Of a stretch of DNA of 64,000 nt, positions 1 through 64,000 are shown in pieces. A program made the translations under genes and the position numbers. The stretch lies in assembly GCA_017551865.1 (NCBI GenBank), contig JAFZKB010000020.1:86818-150817 (forward strand), read 5' to 3'. Origin of the DNA: Clostridiales bacterium (lineage in GTDB: Bacteria > Bacillota > Clostridia > Saccharofermentanales > Saccharofermentanaceae). Within the stretch, counting starts at the first letter, position 1, and each line of letters opens with the position of its first letter. Below the pieces are notes generated by a model, which did no database searches, was not told where the DNA came from, and saw only the letters and a list, made by a program, of their open reading frames with translations.

Positions 1-108
1 GGACTCTCTGTCGATCGCACTGACATTTCCCCAGGTAAAAGTCACAAGACCATATTTCGGAAGAAGCATATTTGCTTCAAATACCTGTTGTTTTAATTCT
101 TCTAACAT
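1..108 (-). CDS. araD: L-ribulose-5-phosphate 4-epimerase, first 36 codons only (gene runs off the left edge)
   Basis: I translated the minus strand from the ATG at 108 and got [36 protein letters not shown], a typical AraD/class II aldolase N-terminus. It is absent from the ORF track because it is truncated. It starts 11 nt after the kinase stop. Confidence 0.7.
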
Positions 109-119
109 ATCCTTCGTCC

Positions 120-1712
120 TCACTTCTGAATATCGACGGCTGCTTTTTCTACAGCAAGACCAGCCACATACTTTTTCATGAAGGCATTAAAGCCGTCCAT
201 ATCCGCCTGATCCGCAAGGAGTTCAGAACCTGTCGAACCAGAGAAGATAACATCTTCAAGATAAGCGGCAAGTGTCTGTCCTTCGTTCTTAGTGACCATG
301 TAGAGAGCAAGGAGCGCGATACCCCAGGCTCCGCCTTCACCTGCAGTCTCCATTACGCAGACAGGAGAACCGATCGCGGCGGAAGCGATGGTCTGACCGG
401 CCTTCGGTGTCTTAAAGAAACCGCCGTGACCATACATCTTCTTGACTGTGACTTTCTCTTCGACAGTCAGGATATCAAGACCTACCTTAAGTGCAGCAAG
501 TGCAGAATAAAGATGCATTCTCATGAAGTTACTGAGCGTAAATGCATCTTCCGCAGAGCGGAAAAACAGCGGACTTCCCTTGGAAAAACCTGTCACCGGC
601 TCACCGGAAAAATAGTTATAGGAAACAAGACCTCCACAGTCCTTATCACCGGAAAGCGCGATGCCATAGAGCTTTTCGAAAAGCTCTCCTCTGTCAAATT
701 CTTTTCCCATGAGTTTTCCGAACTCATCGAAAAGCTTGACCCAGGCATTGATCTCGGAAGTGCAGTTATTGCAGTGCACCATGGCGACCGGATCACCTGT
801 CGGTGTGGTGACCATATCGATCTCCTTATGAAGATTCTTCATATTCTCCTTAAGAACGATCATGGCAAATACAGAAGTGCCTGCAGAGATATTACCGGTC
901 TCTACGAGTACGGAATTGGTAGCGACCATACCGGTACCTGCATCACCTTCCGGCGGGCACATCGGAATACCGGAAGAAAGATCACCTTCGACATCAAGAA
1001 GTTTGGCACCGGCTTCCGTAAGTGTACCTGCGTCTTCGCCTGCAGAAAGCACCTGCGGCAGGATCTCTTTGATCGTCCACGGGAAGTTCTTTTCAGCAAT
1101 TAAAGAAGAGAATGTCTCAAGCATCTTCTCATCGTAAGATCCGGTCTTTGAATCGATCGGGAACATACCGGAAGCATCACCGACGCCGAGGACTTTCTTA
1201 CCGGAAAGCATAAAATGCACATAGCCGGCAAGTGTTGTGAAGTGGCGGATCGAAGGGACATGTTCTTCACCGTTTAAGATCGCCTGATAAAGATGGGAGA
1301 TGCTCCATCTCTGCGGGATGTTGAAGTTCAGCGCTTCCGTGAGTTTATCTGCAGCCTCTTCCGTAATGGTGTTTCTCCAGGTACGGAAAGGAACGAGAAG
1401 CTTATCGTTTTCGTCGAATGGGAGATAGCCATGCATCATGGCGGAAAAGCCGATGGCACCGAAGCTTTTGATCGTCACGCCATACTGCTCTTTTACGTTC
1501 TTTTTGAGATCTTGATAACAGTCAGCAAGACAGCCCCAGATCGCCTTTTCGGAATACGTCCAGATCCCATCGAGAAGTTCATTCTCCCACTCGTGACTTC
1601 CCTGCGCGATCGGATTGCCCTTCTCATCTACGAGAACAGCTTTGATACGAGTCGAACCGAACTCGATACCCAGTACACTTTTACCTTGTTCAATTACACT
1701 TTTCGGATCCAT
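120..1712 (-). CDS. FGGY-family carbohydrate kinase, probable L-ribulokinase
   Basis: ORF 120..1802 has the FGGY N-terminal motif [18 protein letters not shown] moved the start to the ATG at 1712 (MDPKS), which has a GGTGAGG upstream and removes the overlap with the upstream gene. The ribulokinase role is inferred from its position between GH51 abfA and araD. Confidence 0.75.
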
Positions 1713-1719
1713 AAGTACC

Positions 1720-1971
1720 TCACCACTTTTTCTCCGGGCATCTGCCCTTTTTGATAGCAGCACGTATCTCAACATAGCATCCGCATGAAAGACACGTTCC
1801 ACTTAATAAGTTATCACAAAGACGGCAAATAGATAACCGCTCCTCGTAAACTTTTTCATCCGCGCGGTCACTTTTCGGAAGATCTTCGATCCACTTTTTT
1901 ACCATATCCATTTTCGATGCATCATTCATCTCTGAAAGAAGGCATCTGCGGCATGGTTTCTGCGCACTCAT
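1720..1971 (-). CDS. Small Cys-rich protein (83 aa), DUF6171-like from memory
   Basis: The sequence has CRRC...CRLC...C..C.C...RCP cysteine spacing. Its ATG overlaps the abfA stop (ATGA), and its stop lies 5 nt before the kinase ATG. Confidence 0.6.
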
Positions 1972-3482
1972 TTCAGTTCGACCTCAAGATGCAGAATACT
2001 GTTTTTCGGGATCGTGAAAATGATTTTATCCTCGTTTTCGACAGACGCTTCAAACGGCTTTATCTTCACGTTATCCGGATCATCAAATGTATTCTTATCG
2101 TCCATTTTTCCGGTCAGGATCTCACCCTTTACCGAACTGATCGCATTTCCGAGAAGATCTGCTTTGATCTCATAGTCTTCTTCCACCGAAAGATTGGAAA
2201 GCGTGATATGGAACTTGCCGTCTTTTCCCTTGGAAACGGACTCGTGAAGATTCGGCACATGATACTGATCTTCCAGGCCGATCGTCTTGGTATCGACAAA
2301 GCTTTCGATCAGCGTCGCATCCTGATGGTGCTTATACATATCGAATACGAAGTATGTTGGTGTTTTGACCATCTTCTCGCCTTCGGTAAGGATGACGGAC
2401 TGAAGCACGTTACAAAGCTGCGCGATATTTGCCATTTTCACACGGTCACAGTGCTTATTGAAAATATTGAGGTTGATCGAGGCCACCAGTGCATCACGGA
2501 TCGTATTCTGCTGATAAAGAAATCCCGGATTCGTGCCTTCTTCCACATCGTACCAGGTGCCCCATTCGTCAACGATCAGACCGATATTGTGATCGGGATC
2601 GTATCTGTCGATAATGGCCGAATGCTTCGTGACCAGTTCTTCCATGAAGAGCGTCTTCGAAAGCGTCATATACCACTCTTTTTCATTAAAGACGGACGCA
2701 GCGCCCTTCTTCGCCCAGTCGTAAGGAAGCGTATAATAATGCAGTGAGATCCCGTCCATGAAACCATGTGCATTGTTCCAGGAGCCGGAAAGCTTATGGC
2801 ACTGGTTAAGAACCGTCTCTGTCCATTCATAGTCCTGGGCATTCGGACCGCATGCAATCTTATTGATCTTCTTATTCGGATCATACTGTTTTACATAGGA
2901 CTGATACTGACGGAAAAGATTCGCATAGAATTCCGGCACCATGTTGCCGCCACATCCCCAGTTCTCGTTTCCGATACCAAAATAATCGACTGTCCAGGGT
3001 TCTTCATGACCATTCACTTTACGAAGCTCTGCCATGGGAGATACGCCGTTAAAGGTCATGTACTCGACCCACTCACTCATCTCCTGTACCGTTCCGGAAC
3101 CAACATTTCCGTTGATATATGTCTTACATCCGATCTGACGGCACAGCTCCATATATTCGTGCGTACCGAAGCTGTTGTCTTCGACGACTCCGCCCCAGTT
3201 GGTGTTGATCATCTTCTTTCGGCTTTTCTTATCTCCGATACCGTCTTTCCAGTGATATTCATCCGCGAAGCATCCTCCCGGCCAGCGAAGGACAGGAACT
3301 TTGATCTGTTTTAATGCGTCCACCACGTCATTTCTCATGCCGTTCGTGTTCGGAATATCGGAGTTTTCTCCTACGAAGACACCGCCATAGATACATCTTC
3401 CAAGGTGCTCGGAAAAGTGTCCCTGGATCTCCGGAGCGATGTGTCCCAGTTCTTTTTGAGGATCGATAACAAGCTTAAACAT
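1968..3482 (-). CDS. abfA: Alpha-L-arabinofuranosidase, GH51
   Basis: [34 protein letters not shown]...[20 protein letters not shown] is a typical GH51 N-terminus. The start is the ATG at 3482, with AAGGAG 6 nt upstream. Confidence 0.85.
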
Positions 3483-3684
3483 AGCGACTCCTTCTTCTTT
3501 TTCGGAAACATATTGCACGTTTGTTTCACAAAAGACTTAAATACCAAATGTTTTTCTGAATTAAAGTTACATGAGCTGATGCAAAAAATCAATACAGAAC
3601 ACAAAGAATATAAAGTTTTGAGGGGTCAGACCTAGACTTTCTCATGTTGTGCGAAATTTAGTAATTGCTTAAGATTAAATAGTG

Positions 3685-3726
3685 ATGAAATTTCTACGTT
3701 TCATTGCATTGTGAAATAATTATTTC
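3685..3726. promoter_or_regulatory. Two palindromes in the divergent abfA / ArsR-like intergenic region (candidate operators)
   Basis: ATGAAA-n8-TTTCAT lies at 3685..3704. A perfect 14-nt palindrome, GAAATAATTATTTC, lies at 3713..3726, just upstream of the regulator RBS. A further GAAAT copy is nearby. Confidence 0.3.
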
Positions 3727-3738
3727 GAGGAAAACCGC

Positions 3739-4710
3739 ATGCTTTGTATTCACTCCCTGCAGGAAGCGTCTGAAGTATTTAAAGCCTTAAGCGCTGATGC
3801 TAGGATCCAGATCATGGAATTGATCTACGAAAACAACAACCTCAGTATGAACGATCTGGCGAATATGGTCGGAGTGACCAACAGCGCCATTACTCTTCAT
3901 ATCAGCAAACTGGAAAGTGCAGGTCTCGTAACCATCAAGACGACTTCCGGCAAGCGTGGTATTTCCAAGATCATCCAGCCTGTGCATGATCGTATCATCA
4001 TCGATATGTTTGAAAACGCCAAGAACAATCCTCTTCCCTGTTATGAGGACAGCATCGGCGTCGGTCAATATACCACCTGTGACATTCATCCGACCTGCGG
4101 TATCTGCACTCCGAAAGAGATCATCGGCGAACTTGACGATCCCCGTGTCTTCTCTTATCCGGAAAGATTCAAGGCAGGCATCCTCTGGTTCGGTTATGGT
4201 TCGATCACCTATAATCTTCCGAACCGTCTGCATGCCGGTCAGAAGATCCGCGAGATCCAGATCTCCTTTGAGATCTCCTCTGAATGTCCTTCTTATAATA
4301 ATGATTATCCTAGTGATATCTATTTCTATATTAATGATACCCTTCTCGGCAGCTGGATAAGCCCGGGTGATTTCGGCGACAGAAAAGGCATGATCTCTCC
4401 TACCTGGTGGCCGACACCTCTCAATCAGTATGGTCTTTTAAAGACACTGGTGATCAACCACAAGGGTACTTTCATCGATGGTACGCATCAGATCGGTAAG
4501 ACGACCCTTAAAGATCTCAATATCGATTACAACTCGACCATCGATCTTACCTTCTCCGTTCCGAAGAATACAGCCAATTGTGGCGGTATGACGCTTTTCG
4601 GAGAAGATTTCGGCGACTACAGCCAGGATATTTCAATGAAGCTCTTCTATGTCAACCAGCTCACCAACGCCGGAGAAGATCTTCCCGTCAAGGAGGAACC
4701 AAATGCTTAA
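3739..4710 (+). CDS. ArsR-family winged-helix regulator with a ~230-aa C-terminal domain of unknown function
   Basis: The N-terminus FKALSADARIQIMELIYENNNLSMNDLANMVGVTNSAITLHISKLESAGLV is an ArsR/SmtB-type HTH. GAGGAA precedes the ATG. Confidence 0.7.
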   Translation: MLCIHSLQEASEVFKALSADARIQIMELIYENNNLSMNDLANMVGVTNSAITLHISKLESAGLVTIKTTSGKRGISKIIQPVHDRIIIDMFENAKNNPLPCYEDSIGVGQYTTCDIHPTCGICTPKEIIGELDDPRVFSYPERFKAGILWFGYGSITYNLPNRLHAGQKIREIQISFEISSECPSYNNDYPSDIYFYINDTLLGSWISPGDFGDRKGMISPTWWPTPLNQYGLLKTLVINHKGTFIDGTHQIGKTTLKDLNIDYNSTIDLTFSVPKNTANCGGMTLFGEDFGDYSQDISMKLFYVNQLTNAGEDLPVKEEPNA

Positions 4711-7681
4711 GCTTGTAAAAACTGAAAACGGCCTCGTTCGCGGCTTTCAGGGAAATAATACACGTATCTCCGTATTTAAGGGGATTCCTTTTGCTGCACC
4801 GCCGGTCGGTGAAAACCGCTGGAGAGCTCCGCAGCCCTGTGAGAATTGGGAAGGCATAAGAGAATGCGGCAAGTTCGCACCGATCTCTGTACAGGACCAG
4901 CCGGGCGTCGGTACGGACATCTACTGCCGTGAATGGCACGTCGATAAAGACATTGAAATGGATGAGGATTGCCTCTATCTGAACGTATGGACTCCGGCGC
5001 AGTCAGAAAACGATAAACTGCCGGTTCTCATCTGGTTCTTCGGCGGCGGATTCCAGTGGGGTTATCCCCGTGAGATGGAATTCAACGGTGAGCAGATCGC
5101 AAAGCGCGGTGTCATCGTCGTATCTGTCAACTACCGTCTGGGTGCACTGGGCTTCCTTTCTCACCCGGATCTCCTTAAAGAAGCGCCTGATGCTCCGTCC
5201 AACTTCGGTACCCTCGACCAGCAGGCCGGTATCAAGTGGGTCGTGAAGAATATCGCTAACTTCGGCGGTGACCCGAAGAACATCACCATCTCCGGTCAGT
5301 CTGCCGGGGGCGGCTCTGTGCTTACGCACCTGACATCCGAATCCAGTATCGGTCTTTATCAGAAAGCCATCATCTATTCAGGCATCATTGAAAGCCCTTT
5401 CATCAAGGACAATGTCATCTCTCCAAAGCCAATCGAAGAGACCATGAAGATGGGCGAGAAATTCCTCTCCTGCCTCGGTGTATCCACGATCGAGGAAGCA
5501 AGAAAGATCGACGCGCTTACAATCCGTTCCGTCTATGCGAAGTTCCGTGAAGATAATTTCTTCTTCTTTACGCCCTGCATCGATCACGTTTTCCTTAAGG
5601 ACGAGCCATTTAAACTCATGCTTGAAGGAAAACAGGCAAATGTCCCGCTGATTGCAGGTAACACGTTTGACGAATTCATGAGCTATATCTATGCAGATAA
5701 CGAAGCAAGCTTTGAGGAGCAGGCTAGAAACACCTTCGGACCTCGTGCCGATCAGTTCCTTTCCTTCCCTGAGGCTCACGTTGTCGAAGATGGAAATAAG
5801 TATGGTGCACTTCGCAGTATCGAATGCTCGGTTAAATCCGTTATGGATAAGACGAAAGCACCCTGCTTCTACTATAGTTTTGAAGTAGATATTCCAGGAG
5901 AAGACGATCCGGGAACGTTCCATTCTGTGGATCTTTGGTTCTTCTTTGAGACTCTTGCGGCCTGCTGGCGTCCATTTGTCGGAAGACACTTCGACATCGC
6001 AAGACAGATGACCAACTATATCACGAACTTCGTGAAAAACGGAAATCCGAATGGTCACGATATCACCGGGGAACAGATGCCGAACTGGCTGGCCTATACG
6101 AACAGCAGTCAGAATGAGATGCACTTCACCAAAGACGGCTGTATCCCGAAAGTTCAGGATTCCGCATATTACCAGTTCTTTATTGACTGGCTCACAGACA
6201 GAACACTCGGAAATGTCGAGAGTTCTTCCCGTCCGTCGGCAAGCATTGCCGCTTTGGCTGCACCGATGAAGAAACAGGCCTTCAATCCGTATCTTCCTTC
6301 CTGGGAGTATATTCCGGACGGAGAACCTTATGTCTTCGGAGACCGCCTCTATATCTACGGTTCCCACGACTACTTTAACGGTTCCTTCTTCTGTCCAGGT
6401 GATTATGTATCCTGGTCCGCTCCGGTCAATGACCTCGGCAACTGGAAATACGAAGGCGTTTCCTTCAGAAGAACGGACGATCCGGATAACTTTGAAAACA
6501 AGGGCTGTCTTTATGCTCCGGATATCACCGTGGGCCCGGATGGACTTTACTACCTCTTCTATGTTCTCGACAACCAGAGCGTAGTAGCCGTCGCCAAGAG
6601 CGATAAGCCGCAGGGTCCGTTCAAGTACTACGGACACGTTCATTACGAAGATGGAACGCTCCTTGGAAGCAAGGATACCGACGAACCGCAGTTTGACCCG
6701 GGTGTCATCACGATCGGCGATACCACCTATCTTTATACCGGATTCTGCGGACAGACAGATGCTTCCCGTCACGGTGCGATGGTCACAGTGATCGGACCGG
6801 ATATGCTCACGATCAAAAAGGGACCGGAGTTCATCGTTCCGGGCACCATGTATTCCAAGGGTACGGAATTCGAAGGACATGCTTTCTTTGAAGCGCCTTC
6901 CATCCGCGAAAGAAACGGCATCTTCTATTTCGTATATTCTTCTCAGGTCATGCACGAGCTTTGCTATGCGACGAGCACTTCTCCGGAAGGTCCTTTCTCC
7001 TACGGCGGAGTCATCGTCAGCAACTGCGATCTGGGCATTGATTCCTATAAGAAAGCAGATAAGCCGACATGCTATGGCGCGAACAACCACGGCAGTATCG
7101 TCGAGATCAACGGTGAATGGTATATCTTCTATCACAGACATACCAACAACACCTGGTATTCCCGTCAGGGCTGTGCCGAGAAGATCGAATTTACTGAAGA
7201 CGGCAAGATCAAGCAGGTAGAGATCACTTCCTGCGGCTTAAACGGCGGTCCTCTTTCCGACCAGCCGGAATATCCTTCCTATATCGCCTGCAATATCTTC
7301 TCCATGAACGAAGATCAGGAACCGTATGTCGGCCAGCATAACGTGGCCCGCATCATTCAGGAAGGCAGAGACGGCGATCACGAGACGGGTTATGTCACCC
7401 AGATCCGTGACGGCGCGACCATTGGATTTAAATACTTCAACCTTAAGGACGTAACCGGCATTACGCTGTTCGTCAGAGGTTATGGTAACGGTACATTTGA
7501 AGTCAGAACTGATCTCGACGGAGAGGTCCTTTGCGAGATCCCGGTCCGTTTCATGACGGTATGGGAAAAGTACGAAGGACAGTTCAAGACAGCGCTCACG
7601 AAAGAGAAAGCATCGTTGTATCTTACCTATCGCGGAGGTGGAGACGTCCAGCTCAAATCATTCAAGTATGTACACAGATAG
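4703..7681 (+). CDS. Fusion protein: type-B carboxylesterase (N) plus GH43 glycoside hydrolase (C)
   Basis: The N-terminal half has ISVFKGIPFAAPPVGENRWRAP, the EDCLYLNVW oxyanion region and the GQSAGG nucleophile elbow. The C-terminal half has IPDGEPYVFGDRLYIYGSHD, LYAPDI and FFEAPSI, which are GH43-type catalytic-region motifs. The start is the ATG at 4703 after AGGAGG. No signal peptide is visible. Confidence 0.8.
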   Translation: MLKLVKTENGLVRGFQGNNTRISVFKGIPFAAPPVGENRWRAPQPCENWEGIRECGKFAPISVQDQPGVGTDIYCREWHVDKDIEMDEDCLYLNVWTPAQSENDKLPVLIWFFGGGFQWGYPREMEFNGEQIAKRGVIVVSVNYRLGALGFLSHPDLLKEAPDAPSNFGTLDQQAGIKWVVKNIANFGGDPKNITISGQSAGGGSVLTHLTSESSIGLYQKAIIYSGIIESPFIKDNVISPKPIEETMKMGEKFLSCLGVSTIEEARKIDALTIRSVYAKFREDNFFFFTPCIDHVFLKDEPFKLMLEGKQANVPLIAGNTFDEFMSYIYADNEASFEEQARNTFGPRADQFLSFPEAHVVEDGNKYGALRSIECSVKSVMDKTKAPCFYYSFEVDIPGEDDPGTFHSVDLWFFFETLAACWRPFVGRHFDIARQMTNYITNFVKNGNPNGHDITGEQMPNWLAYTNSSQNEMHFTKDGCIPKVQDSAYYQFFIDWLTDRTLGNVESSSRPSASIAALAAPMKKQAFNPYLPSWEYIPDGEPYVFGDRLYIYGSHDYFNGSFFCPGDYVSWSAPVNDLGNWKYEGVSFRRTDDPDNFENKGCLYAPDITVGPDGLYYLFYVLDNQSVVAVAKSDKPQGPFKYYGHVHYEDGTLLGSKDTDEPQFDPGVITIGDTTYLYTGFCGQTDASRHGAMVTVIGPDMLTIKKGPEFIVPGTMYSKGTEFEGHAFFEAPSIRERNGIFYFVYSSQVMHELCYATSTSPEGPFSYGGVIVSNCDLGIDSYKKADKPTCYGANNHGSIVEINGEWYIFYHRHTNNTWYSRQGCAEKIEFTEDGKIKQVEITSCGLNGGPLSDQPEYPSYIACNIFSMNEDQEPYVGQHNVARIIQEGRDGDHETGYVTQIRDGATIGFKYFNLKDVTGITLFVRGYGNGTFEVRTDLDGEVLCEIPVRFMTVWEKYEGQFKTALTKEKASLYLTYRGGGDVQLKSFKYVHR

Positions 7682-7726
7682 CCACCGTTATTTGTTTGCA
7701 TTTTTTTCTACCTCATCCTCATTGGA

Positions 7727-7760
7727 AAAGGAGCTGCCATAATTCTATGGCAGCTCCTTT
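7727..7760. terminator. Shared hairpin terminator between convergent genes
   Basis: There is a perfect 14-bp stem, AAAGGAGCTGCCAT / ATGGCAGCTCCTTT, with a 6-nt loop. The flanks are only partly T-rich. Confidence 0.55.
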
Positions 7761-7793
7761 ACTTTCTTGATTATTGAGGTTTTAAAGCTAGAA

Positions 7794-8012
7794 TCAGAAC
7801 AGACCCTTGATCTTATCTACGATTCCGCCTGCCTTATCTGCAGAAAGCTTCGCCTTAACGCCGTCTACAACGTTGTTGATCACATCATCCGGAAGATCGA
7901 CACCGATGATGCCTTCAACCGTCTTGACCGGTTCTTTTTCAAAATTCTTAGCGATAGACGGATCGCCCTGAACTTTCTTTACAACTTCATCAATTTTTGC
8001 CTTAATATCCAT
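7794..8012 (-). CDS. Small hypothetical protein (72 aa), Lys/Asp/Val-rich, no TM segment
   Basis: MDIKAKIDEVVKKVQGDPSIAKNFEKEPVKTVEGIIGVDLP... The ATG at 8012 is preceded by GGAGGTG with 6-nt spacing. I do not recognise the family. Confidence 0.5.
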   Translation of the reverse strand: MDIKAKIDEVVKKVQGDPSIAKNFEKEPVKTVEGIIGVDLPDDVINNVVDGVKAKLSADKAGGIVDKIKGLF

Positions 8013-8114
8013 GTTTTTCACCTCCATGATGTATTGGTTTAATTGTATCACATTTTCTTAAACACACCTAAAAAAGCATGCTGATCTTTTCTTTCAAAAT
8101 CTTTGGAAATGACC

Positions 8115-8143
8115 TTGCATTTTCCGAATTCTTTTAGTATTAT
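8115..8143 (+). promoter_or_regulatory. Sigma-A-type promoter for tRNA-Leu
   Basis: TTGCAT (8115-8120), a 17-nt spacer, then TATTAT (8138-8143). The mature tRNA 5' end lies 13 nt downstream. Confidence 0.45.
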
Positions 8144-8155
8144 AGATAAGCATTT

Positions 8156-8242
8156 GCGGATATGGCGGAATTGGCAGACGCGCTAGCTTCAGGTGCTAGT
8201 GATCGCAAGGTCGTACAGGTTCAAGTCCTGCTATCCGCACCA
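8156..8242 (+). tRNA. tRNA-Leu (anticodon CAG), type II with long variable arm, CCA encoded
   Basis: The acceptor stem is GCGGATA/TATCCGC. The anticodon arm is CTAGC-TTCAGGT-GCTAG, and the T-loop is TTCAAGT. The T-stem has one A-C mismatch. Confidence 0.85.
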
Positions 8243-8274
8243 GATCGGAAGTCGAAAGGCTTCCGATCTTTTTT
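8243..8274 (+). terminator. Rho-independent terminator after tRNA-Leu
   Basis: A 9-bp stem, GATCGGAAG / CTTCCGATC, is followed by TTTTTT. Confidence 0.6.
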
Positions 8275-8285
8275 ATTTCCTGCAT

Positions 8286-8320
8286 AGAAAAACGGAGCCA
8301 GCACTTTACGTGCGGCTCCG
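8286..8320 (-). terminator. Rho-independent terminator after ddh
   Basis: Read on the minus strand, the hairpin CGGAGCCGCAC...GTGCTGGCTCCG is followed by TTTTTCT. Confidence 0.55.
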
Positions 8321-8345
8321 CAGCTTTTTCTAAACGCCTTTAAAC

Positions 8346-9332
8346 TTATACCAGTTCTTTTCTCAGCTGTTCACCGGAAAGCGGGCTTAAGTAAGCAGGA
8401 GCAATATCAAGAACTGTCTTACAGCCGGTCACGCCTTCCTTCGAAAGTCTGTAGATCGCACGTGCATATGCAGTCAGAACGCCTGCTGTGAATTCCGGAT
8501 TGGAATCGAGCTTTAAGCTGTACTCAATAACGTGCTTGTTTTCCTTATTGAAGCCGGAAACACCGGAACGGAAGCAGAAACCGCCGTGCGGGATACCGCT
8601 GTGGTTCTTCTGGAGTTCTTCTTCTGTAATGAAGTGTACGGTTGTATCGTAATCGGAGAAGTAGTTCGGCATGGTCTTGATATCGTTTTCGATCTGCTTA
8701 AGATCAGCGCCTTCTTCCGGTACTACGAAGCACTCACGTGTGTGCTTCTGACGTGTGGTCAGTTCAGGCTGGGAACCGGAACGGACAGCCTCGAGAGCAC
8801 TCTCTACCGGAATGGTGTACTGCTTGCCGTTCTTAACGCCCTTCACGCGGCGGATCGCATCGGAGTGGCCCTGGCTTACGCCCTTGCCCCAGAAAGTATA
8901 GCTCTCACCTTCCGGCAGGATAGACTGAGAATAGATTCTGGCCAGAGAGAACATACCCGGATCCCAACCTACAGAGATCACACCAACAGTGCCGGCAGCC
9001 TTGGCAGCTGCATCGACCTCAGCAAAGTGTGTCGGGATGTTCGCATGTGTATCAAAGCTGTCGACCACATTGAACATGGAAGCGAGTTTCGGTGTCTGCT
9101 CCGGAAGATCTGTTGCGGAACCGCCGCAGAGGATCATGACATCGATGCTGTCCTTCATGGAAGCAACATCATTAACGGACATGACCTTCGCAGATTCCGT
9201 CTGGATCTTTAATGTGGAAGGATCACGACGTGTGAAAACAGCGACAAGTTCGAGATCCGGATTCTGACGGATGCTGGACTCCACGCCTCTACCTAAATTA
9301 CCATAACCATAAATACCAATTCGAATCGCCAT
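8346..9332 (-). CDS. ddh: meso-Diaminopimelate D-dehydrogenase
   Basis: IRIGIYGYGNLGRGVE, CGGSATDLPEQ, VGWDPGMFS and WGKGVSQGHSDAIRRV match the Ddh family pattern (Corynebacterium-type). Confidence 0.9.
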   Translation of the reverse strand: MAIRIGIYGYGNLGRGVESSIRQNPDLELVAVFTRRDPSTLKIQTESAKVMSVNDVASMKDSIDVMILCGGSATDLPEQTPKLASMFNVVDSFDTHANIPTHFAEVDAAAKAAGTVGVISVGWDPGMFSLARIYSQSILPEGESYTFWGKGVSQGHSDAIRRVKGVKNGKQYTIPVESALEAVRSGSQPELTTRQKHTRECFVVPEEGADLKQIENDIKTMPNYFSDYDTTVHFITEEELQKNHSGIPHGGFCFRSGVSGFNKENKHVIEYSLKLDSNPEFTAGVLTAYARAIYRLSKEGVTGCKTVLDIAPAYLSPLSGEQLRKELV

Positions 9333-9381
9333 TTTGCAACTTTCTCCTTTTAGTATTTCATATTCTCATATAACAAAGTGA

Positions 9382-9410
9382 AGTATAGCACTACTATTCA
9401 CCTAGCACAA
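9382..9410 (-). promoter_or_regulatory. Candidate ddh promoter
   Basis: On the minus strand: TTGTGC, a 17-nt spacer, then TATACT with a TG at the extended -10 position. Confidence 0.4.
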
Positions 9411-9476
9411 CGCTGATATGAATTTTTTTCTGAACGAAATTGCATTTCATATCACGCATTCGGCATCTCCACCTTT

Positions 9477-9485
9477 TGATATAAT
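9477..9485 (+). promoter_or_regulatory. Extended -10 element (TGaTATAAT) directly upstream of the helicase ATG
   Basis: TGATATAAT ends 6 nt before the ATG at 9492. No Shine-Dalgarno sequence lies between them. Confidence 0.35.
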
Positions 9486-9491
9486 GATTCT

Positions 9492-11942
9492 ATGGAAAAA
9501 GCACTGCACAAGATCTCTGTCCGCGCGTTAAGCGAGCGCATTTACCGCTCCGGTTCCCTTCTGGGTGCCGGTTATGGCGGCGTGTCCGGACAGGACGGTA
9601 CGAGAATGCATCAGCGTGTCTTCCGCGATCTTAAGAAAGAATACGGCGATGAAGGCGTGATCTCCGAGTATTCCCTTGCCACCGAGATCGAATATGAGCT
9701 TTTCCGCATACAGATCACCGGGCGCGCCGACTGCGTGATCGAAAATCCCGAGGGGGATGGTCCCGCCGTCAATCTCATGGAGATCAAGACCCATAACCGT
9801 ATCGTAGAGAAGGTCGAGAATCTTATACTTCCGACCCACGAAGCCCAGCTGAAACTTTATGCGCATCTTTACTACCTGAGTCATACCGATGTGGAGGATA
9901 TCACTATCACCCTGCGTTATGTATGTTTCCTCAATTACCAGTATCTCGAAAAGAGCTGGGTATTCTCCCGCGCGGAAGCTTCCGAATTCTTCGATAACAC
10001 CATGGCACTTTACCTTGCTGAGGCCACGCGTATCTGTAATTACGAGAATGCGAGAAACGAATCGATCAGCAATATGAAATTCCCTTATTCCATGGTTCGA
10101 AACGGTCAGAAGGATTTCATGAAGGCTGTTCTCTCTTCTCTTAAACATAAGGAGACGCTGATCGCCGAAGCACCGACCGGGATCGGCAAGACGATCAGCA
10201 CCCTCTACCCTGCTTTAAAATGGCTTCCACATGCCCAGGGCGGGAAGATCTTCTACGCGACCGCAAAACTTGCGACAAGAGAAGTCGCGGACAAAGCACT
10301 ATCGGATATGCGCCAGCAGGGACTGGTCATTAAATCCATACAGCTTGCTCCGAAGGATAACATGTGTACCGCAGGCGAGGATTTCTGCGACAGCCGATTC
10401 TGTCCTTATGCAGACGGGTACTATTCCCGTTTAAATGCCGCACTGGAAGAGCTCTACCAGCTCGATGCGATCTATCCCGAAGATATAAGAAGAACGGCAC
10501 ATAAGTATAAGATCTGCGCGCACGAACTTCAGCTCGATGCCTCGAACGCCTGCGATGTCATCATCTGTGACTATAACCACGTATTCCATCCGAGGATCCG
10601 TCTGCAGCGCTACTTCGCCGTGAACGAATTCTGTCACACGATCCTTATAGATGAGGCGCATAACATGATCTCACGTTCCAGAGACATGTTCAGTGCCGTC
10701 TTTTCCAGAAGCACAATCATAAATGCGCTTCCTCTTCTTTCGACGATATCGGCCAAGACCGAAAAATACAGTCATCAGATCGCAGATTATTTCACGCTTC
10801 TCGATTATGCCTTTGAAAAAGATGCGGCCGGGCTCAATATGGCAGAGCCTTCCATCGCCGAAAAAGATATCGTCATCGGTGAGGATTTCCGCGCGACCAG
10901 ATCCGTCCCGAAGAACCTCTATCAGCTTCTCTGGGCGCTTTGCTTTCACATCGCGAACATCCTTGTCGATCTGGAGGACCGCGCCAAAAGAAGAACACTC
11001 TCAGAATTCTATTTTGAAGCCCGCTTCTTCCTGACGATCCTGGAAATGTATTTCGACGATGCGTATATCATTGAGGTCACGAGATCCGGCGTCTGCTCAA
11101 ATGACCAGTACGATATCTCGATCACTCTTGATTGTCTGGATGCCTCGGATAAGATCGCATCCATCCTTCGGGACAACCATAACGCCGTCTTCTTCTCCGC
11201 CACGATGTCTCCGCAGCAGTACTACCGGAGCATGATCGTTGGAAAAGACACGACGTTTTCTACGATGCTGCAGCTCCCGAGTCCATTCCCGCCCGAAAAC
11301 CTTCAGGTACTGATCATTAAGGATATCAGAACGACCTATCAGGAAAGAAACTTTTCGAGCAGTACGGTCGCGACGACGATCCTTCGCATGATCTCGGGAC
11401 ACCGGGAGAATTTCATGGTATTCTTCCCGTCATTTGCCTATATGGAGATGGTCTATAAGGATATCTCGAACCGGGTGCAGAAAGACCCGGATATCGAGCT
11501 GATGATCCAGATGCCCGGCATGAATGCCGACGATAAAAAACGGTATCTGGATCGTTTCAACCGCCATGGCGATAAAACTCTTCTCGGATTCGCCGTGCTG
11601 GGCGGACATTTCGGTGAAGGGATCGACCTTGTTGGAGATAAACTGAAGGGGGCTTTTATCGTAGGTGTCGGTCTTCCGCAGATCAGTAAAGAAAGAGAGA
11701 TCCTTTGCCAGTACTTCCAGAACAAGTTCGGTGATGGATTCTCGTACGCATATAAGTTCCCGGGCTGGGAGAAAGTGCTGCAGGCAGCAGGACGTGTCAT
11801 CCGAGACGAGAACGACCGGGGCTTCATCGTGTTAATGGATGAACGATACACGAGGGACGATTACCGTGTCCTCTGGCCCGAGCACTGGAGAGCCTCAGAA
11901 TACATTGCTTCCGAAGCCGAGATCCTCTGGGATGATCTTTAA
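9492..11942 (+). CDS. XPD/DinG-family Fe-S DNA helicase with an N-terminal PD-(D/E)XK-like nuclease domain
   Basis: Walker A is AEAPTGIGKT and the DEAH box is LIDEAHNM. The Cys cluster is CTAGEDFCDSRFCPYADGYY...KICAHE. The C-terminal helicase motifs are GGHFGEGIDL and QAAGRVIRDE. The N-terminal ~190 aa carry GRADCV...LMEIKT, a D...ExK pattern. Confidence 0.8.
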   Translation: MEKALHKISVRALSERIYRSGSLLGAGYGGVSGQDGTRMHQRVFRDLKKEYGDEGVISEYSLATEIEYELFRIQITGRADCVIENPEGDGPAVNLMEIKTHNRIVEKVENLILPTHEAQLKLYAHLYYLSHTDVEDITITLRYVCFLNYQYLEKSWVFSRAEASEFFDNTMALYLAEATRICNYENARNESISNMKFPYSMVRNGQKDFMKAVLSSLKHKETLIAEAPTGIGKTISTLYPALKWLPHAQGGKIFYATAKLATREVADKALSDMRQQGLVIKSIQLAPKDNMCTAGEDFCDSRFCPYADGYYSRLNAALEELYQLDAIYPEDIRRTAHKYKICAHELQLDASNACDVIICDYNHVFHPRIRLQRYFAVNEFCHTILIDEAHNMISRSRDMFSAVFSRSTIINALPLLSTISAKTEKYSHQIADYFTLLDYAFEKDAAGLNMAEPSIAEKDIVIGEDFRATRSVPKNLYQLLWALCFHIANILVDLEDRAKRRTLSEFYFEARFFLTILEMYFDDAYIIEVTRSGVCSNDQYDISITLDCLDASDKIASILRDNHNAVFFSATMSPQQYYRSMIVGKDTTFSTMLQLPSPFPPENLQVLIIKDIRTTYQERNFSSSTVATTILRMISGHRENFMVFFPSFAYMEMVYKDISNRVQKDPDIELMIQMPGMNADDKKRYLDRFNRHGDKTLLGFAVLGGHFGEGIDLVGDKLKGAFIVGVGLPQISKEREILCQYFQNKFGDGFSYAYKFPGWEKVLQAAGRVIRDENDRGFIVLMDERYTRDDYRVLWPEHWRASEYIASEAEILWDDL

Positions 11943-12701
11943 TCAGACAGGCGGCAGCGTATCTAGAATCAAGAGCTTGTCGTAATTCTTTTCGAGCCGC
12001 TCACAAAGGTATCTGTGTGTTACGGAGAAAAGATCATCGAGCACGTATTTTTCGGCGCGAAAAGCGGTCAGACGCTCAAGCGGGGCTTCGCGGATATACC
12101 GGAGCGCTTCGATGCAGCCGAGAGAGACGAACTGGTAGTCCCCTGCTTTGGATACACATCCGACCTTCGAACAGAAAAGCTTGCATTTACTGAAGGAAAA
12201 GGCACGTGTCGGCATCTGATCCGGTGATCCGCATTCACATTCACTTAAGTCGAATGCAAATCCCAAAGCGTCCATGACACGCCATTCAAAGGCCGATACG
12301 ATCGCCTTATACTTTTCAGGATGTTTCGAAAGGTCGTAGAGAACGTAGAGTACAAGCGGATACAGCGTCTGGGAGGATTCAAGATCCACGGCGGTGTCTT
12401 TTACAACTTCGAGTATATGCGAGGCACAGGTCAGCGCTTCAAATGAATCATAAAGTCCACGGAAACTCTCGACCGTCTCACCTTCTTTTACGTAATAAAA
12501 TCCTTTGCTCTCACTTAAAACGATATCTGCCAGATGCGGTGGAGTGGCAAGTGGTGCCATACGCGAGGAATGCTTCTTCGCACCCGGTACCATGGCCGAG
12601 ATCAGGCCCTGCTGATAGGTAAGTATAGTGATTATAGCATCCTGATCACGATGCGGTTTTGAGGATATGACCACACCACGGATCGTAAAACTATTACCCA
12701 T
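11943..12701 (-). CDS. recO: DNA repair protein RecO
   Basis: It has an N-terminal OB-fold-type sequence and a C-terminal Cys motif, CECGSP...CKLFCSKVGC. It sits in the conserved position after era. Confidence 0.85.
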   Translation of the reverse strand: MGNSFTIRGVVISSKPHRDQDAIITILTYQQGLISAMVPGAKKHSSRMAPLATPPHLADIVLSESKGFYYVKEGETVESFRGLYDSFEALTCASHILEVVKDTAVDLESSQTLYPLVLYVLYDLSKHPEKYKAIVSAFEWRVMDALGFAFDLSECECGSPDQMPTRAFSFSKCKLFCSKVGCVSKAGDYQFVSLGCIEALRYIREAPLERLTAFRAEKYVLDDLFSVTHRYLCERLEKNYDKLLILDTLPPV

Positions 12702-12704
12702 GGA

Positions 12705-14237
12705 TCAGTCATCCTTTTTCGTATAACCGAACTCGTCGAGGAATACCTGACGGTTCTTCCAGTCCTTCCGTACTTTGACATGAAGATCGAGGAATACCTT
12801 GCAGTCACACATCTTCTCGATATTCTGGCGTGCCGCCGTTCCGATGCGCTTGATCATCTGTCCGTTTTTGCCGAGAAGGATACTCTTATGCGAGTCTCTT
12901 TCGCAGATGATAGATGCGTGGATCTTAATGAGGCTTCGATCGTAGCTGTCGACTGCGTCCTCTTTTAATTCTTCTTCAAAAGCATCGATCTCTACAGCGG
13001 TCCCGTGGGGGATCTCTTCGTTCGTATAGTGGAGGATCTGCTCACGGATCAGTTCCGCAGAGATCTCGCGTTCCGACTGGTCCGTCACTTCCTCGATCGG
13101 GAAATATCTGGGCTGGGACGGAAGATATGAGATGATGACATTCATCAATTCATCAACACCATCGTCTTTAAGCGCAGAGATCGGAACGATCGCCTCAAAA
13201 TCCGCGATCTTCGAATAATTCGCAATCAGCGGAAGAAGCGATTCCTTGGTCACGGCATCCGCCTTATTGACCGCAAGGATGATCGGTTTTTTCAGTTTCT
13301 TCGCCATTTCCGCTGCCTTGATCTCGACATTTGCCGGTTTACTGAAACGGCCGTCTGCCATGAGGACCACGACGTCAGCACCCTTAGCCGCACGGAAGGA
13401 AGAATCCACCATGAATTCGGAAAGCTTCGACTGCGGTTTATGGATACCCGGCGTATCTACGAAGATCACCTGGGCATCGTCCCGGTTATAGATCGCCTGA
13501 ATGTTATTTCTCGTGGTCTGCGGCTTATGGGAAACGATCGCAAGCTTCATGCCGGAGATCGTATTGAGAAGCGTGGATTTACCAACGTTCGGGCGTCCTA
13601 CGAGAGCACAGTAACCGCAGTGTGGAAGCATCTCACCTACCGGATGCTCATCGGAAGAAGCCGTTTTCTCTTCTTTTCCCGAAGTCATTTTTCTCTCAGG
13701 CGCGGAAGGATCTCTCGGAAGGCCGATCCCGACCATGATCTCTTCCTGTTTGGAAAACATCAGTTCCTCATCTCTTCCGTTTTCGTGATCGAATCCCAGA
13801 AGATGAAGAAGCGAGTGCACTGCGAGGAACAGCATCTCTCTGTCCATGGAATGGCCGTATTCCGAAGCCTGTTTCCTAGCACGCTCCGGGCAGATTACGA
13901 TGTCACCGATTGGAAGGATCTTCTTCCCTTTTTCAGAATAAGAAAAGTCATATGGCATAAGATCTGAGGAAAGATTCCCATCCGTCATATCGAGGACCGG
14001 AAAAGAAAGAACATCGGTCACCGCGTCTTTTCCACGATGCTCAGCATTCAGTTTGCGGATACCCTCGGTTCCGACAAAACGAACATCCACAGAAACTTCC
14101 GCACCGGATGTCCGGATCCTGTCATCCACATAATCCTTTGAAATCAGAAGATCCATCGCCTTCTTAAGATACTTCTGGAAGGTCTTCTCCTCTTCTTTAC
14201 TATATGATCTGGTCTTGTTTTCAATAGAAATACTCAT
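12705..14237 (-). CDS. Single-ORF fusion of the endoribonuclease YbeY (N) and the GTPase Era (C)
   Basis: Residues ~1-165 carry VTDVLSFP and HSLLHLLGFDHE (the HxxxHxxxxxH zinc motif). A ~40-aa Ser/Glu/Pro-rich linker follows. The Era part has GRPNVGKST (G1), DTPG (G3), NKAD (G4) and a C-terminal KH-like region. The 510-aa frame is uninterrupted. Confidence 0.85.
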   Translation of the reverse strand: MSISIENKTRSYSKEEEKTFQKYLKKAMDLLISKDYVDDRIRTSGAEVSVDVRFVGTEGIRKLNAEHRGKDAVTDVLSFPVLDMTDGNLSSDLMPYDFSYSEKGKKILPIGDIVICPERARKQASEYGHSMDREMLFLAVHSLLHLLGFDHENGRDEELMFSKQEEIMVGIGLPRDPSAPERKMTSGKEEKTASSDEHPVGEMLPHCGYCALVGRPNVGKSTLLNTISGMKLAIVSHKPQTTRNNIQAIYNRDDAQVIFVDTPGIHKPQSKLSEFMVDSSFRAAKGADVVVLMADGRFSKPANVEIKAAEMAKKLKKPIILAVNKADAVTKESLLPLIANYSKIADFEAIVPISALKDDGVDELMNVIISYLPSQPRYFPIEEVTDQSEREISAELIREQILHYTNEEIPHGTAVEIDAFEEELKEDAVDSYDRSLIKIHASIICERDSHKSILLGKNGQMIKRIGTAARQNIEKMCDCKVFLDLHVKVRKDWKNRQVFLDEFGYTKKDD

Positions 14238-16321
14238 TCAGGATATTTCACCCTTTCGTGGAAGAAGCCGGCATATACCTGGATAAAGGCACGGATCATG
14301 CGTTCAAGATCGTCGAAGGACAATCCTGAATTGACCAGCTGGTCATCTTCTATTTTAGATTTAATGATCTTACGGAAAAGGACCTCCGCTTCTTCGACAT
14401 CGTGAATGCCCTGGGAACGGATCGCCGCTTCACATGAGTCCGCAATCATGATGATGGCGGATTCACGGCTCGAAGGAACAGAGCCCTTATAGCTGAAGTC
14501 CTCTTTTCTCGGCATCGGCTCACCCTTGGCTTCGGCTTCCTTCTGGGCTTTTAAGTAGAAGTAACCCGGGCAGGTCGTACCGTGATGCTCGAGGATAATG
14601 CTCTGGATAGGAAGCGGAAGTCGGTATTTCTTCGCAAGCTTCAATCCATCTGACGGATGTGATGTGATGATGGCGATGCTCTCTTCTACGGAAAGCTTGT
14701 CGTGCGGATTCACACCATCCATCTGGTTCTCGGTAAAGTATTCCGGTCTTTCAAGCTTTCCAATATCGTGATAGTACGAACCGACCTTCGCCAGAAGTGC
14801 ATTTGCGCCGATGGCTTCGGCTGCAGAGTCGGCAAGATTTGCAACCATCATGCTGTGCTGGGAAGTACCCGGCGCCTCGAGGAAAAGTCTTTTCTGAAGC
14901 GGATGGCTCTGCTGCGCAAGGTCCAGAAGACGCATCGGTGATGCGGTATTCGAGATGAGCTCAAAGAGCGGCTCACAGCCGATTGCAGCAACAACGGAAC
15001 ATGCAGTACCGATCACTGCCCAGAGCGCGGAGTTAAAAGTATCAGTCTTTGATGACTGCGAGACGAGATTAAAGCCCAGCGAAGAGAATACAGCAGCAAT
15101 ACTTGTCAGAATGATGAGTGTCGCGGCATTGTACTTATGGTTTCTCTGGCCTGCAATAACAGAGCATATAAAGATCGTGATAATGGAAACGAAGATTAGC
15201 TCGGTATTAAAACTGCTCATCGGAAGAACAACAAGCAGCGACAGCACGCTCATCGTGATACCGCCCTGCACACCGAGATATGTCGCAAAAATGACCGTTG
15301 TAAACATGATCGTCGAGAAAAGCGGCGAGATCGAGGTCAGATAGCGGCTGGTGATCAAAGGCACGACAAAAGCGATCATCAGTGAGATCAGTGTCTTGGA
15401 GTCGTAATTGTTCTTCTTTTCCAGGCGGGTCAGATAGAAAGCGCCGGCGGCCACCGTGATCGAGATATAAACGATAATGCCGATCAGAAGCGTGAAGTTA
15501 AAGGAATTGGATGGCAGAAGATCCAGATCCTGAAGCTGGCTATATACGTGCGGCGTGATCGTCTCACCTACGCTTACGATACGGGCACCTTTCTGGATCA
15601 TGACAGGTTCACTGATAGCGTTTTTGTATGCAGATTCTCTGGCGTTTTCCGTGGCGTTTCCATCGTAAACGGCATTAGGCTTAAGAAGGTGGCTCAATAA
15701 TGATGTGATCAGGTCATCCTGAGATATATAATCCGTATTCTCATGGGTACGCGAATCTTTTACATAGGAAGCATAGTTATTGATCTCAACAAGAAGCGAC
15801 TGCTCGTCCAGTGCATTCATGAAGATCATATCCGTGATCTCTTTGGACTGCGTGGAAACATAGGAAAAATCCACAAAGGAAATGTTGGCGAGCGTATAGG
15901 CTGTCTCCTCAGGAAGTGTGATCTCGTACGATTCCTTTACCGCACGAAGAAGAAGATCCCCCATCTCCTTTTTGTTGCGGATCACCATACCGTTTTCATC
16001 AATATTGGCTTTGCGGAGTTCTTCGCAATAGGAAAAGAATTCGTCCACGAGCTTTTTATTCTGTTCGGAAACATCTTCGGATATGACATAGATCGGTTCG
16101 ACTTCGGTCCTTGCAAGGATCGCACGACGTTCGGTCTCGTACGTATCTTTTACAGAACGGGGCGCGGTAATGTCGTACTCACTGGCCTGTCCCTGAAATA
16201 CATCGTATTTTTTCGGAAGAGATCCGATATATACGAGGGCGACCATCAGCGCTGCAAGTAAAATGATCGCAACAATACTGATCACCTTAAACAGGCGCTG
16301 ATTCTTCTTGGTACTACGCAT
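14234..16321 (-). CDS. pgpH: 7TM-HD membrane phosphohydrolase (PgpH/YqfF family, cyclic-di-AMP phosphodiesterase type)
   Basis: It has an extracellular N-terminal domain, about 7 TM helices, and a C-terminal HD domain with YYHDIGK. The start is probably the ATG at 16321, 10 nt after AGGAGG. The ORF track begins at 16348. Confidence 0.8.
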   Translation of the reverse strand: MRSTKKNQRLFKVISIVAIILLAALMVALVYIGSLPKKYDVFQGQASEYDITAPRSVKDTYETERRAILARTEVEPIYVISEDVSEQNKKLVDEFFSYCEELRKANIDENGMVIRNKKEMGDLLLRAVKESYEITLPEETAYTLANISFVDFSYVSTQSKEITDMIFMNALDEQSLLVEINNYASYVKDSRTHENTDYISQDDLITSLLSHLLKPNAVYDGNATENARESAYKNAISEPVMIQKGARIVSVGETITPHVYSQLQDLDLLPSNSFNFTLLIGIIVYISITVAAGAFYLTRLEKKNNYDSKTLISLMIAFVVPLITSRYLTSISPLFSTIMFTTVIFATYLGVQGGITMSVLSLLVVLPMSSFNTELIFVSIITIFICSVIAGQRNHKYNAATLIILTSIAAVFSSLGFNLVSQSSKTDTFNSALWAVIGTACSVVAAIGCEPLFELISNTASPMRLLDLAQQSHPLQKRLFLEAPGTSQHSMMVANLADSAAEAIGANALLAKVGSYYHDIGKLERPEYFTENQMDGVNPHDKLSVEESIAIITSHPSDGLKLAKKYRLPLPIQSIILEHHGTTCPGYFYLKAQKEAEAKGEPMPRKEDFSYKGSVPSSRESAIIMIADSCEAAIRSQGIHDVEEAEVLFRKIIKSKIEDDQLVNSGLSFDDLERMIRAFIQVYAGFFHERVKYPE

Positions 16322-17294
16322 TTCCGCCATGCCTCCTCTCTCTTGCATTATAAGCCATTATGATCTTTTGCACCAACGGATTTCTAACAATATCCGTCTC
16401 CTGAAGAGATACGATAGCTATCCCCGGAATATTCCGCAGCACGCGCATGGCATCATCCAGCCCGTTCGGGTACCCCGACGGAAGATCGATCTGTGTCGTG
16501 TCACCGCAGACACAGACACGCGAGTTCATGCCCATACGGGTCAAAAACATCATCATCTGCTCAATCGTTGTGTTCTGGGCTTCATCAAGAAGGATAAAGG
16601 AATCATCGAGGTTACGGCCGCGCATATAAGCAAGAGGCGAAACTTCGATAATGCCGCGGTCGATATTCTTTTCAAAGCCTTCCCTTCCCATCAGTTCAAG
16701 AAGGGCATCATAGATCGGGCGCATATAAGGATCGACTTTTTCTTCTATATCGCCCGGAAGATAACCGAGTTTCTCACCCGCTTCTACCGCAGGGCGCGTC
16801 AGGATGATGCGGGAGACAGATCTCTCACGAAGTGCAAGGACCGCCATCGCTACACCGAGAAACGTCTTACCTGATCCTGCAGGGCCTTTACAAATAACAA
16901 CATCATTTTTTGCCATTGCATCAACATACACACGCTGTCCGAGCGTCTTTGCACGCACGGAACGTCCGGCCGGTGTCGTGAGGATCACCGGATCTTCGTC
17001 CGCCATGAATTCGGGAAGCCGGTTTTCCTTTTCCAAAAGGCACAAATATCTGACCGAAAGTGCATCGAGCTGTTCTTTCCGATCAAGAACAGCATCCATA
17101 GCAGATATCACGGAGTTGCATTTTCCCGTCTTGATCGGATCTCCTTTGATAAGGATACCGCTGTCGAGAGTTACGATCTCACACTCGAAAATCTCGCCGA
17201 CGATCTTCAGCCAGGCGCAGTTATTAGAAGAAAGTTCAATTAAGTGATTGACAGAGAGGATTTCTTCGTTCAATGCAAGGTCTCCTTTATACAT
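16314..17294 (-). CDS. phoH: PhoH-like ATPase (YbeZ/PhoH family)
   Basis: It has the P-loop GPAGSGKTFLGVAMAV, the Walker B ILLDEAQN and a DLP motif. It sits in the conserved phoH-ybeY neighbourhood. Confidence 0.85.
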   Translation of the reverse strand: MYKGDLALNEEILSVNHLIELSSNNCAWLKIVGEIFECEIVTLDSGILIKGDPIKTGKCNSVISAMDAVLDRKEQLDALSVRYLCLLEKENRLPEFMADEDPVILTTPAGRSVRAKTLGQRVYVDAMAKNDVVICKGPAGSGKTFLGVAMAVLALRERSVSRIILTRPAVEAGEKLGYLPGDIEEKVDPYMRPIYDALLELMGREGFEKNIDRGIIEVSPLAYMRGRNLDDSFILLDEAQNTTIEQMMMFLTRMGMNSRVCVCGDTTQIDLPSGYPNGLDDAMRVLRNIPGIAIVSLQETDIVRNPLVQKIIMAYNARERRHGGNA

Positions 17295-18195
17295 CGTTTC
17301 TGAGTATTTCTAAAAGCTTACTGTAGTGCTCAGGAACATCGGCATGGTATTCGATGAGTTCCTGCGTTCTCGGATGGATAAACCTGATGGATGTGCTGTG
17401 CAGCGCCTGTCCGTGAAGATTGTACTTTTCTCTTTTCGGGGCATAGAGCGGGTCGCCGATACAGGGATGTCCGATATAGGTCATGTGGGCGCGGATCTGA
17501 TGCGTTCTTCCCGTTTCGAGCTTACAAAGAAGATCCGTTCCCTTTCGGAAACGCTCAAGGACCTCGAAGTGCGTAATCGAGTCTTTTCCACCTTCGCAGA
17601 CAGTCATCTTGCGTCTGTCATTCGTGGCTCTCCCTATCGGCGCATGGATCGTGCCCTTGTCAGAATCAACGATACCGTAAACGCAAGCCCGGTATTCACG
17701 GACAACTTCGTGATTTGCAATCATCTCGGCCATGGCCAGATGCGTCTCATTATTCTTAACGGCGACCATAAGGCCCGAGGTATCCATATCAATACGGTGT
17801 ACGATACCCGGACGGATGACACCGTTGATATCAGAAAGATTACCTGCGCAGTGATACAAAAGCGCGTTCACGAGGGTTCCGGAATAATGACCCGGAGCCG
17901 GATGCACGACCATACCCTGGGGCTTGTTGATGATGATCAGGTCATCGTCTTCATAAACGATATCCAGAGGAATATCTTCCGGCTTTGCGTCCGTATCTAC
18001 CGGAGGCGGGAAATCGATGTCGATCTTTTCTCCTCCAAATACTTTAAAAGAAGCCTTCACCGTTTTTCCGTCGACCGAGACGGCCCCGTCGGAAATGAGC
18101 TGTGCAGCTCGGGAACGTGTCAGATCAGGGCATGCCATCGGAATATAGGCATCCACACGTCCCTGATAGTTTTCAACGAAATACGTTTCTACCAT
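17287..18195 (-). CDS. RluA-family 23S rRNA pseudouridine synthase (RluD-like) with S4 domain
   Basis: The motifs are HRIDMDTSGLMV (catalytic Asp) and GRTHQIRAHM. The N-terminus is S4-like (RVDAYI...SRAAQLI). Confidence 0.85.
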   Translation of the reverse strand: MVETYFVENYQGRVDAYIPMACPDLTRSRAAQLISDGAVSVDGKTVKASFKVFGGEKIDIDFPPPVDTDAKPEDIPLDIVYEDDDLIIINKPQGMVVHPAPGHYSGTLVNALLYHCAGNLSDINGVIRPGIVHRIDMDTSGLMVAVKNNETHLAMAEMIANHEVVREYRACVYGIVDSDKGTIHAPIGRATNDRRKMTVCEGGKDSITHFEVLERFRKGTDLLCKLETGRTHQIRAHMTYIGHPCIGDPLYAPKREKYNLHGQALHSTSIRFIHPRTQELIEYHADVPEHYSKLLEILRNDV

Positions 18196-18737
18196 TACTT
18201 CTCCTTTTCGTCTTTAGACGAGAACGGGATCTCCGGGATGAAACGGTCACTGAAAAGCAAGAGGACCGCCAGGACCACGCAGGACAAGGTGACATATATA
18301 TCCGCCACATTAAAGATCGGGAAGGTATAACTTCCGAAATCAAAACGAAGGAAGTCGACAACATAATGAAGACGTACACGGTCTATGAGGTTGCCGAGCG
18401 TGCCTGCCGAAAGAAAGATCAGGCAAATAGAGAGTCTTCTGCTTCTGAATCTCACCAGTACAAAGAATGAAAGGAAAAGTAAAACACAAAGAGAGATTGC
18501 GGAAACAATGCTCAGGAAAGTGACGCCCCAGGACTTATCCGAGAACATGCTGAAAGCACTTCCCGTATTTCTTACATACATCAGCGAGAAGAAATCTTTT
18601 ATGATCGGATACATCGTATATAGCGCCTGTGACTTCGTAATTAGGCTCTTAGTGAACTGGTCGATGAATACCAGCACGACGAAAAGTTCGCCCCAGAGCA
18701 CATATGTGATCCATGTCGGTTTTTTCAATTCATTCAT
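18195..18737 (-). CDS. lspA: Lipoprotein signal peptidase II
   Basis: It has the NTGSAFSMF and FNVAD motifs and four TM segments. Confidence 0.85.
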   Translation of the reverse strand: MNELKKPTWITYVLWGELFVVLVFIDQFTKSLITKSQALYTMYPIIKDFFSLMYVRNTGSAFSMFSDKSWGVTFLSIVSAISLCVLLFLSFFVLVRFRSRRLSICLIFLSAGTLGNLIDRVRLHYVVDFLRFDFGSYTFPIFNVADIYVTLSCVVLAVLLLFSDRFIPEIPFSSKDEKEK

Positions 18738-19518
18738 ATATCTTTATCCTTTCCATTTTCAGGCATTTTCCATTTTTTATATCGAGATCTGCAAGGACCG
18801 CCTGCATTGAAGCAGGTCCATCTGCAGGAGTATACCTTGCCGGAAGCTTGTCGGCAAGTCTTCTTAGCGAAGCATCAGGATCCATTCCGAGTATCCCGCT
18901 CATGGTCCCGGTCATGCCTACATCGGTCATGTATCCGGTTCCAAACGGAAGGATCATCTCATCGGAAGTCTGGACATGTGTATGCGTGCCGAGAACAAGT
19001 GAAACTTCCCCGTCCGCCATGTAACCCATTGCAGCCTTCTCGCTCGTCGCCTCCGCATGAAAATCAATAAGGATATTCGTTGGCGAATATTCTTTTTTCC
19101 ATCTGGAAATATTGGCACGGTAATACTGGAATGGGGAATTCGCCATTGGCGTAACAAAGACCTGGCCCATCAGGGAGATCACGAGAAGTCTTCCCTTCTC
19201 CTTCAGATCGATCAGGTACTCCGATTTCCCGGGCCATGCGTCACTGACATTTCCTGGGCGGATCACACGATCTTCGGAATCTGCAAACTGGAGATAATTC
19301 GGACAGGAAAAGGAATGATTTCCCAATGTGATGCAGTCTGCTCCGAAAGAGAAGATCTCTTTGGCGGACGCGTAGTTGATCCCGAGACCGGCGGCCACAT
19401 TTTCGGCATTGACGACACAGGCATCCACGGAATTCTCCGAAAGGAATGTCTTGAGTTTATTTTTTAAGATCCGTTTGCCCGGATGGGCAACCACATCACC
19501 GACAAAGAGTACCCGCAA
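18730..19518 (-). CDS. ymdB: YmdB-family metallophosphoesterase (TIGR00282 type)
   Basis: The motifs are RVLFVGDVV, NAENVAAG and GNH. The start is TTG, 7 nt after GAGGA. It sits in the conserved position downstream of rny. Confidence 0.85.
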   Translation of the reverse strand: MRVLFVGDVVAHPGKRILKNKLKTFLSENSVDACVVNAENVAAGLGINYASAKEIFSFGADCITLGNHSFSCPNYLQFADSEDRVIRPGNVSDAWPGKSEYLIDLKEKGRLLVISLMGQVFVTPMANSPFQYYRANISRWKKEYSPTNILIDFHAEATSEKAAMGYMADGEVSLVLGTHTHVQTSDEMILPFGTGYMTDVGMTGTMSGILGMDPDASLRRLADKLPARYTPADGPASMQAVLADLDIKNGKCLKMERIKIYE

Positions 19519-19570
19519 TGACTAATCCTCAGTTTCACAAAAATCTGAAACTCATTTTACCATAAAACCT

Positions 19571-19617
19571 ATTAAAACAAAAAGAAGAGCCTTCTCCTTT
19601 TCGGGAAAAGACTCTTC
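19571..19617 (-). terminator. Hairpin terminator after rny (also flanked by T-runs on the plus strand)
   Basis: A GAAGAG...CTCTTC outer stem encloses an inner GGAAAAG/CTTTTCC-type pairing. On the minus strand it is followed by TTTTTGTTTTAAT. Confidence 0.5.
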
Positions 19618-19633
19618 ATTTTTTGTTTTGGGT

Positions 19634-21223
19634 TTACTTTGCCACATCCGAGGCACGTGTTTCGCGAATGATATTGACCTTGATCTGACCCGGATAATCG
19701 AGTTCTTCCTCGATTCTCTTACAGATATCACGGGCTTTTAAGATCATATCGTCATCGGATACTTTATCCGGGCTGACGATCACGCGGATCTCACGTCCTG
19801 CCTGGATCGCAAAGGCTTTCTCGACACCATCAAAACTGGTAGCGATCTCTTCGAGCTTCTGGATCCTCTTGACATAGGTTTCCATGTTCTCACGGCGCGC
19901 TCCCGGTCTTGCTGCGGAAATAGCATCCGCCGCTGCGACCAGTACAGCGATCTCTGTTGTAGGTTCAACGTCGCCGTGGTGGGACATGATAGCATTGATC
20001 ACCGTATCGTTTTCTTTATAACGGCGGGCAATGTCAGAACCCAGTTCAATATGAGAACCCTCCAGTTCAAAGTCAGCAGCCTTTCCGATATCATGCAACA
20101 AGCCTGCTCTGCGAGCAAGCATTTCATCCAGACCTAATTCTGCCGCCATCATGCTAGCCAGCCAGGCGACTTCGATTGAATGCTGCAACACATTCTGCCC
20201 GTAACTTGTACGATAACGTAATCTACCGAGATACTTGATGATCTCAGGATTCAAACCGACGATACCTGTATCAAATGCAGCACGTTCACCCTCCTGCTTG
20301 ATCGTCTGGTTTACTTCTTTACGGGCTTTGTGAGACATCTCTTCGATTCTCGCAGGATGGATACGACCATCCAAGATCAATCTTTCGATCGTCAATCGGG
20401 CAATTTCACGCCGGATCGGGTCAAAACTCGAGAGTATTACGGCCTCAGGCGTATCATCGATGATGATATCTACACCGGTGCTGGTCTCGATCGCACGGAT
20501 GTTTCTACCTTCACGGCCAATGATTCGTCCCTTCATTTCATCATTCGGCAGGGACACGACCGAAACGGTCACTTCGGACACATAGTCTGAAGCATAACGC
20601 TGGATCGCGTTTACGACGACCTCTCGGGCCTTCTTGTCGGCTTCAGCTTTCGTTTGTTCTTCCATCTGCTTAAGCATGACCGCCATATCGTGGCTGTATT
20701 CACGCTGTGCAGCGTCCAGAACAAGATTTCGAGCATCACTTACAGATAATCCGGATACTTTTTCCAGTTCGATCACTTTCTGACGTTCCAGTTCACGAGC
20801 CTTCTCCTCCATGGCCATAATATCGCTGACCTTGGACTCCAGAGCACTCTCCTTCTGTTCCATCGCTTCGACCTTGCGGTTCAGTGATTCTTCTTTCTGC
20901 TCGAGACGGTTTCTTTCTCTGGCGATCTCGGACTTTTTCTCTCTAACGTCTTTCTCTAAGTCGAGTTTTGCGTTAGTGATCTCCTCTTTCGCCTGCAAAA
21001 GTAGCTCTCTCTTTCTGCTTTCTGCGTTTTTCTGCGCCTCACCAATTACTCTTTCTGCATCTTCTTCTGCTTTGGCCATATCCTGTTCCAGCTTCTGCTG
21101 CTTAGCTGACATGCCCTTGTGAAAATATAATACGGAAAATCCTACACTGATGAGAGCACCGACTACGAAAGCAATTACAATCAATAGAATTGCTAACCAA
21201 AGTTCTATGGTACTCACCTCCAA
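19634..21223 (-). CDS. rny: Ribonuclease Y
   Basis: It has an N-terminal TM helix, a long coiled coil, a KH domain ([12 protein letters not shown]) and an HD domain (LLHDIGKA). The start is uncertain. The ORF track begins at a TTG at 21223, but GGAGGTG lies inside the first codons (21214-21220), so the true start may be a few codons downstream. Confidence 0.85.
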
Positions 21224-21275
21224 TATTTAGTTTTCAAGATTCAAAACATATGTCCCTTTATTTGAACACCATATA

Positions 21276-21305
21276 ATTTTAATGAAAGAATACTTCGATT
21301 GTCAA
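21276..21305 (-). promoter_or_regulatory. Candidate rny promoter
   Basis: On the minus strand: TTGACA, an 18-nt spacer, then TAAAAT. Confidence 0.4.
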
Positions 21306-21325
21306 CTTATTTGCCCTTCGAAAAG

Positions 21326-21958
21326 TCACTTTTTGTTACTTTTCTTTGTCATTTTTCCGGGCATGCGTCTTTTCATTGCTTCTTTCGATGCTACGGAGTA
21401 TCCGAAGAAGCCTAAAAGCTCGCCGATCGTGAAATATTCTCCGTGGCAGTAGGTCACGAGTTTCGCCTTATCCAGACGTATCTTCCCCTTGCTGTCGATC
21501 AGCTTTTCATCGACGGAAACAGCGACGACTTCCGCAAGGAACATGTCATGGGATCCGAGTTCAATAATGTCCTTCAGTTTGCAGGAAATGGACACCGGAG
21601 CCTCTTTGATCTGCGGCGCATATTTCATTTTCGGGGCCACATCCGCAGTCAGTTTCATCTTCTTAAACTTATCTTCTTTTGCCCCGCTTCTAACACCGCA
21701 GTAATCACAGGCTTTGGCGAGTTTTTCCGACACGAGGTTGATGACGAATTCCTTCGTACTGCAGATCAGTTCATGCGAGTGTCGGGACTTTCGCACCGAG
21801 ATCGAGACCATCGGGGGCTCGGAATTGATAGTGCCGGCCCAGGCGACCGTAATGATGTTCGGTCGCATCTCCTCTCTCTCCGGTTTTTTCCCCGCACAGG
21901 AGATCATGACGACCGGAACAGGGTTTAGCATCGTGGAGGGGGACATTTCGATCTTCAT
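21326..21958 (-). CDS. Flavin reductase-like FMN-binding domain protein
   Basis: NPVPVVMISC...NIITVAWAGTINSEPPMVSISVRKSRHSHELI...EFVINL is a typical flavin-reductase-family pattern. Confidence 0.7.
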   Translation of the reverse strand: MKIEMSPSTMLNPVPVVMISCAGKKPEREEMRPNIITVAWAGTINSEPPMVSISVRKSRHSHELICSTKEFVINLVSEKLAKACDYCGVRSGAKEDKFKKMKLTADVAPKMKYAPQIKEAPVSISCKLKDIIELGSHDMFLAEVVAVSVDEKLIDSKGKIRLDKAKLVTYCHGEYFTIGELLGFFGYSVASKEAMKRRMPGKMTKKSNKK

Positions 21959-21990
21959 TTTTCAGATCCTTTCTCTAACTGATGATTCTC

Positions 21991-23079
21991 TTAACACATA
22001 TGGATGCCGAACATCTCGTGATTCAGAAGATACTCCTTGATCTCGAGGCCACCCGAAAATCCGATGAGACGTCCGTCTTTACCGATGATACGATGGCACG
22101 GGACAAGAAGCGGCAGCGGGTTATCACTGCAGGCGGCACCAACGGCACGCGTCAGGTTTCTCGCCGCAATCTTATCCTGTCCGGTAAGGTCCATCGCGAT
22201 ATCTTCGTAACTTCTCGTTACGCCATAAGGCACATCGGAGACTTTCTCCCAGACCTTCTTCTGGAAATCACTTCCATAGAGCGGCTTGGCATTAATATCA
22301 AAAGTCGTCCTTCTTTTCGAAAAGTACTCATATAGCTCCATCATGCAGCGTTTGACCTCATCCGGGAACGGCATATCAAGAAGGTCTTTAAACTCAGGTG
22401 CACCTTCTCCCTTCATGACGCCGTTACTGTCGGCAATACCGGTATGGATCGCCACATTTCTTTCCAGCGTACCTTCGATTTCTTTTCCATAAGAATAAAA
22501 CTTCATCATCTCAACCACTTCATTATCTCCGCGGACCGCGACAACACCCTTTTTAAAGGCGACAAAGCCGACAGAATAATCCGGATACTCGGAATCAAGA
22601 AGTGAAAACAGCGCCGCATCCTCAAACTTATTCCCTACATACAAAGCCTCTTCTAAAAGTGCTTCCTGACGCATATGGCAGTCAAGAAGGACTTTCTCGG
22701 AAACAAGGTCGGAAGAAGGGATCAGGATCGATACTCGATGCAATTGATGGTCGAAAAACGCATATCGCAGGAGACGGTCAAACGCAGATGCGAAAAGACC
22801 ATTCACATCCGATATGCCGGGCAGTTCTTTTTCCGAAGAAAAATACATCACGCATTCCGCGCTCTTATGGATCGAGGAAATATTCTCCAGACCAAGGATC
22901 CCGATGATAAGGTCGGAACCATTCTCTTTTACCGTGCAGACGAAGTACTTCCGCTTCACATCGGAAAGAACGGAACGGATAAAAGAAGGCACATCGTCAG
23001 TGACACGCTCCAGAACGCCCTGTTTCTGGATCTTGCTGGAATCAAGAATGCGGATCGGTGACAATGTGATCTCCGGCAT
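21991..23079 (-). CDS. Fusion: GNAT-like N-terminal domain plus O6-alkylguanine-DNA alkyltransferase (MGMT/Ogt) C-terminal domain
   Basis: The C-terminus has FQKKVWEKVSDVPYGVTRSYEDIA...LLVPCHRIIGKDG, including the PCHR active site. The N-terminal ~170 aa carry HRVSILIPSSDLVSEKVLLDCHMRQEALLEEALYVGNKFEDAALFSLL, which looks like a RimJ/RimL-type GNAT. The start is the ATG at 23079, after AGGAG. Confidence 0.7.
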   Translation of the reverse strand: MPEITLSPIRILDSSKIQKQGVLERVTDDVPSFIRSVLSDVKRKYFVCTVKENGSDLIIGILGLENISSIHKSAECVMYFSSEKELPGISDVNGLFASAFDRLLRYAFFDHQLHRVSILIPSSDLVSEKVLLDCHMRQEALLEEALYVGNKFEDAALFSLLDSEYPDYSVGFVAFKKGVVAVRGDNEVVEMMKFYSYGKEIEGTLERNVAIHTGIADSNGVMKGEGAPEFKDLLDMPFPDEVKRCMMELYEYFSKRRTTFDINAKPLYGSDFQKKVWEKVSDVPYGVTRSYEDIAMDLTGQDKIAARNLTRAVGAACSDNPLPLLVPCHRIIGKDGRLIGFSGGLEIKEYLLNHEMFGIHMC

Positions 23080-23083
23080 AGTG

Positions 23084-24544
23084 CTACTCCTGTAAATCTT
23101 TTGCTTTGTATGTCTCCTCAAGGTACTGGGAGATATACCTGATATCCTGCTGAAAAAGCACGCTCTCCGAAACGACTGGGATCAGGATCGCCCGGTCCAT
23201 CCGCTCGTGGAACTGCTCGAGATAGTAACCGTATTTCTGCGTCAAAACGACGTTCTTCCAAACCGTCGGAGAAGAAATGCTCGGCATATATCCTTCTTTC
23301 GGCGAAAGGCGAGCAGCAAGAAGCAGCGCATCCTCATCAAGCGCCATAAAACAGGCAAGCTCCGAAGCCTCTTTCGGCGACTCACAGGAACTTGAAATGC
23401 AAAGCGGATAGGAGATCAGAAGCGGCGATGTGTACTCGTCCTCGGTGATCCCCGGGATCTGCATCAGGCAAAGCGTATTCGGCATATAGTTATCGTAGAT
23501 ACTGATCTCCGATGTCGTACCTGCCCAGATGCCTACTTTCCTTGAAAGAAGCGGCGAAAGACCGGAGAAGAATGCTTCGGTCTCCTCATCGGTCATGCTC
23601 TCATAGGAAAAGCCTGTTCCTATGATCGAATCGAGATAGGAAAGCGAATCCCGATATGCCTGGTCCGCGCGATCTTCTTCAGTGGATGCGGAAAGATAAG
23701 AATGATTAAACATCGCACTGGGAAGATACGGGAGAAGGTTTCCTGCCAGATAGAACGGAAGTACCGTTCTCTCGGAAGCATTGAGTTCATTGAGTTTGGA
23801 AAGAAGATCGAGAAGCGATGTTCTGCTCTGTTTAAAGCTGACGGTCGCAATATCGGCCATATTCATGACTTCCATGTCGCAGTAAAGTACAGCGGCCGAA
23901 GTCTGGTACGGGATACCATACTGTTCTCCGGACGTAAAGAACGAACTGAGAAGTCCCGTATAGATACGGTCTGAAGAAAGAAGCGAAATCTCGGAAAGGT
24001 ATTTCGTGATGGGAAGCGCAAGCCCTTCAGAAACGACCTGATCGAAGCTGTCGGTCAGGAAGATGTCCGGCATATCTCCGGAAGTCCTCCACTGCTTCAG
24101 CGTGTCGGCATTACAGCCTGTCTCAGACGTGTCATATACAGAAAGGACGAACGGAAGATCAATACTGGAAAGATAACTGAGATCGACCGTCTCACCGGTC
24201 ACGCCATCGCCGAGAAGGCCGGAACTCTTGGCAACATATAACTTTGCAAGATAGGATACTGTCTCATAAGAAAGCGGAGAAGCAACCGTAATCTCCATCG
24301 TCTTACTATCCGGAATGCTCTCGCTTCCCTTCTGTTCGGTCGTCTCGGAAGTATCAGATGTAGGGATCGTCGGAAATTCAGATCTGACCTTCTTACAGGA
24401 AGTCAGAAAAAGGCAGGAAAGGATCGAAAATGAAAGCACCAGAGAGATGATTTTTCCGGCTCTTTTCGAAAAGCTTCGGTCTTTTTCGGTTAATTGTCCT
24501 TTTTGAAACATAAATTGCCTTTTCATCCAATCAAATTCAATCAT
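23084..24544 (-). CDS. Solute-binding-protein-like lipoprotein (family-1 sugar SBP-like), no transporter partners adjacent
   Basis: It has a signal peptide with the lipobox FLTSC, followed by a Ser/Thr/Glu-rich linker. SBP-like segments are present (LKQWRTSGDMPDIFLTDSFDQVV). The exact start is ambiguous because there are several in-frame Met codons. Confidence 0.5.
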   Translation of the reverse strand: MIEFDWMKRQFMFQKGQLTEKDRSFSKRAGKIISLVLSFSILSCLFLTSCKKVRSEFPTIPTSDTSETTEQKGSESIPDSKTMEITVASPLSYETVSYLAKLYVAKSSGLLGDGVTGETVDLSYLSSIDLPFVLSVYDTSETGCNADTLKQWRTSGDMPDIFLTDSFDQVVSEGLALPITKYLSEISLLSSDRIYTGLLSSFFTSGEQYGIPYQTSAAVLYCDMEVMNMADIATVSFKQSRTSLLDLLSKLNELNASERTVLPFYLAGNLLPYLPSAMFNHSYLSASTEEDRADQAYRDSLSYLDSIIGTGFSYESMTDEETEAFFSGLSPLLSRKVGIWAGTTSEISIYDNYMPNTLCLMQIPGITEDEYTSPLLISYPLCISSSCESPKEASELACFMALDEDALLLAARLSPKEGYMPSISSPTVWKNVVLTQKYGYYLEQFHERMDRAILIPVVSESVLFQQDIRYISQYLEETYKAKDLQE

Positions 24545-24566
24545 TTCTATTATACAATAAACGTTT

Positions 24567-24607
24567 CAAAAAAAAGAACTGTCTTACCGTTTCAGAAAGA
24601 CAGTTCT
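24567..24607 (-). terminator. Rho-independent terminator after tRNA-Thr
   Basis: A 12-bp stem, AAGAACTGTCTT / AAGACAGTTCTT, is followed by a T-run on the minus strand. Confidence 0.6.
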
Positions 24608-24609
24608 TC

Positions 24610-24684
24610 TGGAGCCAATGGTGGGAATCGAACCCACGACCTATTCATTACGAGTGAATTGCTCTACCCCTGAGCCACATTGGC
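24610..24684 (-). tRNA. tRNA-Thr (anticodon CGT), CCA encoded
   Basis: The reverse complement folds as a clean cloverleaf. The acceptor is GCCAATG/CATTGGC, the D-arm is GCTC-AGGGGTA-GAGC, the anticodon arm is ATTCA-CTCGTAA-TGAAT, and the T-arm is GTGGG-TTCGATT-CCCAC. Confidence 0.9.
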
Positions 24685-24704
24685 GCTTGTTCAAAGCACA
24701 AACA

Positions 24705-24733
24705 AATATACCGATTATTTAAGGATATGTCAA
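24705..24733 (-). promoter_or_regulatory. Strong sigma-A-type promoter for tRNA-Thr
   Basis: On the minus strand: TTGACA, a 17-nt spacer, then TATATT. It lies about 20 nt upstream of the tRNA 5' end. Confidence 0.55.
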
Positions 24734-24743
24734 GGGAATTCAA

Positions 24744-24772
24744 TTGACTTCTCCCTAAATAGATGATACCTT
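24744..24772 (+). promoter_or_regulatory. Candidate promoter of the nitrogenase-like/ABC operon
   Basis: TTGACT (24744-24749), a 17-nt spacer, then TACCTT preceded by TGa (an extended -10). The -10 hexamer is weak. Confidence 0.3.
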
Positions 24773-24835
24773 ACACTAATGAGATCAAACCTCTGACATA
24801 AAGTTTTACTGAATGAAAGAAAGGATCCTAAAGTT

Positions 24836-25108
24836 ATGCAGACCAGAGTCGCTGTCATCAGCATTATTGTCGAAGACCCGTCGTCCGTGGAGAAGCTCAA
24901 TTCTCTTCTTCATGAGTATGGAAAATACATTATCGGACGCATGGGCATCCCTTACCGTGAGAAGAATATCAGCATCATCAGTATCGCCATCGATGCTCCT
25001 CAGGATGCCATTAATACGCTTTCCGGAAAGATCGGGAAGCTTTCCGGGATCACCTCGAAGACCGCGTATTCCAATGTAGTCTCCGACGGATCTGTCTCCG
25101 AAGGTTAA
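24836..25108 (+). CDS. TM1266-family small ACT/NikR-C-like protein (family usually labelled iron-only hydrogenase system regulator)
   Basis: RVAVISIIVEDPSSVEKLNSLLHEYGKYIIGRMGIPYREKNISIISIAIDAP matches my memory of the TM1266/TIGR03959 family. No DNA-binding domain is present. AAGGA lies 10 nt upstream of the ATG. Confidence 0.7.
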   Translation: MQTRVAVISIIVEDPSSVEKLNSLLHEYGKYIIGRMGIPYREKNISIISIAIDAPQDAINTLSGKIGKLSGITSKTAYSNVVSDGSVSEG

Positions 25109-25124
25109 GTTTCAGGTAAAGACT

Positions 25125-26144
25125 ATGAACAAGAAGCGTTCTGCCCTCTGGAAAACGTCCTATATTCTTGCGCTGATCGCCCTTCCCGTGATCCTTCTTC
25201 TGATCTGCCTTTGTATAGGAAGATACTTCGTATCCGTTCCTGAAGTGCTGGAGTGTATCGCTGCGCGTTTTTCGGATACAGACGGCATCAATAAGATGGC
25301 CTATATTACCGTATGGAATGTCCGTCTGCCGCGGCTTCTACTCGCTTTTTTGGTCGGTGCCGCACTTTCCTGCGCAGGCCTTATTTTCCAGAGTCTTTTC
25401 CAGAATCCTCTGGCCACACCGGACACGCTTGGAGTAGCAGGGGGCGCAAGCTTTGGTGCCGTGCTGTCGATCCTTCTCGGATTCACCGCGATCATTCTAC
25501 AACTCGTATCCTTTGCTTTCGGTTGTATCGCCGTGTCGCTGACGATGCTCGCCGCACGCGGAAAGACCCGAAATATGAGCACTATCGTCCTTTCCGGTAT
25601 CATGATGGGCTCCCTTTTTTCGGCCCTCGTTTCCCTGGTCAAATTTGCTGCCGATTCAGAACAGCAGCTGCCGTCCATCACCTACTGGCTGATGGGAAGC
25701 CTGCAGTCGGCTACATATAAGTCGATCGTGATCGGCATGATCCCGATCCTTATCAGTATCGTCATCCTTTTCCTGCTTCGCTGGAGACTGAATCTCCTTT
25801 TGCTTTCGGAAGAGGAAGCTGTCTCATCAGGATCAAATATCCGTATCCTTCGCCTTGCCGCGATCCTTTGTGCGACGGCCGCGACCGCATCTTCGATCTC
25901 CATGTGCGGACAGGTCGGCTGGGTCGGTCTGATCGTCCCGCATATGTGCCGCATGGCGCTCGGAAATGACCACAGATACCTGCTTCCCGCGTCGATCTCT
26001 CTGGGCGGATCCTTTATGATCGTCGTTGACACGCTTGCCCGTTCGATGTCCGCTTCCGAGATCCCGATCTCGATCCTGACAGCCATCATCGGCGCACCTT
26101 TCTTCTTATTCCTAATGAGAAAGAAAGGAGGCTGGTCACTATGA
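25125..26144 (+). CDS. FecCD/BtuC-family ABC permease (iron-chelate/corrinoid importer class)
   Basis: It has about 9-10 TM helices. RLPRLLLAFLVGAALSCAGLIFQSLFQNPLATPDTLGVAGGASFGAV is the FecCD signature region. Confidence 0.85.
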   Translation: MNKKRSALWKTSYILALIALPVILLLICLCIGRYFVSVPEVLECIAARFSDTDGINKMAYITVWNVRLPRLLLAFLVGAALSCAGLIFQSLFQNPLATPDTLGVAGGASFGAVLSILLGFTAIILQLVSFAFGCIAVSLTMLAARGKTRNMSTIVLSGIMMGSLFSALVSLVKFAADSEQQLPSITYWLMGSLQSATYKSIVIGMIPILISIVILFLLRWRLNLLLLSEEEAVSSGSNIRILRLAAILCATAATASSISMCGQVGWVGLIVPHMCRMALGNDHRYLLPASISLGGSFMIVVDTLARSMSASEIPISILTAIIGAPFFLFLMRKKGGWSL

Positions 26145-27223
26145 TCCTGAAGATCGAAAACGGGACCTTCGCATATAAGAAGGGCTCGCCGCTCTTTTCC
26201 GATGTAAACTTCGAACTCAATTCCGGCGACATCATCAGTATCCTCGGTCCAAACGGCGCCGGTAAGACGACCATGCTACGCGCGATCATGGGTATCCTTC
26301 CCTGGAGCTCCGGAAGAAGTCTTCTGGATAACGAAGATATTAAAGACCTCTCGCCCGCCAAAATGTGGTCGAAGGTCTCCTATGTCCCGCAGTCCCACGG
26401 AATCGCGGGAAGCTATACCATCCTGGATTCAGTTCTTTTCGGAATGACACCGAAGATCGGGGTCTTCTCTTCTCCCGGAAAAGAGGACATCGAGCATGCC
26501 GAGTCGATCCTCGATCGTCTGCACCTTACGAAACTTTCTAACAGGAAGTGTAACGAGTTAAGCGGCGGCGAACTGCAGATGACTTTGATCGCACGCGCCA
26601 TGGCCAGTGATCCGGGCATCATCATCTTAGACGAACCGGAGTCGAATCTCGACTTTAAAAACCAGATCATCGTACTCGATACGCTCACACAGCTGAGCGC
26701 TGAAGGAGTGGGCGTCCTTTTTAACACCCACTATCCGGACCATGCGCTTCGAAGATCCGGAAAAGCCCTTCTTCTCGACCATGGGAAAGTGCGTTTCGGG
26801 GCGACGAAAGAGATCATCACGGAAGAAAATCTTGCGGATGCTTTCGGCGTTAAGGCCATCATCGGAAGGATCGAGACCGACAGCAACCAGATCGATAACG
26901 TCATTCCTGTGTCGCTTCTTCCGAATAAGTCCGATACTTTGGAAAAAGAACAGCCAGAAGATACGGAAACTGACACACTCGCGAGCATCTCCATCATCTG
27001 CTCGGAATTCGAGGAATCCGGGAAGATCAACACGATCCTGCATGAATACCCGGATATCCTTTTCGGACGCATGGGCATGCCCCACAGAAAAAGAAATGTA
27101 TACCTGATCAACGTCAACCTCGACGGTCCGAAAAGAAGGATCGAGGAGCTTTCCCACAGACTCAGCCTCCTTCCTTCTGTCAGCGTCAAGGTCACATACG
27201 TAAAAGAGGAGGAACACTTATGA
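26141..27223 (+). CDS. ABC ATPase (FepC/BtuD class) with an extra C-terminal TM1266-like domain
   Basis: Walker A is GPNGAGKTT, the signature is LSGGELQ and Walker B is [12 protein letters not shown]. After a polar linker, the last ~82 aa (nt 26975..27220) read [52 protein letters not shown], clearly homologous to the first gene of the operon. Confidence 0.85.
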
Positions 27224-27978
27224 TCAAGATCGCTATCTACGGAAAAGGCGGTATCGGAAAATCCACCACCGTAAGTAACCTTGCCGCCGCATTTGCGGAC
27301 CAGGGCAAAAAGGTCATGCAGATCGGCTGCGACCCGAAGGCGGATTCCACCATCTCCCTGCGAGGTCAGGAGAAAATGGACACCGTCTTAGAGCTTGTAC
27401 GAAAAAGAGGAAAAGATCTGACCCTCGATGAGATGGTCAGGATCGGTTATAAGGGAGTGATCTGCGTTGAGGCCGGCGGTCCGACACCTGGTCTCGGATG
27501 CGCAGGAAGAGGCATCATCGCCGCTCTCGATAAACTGAAAGAAAATGGAGCATACGAAGTATATAAGCCGGATGTCGTGCTTTATGACGTACTCGGCGAC
27601 GTCGTCTGCGGCGGCTTTTCCATGCCGATGCGCGGCGGATATGCCGACAAAGTTTTCGTCATCACTTCCGGAGAAAATATGGCGATCCATGCAGCTGCGA
27701 ACATCGCGGTCGCGCTCGAAAACTTTCAAGGCAGAGGATATGCCTCTCTCGGCGGCGTCATCTTAAATCGAAGAAACGTGAAGGATGAAGTAAAAAAAGT
27801 AGAAGAGCTCTGCTCCGATATCGGATCTTCCATCATCGGGACACTTTCCCGAAGCGAGACCGTCACCGATGCCGAGGATCTCGGAAAGACAGTTATCGAG
27901 GCTTTCCCGGAAAGCGAAATGGCGGAAGAATACAGAACACTCGCACGTCAGGTCCTTGCCTGCTGTGAAGAAAAATAA
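27220..27978 (+). CDS. Nitrogenase iron protein-like ATPase (NifH/BchL/CfbC superfamily), 252 aa
   Basis: The motifs are [14 protein letters not shown] (P-loop), GCDPKADST (switch I), GLGCAGRGI and [15 protein letters not shown]. Both [4Fe-4S] Cys positions and switch II are present. Confidence 0.9.
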
Positions 27979-27990
27979 GGAATTAGGAAT

Positions 27991-29316
27991 ATGCTTCGAA
28001 AAGTAAATGGAATAGAAGTCAATATCGATCCGATCCCGATCAGGGACATCTCGTTCCCGAGCCCTTTTCCCGCAGGACTCGAGTTCTCCTCCCCTGCCCG
28101 CGGCACCTGGAACATCGCCCATCAGGGCATGCTGATCCCGCAGGCGCACGAGATCTTCGTCTGCGCCGCAAGCTGTCTTCGCGGTGTCGTACTGACCGCA
28201 TATGAGATGCGTGCCGAAAAGCGTTTTTCGACTGTCGCGGTCGAAGAAAGTAACCTGATCGAGGGCAATATGGAAGATCTCATCATCGATGGTGTCAGCC
28301 ACATCATCGAAGAACTTCCTCAAAAGCCGCCGTGCGTTCTGGTCTATACATCCTGTGTCCACCACTTCTGCGGCTGCGATCTGGATATGGTCTATAGAGA
28401 GCTCCGCTCCCGCTTCCCTAAGATCGATTTTACCGACTGCTATATGAACCCCATCATGAGAAAGAGCGGGCGCACACCGGACCAGATCATGAGAAGCCGT
28501 TTCTACAGTCTTCTGAAGCCGAAGGATATCCTGCCCGGTTCTGTTGCCTTTATCGGAAATGACTTTTCCACGGCCAAAGACAGCACGCTTTATAAGGCGC
28601 TTTCCTCCGCCGGTATCAAAATCTATGAGCTGACGGAATGTAAGACCTACGAAGAGTATCAGGAGATGGCGCGCGCCGAATACTATATCGTCGATTATCC
28701 ATCTGCTAAAGTCGGCGGAGAGGACCTCTCCGAGCGTCTATCGGGTAAACTTCTTTATCTTCCCTTCACCTTTACGTATAAGGAGATCCGGGAAAATGTC
28801 CGAAAGCTCAGTGAAGCGCTTCCTATCGTTCTTCCGGATTTTGATGCCGAGGAAGAAAAATGTGAAGAAGCTTTAGCTTCTTTAAAAGAACTGATAAAGG
28901 ACACACCGGTCGCAATCGACTACACTTCTTTCACGCGTCCACTGGGTCTTGCGCGACTTCTTCTCGACCACGGATTCAATGTCCGCCGCGTCTATGCCGA
29001 TGTTTTTATCGGAGAAGAAAAAGAAGACTACGAATACCTTTGCAAAAAGCACCCGGATCTGGAGGTCTGGCCGACGCTTTCTCCGCAGATGCGGTTTGCC
29101 GCCGATCATCAAAGATCCGATTATCTGTGTATCGGCCAGAAAGCCGCTCATTTTAACGGCGCGCCGCACTTCGTAGATATCGTCGAGAATGGCGGACTTT
29201 ACGGATACCAGGCAGTCACAAAACTCTGCGAACTTATGGAAGATGCATTTAGAAACGAAAAAGACATCCGGGAACGGATCTCGAAAAAGGCATGGGGGTG
29301 TGAAAGCTGCATATGA
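27991..29316 (+). CDS. Nitrogenase component-1-type oxidoreductase, alpha/NifD-NifE-BchN-like subunit (441 aa)
   Basis: It sits immediately after the NifH-like gene. It has a CAASC pair (about C58/C62) and VYTSCVHHFCGCD, which resembles the xSCxxxxxGxD segment of NifD/E and BchN. I saw no HCxRS-type FeMo-co Cys motif. Confidence 0.7.
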   Translation: MLRKVNGIEVNIDPIPIRDISFPSPFPAGLEFSSPARGTWNIAHQGMLIPQAHEIFVCAASCLRGVVLTAYEMRAEKRFSTVAVEESNLIEGNMEDLIIDGVSHIIEELPQKPPCVLVYTSCVHHFCGCDLDMVYRELRSRFPKIDFTDCYMNPIMRKSGRTPDQIMRSRFYSLLKPKDILPGSVAFIGNDFSTAKDSTLYKALSSAGIKIYELTECKTYEEYQEMARAEYYIVDYPSAKVGGEDLSERLSGKLLYLPFTFTYKEIRENVRKLSEALPIVLPDFDAEEEKCEEALASLKELIKDTPVAIDYTSFTRPLGLARLLLDHGFNVRRVYADVFIGEEKEDYEYLCKKHPDLEVWPTLSPQMRFAADHQRSDYLCIGQKAAHFNGAPHFVDIVENGGLYGYQAVTKLCELMEDAFRNEKDIRERISKKAWGCESCI

Positions 29317-30452
29317 ACCAGACAAGTAGGATCCTTTCCACATACAGTGCCGATGCATTCGGCGTCGCCTCTTCTCTCTTTGAGCTCGGCGGCATGGTGA
29401 TCATCCACGACGCTTCGGGATGTAACTCCACCTATACGACCCACGATGAGCCCCGCTGGTACGATATGGACAGCATGCTCTTTGTCTCCGCGATTTCCGA
29501 GATGGAGGCGATCATGGGCGATGATGAAAAACTCATCTCCGATATTGTCACGGAAGCCCGTAAATTCCACCCGCGATTCATCGCGATCGCAGGTACGCCA
29601 ATCCCTGCCATGACAGGTTTTGACGGTCCGAGTGTGGCGATGCAGATCGAAAATCTGACCGGTATCCCTTCCTTCGGATTCAACACGACCGGCATGAAGA
29701 CCTATGTCTCCGGCGCCGCGATGGCCCTTCGGGATCTGGCCGCGCGCTTCGTCCGAAAAGACATCACTCCGAAAAGGGACCACTATATCAATGTTCTGGG
29801 CGCGACTCCTCTCGATTTTTCCACAAACGGACAGATCGAGAGCATCGTAAAACTCCTTACCGGTCACGGCTGGAAGGTCAACTGCACCTACGCCATGAAC
29901 ACGACTTTCGAAGCCGTAGAAAACATGGGGTGTGCCGATGTAAACCTCGTTATCTCAAGTACCGGAAGAGACACTGCCGAGTTTCTGAAAGACACTTTCG
30001 GAACACCTTTTCTTGAAGCTGTGCCTTATGGAAAAGAATTCAGCAGGAAAGTCCTCTCTTCTCTCGAAAAGCTCTATAACGGAGAAGGAACGGATCTTTT
30101 CGAAACTAAGGATGCGCCTTCTGACGGGTGTTTTCTCATCGGTGAAGAGATCGCCGCTCTTTCGCTTTCGGAAGCGCTGCTTCTTGAAACAGGACGCTCT
30201 TTCCGCATCTTATGTCCCACAAACGATGGACCTCTCCTTCGTTCCACTGACCGCTACACGCCTTACGAAGACGATATCGTTGATGCTTTGTCCGGCGCGG
30301 AAACGGTCATCTGCGACCCCACCTACCGGAATATCCTGACCGATAAGGCCCGTGCCATCGACTGGCCGCACGAAGCCTGCTCGGGAAGGATCTACCGTAA
30401 ATATATTCCCAACTTGATCGGCGATATCTCGGATATCTCCGAAAAACTGTAA
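29313..30452 (+). CDS. Nitrogenase component-1-type oxidoreductase, beta/NifK-NifN-BchB-like subunit (379 aa)
   Basis: It overlaps the previous gene by 4 nt. The N-terminus is YSADAFGVASSLFELGGMVIIHDASGCNSTYTTHDEPRWY, followed by FIAIAGTPIPAMTGFD. There is only one Cys (about C37) in the first ~110 aa. Confidence 0.65.
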   Translation: MNQTSRILSTYSADAFGVASSLFELGGMVIIHDASGCNSTYTTHDEPRWYDMDSMLFVSAISEMEAIMGDDEKLISDIVTEARKFHPRFIAIAGTPIPAMTGFDGPSVAMQIENLTGIPSFGFNTTGMKTYVSGAAMALRDLAARFVRKDITPKRDHYINVLGATPLDFSTNGQIESIVKLLTGHGWKVNCTYAMNTTFEAVENMGCADVNLVISSTGRDTAEFLKDTFGTPFLEAVPYGKEFSRKVLSSLEKLYNGEGTDLFETKDAPSDGCFLIGEEIAALSLSEALLLETGRSFRILCPTNDGPLLRSTDRYTPYEDDIVDALSGAETVICDPTYRNILTDKARAIDWPHEACSGRIYRKYIPNLIGDISDISEKL

Positions 30453-30470
30453 GAAAAGAAGGTAATTGAA

Positions 30471-31595
30471 ATGAACAAAAAACGCATTCTCTCTCTGATC
30501 GTAACGGTCGTCATGGTCATGTCCTTCGGGCAGTCCATGGGCTGTAAGGCAAAATCAAAGAAAGATTCTTCGGGAACCCACGTGGTCACGGACCATAACG
30601 GCAATCAGGTAGAGGTCAAAAATCAGATCGACCGAATCGTCGTCTGTGACATCCTCCCGCTCCCTTCCGTCCTGACCGTATTCTTTGACTCAGGTAAGAA
30701 GATCGTCGGCATGAACGAAGCCAGCATGATCGCTGCCAAAAACGGTCTTCTCGGCCAGCTCTATCCCGAGATCCTTGAGGCTTCCACATCCTTTATGGAC
30801 GGATCGAACGTCAATATCGAAGAACTCACAAAGCTTCAGCCGGATATCGTCTTTTACAGCGGATCGAATAAAGAACTCGGAGAACAGCTGAGAAACAGCG
30901 GTTTTTCAGCGATCGGTATTTCCGTTAATAAATGGAACTATAACACGATCGAGACTTTGAACAACTGGTTTTCTCTTTTAGGCGAGATCTTCCAGGAGAA
31001 CGATAAGGCTGAGAAAGTTGCCAAGAGAAGCAACGAGATCTATAAGCTCGTGCAGGAACGCGTCAACAGCATTCCGCAGGATCAAAAACAGCGTGTCTTC
31101 TTCCTGTTTCAGGTCAACGAGACGAATATCACGACATCCGGAAAACTCTTTTTCGGACAGTTCTGGGCCGAGGCCATAGGTGCCGTAAACGTCGGCGAGG
31201 AACTGACGACAGATAACTCTGTGGCAGTAAATATCGAGCAGGTCTATACGTGGAATCCGACATTGATCTTCATCACGAATTTCAATCAGGCTTATCCGGA
31301 AGATCTTTACGGAAATACCATCGGCAACTATGACTGGAGTGAGATCGACGCCGTCAAGAACAAAAACGTCTTTAAGATGCCGTTAGGAATGTATAGAAGC
31401 TATACCCCGGGCGCCGATACCCCGATCACGCTCCTTTACCTCGCAAAATGCGCTTATCCGGATCTTTTCGCGGATATCGACATCACGGCCGAAGCGAAAA
31501 GTTACTACAAGGATCTGTTCGGGATCGATCTTACGGATGAACAGATAAACGGCATCTTTAATCCGGATGCCGCCTCTGGTAATGTGTATATCTGA
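30471..31595 (+). CDS. Periplasmic-binding-protein-type (cluster A/class III, FhuD/BtuF-like) substrate-binding lipoprotein
   Basis: It has a signal peptide ending in GQSMGC, a loose lipobox. RIVVCDILPLPSVL, PDIVFYSGS and WNPTLIFITN are typical of iron-chelate/B12 SBPs. Confidence 0.75.
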   Translation: MNKKRILSLIVTVVMVMSFGQSMGCKAKSKKDSSGTHVVTDHNGNQVEVKNQIDRIVVCDILPLPSVLTVFFDSGKKIVGMNEASMIAAKNGLLGQLYPEILEASTSFMDGSNVNIEELTKLQPDIVFYSGSNKELGEQLRNSGFSAIGISVNKWNYNTIETLNNWFSLLGEIFQENDKAEKVAKRSNEIYKLVQERVNSIPQDQKQRVFFLFQVNETNITTSGKLFFGQFWAEAIGAVNVGEELTTDNSVAVNIEQVYTWNPTLIFITNFNQAYPEDLYGNTIGNYDWSEIDAVKNKNVFKMPLGMYRSYTPGADTPITLLYLAKCAYPDLFADIDITAEAKSYYKDLFGIDLTDEQINGIFNPDAASGNVYI

Positions 31596-31610
31596 TAGCT
31601 GTTTAATGGA

Positions 31611-32816
31611 TCACTCGTGTTCCATGCGCCAGTCGATGCAGCGCTGCAGATAATGGACATAGTCCGGATTCTTGCACATGCCTTTACCATCCACATCAGA
31701 TATCATCGCCACATCCTGACCGTTGCACAGCGTCGTCTTCATGACGATGTTCAAAGCAGGCATATGCGTATCGTTTGCAATATATGTACCGATACCGAAA
31801 GCCACTTTGGCACGGCTCTGGAAGTGGCGATATATTTTGTCCGCTTTTTCGAAATTCAGGCTGTCTGAGAAAAGAAGCGTCTTCGTAGTTGCATCGATCC
31901 CGAGGGAGTTATAGTGGGATATCATCTTCTCTCCCCACTCGATCGGATCTCCAGAGTCATGACGCACGCCCGAAAAGAGCGTGGAATATGTCAGCTGGAA
32001 GTCACGAAGGAAGCAGTCTGTCGTGATCGCATCGGTAAGCGCAGTACCATTTAAGACGCCATATTCATCTACCCAGGCGCGAAGCGCATACCAGTTCGAA
32101 TAAGCCGGGTTATGCTTGTGATCGCCCTGGCCAACGCACATGATCCATTCATGCGCCATCGTACCGACCGGTGTCAGATTATACTTCTTTGCCAGGAACA
32201 CATTCGATGTACCGACAAACTTACTGTCCGCAAGATCCGCTGCCGCGAGCGCGCGAACGGCCATTTCCTGTGCCTCAGCCGACAAACGGCGTCGCATGCC
32301 GAATTCACTGAAGGAAGAAATGCAGTATTTTCCGCTTTGGAGCCATCCGATCTTCTCGTTAAGACGCTCTTCAAAGCTCTTAATGAGATCGTCATAGTCA
32401 TAGGCCATGCGGAAATATACTTCATTTACGATCGCCAGTGTCGGGATCTCGTACATCGAAGTATTGAGCCAGGTTCCGCGTGTCTCGATCGAAAGGCCGC
32501 ATTCTGCATCAGTCGTGATGTCAAAGTCCTCATATCTCGGCTTCCACAGTCTAAGGAAATCGATATAGGAGCCCTTGATCCACTTAATGTCATCCAGGTA
32601 TTGAAGTTCTTCTTCCGTAAACTGCAGTTCGCAGTAAGCGCGGATCTGGTCTTTGATCTCTTCGATCATTTCGGATGTAAACTTGACGTCCTTATTTCTG
32701 CAGCGGAATGTCCAGGTAGTCTTATACGACGGGAACTGGTGATAGATCGCCTGCCCCATGGAAAACTTATACATATCCGTCTCAAGGAGACTTCTGATGA
32801 TTCGATGAAGTTTCAT
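31611..32816 (-). CDS. pncB: Nicotinate phosphoribosyltransferase
   Basis: SLLETDMYKFSMGQAIYHQFP and GTMAHEW are present. The start is the ATG at 32816 after GGAGG, 2 nt past the pncA stop. Confidence 0.85.
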   Translation of the reverse strand: MKLHRIIRSLLETDMYKFSMGQAIYHQFPSYKTTWTFRCRNKDVKFTSEMIEEIKDQIRAYCELQFTEEELQYLDDIKWIKGSYIDFLRLWKPRYEDFDITTDAECGLSIETRGTWLNTSMYEIPTLAIVNEVYFRMAYDYDDLIKSFEERLNEKIGWLQSGKYCISSFSEFGMRRRLSAEAQEMAVRALAAADLADSKFVGTSNVFLAKKYNLTPVGTMAHEWIMCVGQGDHKHNPAYSNWYALRAWVDEYGVLNGTALTDAITTDCFLRDFQLTYSTLFSGVRHDSGDPIEWGEKMISHYNSLGIDATTKTLLFSDSLNFEKADKIYRHFQSRAKVAFGIGTYIANDTHMPALNIVMKTTLCNGQDVAMISDVDGKGMCKNPDYVHYLQRCIDWRMEHE

Positions 32817-32817
32817 A

Positions 32818-33360
32818 TTATGCTTTCCTCCAAGGTTCTTTTCCCTCATGGGCAATATCGATCTGACAGCACTTCATGGTAAGAAGCGAAGCTTCGTGGG
32901 AGGCCGGAGATACGCCGGCACAGCAGGCTGCATCGACGATGATATCTCTTTCCGGGAAGAGGTTTTTGATCGTAAGCGCATTAGATACCACGCAGATATC
33001 CGTGCAAAGTCCGATCAGTTCGACCGGATCGGTATCTCCCTTTAGGAGTGGCTTCCAGCCGGTAAACCCGAATGAAGGCTTTTCGATCACAAGTGCATCA
33101 GGTGCGGCATTACGGATCTTTTCAGGTATCATCCAGCCCTCGGAACCCTTGATACAGTGCGGAACAGGAAGATACTTGCCTTCCCTGGTCTTCATATAAT
33201 TCTTCTTATGCGTGTCCTGCGTATAGATCACGCGATCTCCGTTCTTGACATAGGTCTTGATCTTTTTGACCACGTTACTTACGATCTTCGTTGCTTCCTT
33301 GGAGCCCAAAGCCCCGTCAATAAAGTCTTTCTGCATATCTACGACAATAAGTGTTTTCAT
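32818..33360 (-). CDS. pncA: Nicotinamidase / isochorismatase-family hydrolase
   Basis: It has LIVVDMQKDFIDGALG and the catalytic Cys segment GLCTDICV. The start is the ATG at 33360 after AGGAGG. Confidence 0.8.
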   Translation of the reverse strand: MKTLIVVDMQKDFIDGALGSKEATKIVSNVVKKIKTYVKNGDRVIYTQDTHKKNYMKTREGKYLPVPHCIKGSEGWMIPEKIRNAAPDALVIEKPSFGFTGWKPLLKGDTDPVELIGLCTDICVVSNALTIKNLFPERDIIVDAACCAGVSPASHEASLLTMKCCQIDIAHEGKEPWRKA

Positions 33361-33411
33361 AAGATGACCTCCTGTCATAACTGATATCTGCATTATAAAT
33401 CAATTTTGAAG

Positions 33412-33450
33412 AAAAAAGAAAGACTCCCGCTAGTATAGGAGTCTTTCTTT
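33412..33450 (-). terminator. Rho-independent terminator after tRNA-Arg
   Basis: It has a 13-bp stem, AAAGAAAGACTCC / GGAGTCTTTCTTT. The minus-strand reading ends in a T-run. Confidence 0.55.
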
Positions 33451-33453
33451 TAC

Positions 33454-33530
33454 TGGCGTCCACGAGAGGATTCGAACCTCCGGCCTGCCGCTTAGGAGGC
33501 GGCCGCTCTATCCTGCTGAGCTACGAGGAC
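33454..33530 (-). tRNA. tRNA-Arg (anticodon CCT), CCA encoded
   Basis: In the reverse complement the D-arm is GCTC-AGCAGGATA-GAGC, the anticodon arm is GCCGC-CTCCTAA-GCGGC, and the T-arm is GGAGG-TTCGAAT-CCTCT. The acceptor stem has one U-U mismatch. Confidence 0.85.
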
Positions 33531-33563
33531 ATATGAAAACGGAATCAGATCCGTTTTCTTCTA

Positions 33564-34886
33564 TTACTTAAGACGCATCATCGTCTTTTTCGTCTCTTCC
33601 TTCACCTTCTCAAGATCGATCGTCTTCAGTTCATGCTTATAAAGCACGAAGTTACCATCGATCATGACGGATTCCACACACTTCGGTCCGCAGGAATAGA
33701 CCAGCGAAGAGACCGGATTTCCGAGAGGCCACATCTGCGGGCAATCGTAGTCAATGATCTGAATATCCGCGCGATAGCCTTTATCTATAATACCACAATC
33801 TTCAAAACCGCAAGCGAGATATCCGTTTCTCGTCGCCATCGTGAAGACTTCCGATGCCGAAAGAAGCGTCGGATCACAGGTGGATCCCTTGGCGATAAAC
33901 GAAGCAAGCTTCATCTCCTGGAACATATCCTGATTATTGTTGCTTGCCGCTCCATCGGTTCCGAGGCAGAGCCTTACCCCTGCTTTCTGCATTTTGAAAA
34001 GATCCGCAAGTCCGGATGCGAGCTTCATATTACTTGACGGGTTATGGGCGACCCATACCTTACGGTCGGAAAGGATCATCCTGTCCTGATCATCGAGATG
34101 CACGCAGTGAGCGGCAACTGTCGTATCGCAAAGGAGTCCCGCTTCGTCGAGCTTTACGACAGGAGATACACCATAGCTCTTAACACAGTTTTCGATCTCG
34201 GTCTTCGTCTCGGAGATATGGACACTTACCGGAAGATCGAATTCCTTCGCCACTTCGGAAAGAGGCTTATAGAACTCTTCCGGATAAAGATAGATCGAAT
34301 GCACCAGAAGGCTCGGCTTAATAAGTTCCGTATTCTGTTCCTTAATGAAAGCCAGAAAATCCTCGACATTTTTACGATCGACACTCCAGACGCCGTCCTT
34401 AAAGGTCTTTCCCATAACGGTCTGCTGGACACGGAATCCCGTCTCAATAGCGCCTTTGGCAATCTCGATCTGACCATCGTACATATTTGCAGCACAGGCT
34501 GTTCCGCCTTCGATCATCTCAGCCAGAGTCAGAAGATTTCCATAGTAGAAATCTCCGGAGATCATCTTATCTTCTCTCGGGATGATCTCTCCGAAGAGCC
34601 AGTCCTGAAGAGATGTATCATCGGCGATGTTCCGGAAAATAGACATCGGAGTATGCGCATGGGCATTGGCAAATGTCGGACAGAGGATCTTGTTCTTTCC
34701 TTCATAGACGAACCAGACCTCAGCACCCGAAGCTTTTAAAGCAACTTCCGCCTCTTCTTTCGAAGTGCCCACATAGACGATATGACTTCTGAAAACGGAG
34801 CAGTAGCCGTTTTCGATAACAGATACCGGGGAATCATCATGCGGGGTAACGATGGTGAACCCGGAAAATAAAACGGACTTACTCAT
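33564..34886 (-). CDS. mtaD: Amidohydrolase-superfamily MTA/SAH (5'-deoxyadenosine) deaminase
   Basis: It has the HAHTPMS metal motif, the later HSIY and HCVHL segments, and NPSSNMKLASG. This is the MtaD/DadD/Tm0936-type pattern. Confidence 0.75.
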   Translation of the reverse strand: MSKSVLFSGFTIVTPHDDSPVSVIENGYCSVFRSHIVYVGTSKEEAEVALKASGAEVWFVYEGKNKILCPTFANAHAHTPMSIFRNIADDTSLQDWLFGEIIPREDKMISGDFYYGNLLTLAEMIEGGTACAANMYDGQIEIAKGAIETGFRVQQTVMGKTFKDGVWSVDRKNVEDFLAFIKEQNTELIKPSLLVHSIYLYPEEFYKPLSEVAKEFDLPVSVHISETKTEIENCVKSYGVSPVVKLDEAGLLCDTTVAAHCVHLDDQDRMILSDRKVWVAHNPSSNMKLASGLADLFKMQKAGVRLCLGTDGAASNNNQDMFQEMKLASFIAKGSTCDPTLLSASEVFTMATRNGYLACGFEDCGIIDKGYRADIQIIDYDCPQMWPLGNPVSSLVYSCGPKCVESVMIDGNFVLYKHELKTIDLEKVKEETKKTMMRLK

Positions 34887-34889
34887 AAA

Positions 34890-36155
34890 TCACTCCTCCA
34901 GATCCCAGGAATGAATGTATCTGTCCTGTTCCGGTGTAAGCTTATCGATGGAATACCCCTTCGACTTTAAGAGGAACTCACCGACACGGTCATCGATGAC
35001 GACCGGAGTATCATATACATGCTTGGCCAGGTCTTTTCCATGCTCGGCAATATATCTGGCGCTCTGGGCCTGAAGGGCAAAACTCATATCCATGATCTCT
35101 ACAGGATGTCCGTCTCCGCTGGCAAGGTTGACCAGACGGCCTTCGGCGAGGATACAGATCGTTCTTCCGTCCTCCATGACGAATCCCTCGATATTTTTCC
35201 TTAATTCTTTTCTTTCTTTTGCCATTTCCGCAAGCTGAACGAGATTGATCTCGACGTCAAAATGGCCGGCATTACAGCAGATCGCGCCATCCTTCATCTT
35301 CTCAAAGTGCTGCTTCGTGATGACGTCCTTACAGCCGGTCACCGTCACGAAAACATCTCCTAACGGAGCTGCTTCATCCATGGTCATGACATCGTAGCCT
35401 TCCATAATAGCTTCGCAGGCTTTTACAGAATCGATCTCGGTCACGATGACACGGGCACCCATCCCCTTGGCACGAAGAGCTACACCCTTACCGCACATAC
35501 CGAAACCGGCAACAACAACATATTTACCGGCAACAATCAGGTTCGTCGTCGCCATAATAGCGGTCCATACAGATTGACCGGTACCGAAACGGTTATCGAA
35601 AAGGTGCTTACAGCGTGCATCGTTTACGGCGATGACCGGATAAGCGAGTCTTCCCTCTTCTTCCAGGATCTTGAGTCTGTGAACACCTGTAGTCGTCTCT
35701 TCACATGCACCGAGCATGCCGGAAACAAGATGCTGATGCGTAGAGTGCAAAAGCATAGCGAGGTCGCCGCCGTCATCGATCACGATGTCCGGGCCGAAAG
35801 CGAGCGTCATTTCGAGGTGTCTTCTGTATGTCTCCGGATCTGCGCCATGGATACAGTAAACCTTCATTCCGCGCTCAACTAGAGCAGCAGCCACGTCGTC
35901 CTGCGTGGAAAGCGGATTACATCCTGTAAGTGCCACATCTGCGCCACCTTCGCGAAGAACGAGCGCAAGATTTGCAGTCTTTGCTTCAACATGAACGCTG
36001 ACAGAGATCTTTAATCCCTCAAACGGACGTGTTTCTTTTAATTCTTTCTCGATAATACGAAGAACGGGCATATTCCTATATGCCCAATCGATCTTATGAT
36101 GTCCTTCCGGCGCCAAAGCGATGTCTTTGATTTCATAGCGAGGTAAATCACTCAT
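34890..36155 (-). CDS. ahcY: Adenosylhomocysteinase-family hydrolase, short archaeal/Thermotoga-type (421 aa)
   Basis: The motifs are IDWAYRNMPVL, GCNPLSTQDDVAAAL, EETTTGVHRL, DNRFGTGQS and the NAD-binding GFGMCGKGVA. Confidence 0.85.
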   Translation of the reverse strand: MSDLPRYEIKDIALAPEGHHKIDWAYRNMPVLRIIEKELKETRPFEGLKISVSVHVEAKTANLALVLREGGADVALTGCNPLSTQDDVAAALVERGMKVYCIHGADPETYRRHLEMTLAFGPDIVIDDGGDLAMLLHSTHQHLVSGMLGACEETTTGVHRLKILEEEGRLAYPVIAVNDARCKHLFDNRFGTGQSVWTAIMATTNLIVAGKYVVVAGFGMCGKGVALRAKGMGARVIVTEIDSVKACEAIMEGYDVMTMDEAAPLGDVFVTVTGCKDVITKQHFEKMKDGAICCNAGHFDVEINLVQLAEMAKERKELRKNIEGFVMEDGRTICILAEGRLVNLASGDGHPVEIMDMSFALQAQSARYIAEHGKDLAKHVYDTPVVIDDRVGEFLLKSKGYSIDKLTPEQDRYIHSWDLEE

Positions 36156-36166
36156 AAAAAGCCTCC

Positions 36167-36991
36167 TTACAATTTGGAGAAGAACTTCTCCATTAAAGCA
36201 ATACTGTTTTTCGAGGAAGCATTCGCATTCTTCATGACTTCCTCATGGGAAAGCGGCTGCCCGGATATACCGGCCGCAAAATTGGTAATGCAGGAAACTG
36301 CAAGTATTTTCAGGCCACTATGACTGCCGGCGATCGCTTCCGCTACCGTGGACATACCAACGGCATCGGCTCCGAGCACGGAAAGTGCACGTATCTCGGC
36401 AGGTGTCTCATACTGGGGACCTCGGGTATAGGCGTATACACCCTCATGAAGAGGAATGTGAAGTTCGGAAGCAGATTCCTTTAAAAGATCACGTAAACCC
36501 TTGTCATAGACACTGGTCTGATCCGGGAAACGCGGGCCAAACTCATCCAGATTCCCACCTCGAAGCGGAGAATCACAGAAAAGACCGATATGATCGGTGA
36601 TCACCATAAGCTCCGATGGGTTCATGTTTTTATTGATCCCGCCGGCGGCATTGGTCATGATGAGATTCTTCACACCGAGTTTAGCCATGACGCGTACATA
36701 GAATGTCGCTTCCTGTGTAGAATAACCTTCGTAATAATGGAAACGTCCCTTCATGATGAATGTCAGTCTATTTGAAAGACGTGCCACCAGAAGCTTACCG
36801 TCATGTCCCGCGACAGTCGTCTTCGGGAAATGCGGGATCGCTTCATAGGGGATCTCTTTGATCGTCTCCACGCGCTCGGTCAAAGGACCAAGTCCCGACC
36901 CAAGCACAAGACAGGTATCCGGAATCTCGGATACCTGTGTCTTGATAAATTCAGATGCCTCAAGGATGTCTTTAATGTAAGGCTCAGTCAT
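36167..36991 (-). CDS. Purine nucleoside phosphorylase, trimeric PNP/MTAP family
   Basis: The motifs are LVLGSGLG, GRFHYYEGY, NAAGG and GMSTVAEAI. The start is the ATG at 36991 (MTEPYIK), which overlaps the secA stop by 8 nt. The longer ORF-track N-terminus is a frame-shadow of secA. Confidence 0.8.
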   Translation of the reverse strand: MTEPYIKDILEASEFIKTQVSEIPDTCLVLGSGLGPLTERVETIKEIPYEAIPHFPKTTVAGHDGKLLVARLSNRLTFIMKGRFHYYEGYSTQEATFYVRVMAKLGVKNLIMTNAAGGINKNMNPSELMVITDHIGLFCDSPLRGGNLDEFGPRFPDQTSVYDKGLRDLLKESASELHIPLHEGVYAYTRGPQYETPAEIRALSVLGADAVGMSTVAEAIAGSHSGLKILAVSCITNFAAGISGQPLSHEEVMKNANASSKNSIALMEKFFSKL

Positions 36992-39806
36992 TGGAATCCT
37001 TTCCACAGCAGTTCTTATACTTCTTGCCGCTTCCGCACGGACACGGATCATTGCGGCCGACCTTCTTGGAGTCACGCTTTGCCGGCTGGTTCTGTACGAT
37101 ACCTGCCTGCTGGTTTGCCTTTGCATCTGCACCGGACTGGGCACGCTTAGCAACCGCATCGAGCTGAGCACTGCCGTGACCTTCCTGGAGCTTCTTAACA
37201 GAAGACTTTCTCTCGATCTTCTGACCGGCTTCGATATTCGCCTTCATAACGAGTCTTACAGTATCGTTCTGGATCAGCATGTTCATTTCATCGAACATCT
37301 CAGAACCTTCGATACGGTACTCTACGACCGGATCCTTCTGGCCGACACTTCTCATGCCGATCGCATTACGGAGCTGATCCATCGCATCGATGTGATCCAT
37401 CCACTTCTGGTCAACGTTGAACAGGAGGATCTGGCGCTCAGCTTCACGGAAGATCTCAGGAGTGAATTCTTCATCACGCTGCTCGATCTTCTCAAGAGCC
37501 TGTTCGACAAGCTTTTCGGAGATATCTTCAGCATCCGCTGTTTCTTTATCATTAATGGTCTTAGTGATCTCATCAATTACCGGTACCTGACCGAATACAT
37601 CAGAGATATTGGCCTTTAAGCCCTTGCACTCTTCGGTATTGATCTTTCCGTCAAGAGCCACACGCTCTACAACACGCTCAGCAACAGCGGTAGACATTTT
37701 CTTGATGGTGTCATGGATATCCATACCATCGAGGACCTTACGGCGCTGTTCGTAGATAAGATTTCTCTGTACGTTCATAACATCGTCGTACTCGAGTACG
37801 TGTCGTCTTGCGCTGAAGTTCATGCCCTCGACCTTCTTCTGGGCGCTCTCAATCTGCTTGGAAAGGATACCGGACTGGATCTCAACCGTCTCATCTACGC
37901 CGAGAGTCTCAAATGCCGCATTGGCACGTTCACCACCGAAAAGACGCATTAGATCGTCATCAAGAGCCAGGAAGAACTTCGTGCGTCCCGGGTCACCCTG
38001 ACGGCCGGCACGACCACGGAGCTGGTTATCGATACGACGGGATTCGTGACGTTCTGTACCAATGATAAAAAGTCCGCCTGCTTCGATGACCTTCTGGGTC
38101 TCGCCTGCGATCTTCTCTTTGATCTCCTTCTCGAGAGTGGAGAAACGCGTTCTCGCTTCGAGGATCGTCTCATCATCTGTTTCGTTATATGCTGTGGAAG
38201 CATCGATCAGTTCTTCGGTATAACCGAGCTTTCTCATCTCCTGCTTAGCCATGAACTCGGGGTTACCACCGAGCAGAATATCGGTACCACGGCCGGCCAT
38301 GTTCGTTGCGATGGTGACCGCGCCGAGACGACCTGCCTGAGCGACGATCTCCGCCTCTCGCAGGTGGTTCTTCGCGTTCAATACATTATGCTGAATACCC
38401 GCACGGGTGAAGATCTTGGAAAGGAACTCGGACTTACTTACCTCAACCGTACCTACGAGTACCGGTTGACCCTTTTCATGCGCTTCTTTTACCTGACGGA
38501 GAACAGCTGCATACTTACCGCTCTGGTTCTTATACACAGCATCGTGCTCGTCAATACGCTGGATCTTCTTATTTGTCGGGATCTGGATAACATCGAGACT
38601 GTAGATCTGACGGAATTCGGATTCCTCTGTATAAGCTGTACCAGTCATACCGGCAAGCTTTTCATACATACGGAAATAATTCTGGAAAGTGATGGTAGCG
38701 AGCGTCTTGGATTCTCTTTCTACCTTAACGCCTTCCTTCGCTTCAATAGCCTGGTGGAGACCGTCGCTGAAACGACGACCGTACATCAGACGGCCGGTAA
38801 AGTCGTCAACGATGATAACCTCACCATTAGTAACAACGTACTTCTGGTCACGCTCCATCGTACCATTGGCCTTGAGGGCGTTATTGATGTAGTGCTGAAG
38901 ATCGAAATTCTCCGGATCGGAAAGGTTGTTGACGTTGAAGTGTTTCTCTGCCTTTTCAATACCCTTAGCGGTAAGAACAGCCGTCTTTGCCTTCTCATCG
39001 ACAACGTAATCGCAATCGCCGCTGACATCGTCGATATCGACCTTTTCATCCGTCTCAACAACGACGAATTTCTTAAGAGTCTTTACGAAGCGGTCCGCCT
39101 TAACATACATGTCGGAAGACTCGCCGCCCATACCGGAAATGATAAGAGGAGTTCTCGCTTCATCAATGAGGATACTATCGACCTCGTCGACGATGGCGTA
39201 TACGAGATCACGCTGTACCATCTTCTCTTTTCTGTCGACCATGTTATCACGCAGATAGTCGAATCCGAATTCGTTGTTGGTACCATAAGTGATATCGGAG
39301 TTATATGCCTTACGGCGTTCGTCATTGTCGAGATCATGAACGATCAGTCCGACGGAAAGACCTAAGTAACGGTAAACCTTACCCATCCACTCACTGTCTC
39401 TTCGTGCCAGGTAATCGTTAACGGTTACGACGTGAACACCGCGTCCCGAAAGAGCATTCAGATATACCGGAAGCGTAGCCACAAGGGTCTTACCTTCACC
39501 GGTCTTCATCTCGGCGATACGGCCCTGGTGGAGAATGATACCACCGATCAACTGTACCTGGAAGTGTTTCATGCCTAAAACTCGTTTGGCGGCCTCACGG
39601 ACAGTAGCAAAAGCGTCCGGAAGGATATCATCTAATGTTTCTCCATCCGCCAGACGCTTTTTCAGTACGTTGGTCATATTCTTAAGCTCATCTTCCGACA
39701 TCTTCTCATACTTGTCGGAAAGGCTCTCGATCGCTTCAACGATCGGCATGATGTGCTTGATCTCGTGATCGCTGTGCGTTCCGAAGATCTTGGTAATAAT
39801 GCTCAT
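36984..39806 (-). CDS. secA: Preprotein translocase ATPase SecA
   Basis: It has the full-length SecA pattern (MKTGEGKTLVATLP, DEVDSILIDEARTPLIISG, TNMAGRGTDI). The C-terminus carries the zinc motif [14 protein letters not shown]. Confidence 0.95.
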   Translation of the reverse strand: MSIITKIFGTHSDHEIKHIMPIVEAIESLSDKYEKMSEDELKNMTNVLKKRLADGETLDDILPDAFATVREAAKRVLGMKHFQVQLIGGIILHQGRIAEMKTGEGKTLVATLPVYLNALSGRGVHVVTVNDYLARRDSEWMGKVYRYLGLSVGLIVHDLDNDERRKAYNSDITYGTNNEFGFDYLRDNMVDRKEKMVQRDLVYAIVDEVDSILIDEARTPLIISGMGGESSDMYVKADRFVKTLKKFVVVETDEKVDIDDVSGDCDYVVDEKAKTAVLTAKGIEKAEKHFNVNNLSDPENFDLQHYINNALKANGTMERDQKYVVTNGEVIIVDDFTGRLMYGRRFSDGLHQAIEAKEGVKVERESKTLATITFQNYFRMYEKLAGMTGTAYTEESEFRQIYSLDVIQIPTNKKIQRIDEHDAVYKNQSGKYAAVLRQVKEAHEKGQPVLVGTVEVSKSEFLSKIFTRAGIQHNVLNAKNHLREAEIVAQAGRLGAVTIATNMAGRGTDILLGGNPEFMAKQEMRKLGYTEELIDASTAYNETDDETILEARTRFSTLEKEIKEKIAGETQKVIEAGGLFIIGTERHESRRIDNQLRGRAGRQGDPGRTKFFLALDDDLMRLFGGERANAAFETLGVDETVEIQSGILSKQIESAQKKVEGMNFSARRHVLEYDDVMNVQRNLIYEQRRKVLDGMDIHDTIKKMSTAVAERVVERVALDGKINTEECKGLKANISDVFGQVPVIDEITKTINDKETADAEDISEKLVEQALEKIEQRDEEFTPEIFREAERQILLFNVDQKWMDHIDAMDQLRNAIGMRSVGQKDPVVEYRIEGSEMFDEMNMLIQNDTVRLVMKANIEAGQKIERKSSVKKLQEGHGSAQLDAVAKRAQSGADAKANQQAGIVQNQPAKRDSKKVGRNDPCPCGSGKKYKNCCGKDSND

Positions 39807-40138
39807 TTCTTCTCTTTTCCTTCCATTTTTCCTTTTTCTGATACTTCTTCGCTAAGATCCATCCGATCGAGTACCGTACGGTATCCGTCGGCGCCGTAAT
39901 CGAGGCAGCGCTTCACGCGGCTGATAGTTGCCGTGCTGACGCCTGTCTTCTCGAAGATCTCGGTGTACGTATATCCTTTGGCAAGGAGGATCGCTACCTG
40001 AAAGCGGGATGCCAGCGATTTGATCTCGGAAATCGTGCACAGATCCTCAAACAGGGAGTAGCATTCTTCCCTGGTCTTAAGCGTAAGGATCGCATCAAAG
40101 AGATCGTCCATATGATTGTCTTTCAACTTATCATTCAC
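39803..40138 (-). CDS. YerC/YecD-family TrpR-like protein
   Basis: LFDAILTLKTREECYSLFEDLCTISEIKSLASRFQVAILLAKGYTYTEIFEKTGVSTATISRVKRCL. The start is uncertain: a GTG at 40138 lies 10 nt after GGAG, and there is an ATG at 40111. The ORF-track start at 40156 is a TTG. Confidence 0.75.
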   Translation of the reverse strand: MNDKLKDNHMDDLFDAILTLKTREECYSLFEDLCTISEIKSLASRFQVAILLAKGYTYTEIFEKTGVSTATISRVKRCLDYGADGYRTVLDRMDLSEEVSEKGKMEGKEKK

Positions 40139-40145
40139 TAGCGTC

Positions 40146-40385
40146 TCACTCCGCAAGACTGATCAGATAATCCACAAAGTCTCCGAAACCGCCGGTCAGA
40201 GCGAAGAAGAGAACGATCGTGATCAGAAGGATCACAACGATAGCTGTAAGGATGCGCTTAGTCATCAGCTGTCTTCTTGCCTGTCGAAGCACGTCACCGA
40301 TGGAAAGATCATTTTCAGATCCAACCGCGGACTGCCTTGTTGTAGCGACTTCTCGAACCTGCTCGATATTCTGTTTCAATCTCAT
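40146..40385 (-). CDS. Small single-pass membrane protein, hypothetical
   Basis: It is 79 aa with one TM helix (ILTAIVVILLITIVLFFALTGGF). GGAGG sits only 1 nt before the ATG, so the TTG two codons downstream may be the real start. Confidence 0.45.
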   Translation of the reverse strand: MRLKQNIEQVREVATTRQSAVGSENDLSIGDVLRQARRQLMTKRILTAIVVILLITIVLFFALTGGFGDFVDYLISLAE

Positions 40386-40426
40386 TCCTCCGAATACACA
40401 TACTAACTCAAAATATCAGCATTACT

Positions 40427-40455
40427 ACTATACCGCAAGGTATCCGATGTGACAA
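40427..40455 (-). promoter_or_regulatory. Sigma-A-type promoter for the small-TM / yerC-like / secA operon
   Basis: On the minus strand: TTGTCA, a 17-nt spacer, then TATAGT. Confidence 0.5.
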
Positions 40456-40486
40456 CAACTTTTTTATTATATAATATATATAAATG

Positions 40487-41518
40487 TCACTCGGATGGTT
40501 CTTCCTCCGTAATGTACCGGTGTGAATTCCCGTACTCTTTGATTCTGATCTCCACTCCCCTTTTCTTTGCATAATCTCTGAGCTCTTCGATATACTTTCT
40601 GCACTCCTCTGAGCCGTTTTTCGGGATGATGATGATAAGCGTTCTTTTTTTGACCTCACCACTGCTTATGGTATATCCGCCGTACTTTGCTCCGTCAAAT
40701 CCTGATAGGTCTCGGATATACGAGCGGATCTTATCTTTTAAGGCCTTTTCACTCTGATAATACGGAGATGTCGTATCGATACTTTTGATCGATATGGCTT
40801 CATTCCCGTCAAATGAGCTTATCGTCGGAAAATTGTACGGAAGATCACCTCCGAACTTCTCCCGAAGGATCTCTCCTCTTTCGAAGTTTTCTTTTTCCCA
40901 GACCGAATCTGCCTCGGGGTCTTCCTTTTTCTCTCCAGAGCCATCCGGGAACTTCTCGGCATAAATTGCCAGCGAGGAGCAGTACGATCTTGGGATCCCT
41001 ACAGGGCCGGCCGCAAGATCATAGTAAACATAAAGATAGATACTCTTCTGCTTCCCTTCGTAATCCAGATACACAGAACAGTTTTGAAGGATCTTATCGT
41101 AGACCCACCCGTCTTTTGACAGTTTCCCGTATTCGATCAGGATGCGGTCACGGACGAACCGACCAAAGATCGCGGTACTGATCACGTCTTCGAGGTCAAT
41201 GCCCGTTACACCGCTGGCTATGCCAAAATACCCCATCACTTCTTCAAGTGTATGGCTTTCCGAATCCGAAGGACCCGAAAACCCGAGGAATGAGGAGATA
41301 TCGTCCACACAAAGGATACCCTGTGAAGCCAGAGGGATCGCGACATTTAGTTCCGACACCACGTTTTCTGTTGCTCGCTGGATATATAGATCCGCATTTA
41401 CAGCAGTGATGGAAGAGATCATGGCCGCAAGGAACAAAAGAAATATGGGAGTCGCAATCGAGGCCTCAAGTATGATCGATCCGCAAGAAAGGGAAAGCCG
41501 TCTAACTCTCATTCTCAT
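40487..41518 (-). CDS. TadE-like N-terminal membrane anchor protein with a ~120-aa distinct C-terminal domain
   Basis: The start is the ATG at 41518, after AAGGAGG. The N-terminus MRMRVRRLSLSCGSIILEASIATPIFLLFLAAM fits the TadE-type GS..(V/L)E...P motif. The rest I do not recognise. Confidence 0.6.
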   Translation of the reverse strand: MRMRVRRLSLSCGSIILEASIATPIFLLFLAAMISSITAVNADLYIQRATENVVSELNVAIPLASQGILCVDDISSFLGFSGPSDSESHTLEEVMGYFGIASGVTGIDLEDVISTAIFGRFVRDRILIEYGKLSKDGWVYDKILQNCSVYLDYEGKQKSIYLYVYYDLAAGPVGIPRSYCSSLAIYAEKFPDGSGEKKEDPEADSVWEKENFERGEILREKFGGDLPYNFPTISSFDGNEAISIKSIDTTSPYYQSEKALKDKIRSYIRDLSGFDGAKYGGYTISSGEVKKRTLIIIIPKNGSEECRKYIEELRDYAKKRGVEIRIKEYGNSHRYITEEEPSE

Positions 41519-42896
41519 AGAGTGAATACCTCCTTTCGACCTGATAAGAGACATCTTTCCAAGTACCCGTCGCCCGAACACCTGTATACAGGTCTTCCCC
41601 GCAATCTTTCTCGATAATGTACTGCATTCTCGAAAGAAGCTTATCTTCCGGAACCAGGAAAAGAAATACCCGATAATAGTCCCGATAAACCGTATCAGCG
41701 AATTTGCCGAGCCTGCTCGTCACTTTATCGTTATAAAAAAGCGGGACGGTCTTTCCGGACGTAAGCTTCAGCACATCACTGAACGCACGGATATAGGCCA
41801 TTGCAAATATGACAAAGAACTGAAGTACCCTCGGTGAGATGATGACGGTAAAACAGGAGATCACCATGATCAGTATCGACATAACTTCCGCGATCGCCAG
41901 CGCGAGCTTCCTTTTGCCTGAATCCATTAAAAAAGCACTCAGATCCAAAATCAATCGAGTTCCCAGGAGGAAACCGAAAGATGCGGAACGTTTATAAAAA
42001 TCACTATCGTTTCCGACCAGAAGATACTCCAGATCCAGACGGTTCTCCCCGTGTATATCAGAAAACGGGATACCAAGGATATTGCACTCCTCTTCTTCGT
42101 CTGAATCTTCATAGGATTTCACCAGCGAGTCGAAAGAAAACGATGCGTATTCATTAATGAGAAACCGGTCGACCAGAGCGGGCATATCCCAGTCAAGATA
42201 TCGGTCGAACACGCCGGCGATTGTCGAAACACAGGTCGGATCGTAGATGGAAAGGACGATAGATGTATCTCCGGCCTGAAATGCCGCGCTGCTGTCCGCA
42301 CGCCACACATCGTCGAGCTGATCCACGAAATTCGTAAATTCCTGGACCTTATCCTCAATTCCCGTCGCCTCGCAGATCTTTTTCACGATACCCCAGAAGA
42401 ATGAGTATTTCTCGCGGTTCTGTACATACTTTTTAAACTTCGGAAGCCAGGTAGAGAGTTTGTCAGTATTGTACGTTCCTCTCGAAAGGTCTTTGAGAGA
42501 AGCTCCGAGCCGTTCGATAATGCCGTGACCTTCAAAGGCGATCCCGCGAAGTTTCATAAAATCAATGATCGAGGTCCGAATATCCTCAGGCCCGATTTTG
42601 TCCGTCAGTTCGTATTGGAAAGAAGTCTCCTCCATGCCTGACGTCATGGTCTCAAACACCGACGACCCCGCTTCGATGCTGTCGAGCGCATAGATCCCGT
42701 ACCAGTCAAGATAATCCTTGTTAAACTGGGACATGATCTGTTCCGCCTGGTGATTCACCGCTTCAGTCAGGATGACTTCCCGTTTTCTTCGATACGCCCC
42801 GGAAATAAATATGCTTTCTAAAACAATGATCGCCGAGAGGATCAGACACAGAAATACCGTGATCGACCCGCGCCGGCCGAATAGTTTCTTTTTCAT
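41502..42896 (-). CDS. TadG/DUF5702-like membrane protein (N-terminal and C-proximal TM segments)
   Basis: The start is the ATG at 42896, 5 nt after AGGAGG. MKKKLFGRRGSITVFLCLILSAIIVLE is a Tad-like N-terminus. A hydrophobic block lies near residue 330-380. The family name is from memory only. Confidence 0.55.
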   Translation of the reverse strand: MKKKLFGRRGSITVFLCLILSAIIVLESIFISGAYRRKREVILTEAVNHQAEQIMSQFNKDYLDWYGIYALDSIEAGSSVFETMTSGMEETSFQYELTDKIGPEDIRTSIIDFMKLRGIAFEGHGIIERLGASLKDLSRGTYNTDKLSTWLPKFKKYVQNREKYSFFWGIVKKICEATGIEDKVQEFTNFVDQLDDVWRADSSAAFQAGDTSIVLSIYDPTCVSTIAGVFDRYLDWDMPALVDRFLINEYASFSFDSLVKSYEDSDEEEECNILGIPFSDIHGENRLDLEYLLVGNDSDFYKRSASFGFLLGTRLILDLSAFLMDSGKRKLALAIAEVMSILIMVISCFTVIISPRVLQFFVIFAMAYIRAFSDVLKLTSGKTVPLFYNDKVTSRLGKFADTVYRDYYRVFLFLVPEDKLLSRMQYIIEKDCGEDLYTGVRATGTWKDVSYQVERRYSLYENES

Positions 42897-42905
42897 AGAC
42901 ACCTC

Positions 42906-43178
42906 CTAAGACGCAAAGATCTTAAGAGAGTCTCGGACACCTTTGCCCAGGCGGTACGCCTTTTCCGGGCAGGAGATCTGGATCTTCCAGGAAGTATTTC
43001 CCGATTCTTTGACCTTGATCTCAAAAATGGAATCCTTTGTATTCTCTTCTTCTTGACATGCGACCGAAAGCCCAGCCAGTTCCCGGGTCCTTTCATACAT
43101 CCCGGGCGTCATGGAAAGCAAGCCGCAAAGAACAGTAAACACTATAGAAAAACAAAGCGCTGTCTGAATCGTATGCAT
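42906..43178 (-). CDS. Small membrane-anchored hypothetical protein (90 aa)
   Basis: The ATG at 43178 lies 7 nt after GGAGGTG. The N-terminal TM helix is IQTALCFSIVFTVLCGLLSM. It is translationally coupled upstream of the two Tad-like genes. Confidence 0.45.
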   Translation of the reverse strand: MHTIQTALCFSIVFTVLCGLLSMTPGMYERTRELAGLSVACQEEENTKDSIFEIKVKESGNTSWKIQISCPEKAYRLGKGVRDSLKIFAS

Positions 43179-43279
43179 CGCTGTCACCTCCGCCATCAAT
43201 ATAGCAGGAAGGGCTTTGCATTAACGGGAAATAAAACGACAAAAAGCGACAAATGGACGAGCGTTGTCGAAACTAAGGA

Positions 43280-43951
43280 TCAAATCTCAACGACACGGCC
43301 ATCAACAGAAATATCGCCGAAATACAGATTATACTGTTTCTCCTGACCGATCGTCGTCGGTTCACCATGGCCGGGGAAACAAAGAAGATCATCGTCCATC
43401 TGGGAAAGAAGCTTGATCGACTCCTGCATCTTTTTGGCACTTCCGCCGGGAAGATCTATTCTTCCAACGGTCCCGCGGAAAAGCGTATCGCCTGTAAACA
43501 GCATCTTTTCACCACCAATATCCAAAAGGAAACATACCGAACCTTCGGAATGCCCGGGTGTGGGAATGACTTTAACTGTAAAAAGTCCCGGTTCGGAAAA
43601 GCCAAGTTCTTCGGATGTGATCGTATTGCTGTCCCAGGTTTTCGCTTCCACATGAAGTATGGTTGCAAATCCAAAACAGGCGGAAACATTCAGTTCAGGA
43701 TCAGTAAAGCAGGAAAGCTCCTCTTTGGAGACGTAGATCGGGCAGGAAAACTTCTTGACATAATCTTCCGCAGTTAAAATATGGTCAAAATGCCCATGCG
43801 TCAAAAGAACTGCTTTAACTGTGCCTTCAGGGATCATCGACCTGTCGAAACGGTTAGAAGCATCGATAACTAATACTTCCGGGCCAAAAACGACGAAATA
43901 CGTATTGGCCTCACATGTCCCGTCTCTTGTGAAGATTTTATAATCTGCCAT
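43280..43951 (-). CDS. MBL-fold metallo-hydrolase (glyoxalase II-like)
   Basis: It has the THGHFDH metal motif, and GHSEG and GH later in the sequence. Confidence 0.8.
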   Translation of the reverse strand: MADYKIFTRDGTCEANTYFVVFGPEVLVIDASNRFDRSMIPEGTVKAVLLTHGHFDHILTAEDYVKKFSCPIYVSKEELSCFTDPELNVSACFGFATILHVEAKTWDSNTITSEELGFSEPGLFTVKVIPTPGHSEGSVCFLLDIGGEKMLFTGDTLFRGTVGRIDLPGGSAKKMQESIKLLSQMDDDLLCFPGHGEPTTIGQEKQYNLYFGDISVDGRVVEI

Positions 43952-43959
43952 ATCGATTT

Positions 43960-44361
43960 TTAGAAGGAAGAATCCCGGATAAGTTCACGCCAGTCAAGAT
44001 CGCCGCGGTCGATCGCCAAGATCAGGATCTCTGCGCTAGCCAGGTTCGTCGCATACGGGATACTGTTATAGTCGCAAGCCTTAAGAAGCGGGTTGATCTC
44101 GTTATAGTTGGCCAGCTGTGTATCACGAAGATAGATCACACAGTCGATCTCGTTATATTCGGCACGGGAAGCAAGCTGGTCAAAACCACCGGAATAATCC
44201 GTAGAAAGACCAACCACACTTAATTCTGCCGCTGATTCAAGAAGCGTAGCCGTGTTATGCAGGGAGATCAGAGTATGTTTAGAAAGAAGCTGGCGGTACG
44301 CAATACAGAAATTCACGAGGAGCTCATTCTTACGATTATCTGCCATAATAACGATCTTCAT
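43960..44361 (-). CDS. Methylglyoxal synthase-like domain protein with substituted catalytic positions
   Basis: It aligns along its full length with MgsA (MKIVIMADNRKNELLVNFCIAYRQLL...IPYATNLASAEIL). However, the HDKKK, TGTTG and PHEPD positions read ADNRKN, LHNTAT and NYNEIN. The start is the ATG at 44361, after GGAGGAAG. Confidence 0.7.
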   Translation of the reverse strand: MKIVIMADNRKNELLVNFCIAYRQLLSKHTLISLHNTATLLESAAELSVVGLSTDYSGGFDQLASRAEYNEIDCVIYLRDTQLANYNEINPLLKACDYNSIPYATNLASAEILILAIDRGDLDWRELIRDSSF

Positions 44362-44453
44362 TCTTGCTTCCTCCAAAAACGTATATATATATTCTACTAA
44401 CAAGAGCAGAAATCTGCAACTGAAATTTACTATTTTGCATAAAAACGATTTGA

Positions 44454-46820
44454 TCAGTCCACTGTCGTTAACGGGACATTAGATGTCTCATTCGTATTCG
44501 CAGTCTGATCTGTCTCTCCGGGAACATCTCCAAGAGGCGGCGTTGAATTAACCGGAGCTTTTTCTTTCGGATCGGAAAGACCGTAGTACGCAAGAAGAAG
44601 TTTCTTGGCGATATCACTCGTGTTCTTTCCCCACTCACCTTTTTCAATACAAAGGGCGATGCAGACCTCAGGATCATCGGCAGGTGCATAGCAGACAAAA
44701 AGTCCGTTCGAATACTCATGCTTCAGATCCTCAAATCCAGTCTCCGCAGTACCTGTCTTACAGGCTACATCAACCGGGAAATCGCCGAAAATACCGTTCG
44801 CCGTTCCAAGAGGGCTGGTAACTACGGCTCTCATTCCGGCGCGGATCGCTTCAAGATAGTCTACATTGAAACCGCACGGAACAGCCGTGGTCGAACCGGT
44901 ATAGAGGATCGATCCATCTGCAGCTACGACATCTTTGATCACGTGAGGCGTGACCAGGGTATTAGTTGCTAATGCCGCAGTGTAGCGGGCAAGCTGAAGC
45001 ACCGTAAAGGAATTGTCGAACTGCCCGATCGCTGCCTGAGCCGTATCCGCGACGTGCCAGTCTTTATCCTCATCGGTATTATTAAGACGCAGACGGCGCT
45101 TATTGGCGCGGTTTGCGCGGACTCCCGGCATCTCACCCTGAAGATCGATACCTGTTAATTCGCCAAGCCCCAGAGCCTGACCGATGCGGTCGATCTCATT
45201 GATCGTAGTATCTACACCAAGCGTGGCAAAATAGATATTGCAGGATGTCGCAAGACCTGTCGTCAGATCCAGAAGTCCATGTCCTGTATCCGGTTTCTCA
45301 AGGCACTTCCAGGGCATGCCACCGAAGTCGGTAGGACTGACGCATCGGACCTCACTATTTTGCGGTGTGATGATGCCACAGTCAAGCGCTGCAAGTGCCG
45401 TGACCATCTTAAATGTGGAACCCGGCGGATATGGAGTACCGATCGCACGGTTCCACATGGGCATGTCCGCTTTCGTGATCTCCTGATATTCATCGATACC
45501 GAGATAATACTTGATCTGTGCTTTGGCCTGCGCATCGCCTTCCATGGAAAGAATAAAATCGCCCGGATCGAAGTCAGGATACGAGCCCATGGCCAGGATC
45601 TCACCGTTTTTCACGTTCATCATGACGAAAGCTCCGGCGGAAGCGGTCTTATACTTTTCTTCCTGAAGCTCCATGGCGCGTTTTGCCGCAGCGATATAGT
45701 CCTTGATCGCCGTGATGCCGACCTGCTGGAGGTTCGTGTCGATCGTAAGTTCTACCGTCGCACCCGGTACCGGATCGATACCAAGATTCGAATCATAGAA
45801 AAAACCGTTCTCTTCATCTGTAGACCATATATTGTATGGTTTTTCACCATACTGGCCGTGGAGATATCTCTCCATACGCTCTTCTACACCGCCCTGACCG
45901 ACGAGATCAGATGCCTGATAGCCGACAGGAGCCAGTTCCGTAAGTCGCTCCTGCGAGATCATGCCAAGGTATCCGACAACGTGAGACGAGACTTTAGCTA
46001 GTGGAGTATAGACCCGTCGGTATTCTTTGTTCGCTATGATGCCCATAAAATGGTAGTTCTGTTCCATCAGGTAACGGATCAGTTCTTCCGGAACATCTTT
46101 GGCGATCATAACCGGAGTACCCGTCTGGAAGGACCAGTTATCCTTATAAATCTGATATCTCAAACGAACGATCCGATAAGCATCTTCCTCGGAATAGTTC
46201 TCATCGACCTTAAACTTGCGTCGCAGATAAAGGAAGAAGATCTTCGGATCATTTTTTACGTAATTGTCAGTATATGTAACGACCGTATTCGGGTTCGGTT
46301 CTTTTAGTGCGAAAAGATTTCGGTTGGTCTGCCAGAGCGCGATCTCTTCATCTGTCTTCAAAAATTCATAAGGATCCACGGAAAAATAGTCATCCAGTTC
46401 AGCTACCGGTACGCAGTTATACTGATCCAGAAGATAAGAAAGCTCCAGCAGAATGGAATTGAGTTCCTGATCAGCAAGGCCGGAATTCGCGAGCATCAGG
46501 ACATTAATCTCCTGCGTTGTGGCGATCACGCGGCCGTTTCTGTCGAGGATGTCACCACGCGGAGCCGGTACGACATACTGATGGGATACACCCTCGGAAG
46601 AAGCTGAGATCTTCTTCGAATAGTCCGAAAACTGAAGCGATACAGTCTTGATCAGGATCAGAAGACCAAATACACAGAACAGAAGGCCGAGCACGAAATA
46701 GCGACTCGTGACGAAATCGAGGACGCGCGAAGTAATATCACCGGCGCCGACCCGCTGGTTCGACGATACGTGATCTTCATCGAAAACATATAAATTGTCG
46801 TCGTTTATATGCTTTGCCAT
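44454..46820 (-). CDS. mrdA: Penicillin-binding protein 2 (elongation-specific D,D-transpeptidase)
   Basis: It has an N-terminal TM helix, a PBP dimerisation domain, the STFK active-site motif (PPGSTFKMV), SCN (ATSCNIYF) and KTGTAE. Confidence 0.85.
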   Translation of the reverse strand: MAKHINDDNLYVFDEDHVSSNQRVGAGDITSRVLDFVTSRYFVLGLLFCVFGLLILIKTVSLQFSDYSKKISASSEGVSHQYVVPAPRGDILDRNGRVIATTQEINVLMLANSGLADQELNSILLELSYLLDQYNCVPVAELDDYFSVDPYEFLKTDEEIALWQTNRNLFALKEPNPNTVVTYTDNYVKNDPKIFFLYLRRKFKVDENYSEEDAYRIVRLRYQIYKDNWSFQTGTPVMIAKDVPEELIRYLMEQNYHFMGIIANKEYRRVYTPLAKVSSHVVGYLGMISQERLTELAPVGYQASDLVGQGGVEERMERYLHGQYGEKPYNIWSTDEENGFFYDSNLGIDPVPGATVELTIDTNLQQVGITAIKDYIAAAKRAMELQEEKYKTASAGAFVMMNVKNGEILAMGSYPDFDPGDFILSMEGDAQAKAQIKYYLGIDEYQEITKADMPMWNRAIGTPYPPGSTFKMVTALAALDCGIITPQNSEVRCVSPTDFGGMPWKCLEKPDTGHGLLDLTTGLATSCNIYFATLGVDTTINEIDRIGQALGLGELTGIDLQGEMPGVRANRANKRRLRLNNTDEDKDWHVADTAQAAIGQFDNSFTVLQLARYTAALATNTLVTPHVIKDVVAADGSILYTGSTTAVPCGFNVDYLEAIRAGMRAVVTSPLGTANGIFGDFPVDVACKTGTAETGFEDLKHEYSNGLFVCYAPADDPEVCIALCIEKGEWGKNTSDIAKKLLLAYYGLSDPKEKAPVNSTPPLGDVPGETDQTANTNETSNVPLTTVD

Positions 46821-47422
46821 TTACGATCCTCCACGCTGTATCCATCCACAAGACCGGAACGGATACCTTTCTTATACGGACCCACAAATCGAAGAAGGAA
46901 CAAAATCGGAATCGTTACAAGTATGTTCGCGAAGATCTGCGGGATGATGCTTGAGAACAGTATATATCGAAGTGAGTGATAGGTCACGAGGTTGCCGGAG
47001 ACAGAAAGGAAGATAAAGGACACAATATGCCCCAGAGAGTAGTAGATCAGGGAGATCAGTATGACCTGAAGGATCCCGAGATTATACTTTCTGCGAAATC
47101 TTTTTCTGAAAAGGACTGAGGCCAGAAGCCCGATATAGAAAAAGGACAGAAGCCCGATACCAAGTACGGCAACCGGTTCTTTGTTCAGTCCGGTTATTAC
47201 CGGGCCGGAAAAGTAGTCACGGAACATGCCTACGATGAGGCCGACAACGATCCCGTCCTTCGTTCCGAAAAGATATCCTGCAAGTACAACGAAAACGAGC
47301 ATTAGATCACATGTTCTTCCGAACACACGGAGAACATGGGAAAACGTAACCTGTATACAGCAGACGCTGGTGATATATACGGCATAAAGAATGATCTGCC
47401 GGGCTCGCTCTTTTTTATTCAT
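46805..47422 (-). CDS. mreD: Rod shape-determining protein MreD
   Basis: It is a polytopic membrane protein in the conserved position after mreC, with an ATGA overlap. Confidence 0.7.
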   Translation of the reverse strand: MNKKERARQIILYAVYITSVCCIQVTFSHVLRVFGRTCDLMLVFVVLAGYLFGTKDGIVVGLIVGMFRDYFSGPVITGLNKEPVAVLGIGLLSFFYIGLLASVLFRKRFRRKYNLGILQVILISLIYYSLGHIVSFIFLSVSGNLVTYHSLRYILFSSIIPQIFANILVTIPILFLLRFVGPYKKGIRSGLVDGYSVEDRKWQSI

Positions 47423-48477
47423 ACGCCACCTTCTTGCGGCTCCGTCGTTCCTTCAGCTCCATTAGAAGATCCTGCTTCGCCGGAAGTTGCATCACCGGGA
47501 AGAGTTGTCGCGTCAGCACTCGAAGTCGTTGAGCCTTCAGGGAGGGATGTTCCGGTAGGAAGAGTGGTTCCCGTCGGGATCGTAACTTCAGAAGGATCCT
47601 TCTTTCCCCCGTTATCTGTCTCTGTATTCGGCACCATGATGAATACGTCCTTGATATCCGAGATGGATACGTACGGACGAAGCGTTGCCGTCGGATGGTC
47701 AGGGTCGGAATTATCAAAGCTTTCAATTGTTCCGATCGGAATACCGGCCGGGAAAAGTCCGCCTTCACCGGATGTTACCAGTTCATCACCGGGCTTTAAA
47801 ATGATATTTGTCGGTATCCTGGTCACGACGCAAAGTCCCTCATTTTTCAGAGTAACGTCACCGGTGACCAGGACGACTGCACCATTTACTTCATTTACTT
47901 TTGCACTGACAGTAAATCCTTCGTGCAAAAGCGGCAGAATCTTCGAAGAATCAACATCTGTCGTCATGACTCGTCCGACAAGATTCATTCGGGCGTCTAC
48001 CACAGCATACGAGCCGTTCGAAGAATCGATACCGTTTTTCGTTCCGACATTTACTCGGATAACACTGAACCACTCATCAGATTCACGGGTAAGCACGGCA
48101 GCTCCATGAATATGGTAGTTCTCGAAAGTATCCTGGATATAGAAAGCACTCTTTAGCTCCTCCCATCGGATACGGGCTTCTTCACCCTGCTGCACTTCAT
48201 ATTCAAGTTCAGCGATCTCTGCACGCAGTTCTTCGTTTTCCTTACGGATCTTCATGCCTTCAGCAATCGCGGAATAAAAGTCGGAGATCTGCGTACCGAT
48301 CTTACGGAAAACATCCTGGATTGGATCCACGATTACGGAAACAGGTTTTGTCACGTTCGAAAGCGGACTTCCCGGGATCGAACTGAGCGCGATAAAAGAG
48401 ACCAGCAACAGCGTTGCCAGTATCATTACAAGCACTTTATTCTGAAAAAGTCTCCGCAAAATCTGATCCTCCTGCAC
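47419..48477 (-). CDS. mreC: Rod shape-determining protein MreC (with a Thr/Ser/Gly/Glu-rich C-terminal tail)
   Basis: It has an N-terminal TM helix, a coiled coil (ENEELRAEIAELEYE) and a beta-barrel region (LVTSGEGGLFPAGIPIG). The true start is probably the TTG at 48459, 7 nt after AGGAGG. Confidence 0.8.
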   Translation of the reverse strand: MQEDQILRRLFQNKVLVMILATLLLVSFIALSSIPGSPLSNVTKPVSVIVDPIQDVFRKIGTQISDFYSAIAEGMKIRKENEELRAEIAELEYEVQQGEEARIRWEELKSAFYIQDTFENYHIHGAAVLTRESDEWFSVIRVNVGTKNGIDSSNGSYAVVDARMNLVGRVMTTDVDSSKILPLLHEGFTVSAKVNEVNGAVVLVTGDVTLKNEGLCVVTRIPTNIILKPGDELVTSGEGGLFPAGIPIGTIESFDNSDPDHPTATLRPYVSISDIKDVFIMVPNTETDNGGKKDPSEVTIPTGTTLPTGTSLPEGSTTSSADATTLPGDATSGEAGSSNGAEGTTEPQEGGV

Positions 48478-48489
48478 AAACTTTTATAA

Positions 48490-48498
48490 AGTATACCA
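48490..48498 (-). promoter_or_regulatory. Extended -10 element (TGgTATACT) upstream of mreC
   Basis: On the minus strand, TGGTATACT lies about 12-30 nt upstream of the candidate mreC starts. The -35 is poor. Confidence 0.3.
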
Positions 48499-48545
48499 CA
48501 CTTTAAAGAAAGCTTGCTTAAAAGAATAGTCATATTACTTTGACG

Positions 48546-49487
48546 TCAGCTTATGCACATAGATAGTTCTTTCCCGTCAGAAAGATACCGCAGACAATTT
48601 TCACCTCTACGCAAGACGAATACCTCATCCGAGAGCATATTTTCTGCTAATGACTTATCTGAGTTGATAGACCGAAGAATGCTAAAAAGCGTCTTTTCAG
48701 CCACCTCGTCATTTTGTTCCACCAGAAGAAATTCATGCACCGATACCGGAAGAAGGTAATAATCCTTGCCGTTTTTCCTGGCAAAGTCGAAGAGAAAGTC
48801 ATTTCGGAGCATGGCTGCCGCTCCGTAAAACGGTGCATCATATGAGATTACGAACACTTTCGGCGCGTTTCTGTCGATCATTTCTTCATCTTCAGCAAAG
48901 TCCAGAAGGTCCAGCGCTTTGATCCGGTACTGCTTCATGTTTGCCATCGCAATCTCAAAAACCATTTCACGGTTCTTCCCCCAGATAGTCAAAAGAGCCT
49001 CATCAACAAGAACGGCACCTCTTCCGATGTTCGGATCATCCAGATAGATCTGGATCACCACCGCCATATCTCCATACACGTGATACGGTGTATGTGCCAG
49101 CACATCCCTGTTCTTCTTGATGTTCATCATCTTCAATATGAGATGATCCTTGACATTGTTCCAGCAGGTGAAGAATTCACCGAACTCCTCTCCAGGAAGG
49201 TTCTTTTCGCTGATAAATTCGATAATGCTCTCAATACAGGATTCAATGGAACTTCCTTTTCTATATGCGTCATAGAAATCCTCATAGTAAAATACAGGAG
49301 CGATCTTATTTCCCGGGACACGAACGATGAGCCCGTGCAGGTCTTTGTTATTCTTATGTATCATTTGTTCGGAAACGGAAAACTTCTTTTTCAGTTTCAT
49401 GGGACCGTATTCGTACTGGGCTCGGAAGGCTGACATGAAATCCGTAAACGACAGCAGTTCCGGGCGTGTTTTATTCTCTGTTCTCAT
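48546..49487 (-). CDS. Hypothetical protein (313 aa), DUF5688-like from memory
   Basis: LSFTDFMSAFRAQYEYGPMK...LHGLIVRVPGNKIAPVFYYEDFYDAYRKG. I see no TM helix and no recognisable catalytic motif. Its start overlaps the radC stop (TAATG). Confidence 0.5.
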   Translation of the reverse strand: MRTENKTRPELLSFTDFMSAFRAQYEYGPMKLKKKFSVSEQMIHKNNKDLHGLIVRVPGNKIAPVFYYEDFYDAYRKGSSIESCIESIIEFISEKNLPGEEFGEFFTCWNNVKDHLILKMMNIKKNRDVLAHTPYHVYGDMAVVIQIYLDDPNIGRGAVLVDEALLTIWGKNREMVFEIAMANMKQYRIKALDLLDFAEDEEMIDRNAPKVFVISYDAPFYGAAAMLRNDFLFDFARKNGKDYYLLPVSVHEFLLVEQNDEVAEKTLFSILRSINSDKSLAENMLSDEVFVLRRGENCLRYLSDGKELSMCIS

Positions 49488-50182
49488 TATTTTTCTACCT
49501 CCAATAGTTTTTTACTAAGCATACTGACCGATACGCCTCTTCCGACAACGATATGGTCGATCACGTCCACACCGATCATCTGACCGTTTTTGACAAAATT
49601 CTTCGTCACTTCAATATCTTCCGGGCTGGGTGTCGGATCGCCGCCCGGGTGGTTATGCGCCAGGATCAGACCTGCACAGTTGAGTTTCACGGCATGACGG
49701 AACACTTCACGGAAACTCAGATTCACGCAGTTTAAACCGCCCTTGCAGATGATCTCGTGCGATATCAGGCGTTTCTGCGTATCGAGAAAAACGGCATGCA
49801 CTTCCTCTGTTTCCAGAAACGCCAGTTTCTCTTCGAAGTACTTTCTTGCGATTTCCTCAGAAAGAAACTGGATACGGTCCTGTTCGGAAAAGGACATGAC
49901 ACAACGTCGACCGATCTCCATACAAGCAATCAGAGTAATAGCTTTCACACGTCCCACGCCTTCCAGCACAGACAATTCCTGAATGGATGACCTCAAAAGA
50001 CCGCAAAGACCATTCGTGCCCTTTTCCGAAAGGAGTCCCGCCGCGATCTCTTTTGAAGATTTTCCTTTGGTACCGGTCTTCAGTACGATTGCCAGAAGTT
50101 CCTCATCAGAAAGTGCAGAGGCGCCGTACTTTTCCAGTCGCTCATAAGGTCTTTCCGAGGGCTGTAATTCGCATATTTTCAT
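49487..50182 (-). CDS. radC: RadC-family JAB/MPN domain protein (UPF0758)
   Basis: It has ERPYERLEKYGASALSDEELLAIVLKTG (HhH region) and the JAMM-like HNHPGGDPTPSPED. The start is the ATG at 50182, after AGGAGGTG. Confidence 0.85.
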   Translation of the reverse strand: MKICELQPSERPYERLEKYGASALSDEELLAIVLKTGTKGKSSKEIAAGLLSEKGTNGLCGLLRSSIQELSVLEGVGRVKAITLIACMEIGRRCVMSFSEQDRIQFLSEEIARKYFEEKLAFLETEEVHAVFLDTQKRLISHEIICKGGLNCVNLSFREVFRHAVKLNCAGLILAHNHPGGDPTPSPEDIEVTKNFVKNGQMIGVDVIDHIVVGRGVSVSMLSKKLLEVEK

Positions 50183-50319
50183 CTTCTCACCTCCTTTTTC
50201 AAAAATTAAAAACCCGACTACAAGTTGAGTTTTCGATCTCATCTCATAGTCGGGTCATTTTCCCGATATAGCGGGCATACGCCCAATATCAATACACGTA
50301 TTCAGTTTTTAGCAGAACA

Positions 50320-50841
50320 TCAGGCTTCCTTCTTACCGCAGCACTTCTTATACTTCTTGCCGCTTCCGCATGGACACGGATCGTTTCTGCCGATCTTCTC
50401 GGAATGAGCAATGTTGTCTTCTCTGTACTGCTTGGTGATCTCCTGGATCTTCTCATCCGAAAGAACATTCTTCCAGCTCGGCAGAGTGAAGAGCCATTCG
50501 GCCTTCGCATCACGCATATTGTAGTAAAGCTTCTCGTAATCAACTTTGAGGGAAACCTCGGAATCGTCGGTTACGGACTTATAGTCATATTCTTCTACCA
50601 GGCTGGAGTTGATACCTTCGAGGAAACCAACAAAGATCTCCATAGTATCCTTAGTAAAGCCGAGTTTTTCAGCAAGTTCAATCGCCTTGCCATTCAGAAG
50701 GTCCTCGTTATCAGGGTATTTGGAAAGGATCGCATCATATGCATTCTTCTCCAGTTCATAGTACTTAGAGATATACGCCTTATAATCGTTTTCATTCTCT
50801 ACGGTTTCGGAACGTTTTGTCCAATCTTCAAAATAGCTCAT
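50320..50841 (-). CDS. SEC-C metal-binding motif protein, N-terminal domain unknown
   Basis: The C-terminus is [21 protein letters not shown]. The start is the ATG at 50841, 8 nt after GGAGG. Confidence 0.65.
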
Positions 50842-50857
50842 GTAAGCAACCTCCATG

Positions 50858-52057
50858 TCAGTTCAGTTTTTCCGCAATTGCGCGTAAGAATTCTTCTGTA
50901 TTTACGACCTTCTTGTTCGGATGGTCCATAAGTGCATTCAAGTCACCGGTGATGACACCTTCTTCGATCGTATCGATAGAAGCCTTTTCCAGCTTGTCGG
51001 CAAACGCCACAAGATCTGAAAGGTCATCGAGCTGGCCTCTTTTTCGGAGAGCTCCAGTCCATGCAAACAATGTCGCCATCGGATTTGTCGATGTCGTCTC
51101 ACCTTTAAGATAACGGTAATAGTGACGGGTAACCGTACCGTGAGCCGCTTCATACTCGTACTTTCCGGAAGGAGAAACGAGAACGGAGGTCATCATGGCA
51201 AGGCTTCCGCAGGCCGAAGCGACCATATCGGACATAACATCACCGTCATAGTTCTTGCAGGCCCAGAGGATACCGCCCTCGGAACGCATGACACGGGCTA
51301 CCGCATCATCGATGAGTGTATAGAAATATGTGATACCGGCTTCTTCGAACTTGTTTTTGAATTCATTGTCGAAGATCTCCTGGAAGATATCCTTAAATCT
51401 ATGGTCATAGGTCTTGGAGATCGTATCTTTTGTGGCAAACCACAGATCCTGCTTGATATCAAGTGCATACATAAAGCAGGAACGTGCGAAGGCTTCGATG
51501 GAAGCATCGAGGTTATGCATGCCTTCGATTACGCCCGGGCCCTTGAAATCGTGGATCTTCTTTTTCTCCACACGGCCGTCTTCGTATGTAACAACAAGCT
51601 CAGCGCTAGCCGGACCGGATACATACATCTCAGCATCGCGGTACACATCGCCGTATGCATGACGGGCAAGTGTGATCGGCTTCTTCCAGCAGGAAACGAA
51701 AGGACTGATGCCCTTTACGAGGATCGGAGCACGAAATACTGTTCCGTCCAAGATTGCACGAATCGTGCCGTTCGGGCTCTTCCACATCTGCTTTAACTTA
51801 TACTCGTCCATTCTCTGGGCGTTCGGTGTGATGGTCGCGCACTTTACGGCTACACCGAGCTCAGCAGCACGGTTTGCGGCATCGATGGTCACCTGATCAT
51901 CAGTCTCATCACGGTGAGTAAGTCCCAAATCGAAATATTCTGTCTTCAGATCAACATAAGGTTCGATCACGATTTTCTTGATCTGCTTCCAGATGATTCT
52001 TGTCATTTCATCGCCATCCATCTCAACGAGAGGCGTTTTCATTTGTATCTTGGCCAT
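50858..52057 (-). CDS. icd: NADP-dependent isocitrate dehydrogenase, eukaryote-like subfamily II
   Basis: The motifs are [34 protein letters not shown] and [10 protein letters not shown]. The start is probably the ATG at 52057. The ORF track starts at 52078. Confidence 0.9.
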
Positions 52058-52122
52058 TTCTTCCTCCATATCAGACAAAATCCCATTGATTTTATCTTAA
52101 TTCCTTTTTTACGTCAACGCTT

Positions 52123-53166
52123 CTATACCTTCCCGCAGGCGGCAAGAAGAACTTCCATAGACATTCGATCTTCCATCTTTCCCGTCTTGACCCATCGGTC
52201 AGATTCAAAGCAAAGGAAATAGATCTTCTCAAGTTCTTCCATGGTAAAGCCCCGGGCCTGGGAAACAAGGTTTTTCGCAACGAATTTATGGACCTTGAGA
52301 CTGGAAATGACCTTCGCCTCTGTCCCGAGTTCCTTCGCACAGATCAGGTGACGTATGTGACGGGCCAGCATTAGTCGTATCTTCGGGATCGGTTCCTTAA
52401 GAAGGATCAGGTCGTTTAATATCTGAATAGCTCTTCCCGGCTTCTTTTCACCAATGGCATCGGTCATATTAAAGACAGAAGCTCTCACATCCGGGACACA
52501 GAGCTTATTGAGAAGATTCATATCGATGCGGGAAATGCCCTGATTCTCACAGTATAGTACGATCTTCGTCGTCTCGTTGTGGATCATGCGCATGGACGAA
52601 TCCGTGCGGCTGATGACGCTCGCGACACAGTCCGGACTGATCGTAATATTCTTCCTGGAAAGCGAGGAACGGATCCAGGTGGAGAGCGTCTCCTCACTCT
52701 GTGTATCGATTTCCACAAGCATACCGTTCTCGGAGACCACGTCGATCAGCTGTTTTTTGCGTTTATCGACCTTATCCTCCAGAAAAACGACTGTCGCAAA
52801 ATCCGGAACGGCTGCAATGGCGGCTTTCATCTTCTCCACTTCCTTCGGATTGGAAGATGACTTCGGCGACCACCATCCGGCATTACGGATGACAGTCATC
52901 CTGCACCTGGAGATAAACGCCGGAGAACCGACAAGACTTTGAAAATCCTCCACGGAAAGATCCGAGGAACCCATATCTTTCATATAGAAGTCGAGACTTT
53001 CCGCCCCGGGAGCGATCCAGGTCTTCTTCATGAAAGCGATCATATTATCGATCAGGAACTTCTCTTCCCCGCTGACAAGGTATACTCGGGCGATGCTCCC
53101 GTTCTTTACAGAAGCGATCACGTTCGAATACTCTTTCCATCCGGTGGTCTTTTCCAGTTTTGCCAT
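52123..53166 (-). CDS. holA: DNA polymerase III delta subunit
   Basis: It is about 345 aa, starts IARVYLVSGEEKFLIDN, and lies directly downstream of comEC as is usual in Firmicutes. Confidence 0.75.
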   Translation of the reverse strand: MAKLEKTTGWKEYSNVIASVKNGSIARVYLVSGEEKFLIDNMIAFMKKTWIAPGAESLDFYMKDMGSSDLSVEDFQSLVGSPAFISRCRMTVIRNAGWWSPKSSSNPKEVEKMKAAIAAVPDFATVVFLEDKVDKRKKQLIDVVSENGMLVEIDTQSEETLSTWIRSSLSRKNITISPDCVASVISRTDSSMRMIHNETTKIVLYCENQGISRIDMNLLNKLCVPDVRASVFNMTDAIGEKKPGRAIQILNDLILLKEPIPKIRLMLARHIRHLICAKELGTEAKVISSLKVHKFVAKNLVSQARGFTMEELEKIYFLCFESDRWVKTGKMEDRMSMEVLLAACGKV

Positions 53167-53181
53167 ATCGTTCCTCGTTTA

Positions 53182-55626
53182 TTACTCAAAATAATATCTA
53201 AGATGCCACGAATCTTCACGTACCGAAAGGAGAACACAGCCCTCCTGATCCGTACGGAAATACGGTATTTCATGCATATTCAGACGATTCAGGACTTCCT
53301 CTGACGGATGTCCATAATGATTATAACCCACACTTACGACCGCCGCACGATAATTTTTCTTTAAAAGGAAAGCCTCTGAAGTCGAGAAACGGCTTCCGTG
53401 ATGCGCCACTTTCAGGACAGAGATCTCCGAAAAGTTTTTAAGGTCGATCAGATCTTCGATTTCCGCGGATATATCACCCGTAAAAAGAATATTCGCTTCA
53501 AAAAGTTCCAGAAGGATCACCATCGAATCATCGTTTCCGCCATCTTTTGGTGCTTTAGGCCAGATCACATGAAAGCTGAGGTCTTCATCGACCGCAAGAA
53601 CGGAATCTGCTGAAAGAACAGGAACATCTTCCGGGAGCTCCGGATACAGGAACAAAAGCTGCTGCATCTCCTCACTGTCGCCCCAGAAAGGCGCATAGAG
53701 CTGATCCACAAGTCCTTCTTCCCATAGTTCAATGATCCCGCCGACATGATCGGAGTCAAGATGAGACATGAACGCCATATCGATCGAATCGATATTCAGA
53801 TAGTCCATCACACCTTCGATGATCTTCCCGCAGCCCTGATTCCCGCCATCTATGAGCATATTTATCCCGTTGTGGGTAATGAGGGCGCAGTCACCCTGCC
53901 CCACATCGAGAAAGTATATACGGCTTTCTTTCGACGCAAACACACACGTCTGAAGCATAAACGCCGAAAAAAGGCAGCATGCCGAAGAAAAAGCCACTCT
54001 TCTCCGAAATCCGCTTGGAAGCAGAATACACAAGATCACAGATGCAAGAAAAAACGCAAAAACAGGCATTGAATGGTAAGAAAGCCGAAATCCCGATCGA
54101 AAAGAACCCAGTCGGGCAAGAGCGGAAAGAAGGATAACAAGTCCACGGATTGGCACAAAAAGCACCGAATGCAGGAACGGGATGGGAATCACCATACTGA
54201 TCAGTGTCAAAACAAGGCCTAAACTACAGATTATCTGTGCCGGAAACCCGGCTAGAAGAACAGAAATGAAGGAAAACAGAGAGAGAGAATTCCCCATAAA
54301 GATAAGGATCGGCAGCATGCCGACCTGTGCACACAGGAAGCAGGATATGGCCGAAGCAAGGCCTTCCGAAAGATTACCCAAGGCCTTTCGGAGCTGTTCC
54401 GTCGCCCTTCTTTGGAAAAGCATAATCGAAAATGTCGCTCCAAAGGAAAGCAAAAGTCCCTGGGAAAACATGGAAAAAGGATCGGCAAGGATCAGTATCA
54501 AGGCACTTGCGGCACATGAAGAGACACGGTCGACACAGCGGTCATCCAGCGAAAGGAAGCTGACCAGAAGATATGTCAGAATGCTTCGGGAGGCAGAATT
54601 TGCCCATCCTGAGATGAATCCGAAGAGTACCAGCAGCAAAGAAATAGCGAAGATCTTCTTTTTTCTGCTTTTTATAAACAATGCACATAGCGTGCCGATA
54701 GTGGATGAAAAGTAGGCCACGTGGGCTCCAGATACAACAAGGAGGTGGGACAGATTGCTCTTTCGGAACGATTCCTTCGTTTCCTTTTCCATATGTGATG
54801 AGTCACCAACTACCATCGCCGAAAGGATCATAGACGTCTCCTCATCCGTCGATTCCTTCCAGATCTCATAACACTTCTTAGAGATCAGCGATCCAAGATA
54901 GTATCCCCAGCGCATCAGGGAAAACTTCGCATGTGTCACCTTCCTGATGTAGATGCTGTCGATCGATCTGGTGATACCTTTTCGATTATAATATTCTCGA
55001 ATGTTCATATCTCCGGGGTTTCCGCTACTTTGAAAAGTCACAAGGTTCCCTCTGATCGATAGAATATCTGAATATTCAAATCTATCGTCCGTTAGGAAAA
55101 CAGCCTTCTCCCCGGTATCAAGCTTCACAGTAATGTTCTTATACCCGTCTAACAGCCCGTTAGATGAAATTACTCTTGCCGTGCCCTCATACCATTCTTC
55201 TGTAGAATAAGAAATCACGCGTTCTTTAAACAGGGCAAACCCGATGAAGGCCGATGCAAAGCCGCAAATTCCCAAAAACAGGCATGAAAGCTCAATTGAC
55301 TTCCACTTTCCCTGGATAGAAATGCTTCCGAACAAAAGACAGAACGGGACAGCGGTCATCATACGAAAAAATGCCGAACCGAAAAAGGCGATATATCCGC
55401 CGAATACTGTCATCAAGAGGAGAAAAACAAAGGGCCGCAACAGGATGATGTTAAAGATCCGTTCCAACCATTCAAGGAGAGAAAAGGCGCTCTTTCTTTT
55501 CTTTCGAAATGAATTGGAAATCCCATAGACCATACTGCCGCTACCCTTTAAAAGAATTGGTAGCCTCATTGTAGCCGGATCTTTTCGGAAAGAATCAGGA
55601 AAAAACCGACAAAAAGGACGAATCAT
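53182..55626 (-). CDS. comEC: DNA internalisation competence protein ComEC/Rec2 with C-terminal MBL domain
   Basis: It has a polytopic competence domain (SHLLVVSGAHV) and a C-terminal metallo-beta-lactamase motif, VGQGDCALI...HLDSDHVGG...KVAHHGS. The start codon is uncertain. Confidence 0.85.
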   Translation of the reverse strand: MIRPFCRFFPDSFRKDPATMRLPILLKGSGSMVYGISNSFRKKRKSAFSLLEWLERIFNIILLRPFVFLLLMTVFGGYIAFFGSAFFRMMTAVPFCLLFGSISIQGKWKSIELSCLFLGICGFASAFIGFALFKERVISYSTEEWYEGTARVISSNGLLDGYKNITVKLDTGEKAVFLTDDRFEYSDILSIRGNLVTFQSSGNPGDMNIREYYNRKGITRSIDSIYIRKVTHAKFSLMRWGYYLGSLISKKCYEIWKESTDEETSMILSAMVVGDSSHMEKETKESFRKSNLSHLLVVSGAHVAYFSSTIGTLCALFIKSRKKKIFAISLLLVLFGFISGWANSASRSILTYLLVSFLSLDDRCVDRVSSCAASALILILADPFSMFSQGLLLSFGATFSIMLFQRRATEQLRKALGNLSEGLASAISCFLCAQVGMLPILIFMGNSLSLFSFISVLLAGFPAQIICSLGLVLTLISMVIPIPFLHSVLFVPIRGLVILLSALARLGSFRSGFRLSYHSMPVFAFFLASVILCILLPSGFRRRVAFSSACCLFSAFMLQTCVFASKESRIYFLDVGQGDCALITHNGINMLIDGGNQGCGKIIEGVMDYLNIDSIDMAFMSHLDSDHVGGIIELWEEGLVDQLYAPFWGDSEEMQQLLFLYPELPEDVPVLSADSVLAVDEDLSFHVIWPKAPKDGGNDDSMVILLELFEANILFTGDISAEIEDLIDLKNFSEISVLKVAHHGSRFSTSEAFLLKKNYRAAVVSVGYNHYGHPSEEVLNRLNMHEIPYFRTDQEGCVLLSVREDSWHLRYYFE

Positions 55627-55668
55627 CGGCCATTTGTCGAAAAAACAAAGAAAAGTATCGGGAATCGT

Positions 55669-56274
55669 TTACTCTGTCAGCTGATCCTGTAAAAACTCCT
55701 CGATGCCAGAGCGAAGATCATCAAGCCCGATCTTCTTATCGGCAGAAACTGCATAGATATGTGCATCTTCATGGAAATCGAGGACTTTGCTGAACTGCTG
55801 GATCTGTCTGGTGATCTGCGCCCGTGAAAGCTTGTCACACTTAGTAAAAACCACAAAATACGGGATATTCGATTGATTCATGAAATCGAGCATCTTAATA
55901 TCGTCCGAGGACGGGTTATGACGGATGTCCATAAGGTGCAGTACAAGCGAAAACTTCCTTCCCGAGACAAAGTACTGGTCGCAGAGCTTATTAAACTTCT
56001 CTTTTACATCTTTCGGAGCTTTCGCATAGCCATAACCAGGAAGGTCGGCAAAGTAGAGTTTATCGTCGACATTAAAGTAGATGACCAGACGGGTCTTGCC
56101 GGGGGTGGCACTTACACGCGCCAGTTTCCGGTTATCTGCCAGAGCATTGATCAGGGAAGACTTTCCGACATTGGACTTGCCGGAAAAGACGATCTCCGGT
56201 CGGTCCGAAGGCGGACAGGCCTTGATATCAGAGGCTACGCCCCAAAATGTGGTCTTTCGGAATTGGATGCTCAT
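55669..56274 (-). CDS. engB: Ribosome-biogenesis GTPase YsxC/EngB
   Basis: The motifs are GKSNVGKSSLINAL, DLPGYGYA and TKCDK. Confidence 0.9.
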   Translation of the reverse strand: MSIQFRKTTFWGVASDIKACPPSDRPEIVFSGKSNVGKSSLINALADNRKLARVSATPGKTRLVIYFNVDDKLYFADLPGYGYAKAPKDVKEKFNKLCDQYFVSGRKFSLVLHLMDIRHNPSSDDIKMLDFMNQSNIPYFVVFTKCDKLSRAQITRQIQQFSKVLDFHEDAHIYAVSADKKIGLDDLRSGIEEFLQDQLTE

Positions 56275-56486
56275 GACTTCCCTCCAGCGGATTTTTTACC
56301 ATGATACCACATGTTTTGTCCTCTCAAAAAGCAGACCCGATTTCACAAATGTTTTTTATATGCATTTTAACGATAAGCACAAATAAAAATCAAAATAATT
56401 CGCAAAAGTTTACAGTACCCAAAAAAAGGTAATAGCGTTATACTAAATCTGTGGCTTGAAGCTATAACGTTCTACGGAGGGGTGCT

Positions 56487-57728
56487 ATGCCGGAAAACAT
56501 GTCTTCAGTGAATCCCGAAACGAATGCGGATTCCACTGATTCTAAAGACTATCGAGGCTATTTACTTGAGCCATTCGGCCCGATCGGGATAATTTCGCAT
56601 ACCTCAAATGAGGCTTTTGTAAGGCAGGTCAACGACCTTCTTTACGAGAAAAGACTCAAGAGACAGCAGGAAAACTATAGTCCTTATGTAAACAGCACTG
56701 GCTATTTACGTAGGGATTTTACTATTTCGGCGACCATCACCCGTTTTGAGACAGGTGAAGGTAAAGTTACGCTGAACCAGACGGTCCGCGGCCATGACAT
56801 CTTCATTATTTCCGATGTCCTTTCTCACGAAGAGACCTTTACCCTTTCCGGCGTACCGCACTATACGAGCCCGGACGATCACTTCCGCGATCTTCTCCGT
56901 ATCATCATGGCGGTCAGTGGAAAAGCCCGCCGTATCAATGTCATCATGCCCTTCCTGTACGAAGGACGCCAGGATCACAGCATTTCCCGCGAGTCATTAG
57001 ACTGTGCGCAGATGCTGAAGGATCTTTATAATCTCGGTGTGGCCAACCTGATCATTTTCGATCCGCATGATGCACGTATCGTCAATGCGGTACCTCTCAT
57101 GGGCATCGAGATCCCGACTTCTGCCTATAAGATCATCAGCACCCTGATCTCCAAAAATCCGGGGCTTCACATCGATAAAGACAACCTCATGATCATCTCT
57201 CCGGATGAAATGGCCGTTTCCCGCGCGATCTTCTACGCTTCAATGCTGGAGGTTCCGCTGGGACTGTTCTATCGTGACCGTGACTACACAGTGGTCGACG
57301 AAGAAGGAAATCACCCCATTAAGGAATTCCGCTTCTTAGGTGATGATCCCCGAGACAAAGATGTCCTCATCGTAGATGACATGATCAACTCCGGAAAGAC
57401 AATGCTCCGTACCGCGAAGTTCCTGCACAAAAAAGGCGCCAGAAAGATCTTCTGTGCTGCACCTTTCGGACTTTTTACCGAAGGTCTTGAGCCGTTTAAC
57501 GAGGCCAAAGAAAAGAAGATCATCGATCAGGTCTACTGCACGAACCTCACTTATCGTCCGAAGGAGCTTTTCAATACGAAATGGTATGTAGATGTAAACA
57601 TGACACCATACGTGGCACGTCTCATCGATGCCATTAATGTTGATGAGTCCATTGGCAAGCTGATCACTCCGATCGAGAAATTCAATTCCCTTCTCGGTCA
57701 GATACGTATAGAAGAAGTTATGGGTTAA
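56487..57728 (+). CDS. Long-form ribose-phosphate pyrophosphokinase (PRPP synthetase) family protein, paralog 1 (413 aa)
   Basis: The motifs are TRFETGEGKVTLNQTVRGHDIFIISD, RINVIMPFLYEGRQD, FDPHD, ISPDE and LIVDDMINSGKT (PRPP loop). It is about 90-100 aa longer than the canonical Prs. Confidence 0.75.
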   Translation: MPENMSSVNPETNADSTDSKDYRGYLLEPFGPIGIISHTSNEAFVRQVNDLLYEKRLKRQQENYSPYVNSTGYLRRDFTISATITRFETGEGKVTLNQTVRGHDIFIISDVLSHEETFTLSGVPHYTSPDDHFRDLLRIIMAVSGKARRINVIMPFLYEGRQDHSISRESLDCAQMLKDLYNLGVANLIIFDPHDARIVNAVPLMGIEIPTSAYKIISTLISKNPGLHIDKDNLMIISPDEMAVSRAIFYASMLEVPLGLFYRDRDYTVVDEEGNHPIKEFRFLGDDPRDKDVLIVDDMINSGKTMLRTAKFLHKKGARKIFCAAPFGLFTEGLEPFNEAKEKKIIDQVYCTNLTYRPKELFNTKWYVDVNMTPYVARLIDAINVDESIGKLITPIEKFNSLLGQIRIEEVMG

Positions 57729-57754
57729 CTTAGAAAGAAAAGGAAAGAAAGACT

Positions 57755-58984
57755 ATGACACCGATTTTACAAGGCTCAGAAGAAAGTTCTTACTCCCGTT
57801 ATAACCAGTACGGCGCCAACCCGATGGCACCGGTTGGTCCGATTGCTCTTGTACCACTTAAGGGCAGTGTGGAGTTTACAGACAAAGTAAACTGGTACTT
57901 AAGCACAAGAAGATCTGAATACCAGGAGCAGGAATTCGTCAGCAAATATCCGGGCTTCTACCGTACAGATTATCGTATCAAAGTGGAAAACACCCGTTTC
58001 TCTTCCGGCGAAGGTAAAGCCGTGATCCAGAGCTCGGTACGTGGCCATGACCTTTTCATTATCAGCGACGTGACCAATTTCTCCTGCACCTACAAGATGT
58101 TCGGTCAGGAAAACCATATGAGCCCGGACGATCACTATCAGGACTTAAAGCGTGTCATCCTGGCATGCTCCGGTAAAGCCCGCCGTATCAATGTCATCAT
58201 GCCGTTCCTCTACGAAGGCCGTCAGCACAAGAGAAACTCCCGTGAGTCTCTGGACTGCGCGTTTGCTCTCGAAGAGATCTACGGACTGGGCGTAGAGAAC
58301 ATCATCACCTTCGATGCTCATGATGAGCGTGTTGCCAACGCGATACCGACATCCGGCTTTGAAAGCCTTTCCGCTACATATCAGATCATCAAAGAGATGT
58401 ACCGTTCCATTCCGGACCTGCACTTTACCGAAGACCGTTTTATGGTCATCTCCCCGGATGAAGGCGGTATCTCCCGTGCTATGTACTTCGCATCCATCCT
58501 CGGCGTTCCGCTGGGTACATTCTATAAGAGAAGAGACTACACAAGAGTCGTTAACGGCAAGAACCCGATCATCGCCCATGAGTTCCTCGGCGAATCCGTT
58601 GAAGGTCTGGATATCCTCATCGTCGACGACATGATCTCTTCCGGTGACTCCATGCTCGATATCGCACGCGAGATGAAGAAGCGCGGTGCCAGAAACATCT
58701 ACTGTGCAGTTACTTTCGGTCTCTTCACCGAAGGCATCGACAAATTCAACCAGGCTTACGAAGAAGGTCTGATCTCGAAGGTATTTTCTACAAACCTCAT
58801 CTACAGAAGACCGGAACTGCTTGCCGCTCCGTGGTTTGCTGATGTCAACATGAGCAAGTTCGTTGCTCTTCTCATCGATGCGATCAACCACGACTCTTCA
58901 CTTTCGAACCTGATCAAGCCGACCGAAAAGATCAGAAAGCTCCTCGCAAGCAAGGGCGATCTGAAGGATATGAACAACGTCTGA
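57755..58984 (+). CDS. Long-form ribose-phosphate pyrophosphokinase family protein, paralog 2 (409 aa)
   Basis: It has the same architecture: TRFSSGEGKAVIQSSVRGHDLFIISD, RINVIMPFLYEGRQH, FDAHD, YKRRDY and LIVDDMISSGDS. Local nucleotide identity with paralog 1 is high around the RINVIMPFLYEGRQ segment. Confidence 0.75.
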   Translation: MTPILQGSEESSYSRYNQYGANPMAPVGPIALVPLKGSVEFTDKVNWYLSTRRSEYQEQEFVSKYPGFYRTDYRIKVENTRFSSGEGKAVIQSSVRGHDLFIISDVTNFSCTYKMFGQENHMSPDDHYQDLKRVILACSGKARRINVIMPFLYEGRQHKRNSRESLDCAFALEEIYGLGVENIITFDAHDERVANAIPTSGFESLSATYQIIKEMYRSIPDLHFTEDRFMVISPDEGGISRAMYFASILGVPLGTFYKRRDYTRVVNGKNPIIAHEFLGESVEGLDILIVDDMISSGDSMLDIAREMKKRGARNIYCAVTFGLFTEGIDKFNQAYEEGLISKVFSTNLIYRRPELLAAPWFADVNMSKFVALLIDAINHDSSLSNLIKPTEKIRKLLASKGDLKDMNNV

Positions 58985-58993
58985 TAAGTAAGC

Positions 58994-59359
58994 ATGGCCC
59001 AGAAGAAGACGACATCGAATTCCAAGAGTACTTCTACCCGTTCATCCGGATCTTCGAAGAAGACCACGGTTTCTAGCCGTGCGTCTTCCAAAAACCTTCC
59101 GCCGGAGCCGGATAAGGAGCCGATCCTTTCCGTCATCTGGTCATATTCCTGGGGAAAGATCCTCTATCTCATCGTCGGGATCCTGCTTCTTGTCGGCATC
59201 GATCTTCTTTTCTCCATGGATAACTACGACCGTTTCTTCATCATCCTCGGCATTGAGATCATCGCGGCCATGCTCATCGGGTGGCTGGTGTATTTCCTCC
59301 TCGACCGCAAAAAGCAGCGCGAAGCTGTTTTCGGTTCTGATCCTTCCGAAGAGGTCTGA
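58994..59359 (+). CDS. Hypothetical membrane protein with Ser/Thr/Lys-rich N-terminus and two TM helices
   Basis: KKTTSNSKSTSTRSSGSSKKTTVSSRASSK is followed by ILYLIVGILLLVGIDLLF and FFIILGIEIIAAMLIGWLVYFLL. The RBS is weak. Confidence 0.45.
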   Translation: MAQKKTTSNSKSTSTRSSGSSKKTTVSSRASSKNLPPEPDKEPILSVIWSYSWGKILYLIVGILLLVGIDLLFSMDNYDRFFIILGIEIIAAMLIGWLVYFLLDRKKQREAVFGSDPSEEV

Positions 59360-59364
59360 TATCT

Positions 59365-61275
59365 ATGCCTCTGGACGGAATCTCCACACATCTTCTGGCA
59401 CACGAACTCAATAATGAGCTTTCGGGAACAAGGATAGACAAGATCTACCAGCCTTCCCGTTTTGAAGTCTATTTCACTCTTCGCACGAAATCCGGAAACA
59501 GCAAGCTTCTTCTTTGCTGTGATCCACAAAGTCCACGTGTCCAGCTGACATCTTCCATGCGTGAAAACCCGCAGATGCCGCCGAACTTTTGCATGCTGCT
59601 TCGGAAATATCTTCAGGGTGCGCATATTTTAAGCGTCGAATGCCCGAAATATGAGCGAATCATCACCATCACCGTCACTGTCACCGACGAACTTCACGAT
59701 ACTTCGAACAAGCGACTCGTCATCGAGATGATGGGCCGCTACAGTAATATCATCTTCCTGAACGAAGAAGACCGCATCATCGATTCTCTCGTCCATGTAG
59801 ATAACAGTACGAGCCGGGTCCGTGAGATCATGCCGGCCCGTATCTACGAAGCACCGCCGTCTCAGGGAAAGACCCCGCCGGATGAGGCGCTGAATATGGT
59901 AAACCGAGGGGATCTTCCGATTCGTCCTGAATCCATGCAGCGGCCGGTCTCAAAAGCCATCTTGGACTCGATCCTCGGCTTTTCCCCGCTTCTTTCTGAC
60001 GATATCTGCTTTCAGGCGAAGATCGATCCGAGAAAAGGCATCTCTTCTCTTACTGCCGAGGAGTCTTCCGCCCTTCTTACCGTCTGCAGGAAAGTATTAA
60101 CGGATATCTGTGAATATAAGTCCAGCCCGACGGTCTTCTATATCGACGGCGAGCCGAAAGACTGGCATGCCTTAAAACTCCTGGATGCCGGTATAGGCAG
60201 ATCTGTCTCCACCATCTCCGAAGCAATGGATCAGGTAGAGATCTATAAAGACCTTCGTATGCGCTTTGAAGGAAGACGCAGGAATCTTCGTTCGATCCTC
60301 ACAGCAGCCTGTAATCACGCATCGAGGAAGCTCTCGATCCATGAAGAAGACATCCGCGACACAGAAAATGCGGAAGAACTTAAGACCAAAGGCGAACTGG
60401 TACTCGCTTATCAGTATCTCGTAAAGCCTGAAGATTCCTTCATGACGATCCCCGATTATCCGGATTTCGGTCAGGAAACGACGATTGCACTCGAACCCGG
60501 CATGACGCCTTCCGAGCAGGGGCAGCTCTACTTAAAGCGCTATCGGAAAGCAATGAGCCGCAGAGAATCGGCACTTCGTTTCCTGGAATCAGAAAAGGAC
60601 GAGGTCTCTTATTTAAATTCTCTCCTTCAGGCCGTAGATGCCGCCACGGAGCCAGACGATCTTTCCGCCATCGATTATGAGATCAAGACATCTCTGTCTT
60701 CGGAAAAAGAGGAAAAATCCAAAGGAAAAGAGAGCAATCCGGTCTATCACCCCGGAAGATCAAAATCCGGAAAAGCCTCTTCCCGTGCCCTCCGTCAGGC
60801 CGCGAAGATGGCATCAAGCAGAAAGAATAAGAATGCCGCTTCGAAAAAGAACGAAGACCCGTCATCACCCAGAAAGTATTTCGTTGACGGTGGTCTGGAA
60901 GTCCTTTCCGGAAGGAACAATATTCAAAACGACAATCTGACATTCCATGTTGCCGAAAAGACGGATATGTGGTTTCATGCCAAGAAACTTCCGGGAACGC
61001 ACGTTATTCTGAGAACAAATGGAAAAACGCCCTCGGACAAAGCAATCGTAGAGGCTGCAGAGATCGCTGCCTACTACTCCAAAAGCAACAAGGCCTTTTC
61101 GAAGGGAGCATCCGAATCGAAAACAGAGATCGATATCCGTGTCGAGATCGACTACTGCCCCGTAAGCCATGTCAAAAAGATCGCAAAAGCGAAACCCGGT
61201 ATGGTGATCTATGAGGAATATAGTACTCTTCTAGTCAGCGCGAAGCTTCCCAGTTCTCCGGAAAACCGGAAATGA
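59365..61275 (+). CDS. rqcH: NFACT-family ribosome quality control protein RqcH (FbpA-like)
   Basis: It has MPLDGISTHLLAHELNNELSGTRIDKIYQPSRFEVYF (NFACT-N), a coiled-coil middle, and the C-terminal NFACT-R segment MWFHAKKLPGTHVIL. A Lys/Ser-rich insertion lies before the C-terminal domain. Confidence 0.85.
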   Translation: MPLDGISTHLLAHELNNELSGTRIDKIYQPSRFEVYFTLRTKSGNSKLLLCCDPQSPRVQLTSSMRENPQMPPNFCMLLRKYLQGAHILSVECPKYERIITITVTVTDELHDTSNKRLVIEMMGRYSNIIFLNEEDRIIDSLVHVDNSTSRVREIMPARIYEAPPSQGKTPPDEALNMVNRGDLPIRPESMQRPVSKAILDSILGFSPLLSDDICFQAKIDPRKGISSLTAEESSALLTVCRKVLTDICEYKSSPTVFYIDGEPKDWHALKLLDAGIGRSVSTISEAMDQVEIYKDLRMRFEGRRRNLRSILTAACNHASRKLSIHEEDIRDTENAEELKTKGELVLAYQYLVKPEDSFMTIPDYPDFGQETTIALEPGMTPSEQGQLYLKRYRKAMSRRESALRFLESEKDEVSYLNSLLQAVDAATEPDDLSAIDYEIKTSLSSEKEEKSKGKESNPVYHPGRSKSGKASSRALRQAAKMASSRKNKNAASKKNEDPSSPRKYFVDGGLEVLSGRNNIQNDNLTFHVAEKTDMWFHAKKLPGTHVILRTNGKTPSDKAIVEAAEIAAYYSKSNKAFSKGASESKTEIDIRVEIDYCPVSHVKKIAKAKPGMVIYEEYSTLLVSAKLPSSPENRK

Positions 61276-61819
61276 TCTTCTCTTTAAACTCCGAATCATC
61301 TAGAGAATAGATACATCCGCAGAACTTCTGACGGTAAAGGCCATGTTCTCTGGCCATATTCTGTCCTTCGCGGAAATGCGGTCTCCAGTCATAGTAGGAA
61401 AACCGGATATCATATTTCTTCGCGCATTCATTTGCGATCCTGGCGATCATATCATGCTGCTGATAGGGACTTACGAGAAGACTAGTACCAAAAGAATCGT
61501 ACCCGTTTTTACTGGCAAACTTCGCGACATAGTCCATACGAAGGAAATAGCACATCTCGCAGCGGGACGAATATTTCCCTTCCCAGCCTTTTTGAAGCCA
61601 TAGATCCATAAAGAAGTCATCAGAATAAAAGCACTTCAGATCGTAGATCTCCCCGAGTTTAACGATCTGTTCCTTTCTTCTATCAAACTCAAACTTCGGA
61701 TGGATATTCGGATTATAGTAAAGAATATCGGGACGGATCCCCTCGGAAAGAAGATCGGACACAGGATACTCGGCACAGGGCGCACAGCATGCATGAAGAA
61801 GCATCTTCTCCCCGCTCAT
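61235..61819 (-). CDS. queH: Epoxyqueuosine reductase QueH (DUF208)
   Basis: LLHACCAPC, plus CEMCY and FCGC later in the sequence, match the typical QueH Cys pattern. Confidence 0.85.
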   Translation of the reverse strand: MSGEKMLLHACCAPCAEYPVSDLLSEGIRPDILYYNPNIHPKFEFDRRKEQIVKLGEIYDLKCFYSDDFFMDLWLQKGWEGKYSSRCEMCYFLRMDYVAKFASKNGYDSFGTSLLVSPYQQHDMIARIANECAKKYDIRFSYYDWRPHFREGQNMAREHGLYRQKFCGCIYSLDDSEFKEKIISGFPENWEASR

Positions 61820-61820
61820 A

Positions 61821-62939
61821 TCAGAACTCCTCTCTGTTTTCCATCATCTCATCGATGGTCATCTGGGACGAGCCGTTAATATCCTTGGAAGAGATCCCCA
61901 GACCGCTCAGACGCTTATCCATATCCGACGGACAGGTAAGGCCCAGGTGTTTCCAGCCCTGCGGTGCCAGAACACGTCCTCTCGGTGTTTTGGCGATAAA
62001 GCCGCACTGCATAAGGAAGGGCTCATATACATCTTCGATCGTGCCGGCATCTTCACCGGTGCAGGCAGCAAGCGTATCGAGGCCTACAGGTCCACCTAAG
62101 AATTTCTCGGCTATGGTGCTCATGATGCGGCGGTCGGTGGAATCAAGGCCCATGGCGTCGATCGACAGCTGATCGAGACCGAACTCGGCGATCTCTTTAT
62201 TAATGATGCCACTGCCACGGACTTCGGCATAGTCGCGAAGCCGCTTCAAAAGACGGATCGCGATACGCGGGGTACCGCGGGATCTTCTGGCCAGGCAGTT
62301 CAAACCTTCCTCATCGATCCCGATATTCAGAATATCGGCATCACGCTTGAGGATGACCTTTAATTCTTCAGGTTTATAAAGTTCCAGACGATGTACCATA
62401 CCAAAACGGTCACGAAGTGGGGCGGAAAGCATTCCGGCACGGGTCGTGGCACCGATCAGGGTAAATCTCGGAAGATCGAGACGGATGGATCTGGCGGAGG
62501 GACCTTTTCCAATCATAATATCCAGTGCAAAATCCTCCATCGCAGGATAAAGGACTTCTTCAACGTTTCTGTTTAAGCGGTGGATCTCGTCGATAAAGAG
62601 GACTTCCCTCTCCTGCAGGCTCGTAAGAAGCGCCGCCAGATCACCAGCCTTCTCGATAGCAGGACCCGTCGTGATACGGAGGTTCACGCCCATCTCGTTG
62701 GCAATGATGCCGGCCAGCGTCGTCTTACCCAGACCCGGCGGACCATAAAGAAGGCAGTGATCTAAAGCCTCACCTCGACGCATCGCCGCCTCAATGAAGA
62801 TCTTTAGGTTATCGGTCACCTGCTTCTGGCCGGAATAATCCGCCCATGTAAGCGGCCGAAGCCCTTTTTCGTCACGATCTTCGGGAAGTCGTTCCCTCGC
62901 GATCATACGATCATCATGATCAAATTCCGTATAGTCCAT
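61821..62939 (-). CDS. ruvB: Holliday junction branch-migration ATPase RuvB
   Basis: The motifs are [31 protein letters not shown] and [16 protein letters not shown]. It carries a ~35-aa C-terminal tail beyond the usual end. Confidence 0.95.
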
Positions 62940-62986
62940 ATATAGTCATCTCCCTGATCCCGAAATTCCGGGATCACATCAATTCT

Positions 62987-63595
62987 TTATTTCGCCAGTA
63001 TGCGGAGCGCATTTCGGATCATCCGTTCTACGCTTGCGCCTTCTTCATATACCTTACGGGCTGCTTTATTCGCATCCGCAGCAGGATATCCGAGCACGAC
63101 GAGAGCGGATACGCAGTCCTCCAGTTCAGACATACCCGCTTCCGGAACGATCGATACGACATCGCTTTGCTTCTCGACAGAAGCCATATCAAAACCTTTA
63201 AGTTTATCCTTCAGTTCGAGAACGATCCTCTCCGCAGACTTCTTCCCTAAACCCTTCACCGTACAGAGGGTCTTAATATCGCCGGTGATCACGGCGACGG
63301 CCAGCTCTGAAGGACGAAGCACTTCCACGATCGCGATGGCACTCTTCGGGCCGATCCCGCTGACTGTAAGAAGAAGCTCAAACATATCCTGATCTTCCGG
63401 TTCCGGAAATCCGTAAAGCGCGATGATATCCTCTCTTACATAGTGATACGTATATACACAGGCTTCCTCTCCGATATGGCCGATCCTGCCCTGAAGCATC
63501 AGCGGCATATAGATCTTATAACCGATACCGTTATTCTCAACAACGATATTCTCACCTCTGGCCGAAACGAAAGTCCCTTTAATATATGCGTACAT
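62987..63595 (-). CDS. ruvA: Holliday junction DNA-binding protein RuvA
   Basis: The motifs are MYAYIKGTF, the GVGYKI-like GIGYKIYMP, the HhH motifs VSGIGPKSAIAI and VKGLGKKSAERI. Confidence 0.9.
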   Translation of the reverse strand: MYAYIKGTFVSARGENIVVENNGIGYKIYMPLMLQGRIGHIGEEACVYTYHYVREDIIALYGFPEPEDQDMFELLLTVSGIGPKSAIAIVEVLRPSELAVAVITGDIKTLCTVKGLGKKSAERIVLELKDKLKGFDMASVEKQSDVVSIVPEAGMSELEDCVSALVVLGYPAADANKAARKVYEEGASVERMIRNALRILAK

Positions 63596-64000
63596 TTAGA
63601 TATCCCACTCCTTTTTTCCATATCGGCCGTACTGATAGCCGGCCACCGCGGCAAATGCGGAATTGACTCCTGTATGTGCCTGACAGATTGCAATCGCCAG
63701 GGCGTCAGTCACATCATCCGGCTTCGGCAGTTTCTCAAGATTCAGAAGCATCTTCACCATCTGCGAGACCTGATTCTTATCGGCACGCCCGTATCCTGTG
63801 ACCGCCTGCTTGATCTGCATCGGCGTATATTCGTAAACCGGAACATTGGCCTCGGCCGCGGAAAGTATCTCGACTCCTCTGGCCTGTGCCGTACCGATTG
63901 CAGTAGTCGTATTCTTCTGGAAGAATAGTTCCTCGATCGCCATGACATCCGGATGAAACCTTTCCATCAGAACATCCATTTGCTGATGCAGCGTCAAAAG
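63596..64000 (-). CDS. ruvC: Crossover junction endodeoxyribonuclease RuvC, C-terminal ~134 codons (N-terminus beyond the right edge)
   Basis: [27 protein letters not shown]...[21 protein letters not shown]...[13 protein letters not shown]. The ruvA ATG follows directly after its stop. Confidence 0.85.

Follow-up and report, generated by a model that had tools for sequence, protein, structure and literature searches.

A conserved operon for a nitrogenase-like reductase and a FecCD-family importer, linked by its TM1266-family gene and leader RNA to the [FeFe]-hydrogenase maturation regulon

Seven genes are encoded on the forward strand between positions 24836 and 31595 of the window (the whole 64 kb stretch of DNA analysed here, from a gut member of the Clostridia; coordinates refer to the forward strand unless stated otherwise), in the order TM1266-like small protein (T), FecCD permease (P), ABC ATPase (A), NifH-like ATPase (H), D-like and K-like component-1 subunits (D and K), and binding lipoprotein (S). 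This layout on a single strand, with gaps of 16, -4, -4, 12, -4 and 18 nt, had been described in a previous sequence-only reading and matches the open reading frame list exactly; likewise, the family proposed there for each gene is backed by the Pfam and NCBIfam profile searches from which the present assignments were made. Start and stop codons overlap by four bases at three junctions, no intergenic terminator is predicted inside the operon, and an ENA metagenome scaffold carries an identical operon. The best reading is that of one operon encoding two coupled machines, an importer and a reductase. On the opposite strand, 2 kb downstream, an AdoHcy/MTA recycling trio (amidohydrolase, AdoHcy hydrolase and PNP_UDP_1; 33564-37171) qualifies the earlier statement that no sulfur-salvage genes lie nearby, but this flank is common to the closest relatives only, and is therefore probably incidental.

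The first gene (24836-25108) encodes a 90-aa protein of the TM1266 family (TIGR03959, 118.9 bits for a cut-off of 60.8; PF21699, 5e-33), thus passing the cut-off of an equivalog named in NCBIfam as putative iron-only hydrogenase system regulator, and it is matched by PDB 2nzc at 9e-14. The sole further match of the family profile, a weak one (E 0.18), is the NikR C-terminal domain. A second TM1266-like domain is found at the C-terminus of the ABC ATPase (26141-27223; ABC_tran 7.5e-30, PF21699 1.9e-16), where it occupies residues 281-350 (about nt 26981-27190) and retains the invariant residues of the family (N, L, Y, R-M-G, P, D, K and Y). Such a tail is shared by 43 of 57 related ATPases, and no TM1266-type regulatory domain in an importer was described in the literature searched.

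The ATPase is preceded by a FecCD-family permease of a type II ABC importer (25125-26144; PF01032, 1.7e-85), whose best NCBIfam matches, BtuC, FhuB and FecD, each remain under their cut-offs. The corresponding class III (Peripla_BP_2) substrate-binding lipoprotein is encoded by the last gene (30471-31595; PF01497, 1.3e-19) and carries a signal peptide and Cys25; it shares 58-83% identity with Clostridia relatives and 38-42% with two distant ones, and its AF2 model has a pLDDT of 87.6. Its best PDB match, 4ovk (3.8e-47), has no assigned ligand, while the nearest solved relatives in both sequence and Foldseek searches are MolA, the Helicobacter pylori Ni-histidine binder CeuE and the Fe-catecholate-fragment binder YiuA, whose ligands are molybdate, Ni-histidine and Fe-catecholate fragments. 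Heme (HmuT, IsdE-type), siderophore and B12 (BtuF) binders rank lower in sequence and fold searches alike. Judging from these relatives, the substrate is probably a small chelate of iron or of another metal.

The reductase consists of a NifH-like ATPase (component 2; 27220-27978; Fer4_NifH, 1.5e-87) and of two highly divergent component-1 subunits of the Oxidored_nitro family (PF00148), one D-like (441 aa; 27991-29316; 6.9e-17) and one K-like (379 aa; 29313-30452; 2.4e-30). When aligned with C. pasteurianum NifH (PDB 1cp2), the NifH-like protein is seen to keep the P-loop (GKGGIGKS), switch I (CDPKADST) and switch II, and to have a cysteine at each of the two cluster positions (Cys94 and Cys130), so that the predicted dimer has all motifs for MgATP-gated electron delivery. 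Two cysteines of the D-like subunit, Cys62 and Cys122, do not vary among 47 diverse homologues, and Cys122 falls on NifE Cys124 (NifD Cys154) in the profile alignment; the K-like subunit has a single conserved cluster cysteine, Cys37 (HDASGC), within the strongly conserved motif HDASGCNSTYTTHDEPRW. The pair therefore retains only 2+1 cysteines, in the places where NifEN and DPOR bind their bridging [4Fe-4S] cluster, and lacks the cysteine anchoring FeMo-co or the L-cluster. The D-like subunit is best matched by the NifE profile (1e-15), MarD being weaker (1e-8), and its AF2 model (pLDDT 92.5) gives Foldseek TM scores of 0.57-0.66 to all component-1 proteins, placing it about equally far from every solved one; the PDB matches of the K-like subunit are NifD and NifE, at about 1e-10. 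The NifH-like protein reaches 327 bits with the nifH profile and 314 with that of CfbC, where 394 and 402 would be required, and the proteins are also under the BchL and BchX cut-offs and far under those of NifD/E/K/N and BchN/B. Given these scores and the equidistance of the D-like subunit, the reductase falls outside DPOR, COR, CfbCD and Mar and belongs to no characterised clade.

Relatives of the operon are carried by at least 594 species genomes, many of them from rumen or gut. The full T-P-A-H-D-K-S set is found in 45 of the 52 species-representative loci with both flanks available, and relatives at 27-29% identity keep the linkage as H-D-K-S-P-A or S-P-A-D-K-H; reductase and importer are also linked on the Treponema saccharophilum replicon pTS1, and H::D and D::K fusion proteins exist among relatives. 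Over at least three gene orders, 27-100% identity and two phyla, the proposed reductase/FecCD-importer unit is thus conserved. The two modules are nevertheless separable, since T-H-D-K occurs without importer (L034, L060, L081 and L092) and T-P-A-S without reductase (L095). That the imported molecule is the substrate of the reductase, as previously argued, is therefore plausible, but is not compelled, because each module also occurs alone (L034, L060, L081 and L095). Neither the gene tables nor the annotated flanks of the loci contained a NifB-like gene.

Upstream of the T gene, a putative promoter can be read from the sequence at 24744-24772 (TTGACT, 17 nt and the extended -10 element TGATACCTT); a strict consensus promoter scan did not call it, and relatives L006 and L004 have the same layout. 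It is followed by a conserved leader RNA hairpin (24790-24826), which is the sole covariance-model match in the window (32.6 bits, E 2.4e-4) and comprises C-U, tandem purine mismatches, a covarying helix of 3-4 bp, tandem G.A/A.G, A-U pairs and a variable loop. Pairing is kept in 96.8-98.5% of alignment cells, against at most 48% when the partners are slid, and 23-25 double-change cells are counted compared with 6-7 in shuffles (0 of 500). The hairpin has no match in Rfam, and no riboswitch of any known family, cobalamin included, was found upstream of the operon. In the minimum-free-energy fold of the leader, CCUCU pairs with AGAAAGG; the 3' strand of the hairpin enters the Shine-Dalgarno sequence here, part of which is covered by the fold, and in relatives the 3' tail of the motif is complementary to the 5' arm of a terminator. 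Across 1.47 Mb, the covariance model gave 51 matches, all beside T genes, and none on the opposite strand.

The same regulatory elements precede hydrogenase maturation genes in related bacteria. An exact-pattern scan of metagenomes for the leader gave 31 matches, of which 28 adjoin a TM1266 gene: 14 in importer operons (mostly on short contigs that do not reveal whether the reductase follows), one in a T-hydE-H-D-K arrangement and 13 in hyd maturase operons without reductase, the longer contigs of which carry hydE, hydG and hydF. In one of these maturase operons (L099), the TM1266 protein also matches the equivalog (119 bits). Furthermore, maturase genes enter the reductase operon itself, as hydE (TIGR03956, 533-554 bits) lies between the ATPase and NifH-like genes in 30 of 61 loci and hydF (TIGR03918, 570 bits) after the binding-protein gene in 25 of 62. 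Taken over 80 related loci, hydE is inside the operon in about half and hydF after it in about 40%. Relatives flanked by hypC/D/E(F), hydE and hydF (L085-L087 and L120), and clusters of the type hypF-C-D-E, T, H::D, K, hydF, hydE, also exist, the latter without hydG. Within 10 kb of the 87 reductase loci, hydG was never found, and it is present in all eight canonical operons whose contigs are long enough to show it. In a weak neighbour-joining tree, reductase-linked HydE proteins mostly form their own branch, and may be specialised paralogues.

The T gene and the leader RNA thus link the operon to the hydE/hydG/hydF maturase regulon, a connection missed by the sequence-only reading, in which the TM1266-like gene was a passive neighbour. 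Since the window contains no hydrogenase gene and no hyd or hyp maturase gene, these two elements alone carry the link in the source genome; distant relatives (L082-L084 and Treponema) lack the T gene, the leader motif and the hyd genes altogether. Because T gene and leader also precede hyd maturase genes in related bacteria, they point to a role of the operon in hydrogenase cofactor supply, and not in nitrogen fixation.

Taken together, we tentatively propose, as a possible though far from certain explanation, that the operon encodes an import and ATP-driven reduction module of the [FeFe]-hydrogenase maturation regulon. The importer would take up a small metal chelate that most likely contains iron, and the reductase would process it as such or as a cytoplasmic derivative. 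The D/K pair would hold a simple [4Fe-4S] relay, whose fourth ligand is perhaps not a cysteine, and perform a low-potential, few-electron reduction, leading either to reductive metal release or to conversion into a form usable for H-cluster assembly. A ligand or the TM1266 protein may stabilise the leader hairpin, whose folded state would turn the operon off, here by occlusion of the ribosome-binding site and in most relatives via terminator formation, while the TM1266-like domain of the ATPase could exert feedback (trans-)inhibition on the importer in response to the same signal, as do the C-terminal domains of MetN and ModC. One off-switch for the importer and the iron-consuming maturases does not fit a simple iron-starvation response. 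This tells against the proposal, as do the separability of the two modules, the distant relatives without T gene, motif and hyd genes, the lack of hydrogenase and maturase genes in the window, and the separate branch of HydE proteins.

Could the reductase instead be a scaffold or maturase? Here, NifEN-like D/K, with the NifH-like protein as ATP-dependent reductant or insertase, would assemble or alter an organometallic iron unit, either for delivery to HydE/HydF or after receipt from HypCD, HydG being partly or wholly replaced and the importer supplying metal only. We consider this unlikely, although the NifE match, the three cysteines at the NifEN [4Fe-4S] site, the persistence of T-H-D-K without importer, and the embedding of hydE and hydF in loci where hydG was never found, including the hyp-linked clusters, all agree with it. 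Clostridia often carry hydG away from hydE and hydF, and little weight can therefore be given to its absence from 20 kb of sequence. Moreover, a CN or CO source is absent from the transporter-type clusters, the reductase of deep relatives has only the importer as partner, and in vitro reconstitution of H-cluster maturation is reported in the HydE/F/G literature without such a protein, which counts against this role. In its favour, metal-cofactor assembly has been proposed for these clades by Dos Santos et al. (PMC3464626).

The sequence-only reading had proposed a metal chelate or a tetrapyrrole (heme, corrinoid or chlorin-type) as substrate. According to the tetrapyrrole model, heme, a corrinoid or a chlorophyll breakdown product would be imported and its macrocycle or bound metal reduced, in the manner of DPOR, COR and CfbCD, for salvage or metal extraction, independently of hydrogenase. 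Tetrapyrroles are the substrates of every characterised nitrogenase-like enzyme whose catalytic component has a simple [4Fe-4S] cluster (review PMC13474568), and the cysteine pattern of D/K is of that simple type; heme and B12 importers are among the FecCD and class III systems, sub-cut-off NCBIfam matches include BtuC, corrinoid/heme ABC ATPases and IsdE (50.8 bits), and the rumen or gut inhabited by many carriers is rich in heme and chlorophyll derivatives. None of the results lends support to such a substrate, as neither a cobalamin nor another known riboswitch lies upstream, no tetrapyrrole biosynthesis or degradation genes were seen in the annotated parts of about 120 loci, and HmuT-, BtuF- and IsdE-type binders rank below those of small metal species. 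In addition, hydE/hydF in the operon, the hyp linkage, and the regulator and leader shared with hydEGF would be left unexplained, making this model decidedly improbable. Chance adjacency, with the reductase genes inserted in a transporter operon as two independent units, could account for the loci where the modules occur separately, but is hardly credible in view of the linkage kept across gene orders and phyla, the overlapping junctions, the lack of a predicted internal terminator, and the one leader RNA upstream of the whole gene set.

The sequence-only reading could name no described system with this exact architecture, but the co-location of the genes had been noted in 2012 by Dos Santos et al. 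[quoted passage not shown] By their description, these proteins likewise have alpha-like cysteines at NifD C88/C154 and a beta-like one at NifK C95, lack FeMo-co ligands, and are encoded beside ABC transporter or hydrogenase maturation genes in gut Firmicutes; the paper is a phylogenetic and contextual note, without function, regulator or leader RNA.

Among characterised enzymes, DPOR (BchL/ChlL with BchNB) and COR (BchXYZ), of Group V, are likewise three-protein, ATP-dependent systems without NifB or complex cluster, with one inter-subunit [4Fe-4S] cluster and fewer than four cysteine ligands. Structural identity to them is only 10-17% (TM about 0.6), the BchL and BchX profiles give 200 and 157 bits (cut-offs 345 and 331), and the context here is not the chlorophyll pathway, but an importer and coupling to hydrogenase maturases. 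CfbCD shares a close NifH-like subunit and a simple catalytic cluster; CfbD is homomeric, with one subunit where two different ones are found here, and the present host is a bacterial non-methanogen in which cfbA/B/E are not nearby. NifEN with NifH resembles the reductase in its best profile (NifE), its cysteines (NifE C62/C124 and NifN C44) and its metallocofactor maturase neighbours, but scores against the NifE equivalog are 20-62 bits (cut-off 505), and there is no L-cluster cysteine, NifB or nif gene here. Mar (MarBHDK) and Isr (IsrBHDK), of Groups IV-C and IV-F, also are nitrogenase-like with non-nitrogen substrates, and ABC importers for the substrate of Isr are expressed together with it; Mar has P-type and L-type clusters and both have a NifB-type partner, whereas the D-like subunit lacks those ligands, and their importers are sulfonate-type instead of FecCD and class III.

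Regarding the importer, BtuCD-F, MolBC-A and HmuUV-T have the same combination of FecCD permease, Peripla_BP_2 receptor and ATPase. By analogy with MetNI and ModBC, a ligand-binding-type domain at the C-terminus of the ATPase suggests trans-inhibition, the regulatory domain being of TM1266 type here. Lastly, the hydE-hydG-hydF operons, which possess hydG and lack the importer and nitrogenase-like genes, share with the present one an upstream TM1266 gene of the same equivalog and the leader hairpin, which is combined with a terminator there.

The seven open reading frames of the operon (24836-31595, forward strand) and their spacings match exactly those of the sequence-only reading, and Pfam and NCBIfam scans bear out each of the gene identities it had given. 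The first gene, T, encodes a TM1266-family protein (TIGR03959, 118.9 bits for an equivalog cut-off of 60.8; PDB 2nzc at 9e-14), and is followed by genes for a FecCD permease (P), an ABC ATPase (A) with a further TM1266-like domain at residues 281-350, a NifH-like ATPase (H; PF00142, Fer4_NifH, at 1.5e-87), two Oxidored_nitro proteins of 441 and 379 aa (D-like and K-like), and a Peripla_BP_2 lipoprotein (S). FecCD permease, Peripla_BP_2 receptor and ABC ATPase encoded in one operon make up a type II (FecCD/BtuCD-like) importer, and H belongs to the NifH/Fer4_NifH family (component 2). An ENA metagenome scaffold carries an identical operon. Upstream, a divergent tRNA-Thr(CGU) gene (24610-24684, reverse strand) has a strong consensus promoter (TTGACA, 17 nt, TATATT, at 24733-24705) that overlaps the upstream region of the operon, a layout kept in L003-L006, loci recovered in scans of genomes and metagenomes. 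A convergent nicotinate phosphoribosyltransferase gene lies downstream, and the remainder of the 64 kb window consists of housekeeping genes; as had been noted before, nif and tetrapyrrole genes are absent from it, and annotation, with tblastn for hydE and hydF, found no hydrogenase or maturase gene there either.

Several other features of the window deserve mention in their own right. On the opposite strand, 2 kb from the operon, a trio of genes (33564-37171, reverse) encodes an amidohydrolase resembling MTA/SAH deaminases, an S-adenosylhomocysteine hydrolase and a PNP_UDP_1 phosphorylase; it looks like a set for recycling SAM by-products, and is common only to the closest relatives. YbeY and Era-type GTPases are usually two separate proteins; here a single 510-aa reading frame (12705-14237, reverse) joins a YbeY endoribonuclease domain to an Era-type GTPase and a KH domain. 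In another reading frame, of 1010 aa (4649-7681, forward), a carboxylesterase and a GH43 glycoside hydrolase domain are fused; it probably belongs to a hemicellulose-degradation locus, since its neighbours are genes for an alpha-L-arabinofuranosidase and a sugar kinase. A DUF5702 protein followed by a reading frame with a CDI-toxin EC869-like nuclease domain (40487-42902, reverse) may represent a toxin or polymorphic-toxin module.

The tie between reductase and FecCD importer, read at first from this one operon, is conserved in a neighbourhood survey. Relatives occur in at least 594 species genomes and in more than 3,700 protein clusters at 90% identity (word-prefiltered search). For the survey, one genome per species was scanned with a degenerate pattern built from 14 closer sequences, the 47-sequence alignment offering no sufficiently conserved stretch, and the reading frames of the 80 loci retained were labelled by homology to the proteins of the window and then clustered. 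Most carriers are metagenome-assembled genomes. All 80 come from gut or rumen Clostridia (Lachnospiraceae, Oscillospiraceae, Anaerovoracaceae/Mogibacterium, Ruminococcus and Clostridiaceae). The order T-P-A-H-D-K-S is nearly universal among them, the full set being present in 45 of the 52 loci with both flanks available, and relatives at 27-29% identity retain the linkage in other orders (H-D-K-S-P-A or S-P-A-D-K-H). It is also found in a second phylum and a cultured strain, on the 424 kb replicon pTS1 of Treponema saccharophilum. Because it is kept in other gene orders, in relatives this distant and across phyla, the linkage is real and ancient. It is not obligatory: three loci (L034, L060 and L081) retain T-H-D-K and have lost P, A and S, L034 being found at the chromosomal site shared by its transporter-bearing relatives, and another (L092) reads T-hydE-H-D-K. 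Fusions of H to D and of D to K are found among relatives as well. The Treponema locus (strain JCM 32279, NZ_AP025289.1, 86935-94591), from a rumen spirochaete, comprises NifH, two component-1 genes, binding protein, FecCD permease and ABC ATPase, with an extra, divergently oriented binding-protein gene, and has neither a TM1266 gene nor the leader motif described below.

Upstream of T, a conserved RNA hairpin (24790-24826, forward strand) gives the window its only match, at 24790-24824, to a covariance model built from 34 copies of the motif. An equivalent site exists in about 50 related loci, and such a hairpin accompanies each TM1266-family gene examined. The hairpin starts with invariant C-G and U-A pairs, followed by a tandem purine-purine step, a covarying helix of 3-4 bp, a second tandem G.A/A.G step, two A-U pairs and a loop of variable length, which in some copies holds an additional hairpin. 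The covarying helix is found as CACC/GGUG, CGUC/GACG, UAUC/GAUA, CAUC/GAUG, UACC/GGUA or CGCC/GGCG, and as CAU/AUG in the window. Pairing is kept in 96.8% of cells, against at most 48% when partners are slid, double changes number 25 against 7.2 in shuffles (reached in 0 of 500), and compensatory changes occur at all four variable pairs. In most relatives the motif is followed by an intrinsic terminator with a 5' arm that can pair with the motif's 3' tail, the layout of a terminator/antiterminator switch. The leaders of the window and of its closest relatives contain no terminator; in the window, the outer stem of the hairpin pairs with part of the Shine-Dalgarno sequence. Rfam 15 holds no family matching the hairpin. 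The window and seven loci were searched at gathering score, and two leaders at E up to 10; since nothing came up apart from tRNAs and a SAM riboswitch that is unrelated, control by cobalamin, NiCo, Mn or Moco riboswitches was rejected.

Where the motif occurs elsewhere in genomes points to what it controls. The covariance model gave 51 matches in 1.47 Mb, all on the operon strand and all beside a T gene, and public metagenome contigs, scanned for the exact pattern, yielded 31. Of the latter, 14 precede T-P-A operons, of which four show reductase genes and one (L095, 965-4643, motif-T-P-A-S) has none, most of the other contigs ending too early to tell; one precedes T-hydE-H-D-K, 13 belong to hyd maturase operons with T and without reductase or importer, and three lie in other or truncated contexts. 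On longer contigs these maturase operons read motif-T-hydE-hydG-hydF or T-motif-hydF-hydE-hydG, HydG scoring 926 bits in one canonical operon (L099). Since T and the leader RNA also precede canonical hyd maturase operons, they are predicted to act together as a module that controls the genes of H-cluster maturases, and the window operon would lie under this module in the same polarity as maturase operons. The arrangement in L095 indicates that the importer alone can be placed under TM1266/leader control. T is upstream and not downstream of the motif in some lineages, which fits a trans-acting T, and the hairpin is a candidate for a new riboswitch, or a protein-dependent attenuator, of maturase, importer and nitrogenase-like operons. 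As regards iron-responsive control, a DtxR-type gene was found near one distant relative only, at 5 kb. Two copies of the motif are not beside a TM1266 gene (L090, 1395-1425; L094, 443-474); one, with a terminator, stands ahead of an SsuA/NMT1-like lipoprotein from a different class of ABC transporter, and the other precedes recJ. Motif-like matches at the starts of binding-protein genes were discarded as false positives: they go undetected by the covariance model and reflect CTGAGTATGAAGA, directly repeated within the beginning of the coding sequence. An "iron-only hydrogenase system regulator" is listed as differentially expressed in a published study (PMC11633334, table in section 3.3.1), whose organism may provide a tractable homologous system.

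Maturase genes are also found inside the related loci themselves. A and H are about 1 kb apart in many relatives, and the gene between them encodes a bona fide HydE (TIGR03956, 533-554 bits for a cut-off of 255), and the gene after S often encodes HydF (TIGR03918, 570 bits for a cut-off of 326). HydE is present in 30 of the 61 loci with enough upstream sequence, HydF in 25 of the 62 with enough downstream sequence, and HydE is the only radical SAM gene adjoining reductase genes in related loci. Other members of the D-like family belong to mixed clusters. Two loci (L085, 1063-11995, and L086) carry hypF-hypC-hypD-hypE, T, an H::D fusion, K, hydF and hydE; a third (L087, 11181-17781) has hypC-hypD-hypE and hydE with several component-1 genes, and in a fourth (L120, 1151-3537) hypE overlaps a D-like gene. 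This mixture of [NiFe]-type hyp and [FeFe]-type hyd genes looks like a hybrid maturation gene set. HydG was found within 10 kb in none of the 87 reductase loci, nor is it present in the mixed hyp/hyd clusters, and a motif scan detected no hydA near related loci. In a simple neighbour-joining tree the reductase-linked HydE proteins mostly form their own branch, apart from HydE of canonical operons, a separation that could reflect paralogy or taxonomy.

Taken together, the reading that we place first, tentatively, is that the window operon encodes a module for import and ATP-driven reduction serving H-cluster assembly. The importer would take up a metal chelate, probably of iron, H-D-K would reduce this chelate or a species derived from it in an ATP-driven manner, with a [4Fe-4S] relay in D/K, and feedback would be exerted through the leader RNA and through the T domain of A. 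Of this scheme, the parts observed are the set of genes with its motifs, the conserved linkage, the physical insertion of hydE and hydF in related loci, and the shared T gene and leader RNA. An unlikely alternative is that the reductase acts as a NifEN-like scaffold or bypasses HydG.

The cysteines of the component-1 subunits indicate what kind of cluster they may carry. Only Cys62 and Cys122 are invariant cysteines of the D-like protein across 47 diverse homologues. Cys122 aligns in the profile with NifE Cys124 (NifD Cys154), whereas Cys62 corresponds to NifD Cys88, and Cys37 of the K-like protein (in HDASGC) to NifK Cys95 and NifN Cys44, as judged from spacing and motif alone. Of the four positions of the inter-subunit [4Fe-4S] cluster of NifEN (NifE C37, C62 and C124, NifN C44), three would then be kept, one placed by alignment and two by spacing and motif. 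The column of NifE C250 (NifD C275), the FeMo-co or L-cluster ligand, is occupied by a non-cysteine residue, with no conserved cysteine there in the 47 homologues, and a NifB-type radical SAM gene is found neither in the window nor in the annotated neighbourhoods of related loci. Scores against the NifE equivalog are 20.1 bits for the D-like and 62.5 bits for the K-like protein (cut-off 505), and 20 bits against NifN (cut-off 327). We infer that one [4Fe-4S] cluster held between the two subunits would act as the relay, with a non-cysteine or nearby alternative residue among its ligands; the candidates for this residue are a semi-conserved Cys58 and conserved His, Asp or Glu residues of the K-like N-terminus.

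The sequence-only reading had named a metal chelate or a tetrapyrrole as the imported substrate, and its tetrapyrrole model is rather improbable. S is 58-83% identical across relatives in Clostridia and 38-42% to two distant ones, and its model (pLDDT 87.6) has as top neighbour, by model and by sequence, 4ovk (TM 0.80/0.90, which confirms the receptor fold), a Veillonella structural-genomics protein with no ligand assigned. Next come MolA (molybdate/tungstate) and CeuE of H. pylori (Ni-histidine), then "iron" binding proteins of E. eligens and Thermotoga, and YiuA (iron with catecholate fragments). Heme- and B12-binding proteins are among the neighbours, at lower ranks, HmuT (heme) and BtuF (B12) being found there with C. 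jejuni CeuE (tetradentate catecholate) and HtsA (staphyloferrin); since they rank below binders of small metal species, sequence and model together favour a small metal chelate over a macrocycle as the ligand. As for the TM1266 fold, a weak profile link connects it to the C-terminal regulatory domain of NikR (E 0.18), and its invariant residues (Asn, Tyr, Arg, Asp, Lys and Tyr), which include no Cys and not more than one His, would suit the binding of a small molecule better than that of a metal.

A further-reaching proposal, which we rate as a long shot, is that H-D-K is an unrecognised [FeFe]-hydrogenase maturation factor and the leader hairpin a sensor of a maturation metabolite. H-D-K would then occupy the place of hydG in canonical operons, partnered by HydE and HydF (in some lineages also by HypCDEF), and use ATP-driven low-potential electrons to make or remake the iron-carbonyl/cyanide unit from which the H-cluster is built; the D/K scaffold could serve to reduce CO2 or an imported iron complex. 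Such a route would be HydG-independent or HydG-sparing. Separately, the leader would be a new riboswitch or a protein-dependent attenuator sensing a metabolite of H-cluster maturation. That the adjacency carries no meaning is hardly credible for a linkage kept at 27-29% identity, and the remaining probability goes to something else.

Nitrogenase-like enzymes catalyze unexpected chemistry, including steps of chlorophyll synthesis, F430 synthesis and C-S bond cleavage, and we know of no other clade among them that is linked to a FecCD-type importer and, as found here, to the regulator, leader RNA and maturase genes that go with [FeFe]-hydrogenase. The sequence-only reading could name no described system of this exact architecture; the co-location was already published by Dos Santos 2012 (BMC Genomics 13:162, PMC3464626), and our literature search found nothing on the clade beyond that paper. 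Uncharacterised nitrogenase-like clades are considered the main open problem of the field in a 2026 review (PMC13474568), which discusses neither this clade nor its transporter. A paper on the C. difficile Fur regulon, supplements included, makes no mention of nitrogenase genes, and a proteome paper on M. voltae concerns other proteins and was set aside. As far as the searched literature goes, three results appear to be new: figures for how well the linkage is conserved, a TM1266 domain carried by the ATPase of the importer, and the shared leader RNA, from which the operon is assigned to the hydrogenase maturation regulon. Members of the clade are very common among gut and rumen Clostridia, and the link, if functional, would add a metal-supply or cofactor-building step to gut hydrogen metabolism. 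It offers testable entry points, with a binding protein for ligand screens and an RNA of 35 nt for probing, and cultured carriers, namely Treponema saccharophilum (confirmed here), Coprococcus catus and Dorea longicatena (named in the literature).

Within the nitrogenase superfamily, H retains the P-loop, switch I, switch II and the cluster cysteines Cys94 and Cys130 (NifH C97 and C132, by alignment to PDB 1cp2), and is equally similar to NifH and MarH (about 244 bits each). It is neither a bona fide NifH (TIGR01287, 327.1 bits for a cut-off of 394.35) nor CfbC (NF033200, 314.5 for 402), and falls below the BchL (200 for 345) and BchX (157 for 331) cut-offs, while the component-1 subunits reach 20-46 bits against BchN and BchB cut-offs of 324-490. 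Divergence is extreme in the D-like protein: searched singly, it matches no PDB chain significantly (best NifE, E 0.07), and it has only 848 relatives at E up to 1e-3 among 1.84 billion representative proteins. Its family profile reaches NifE at 1e-15, VnfD at 2e-13, MarD at 1e-8 and ChlN, the N subunit of DPOR, at 2e-4, and all component-1 proteins are about equally close to its AlphaFold model (pLDDT 92.5; TM 0.57-0.66, 10-17% identity). Family cut-offs being missed, and no relative being favoured in NCBIfam, PDB sequence and profile, or Foldseek searches, placement in a characterised clade such as Mar or CfbCD was rejected.

The known systems differ from this one in other respects as well. 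CfbCD has one homomeric catalytic subunit, in contrast to the two distinct component-1 genes found here, and DPOR and COR are expected in a (bacterio)chlorophyll gene context, whereas the operon has housekeeping flanks and the annotated parts of related loci hold no such genes. Mar, Isr and Nfa have three P-cluster cysteines per subunit, compared with two in the D-like (C62 and C122) and one in the K-like protein (C37). That group is further marked by a cysteine at the NifD C275 position, which the D-like protein lacks, and by a NifB-type radical SAM gene, of which the window has none. Group VI NFL (Elusimicrobia type), compared by description, also lacks NifB and has at most four cluster cysteines, but in a context rich in radical SAM genes, while here only HydE is nearby and the hosts are Clostridia and Treponema. 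The "2+1 cysteine" pattern described by Dos Santos 2012 (PMC3464626) for proteins of Methanocorpusculum, Desulfitobacterium, Coprococcus and Dorea is present here, together with the ABC transporter and hydrogenase maturation neighbours of that clade.
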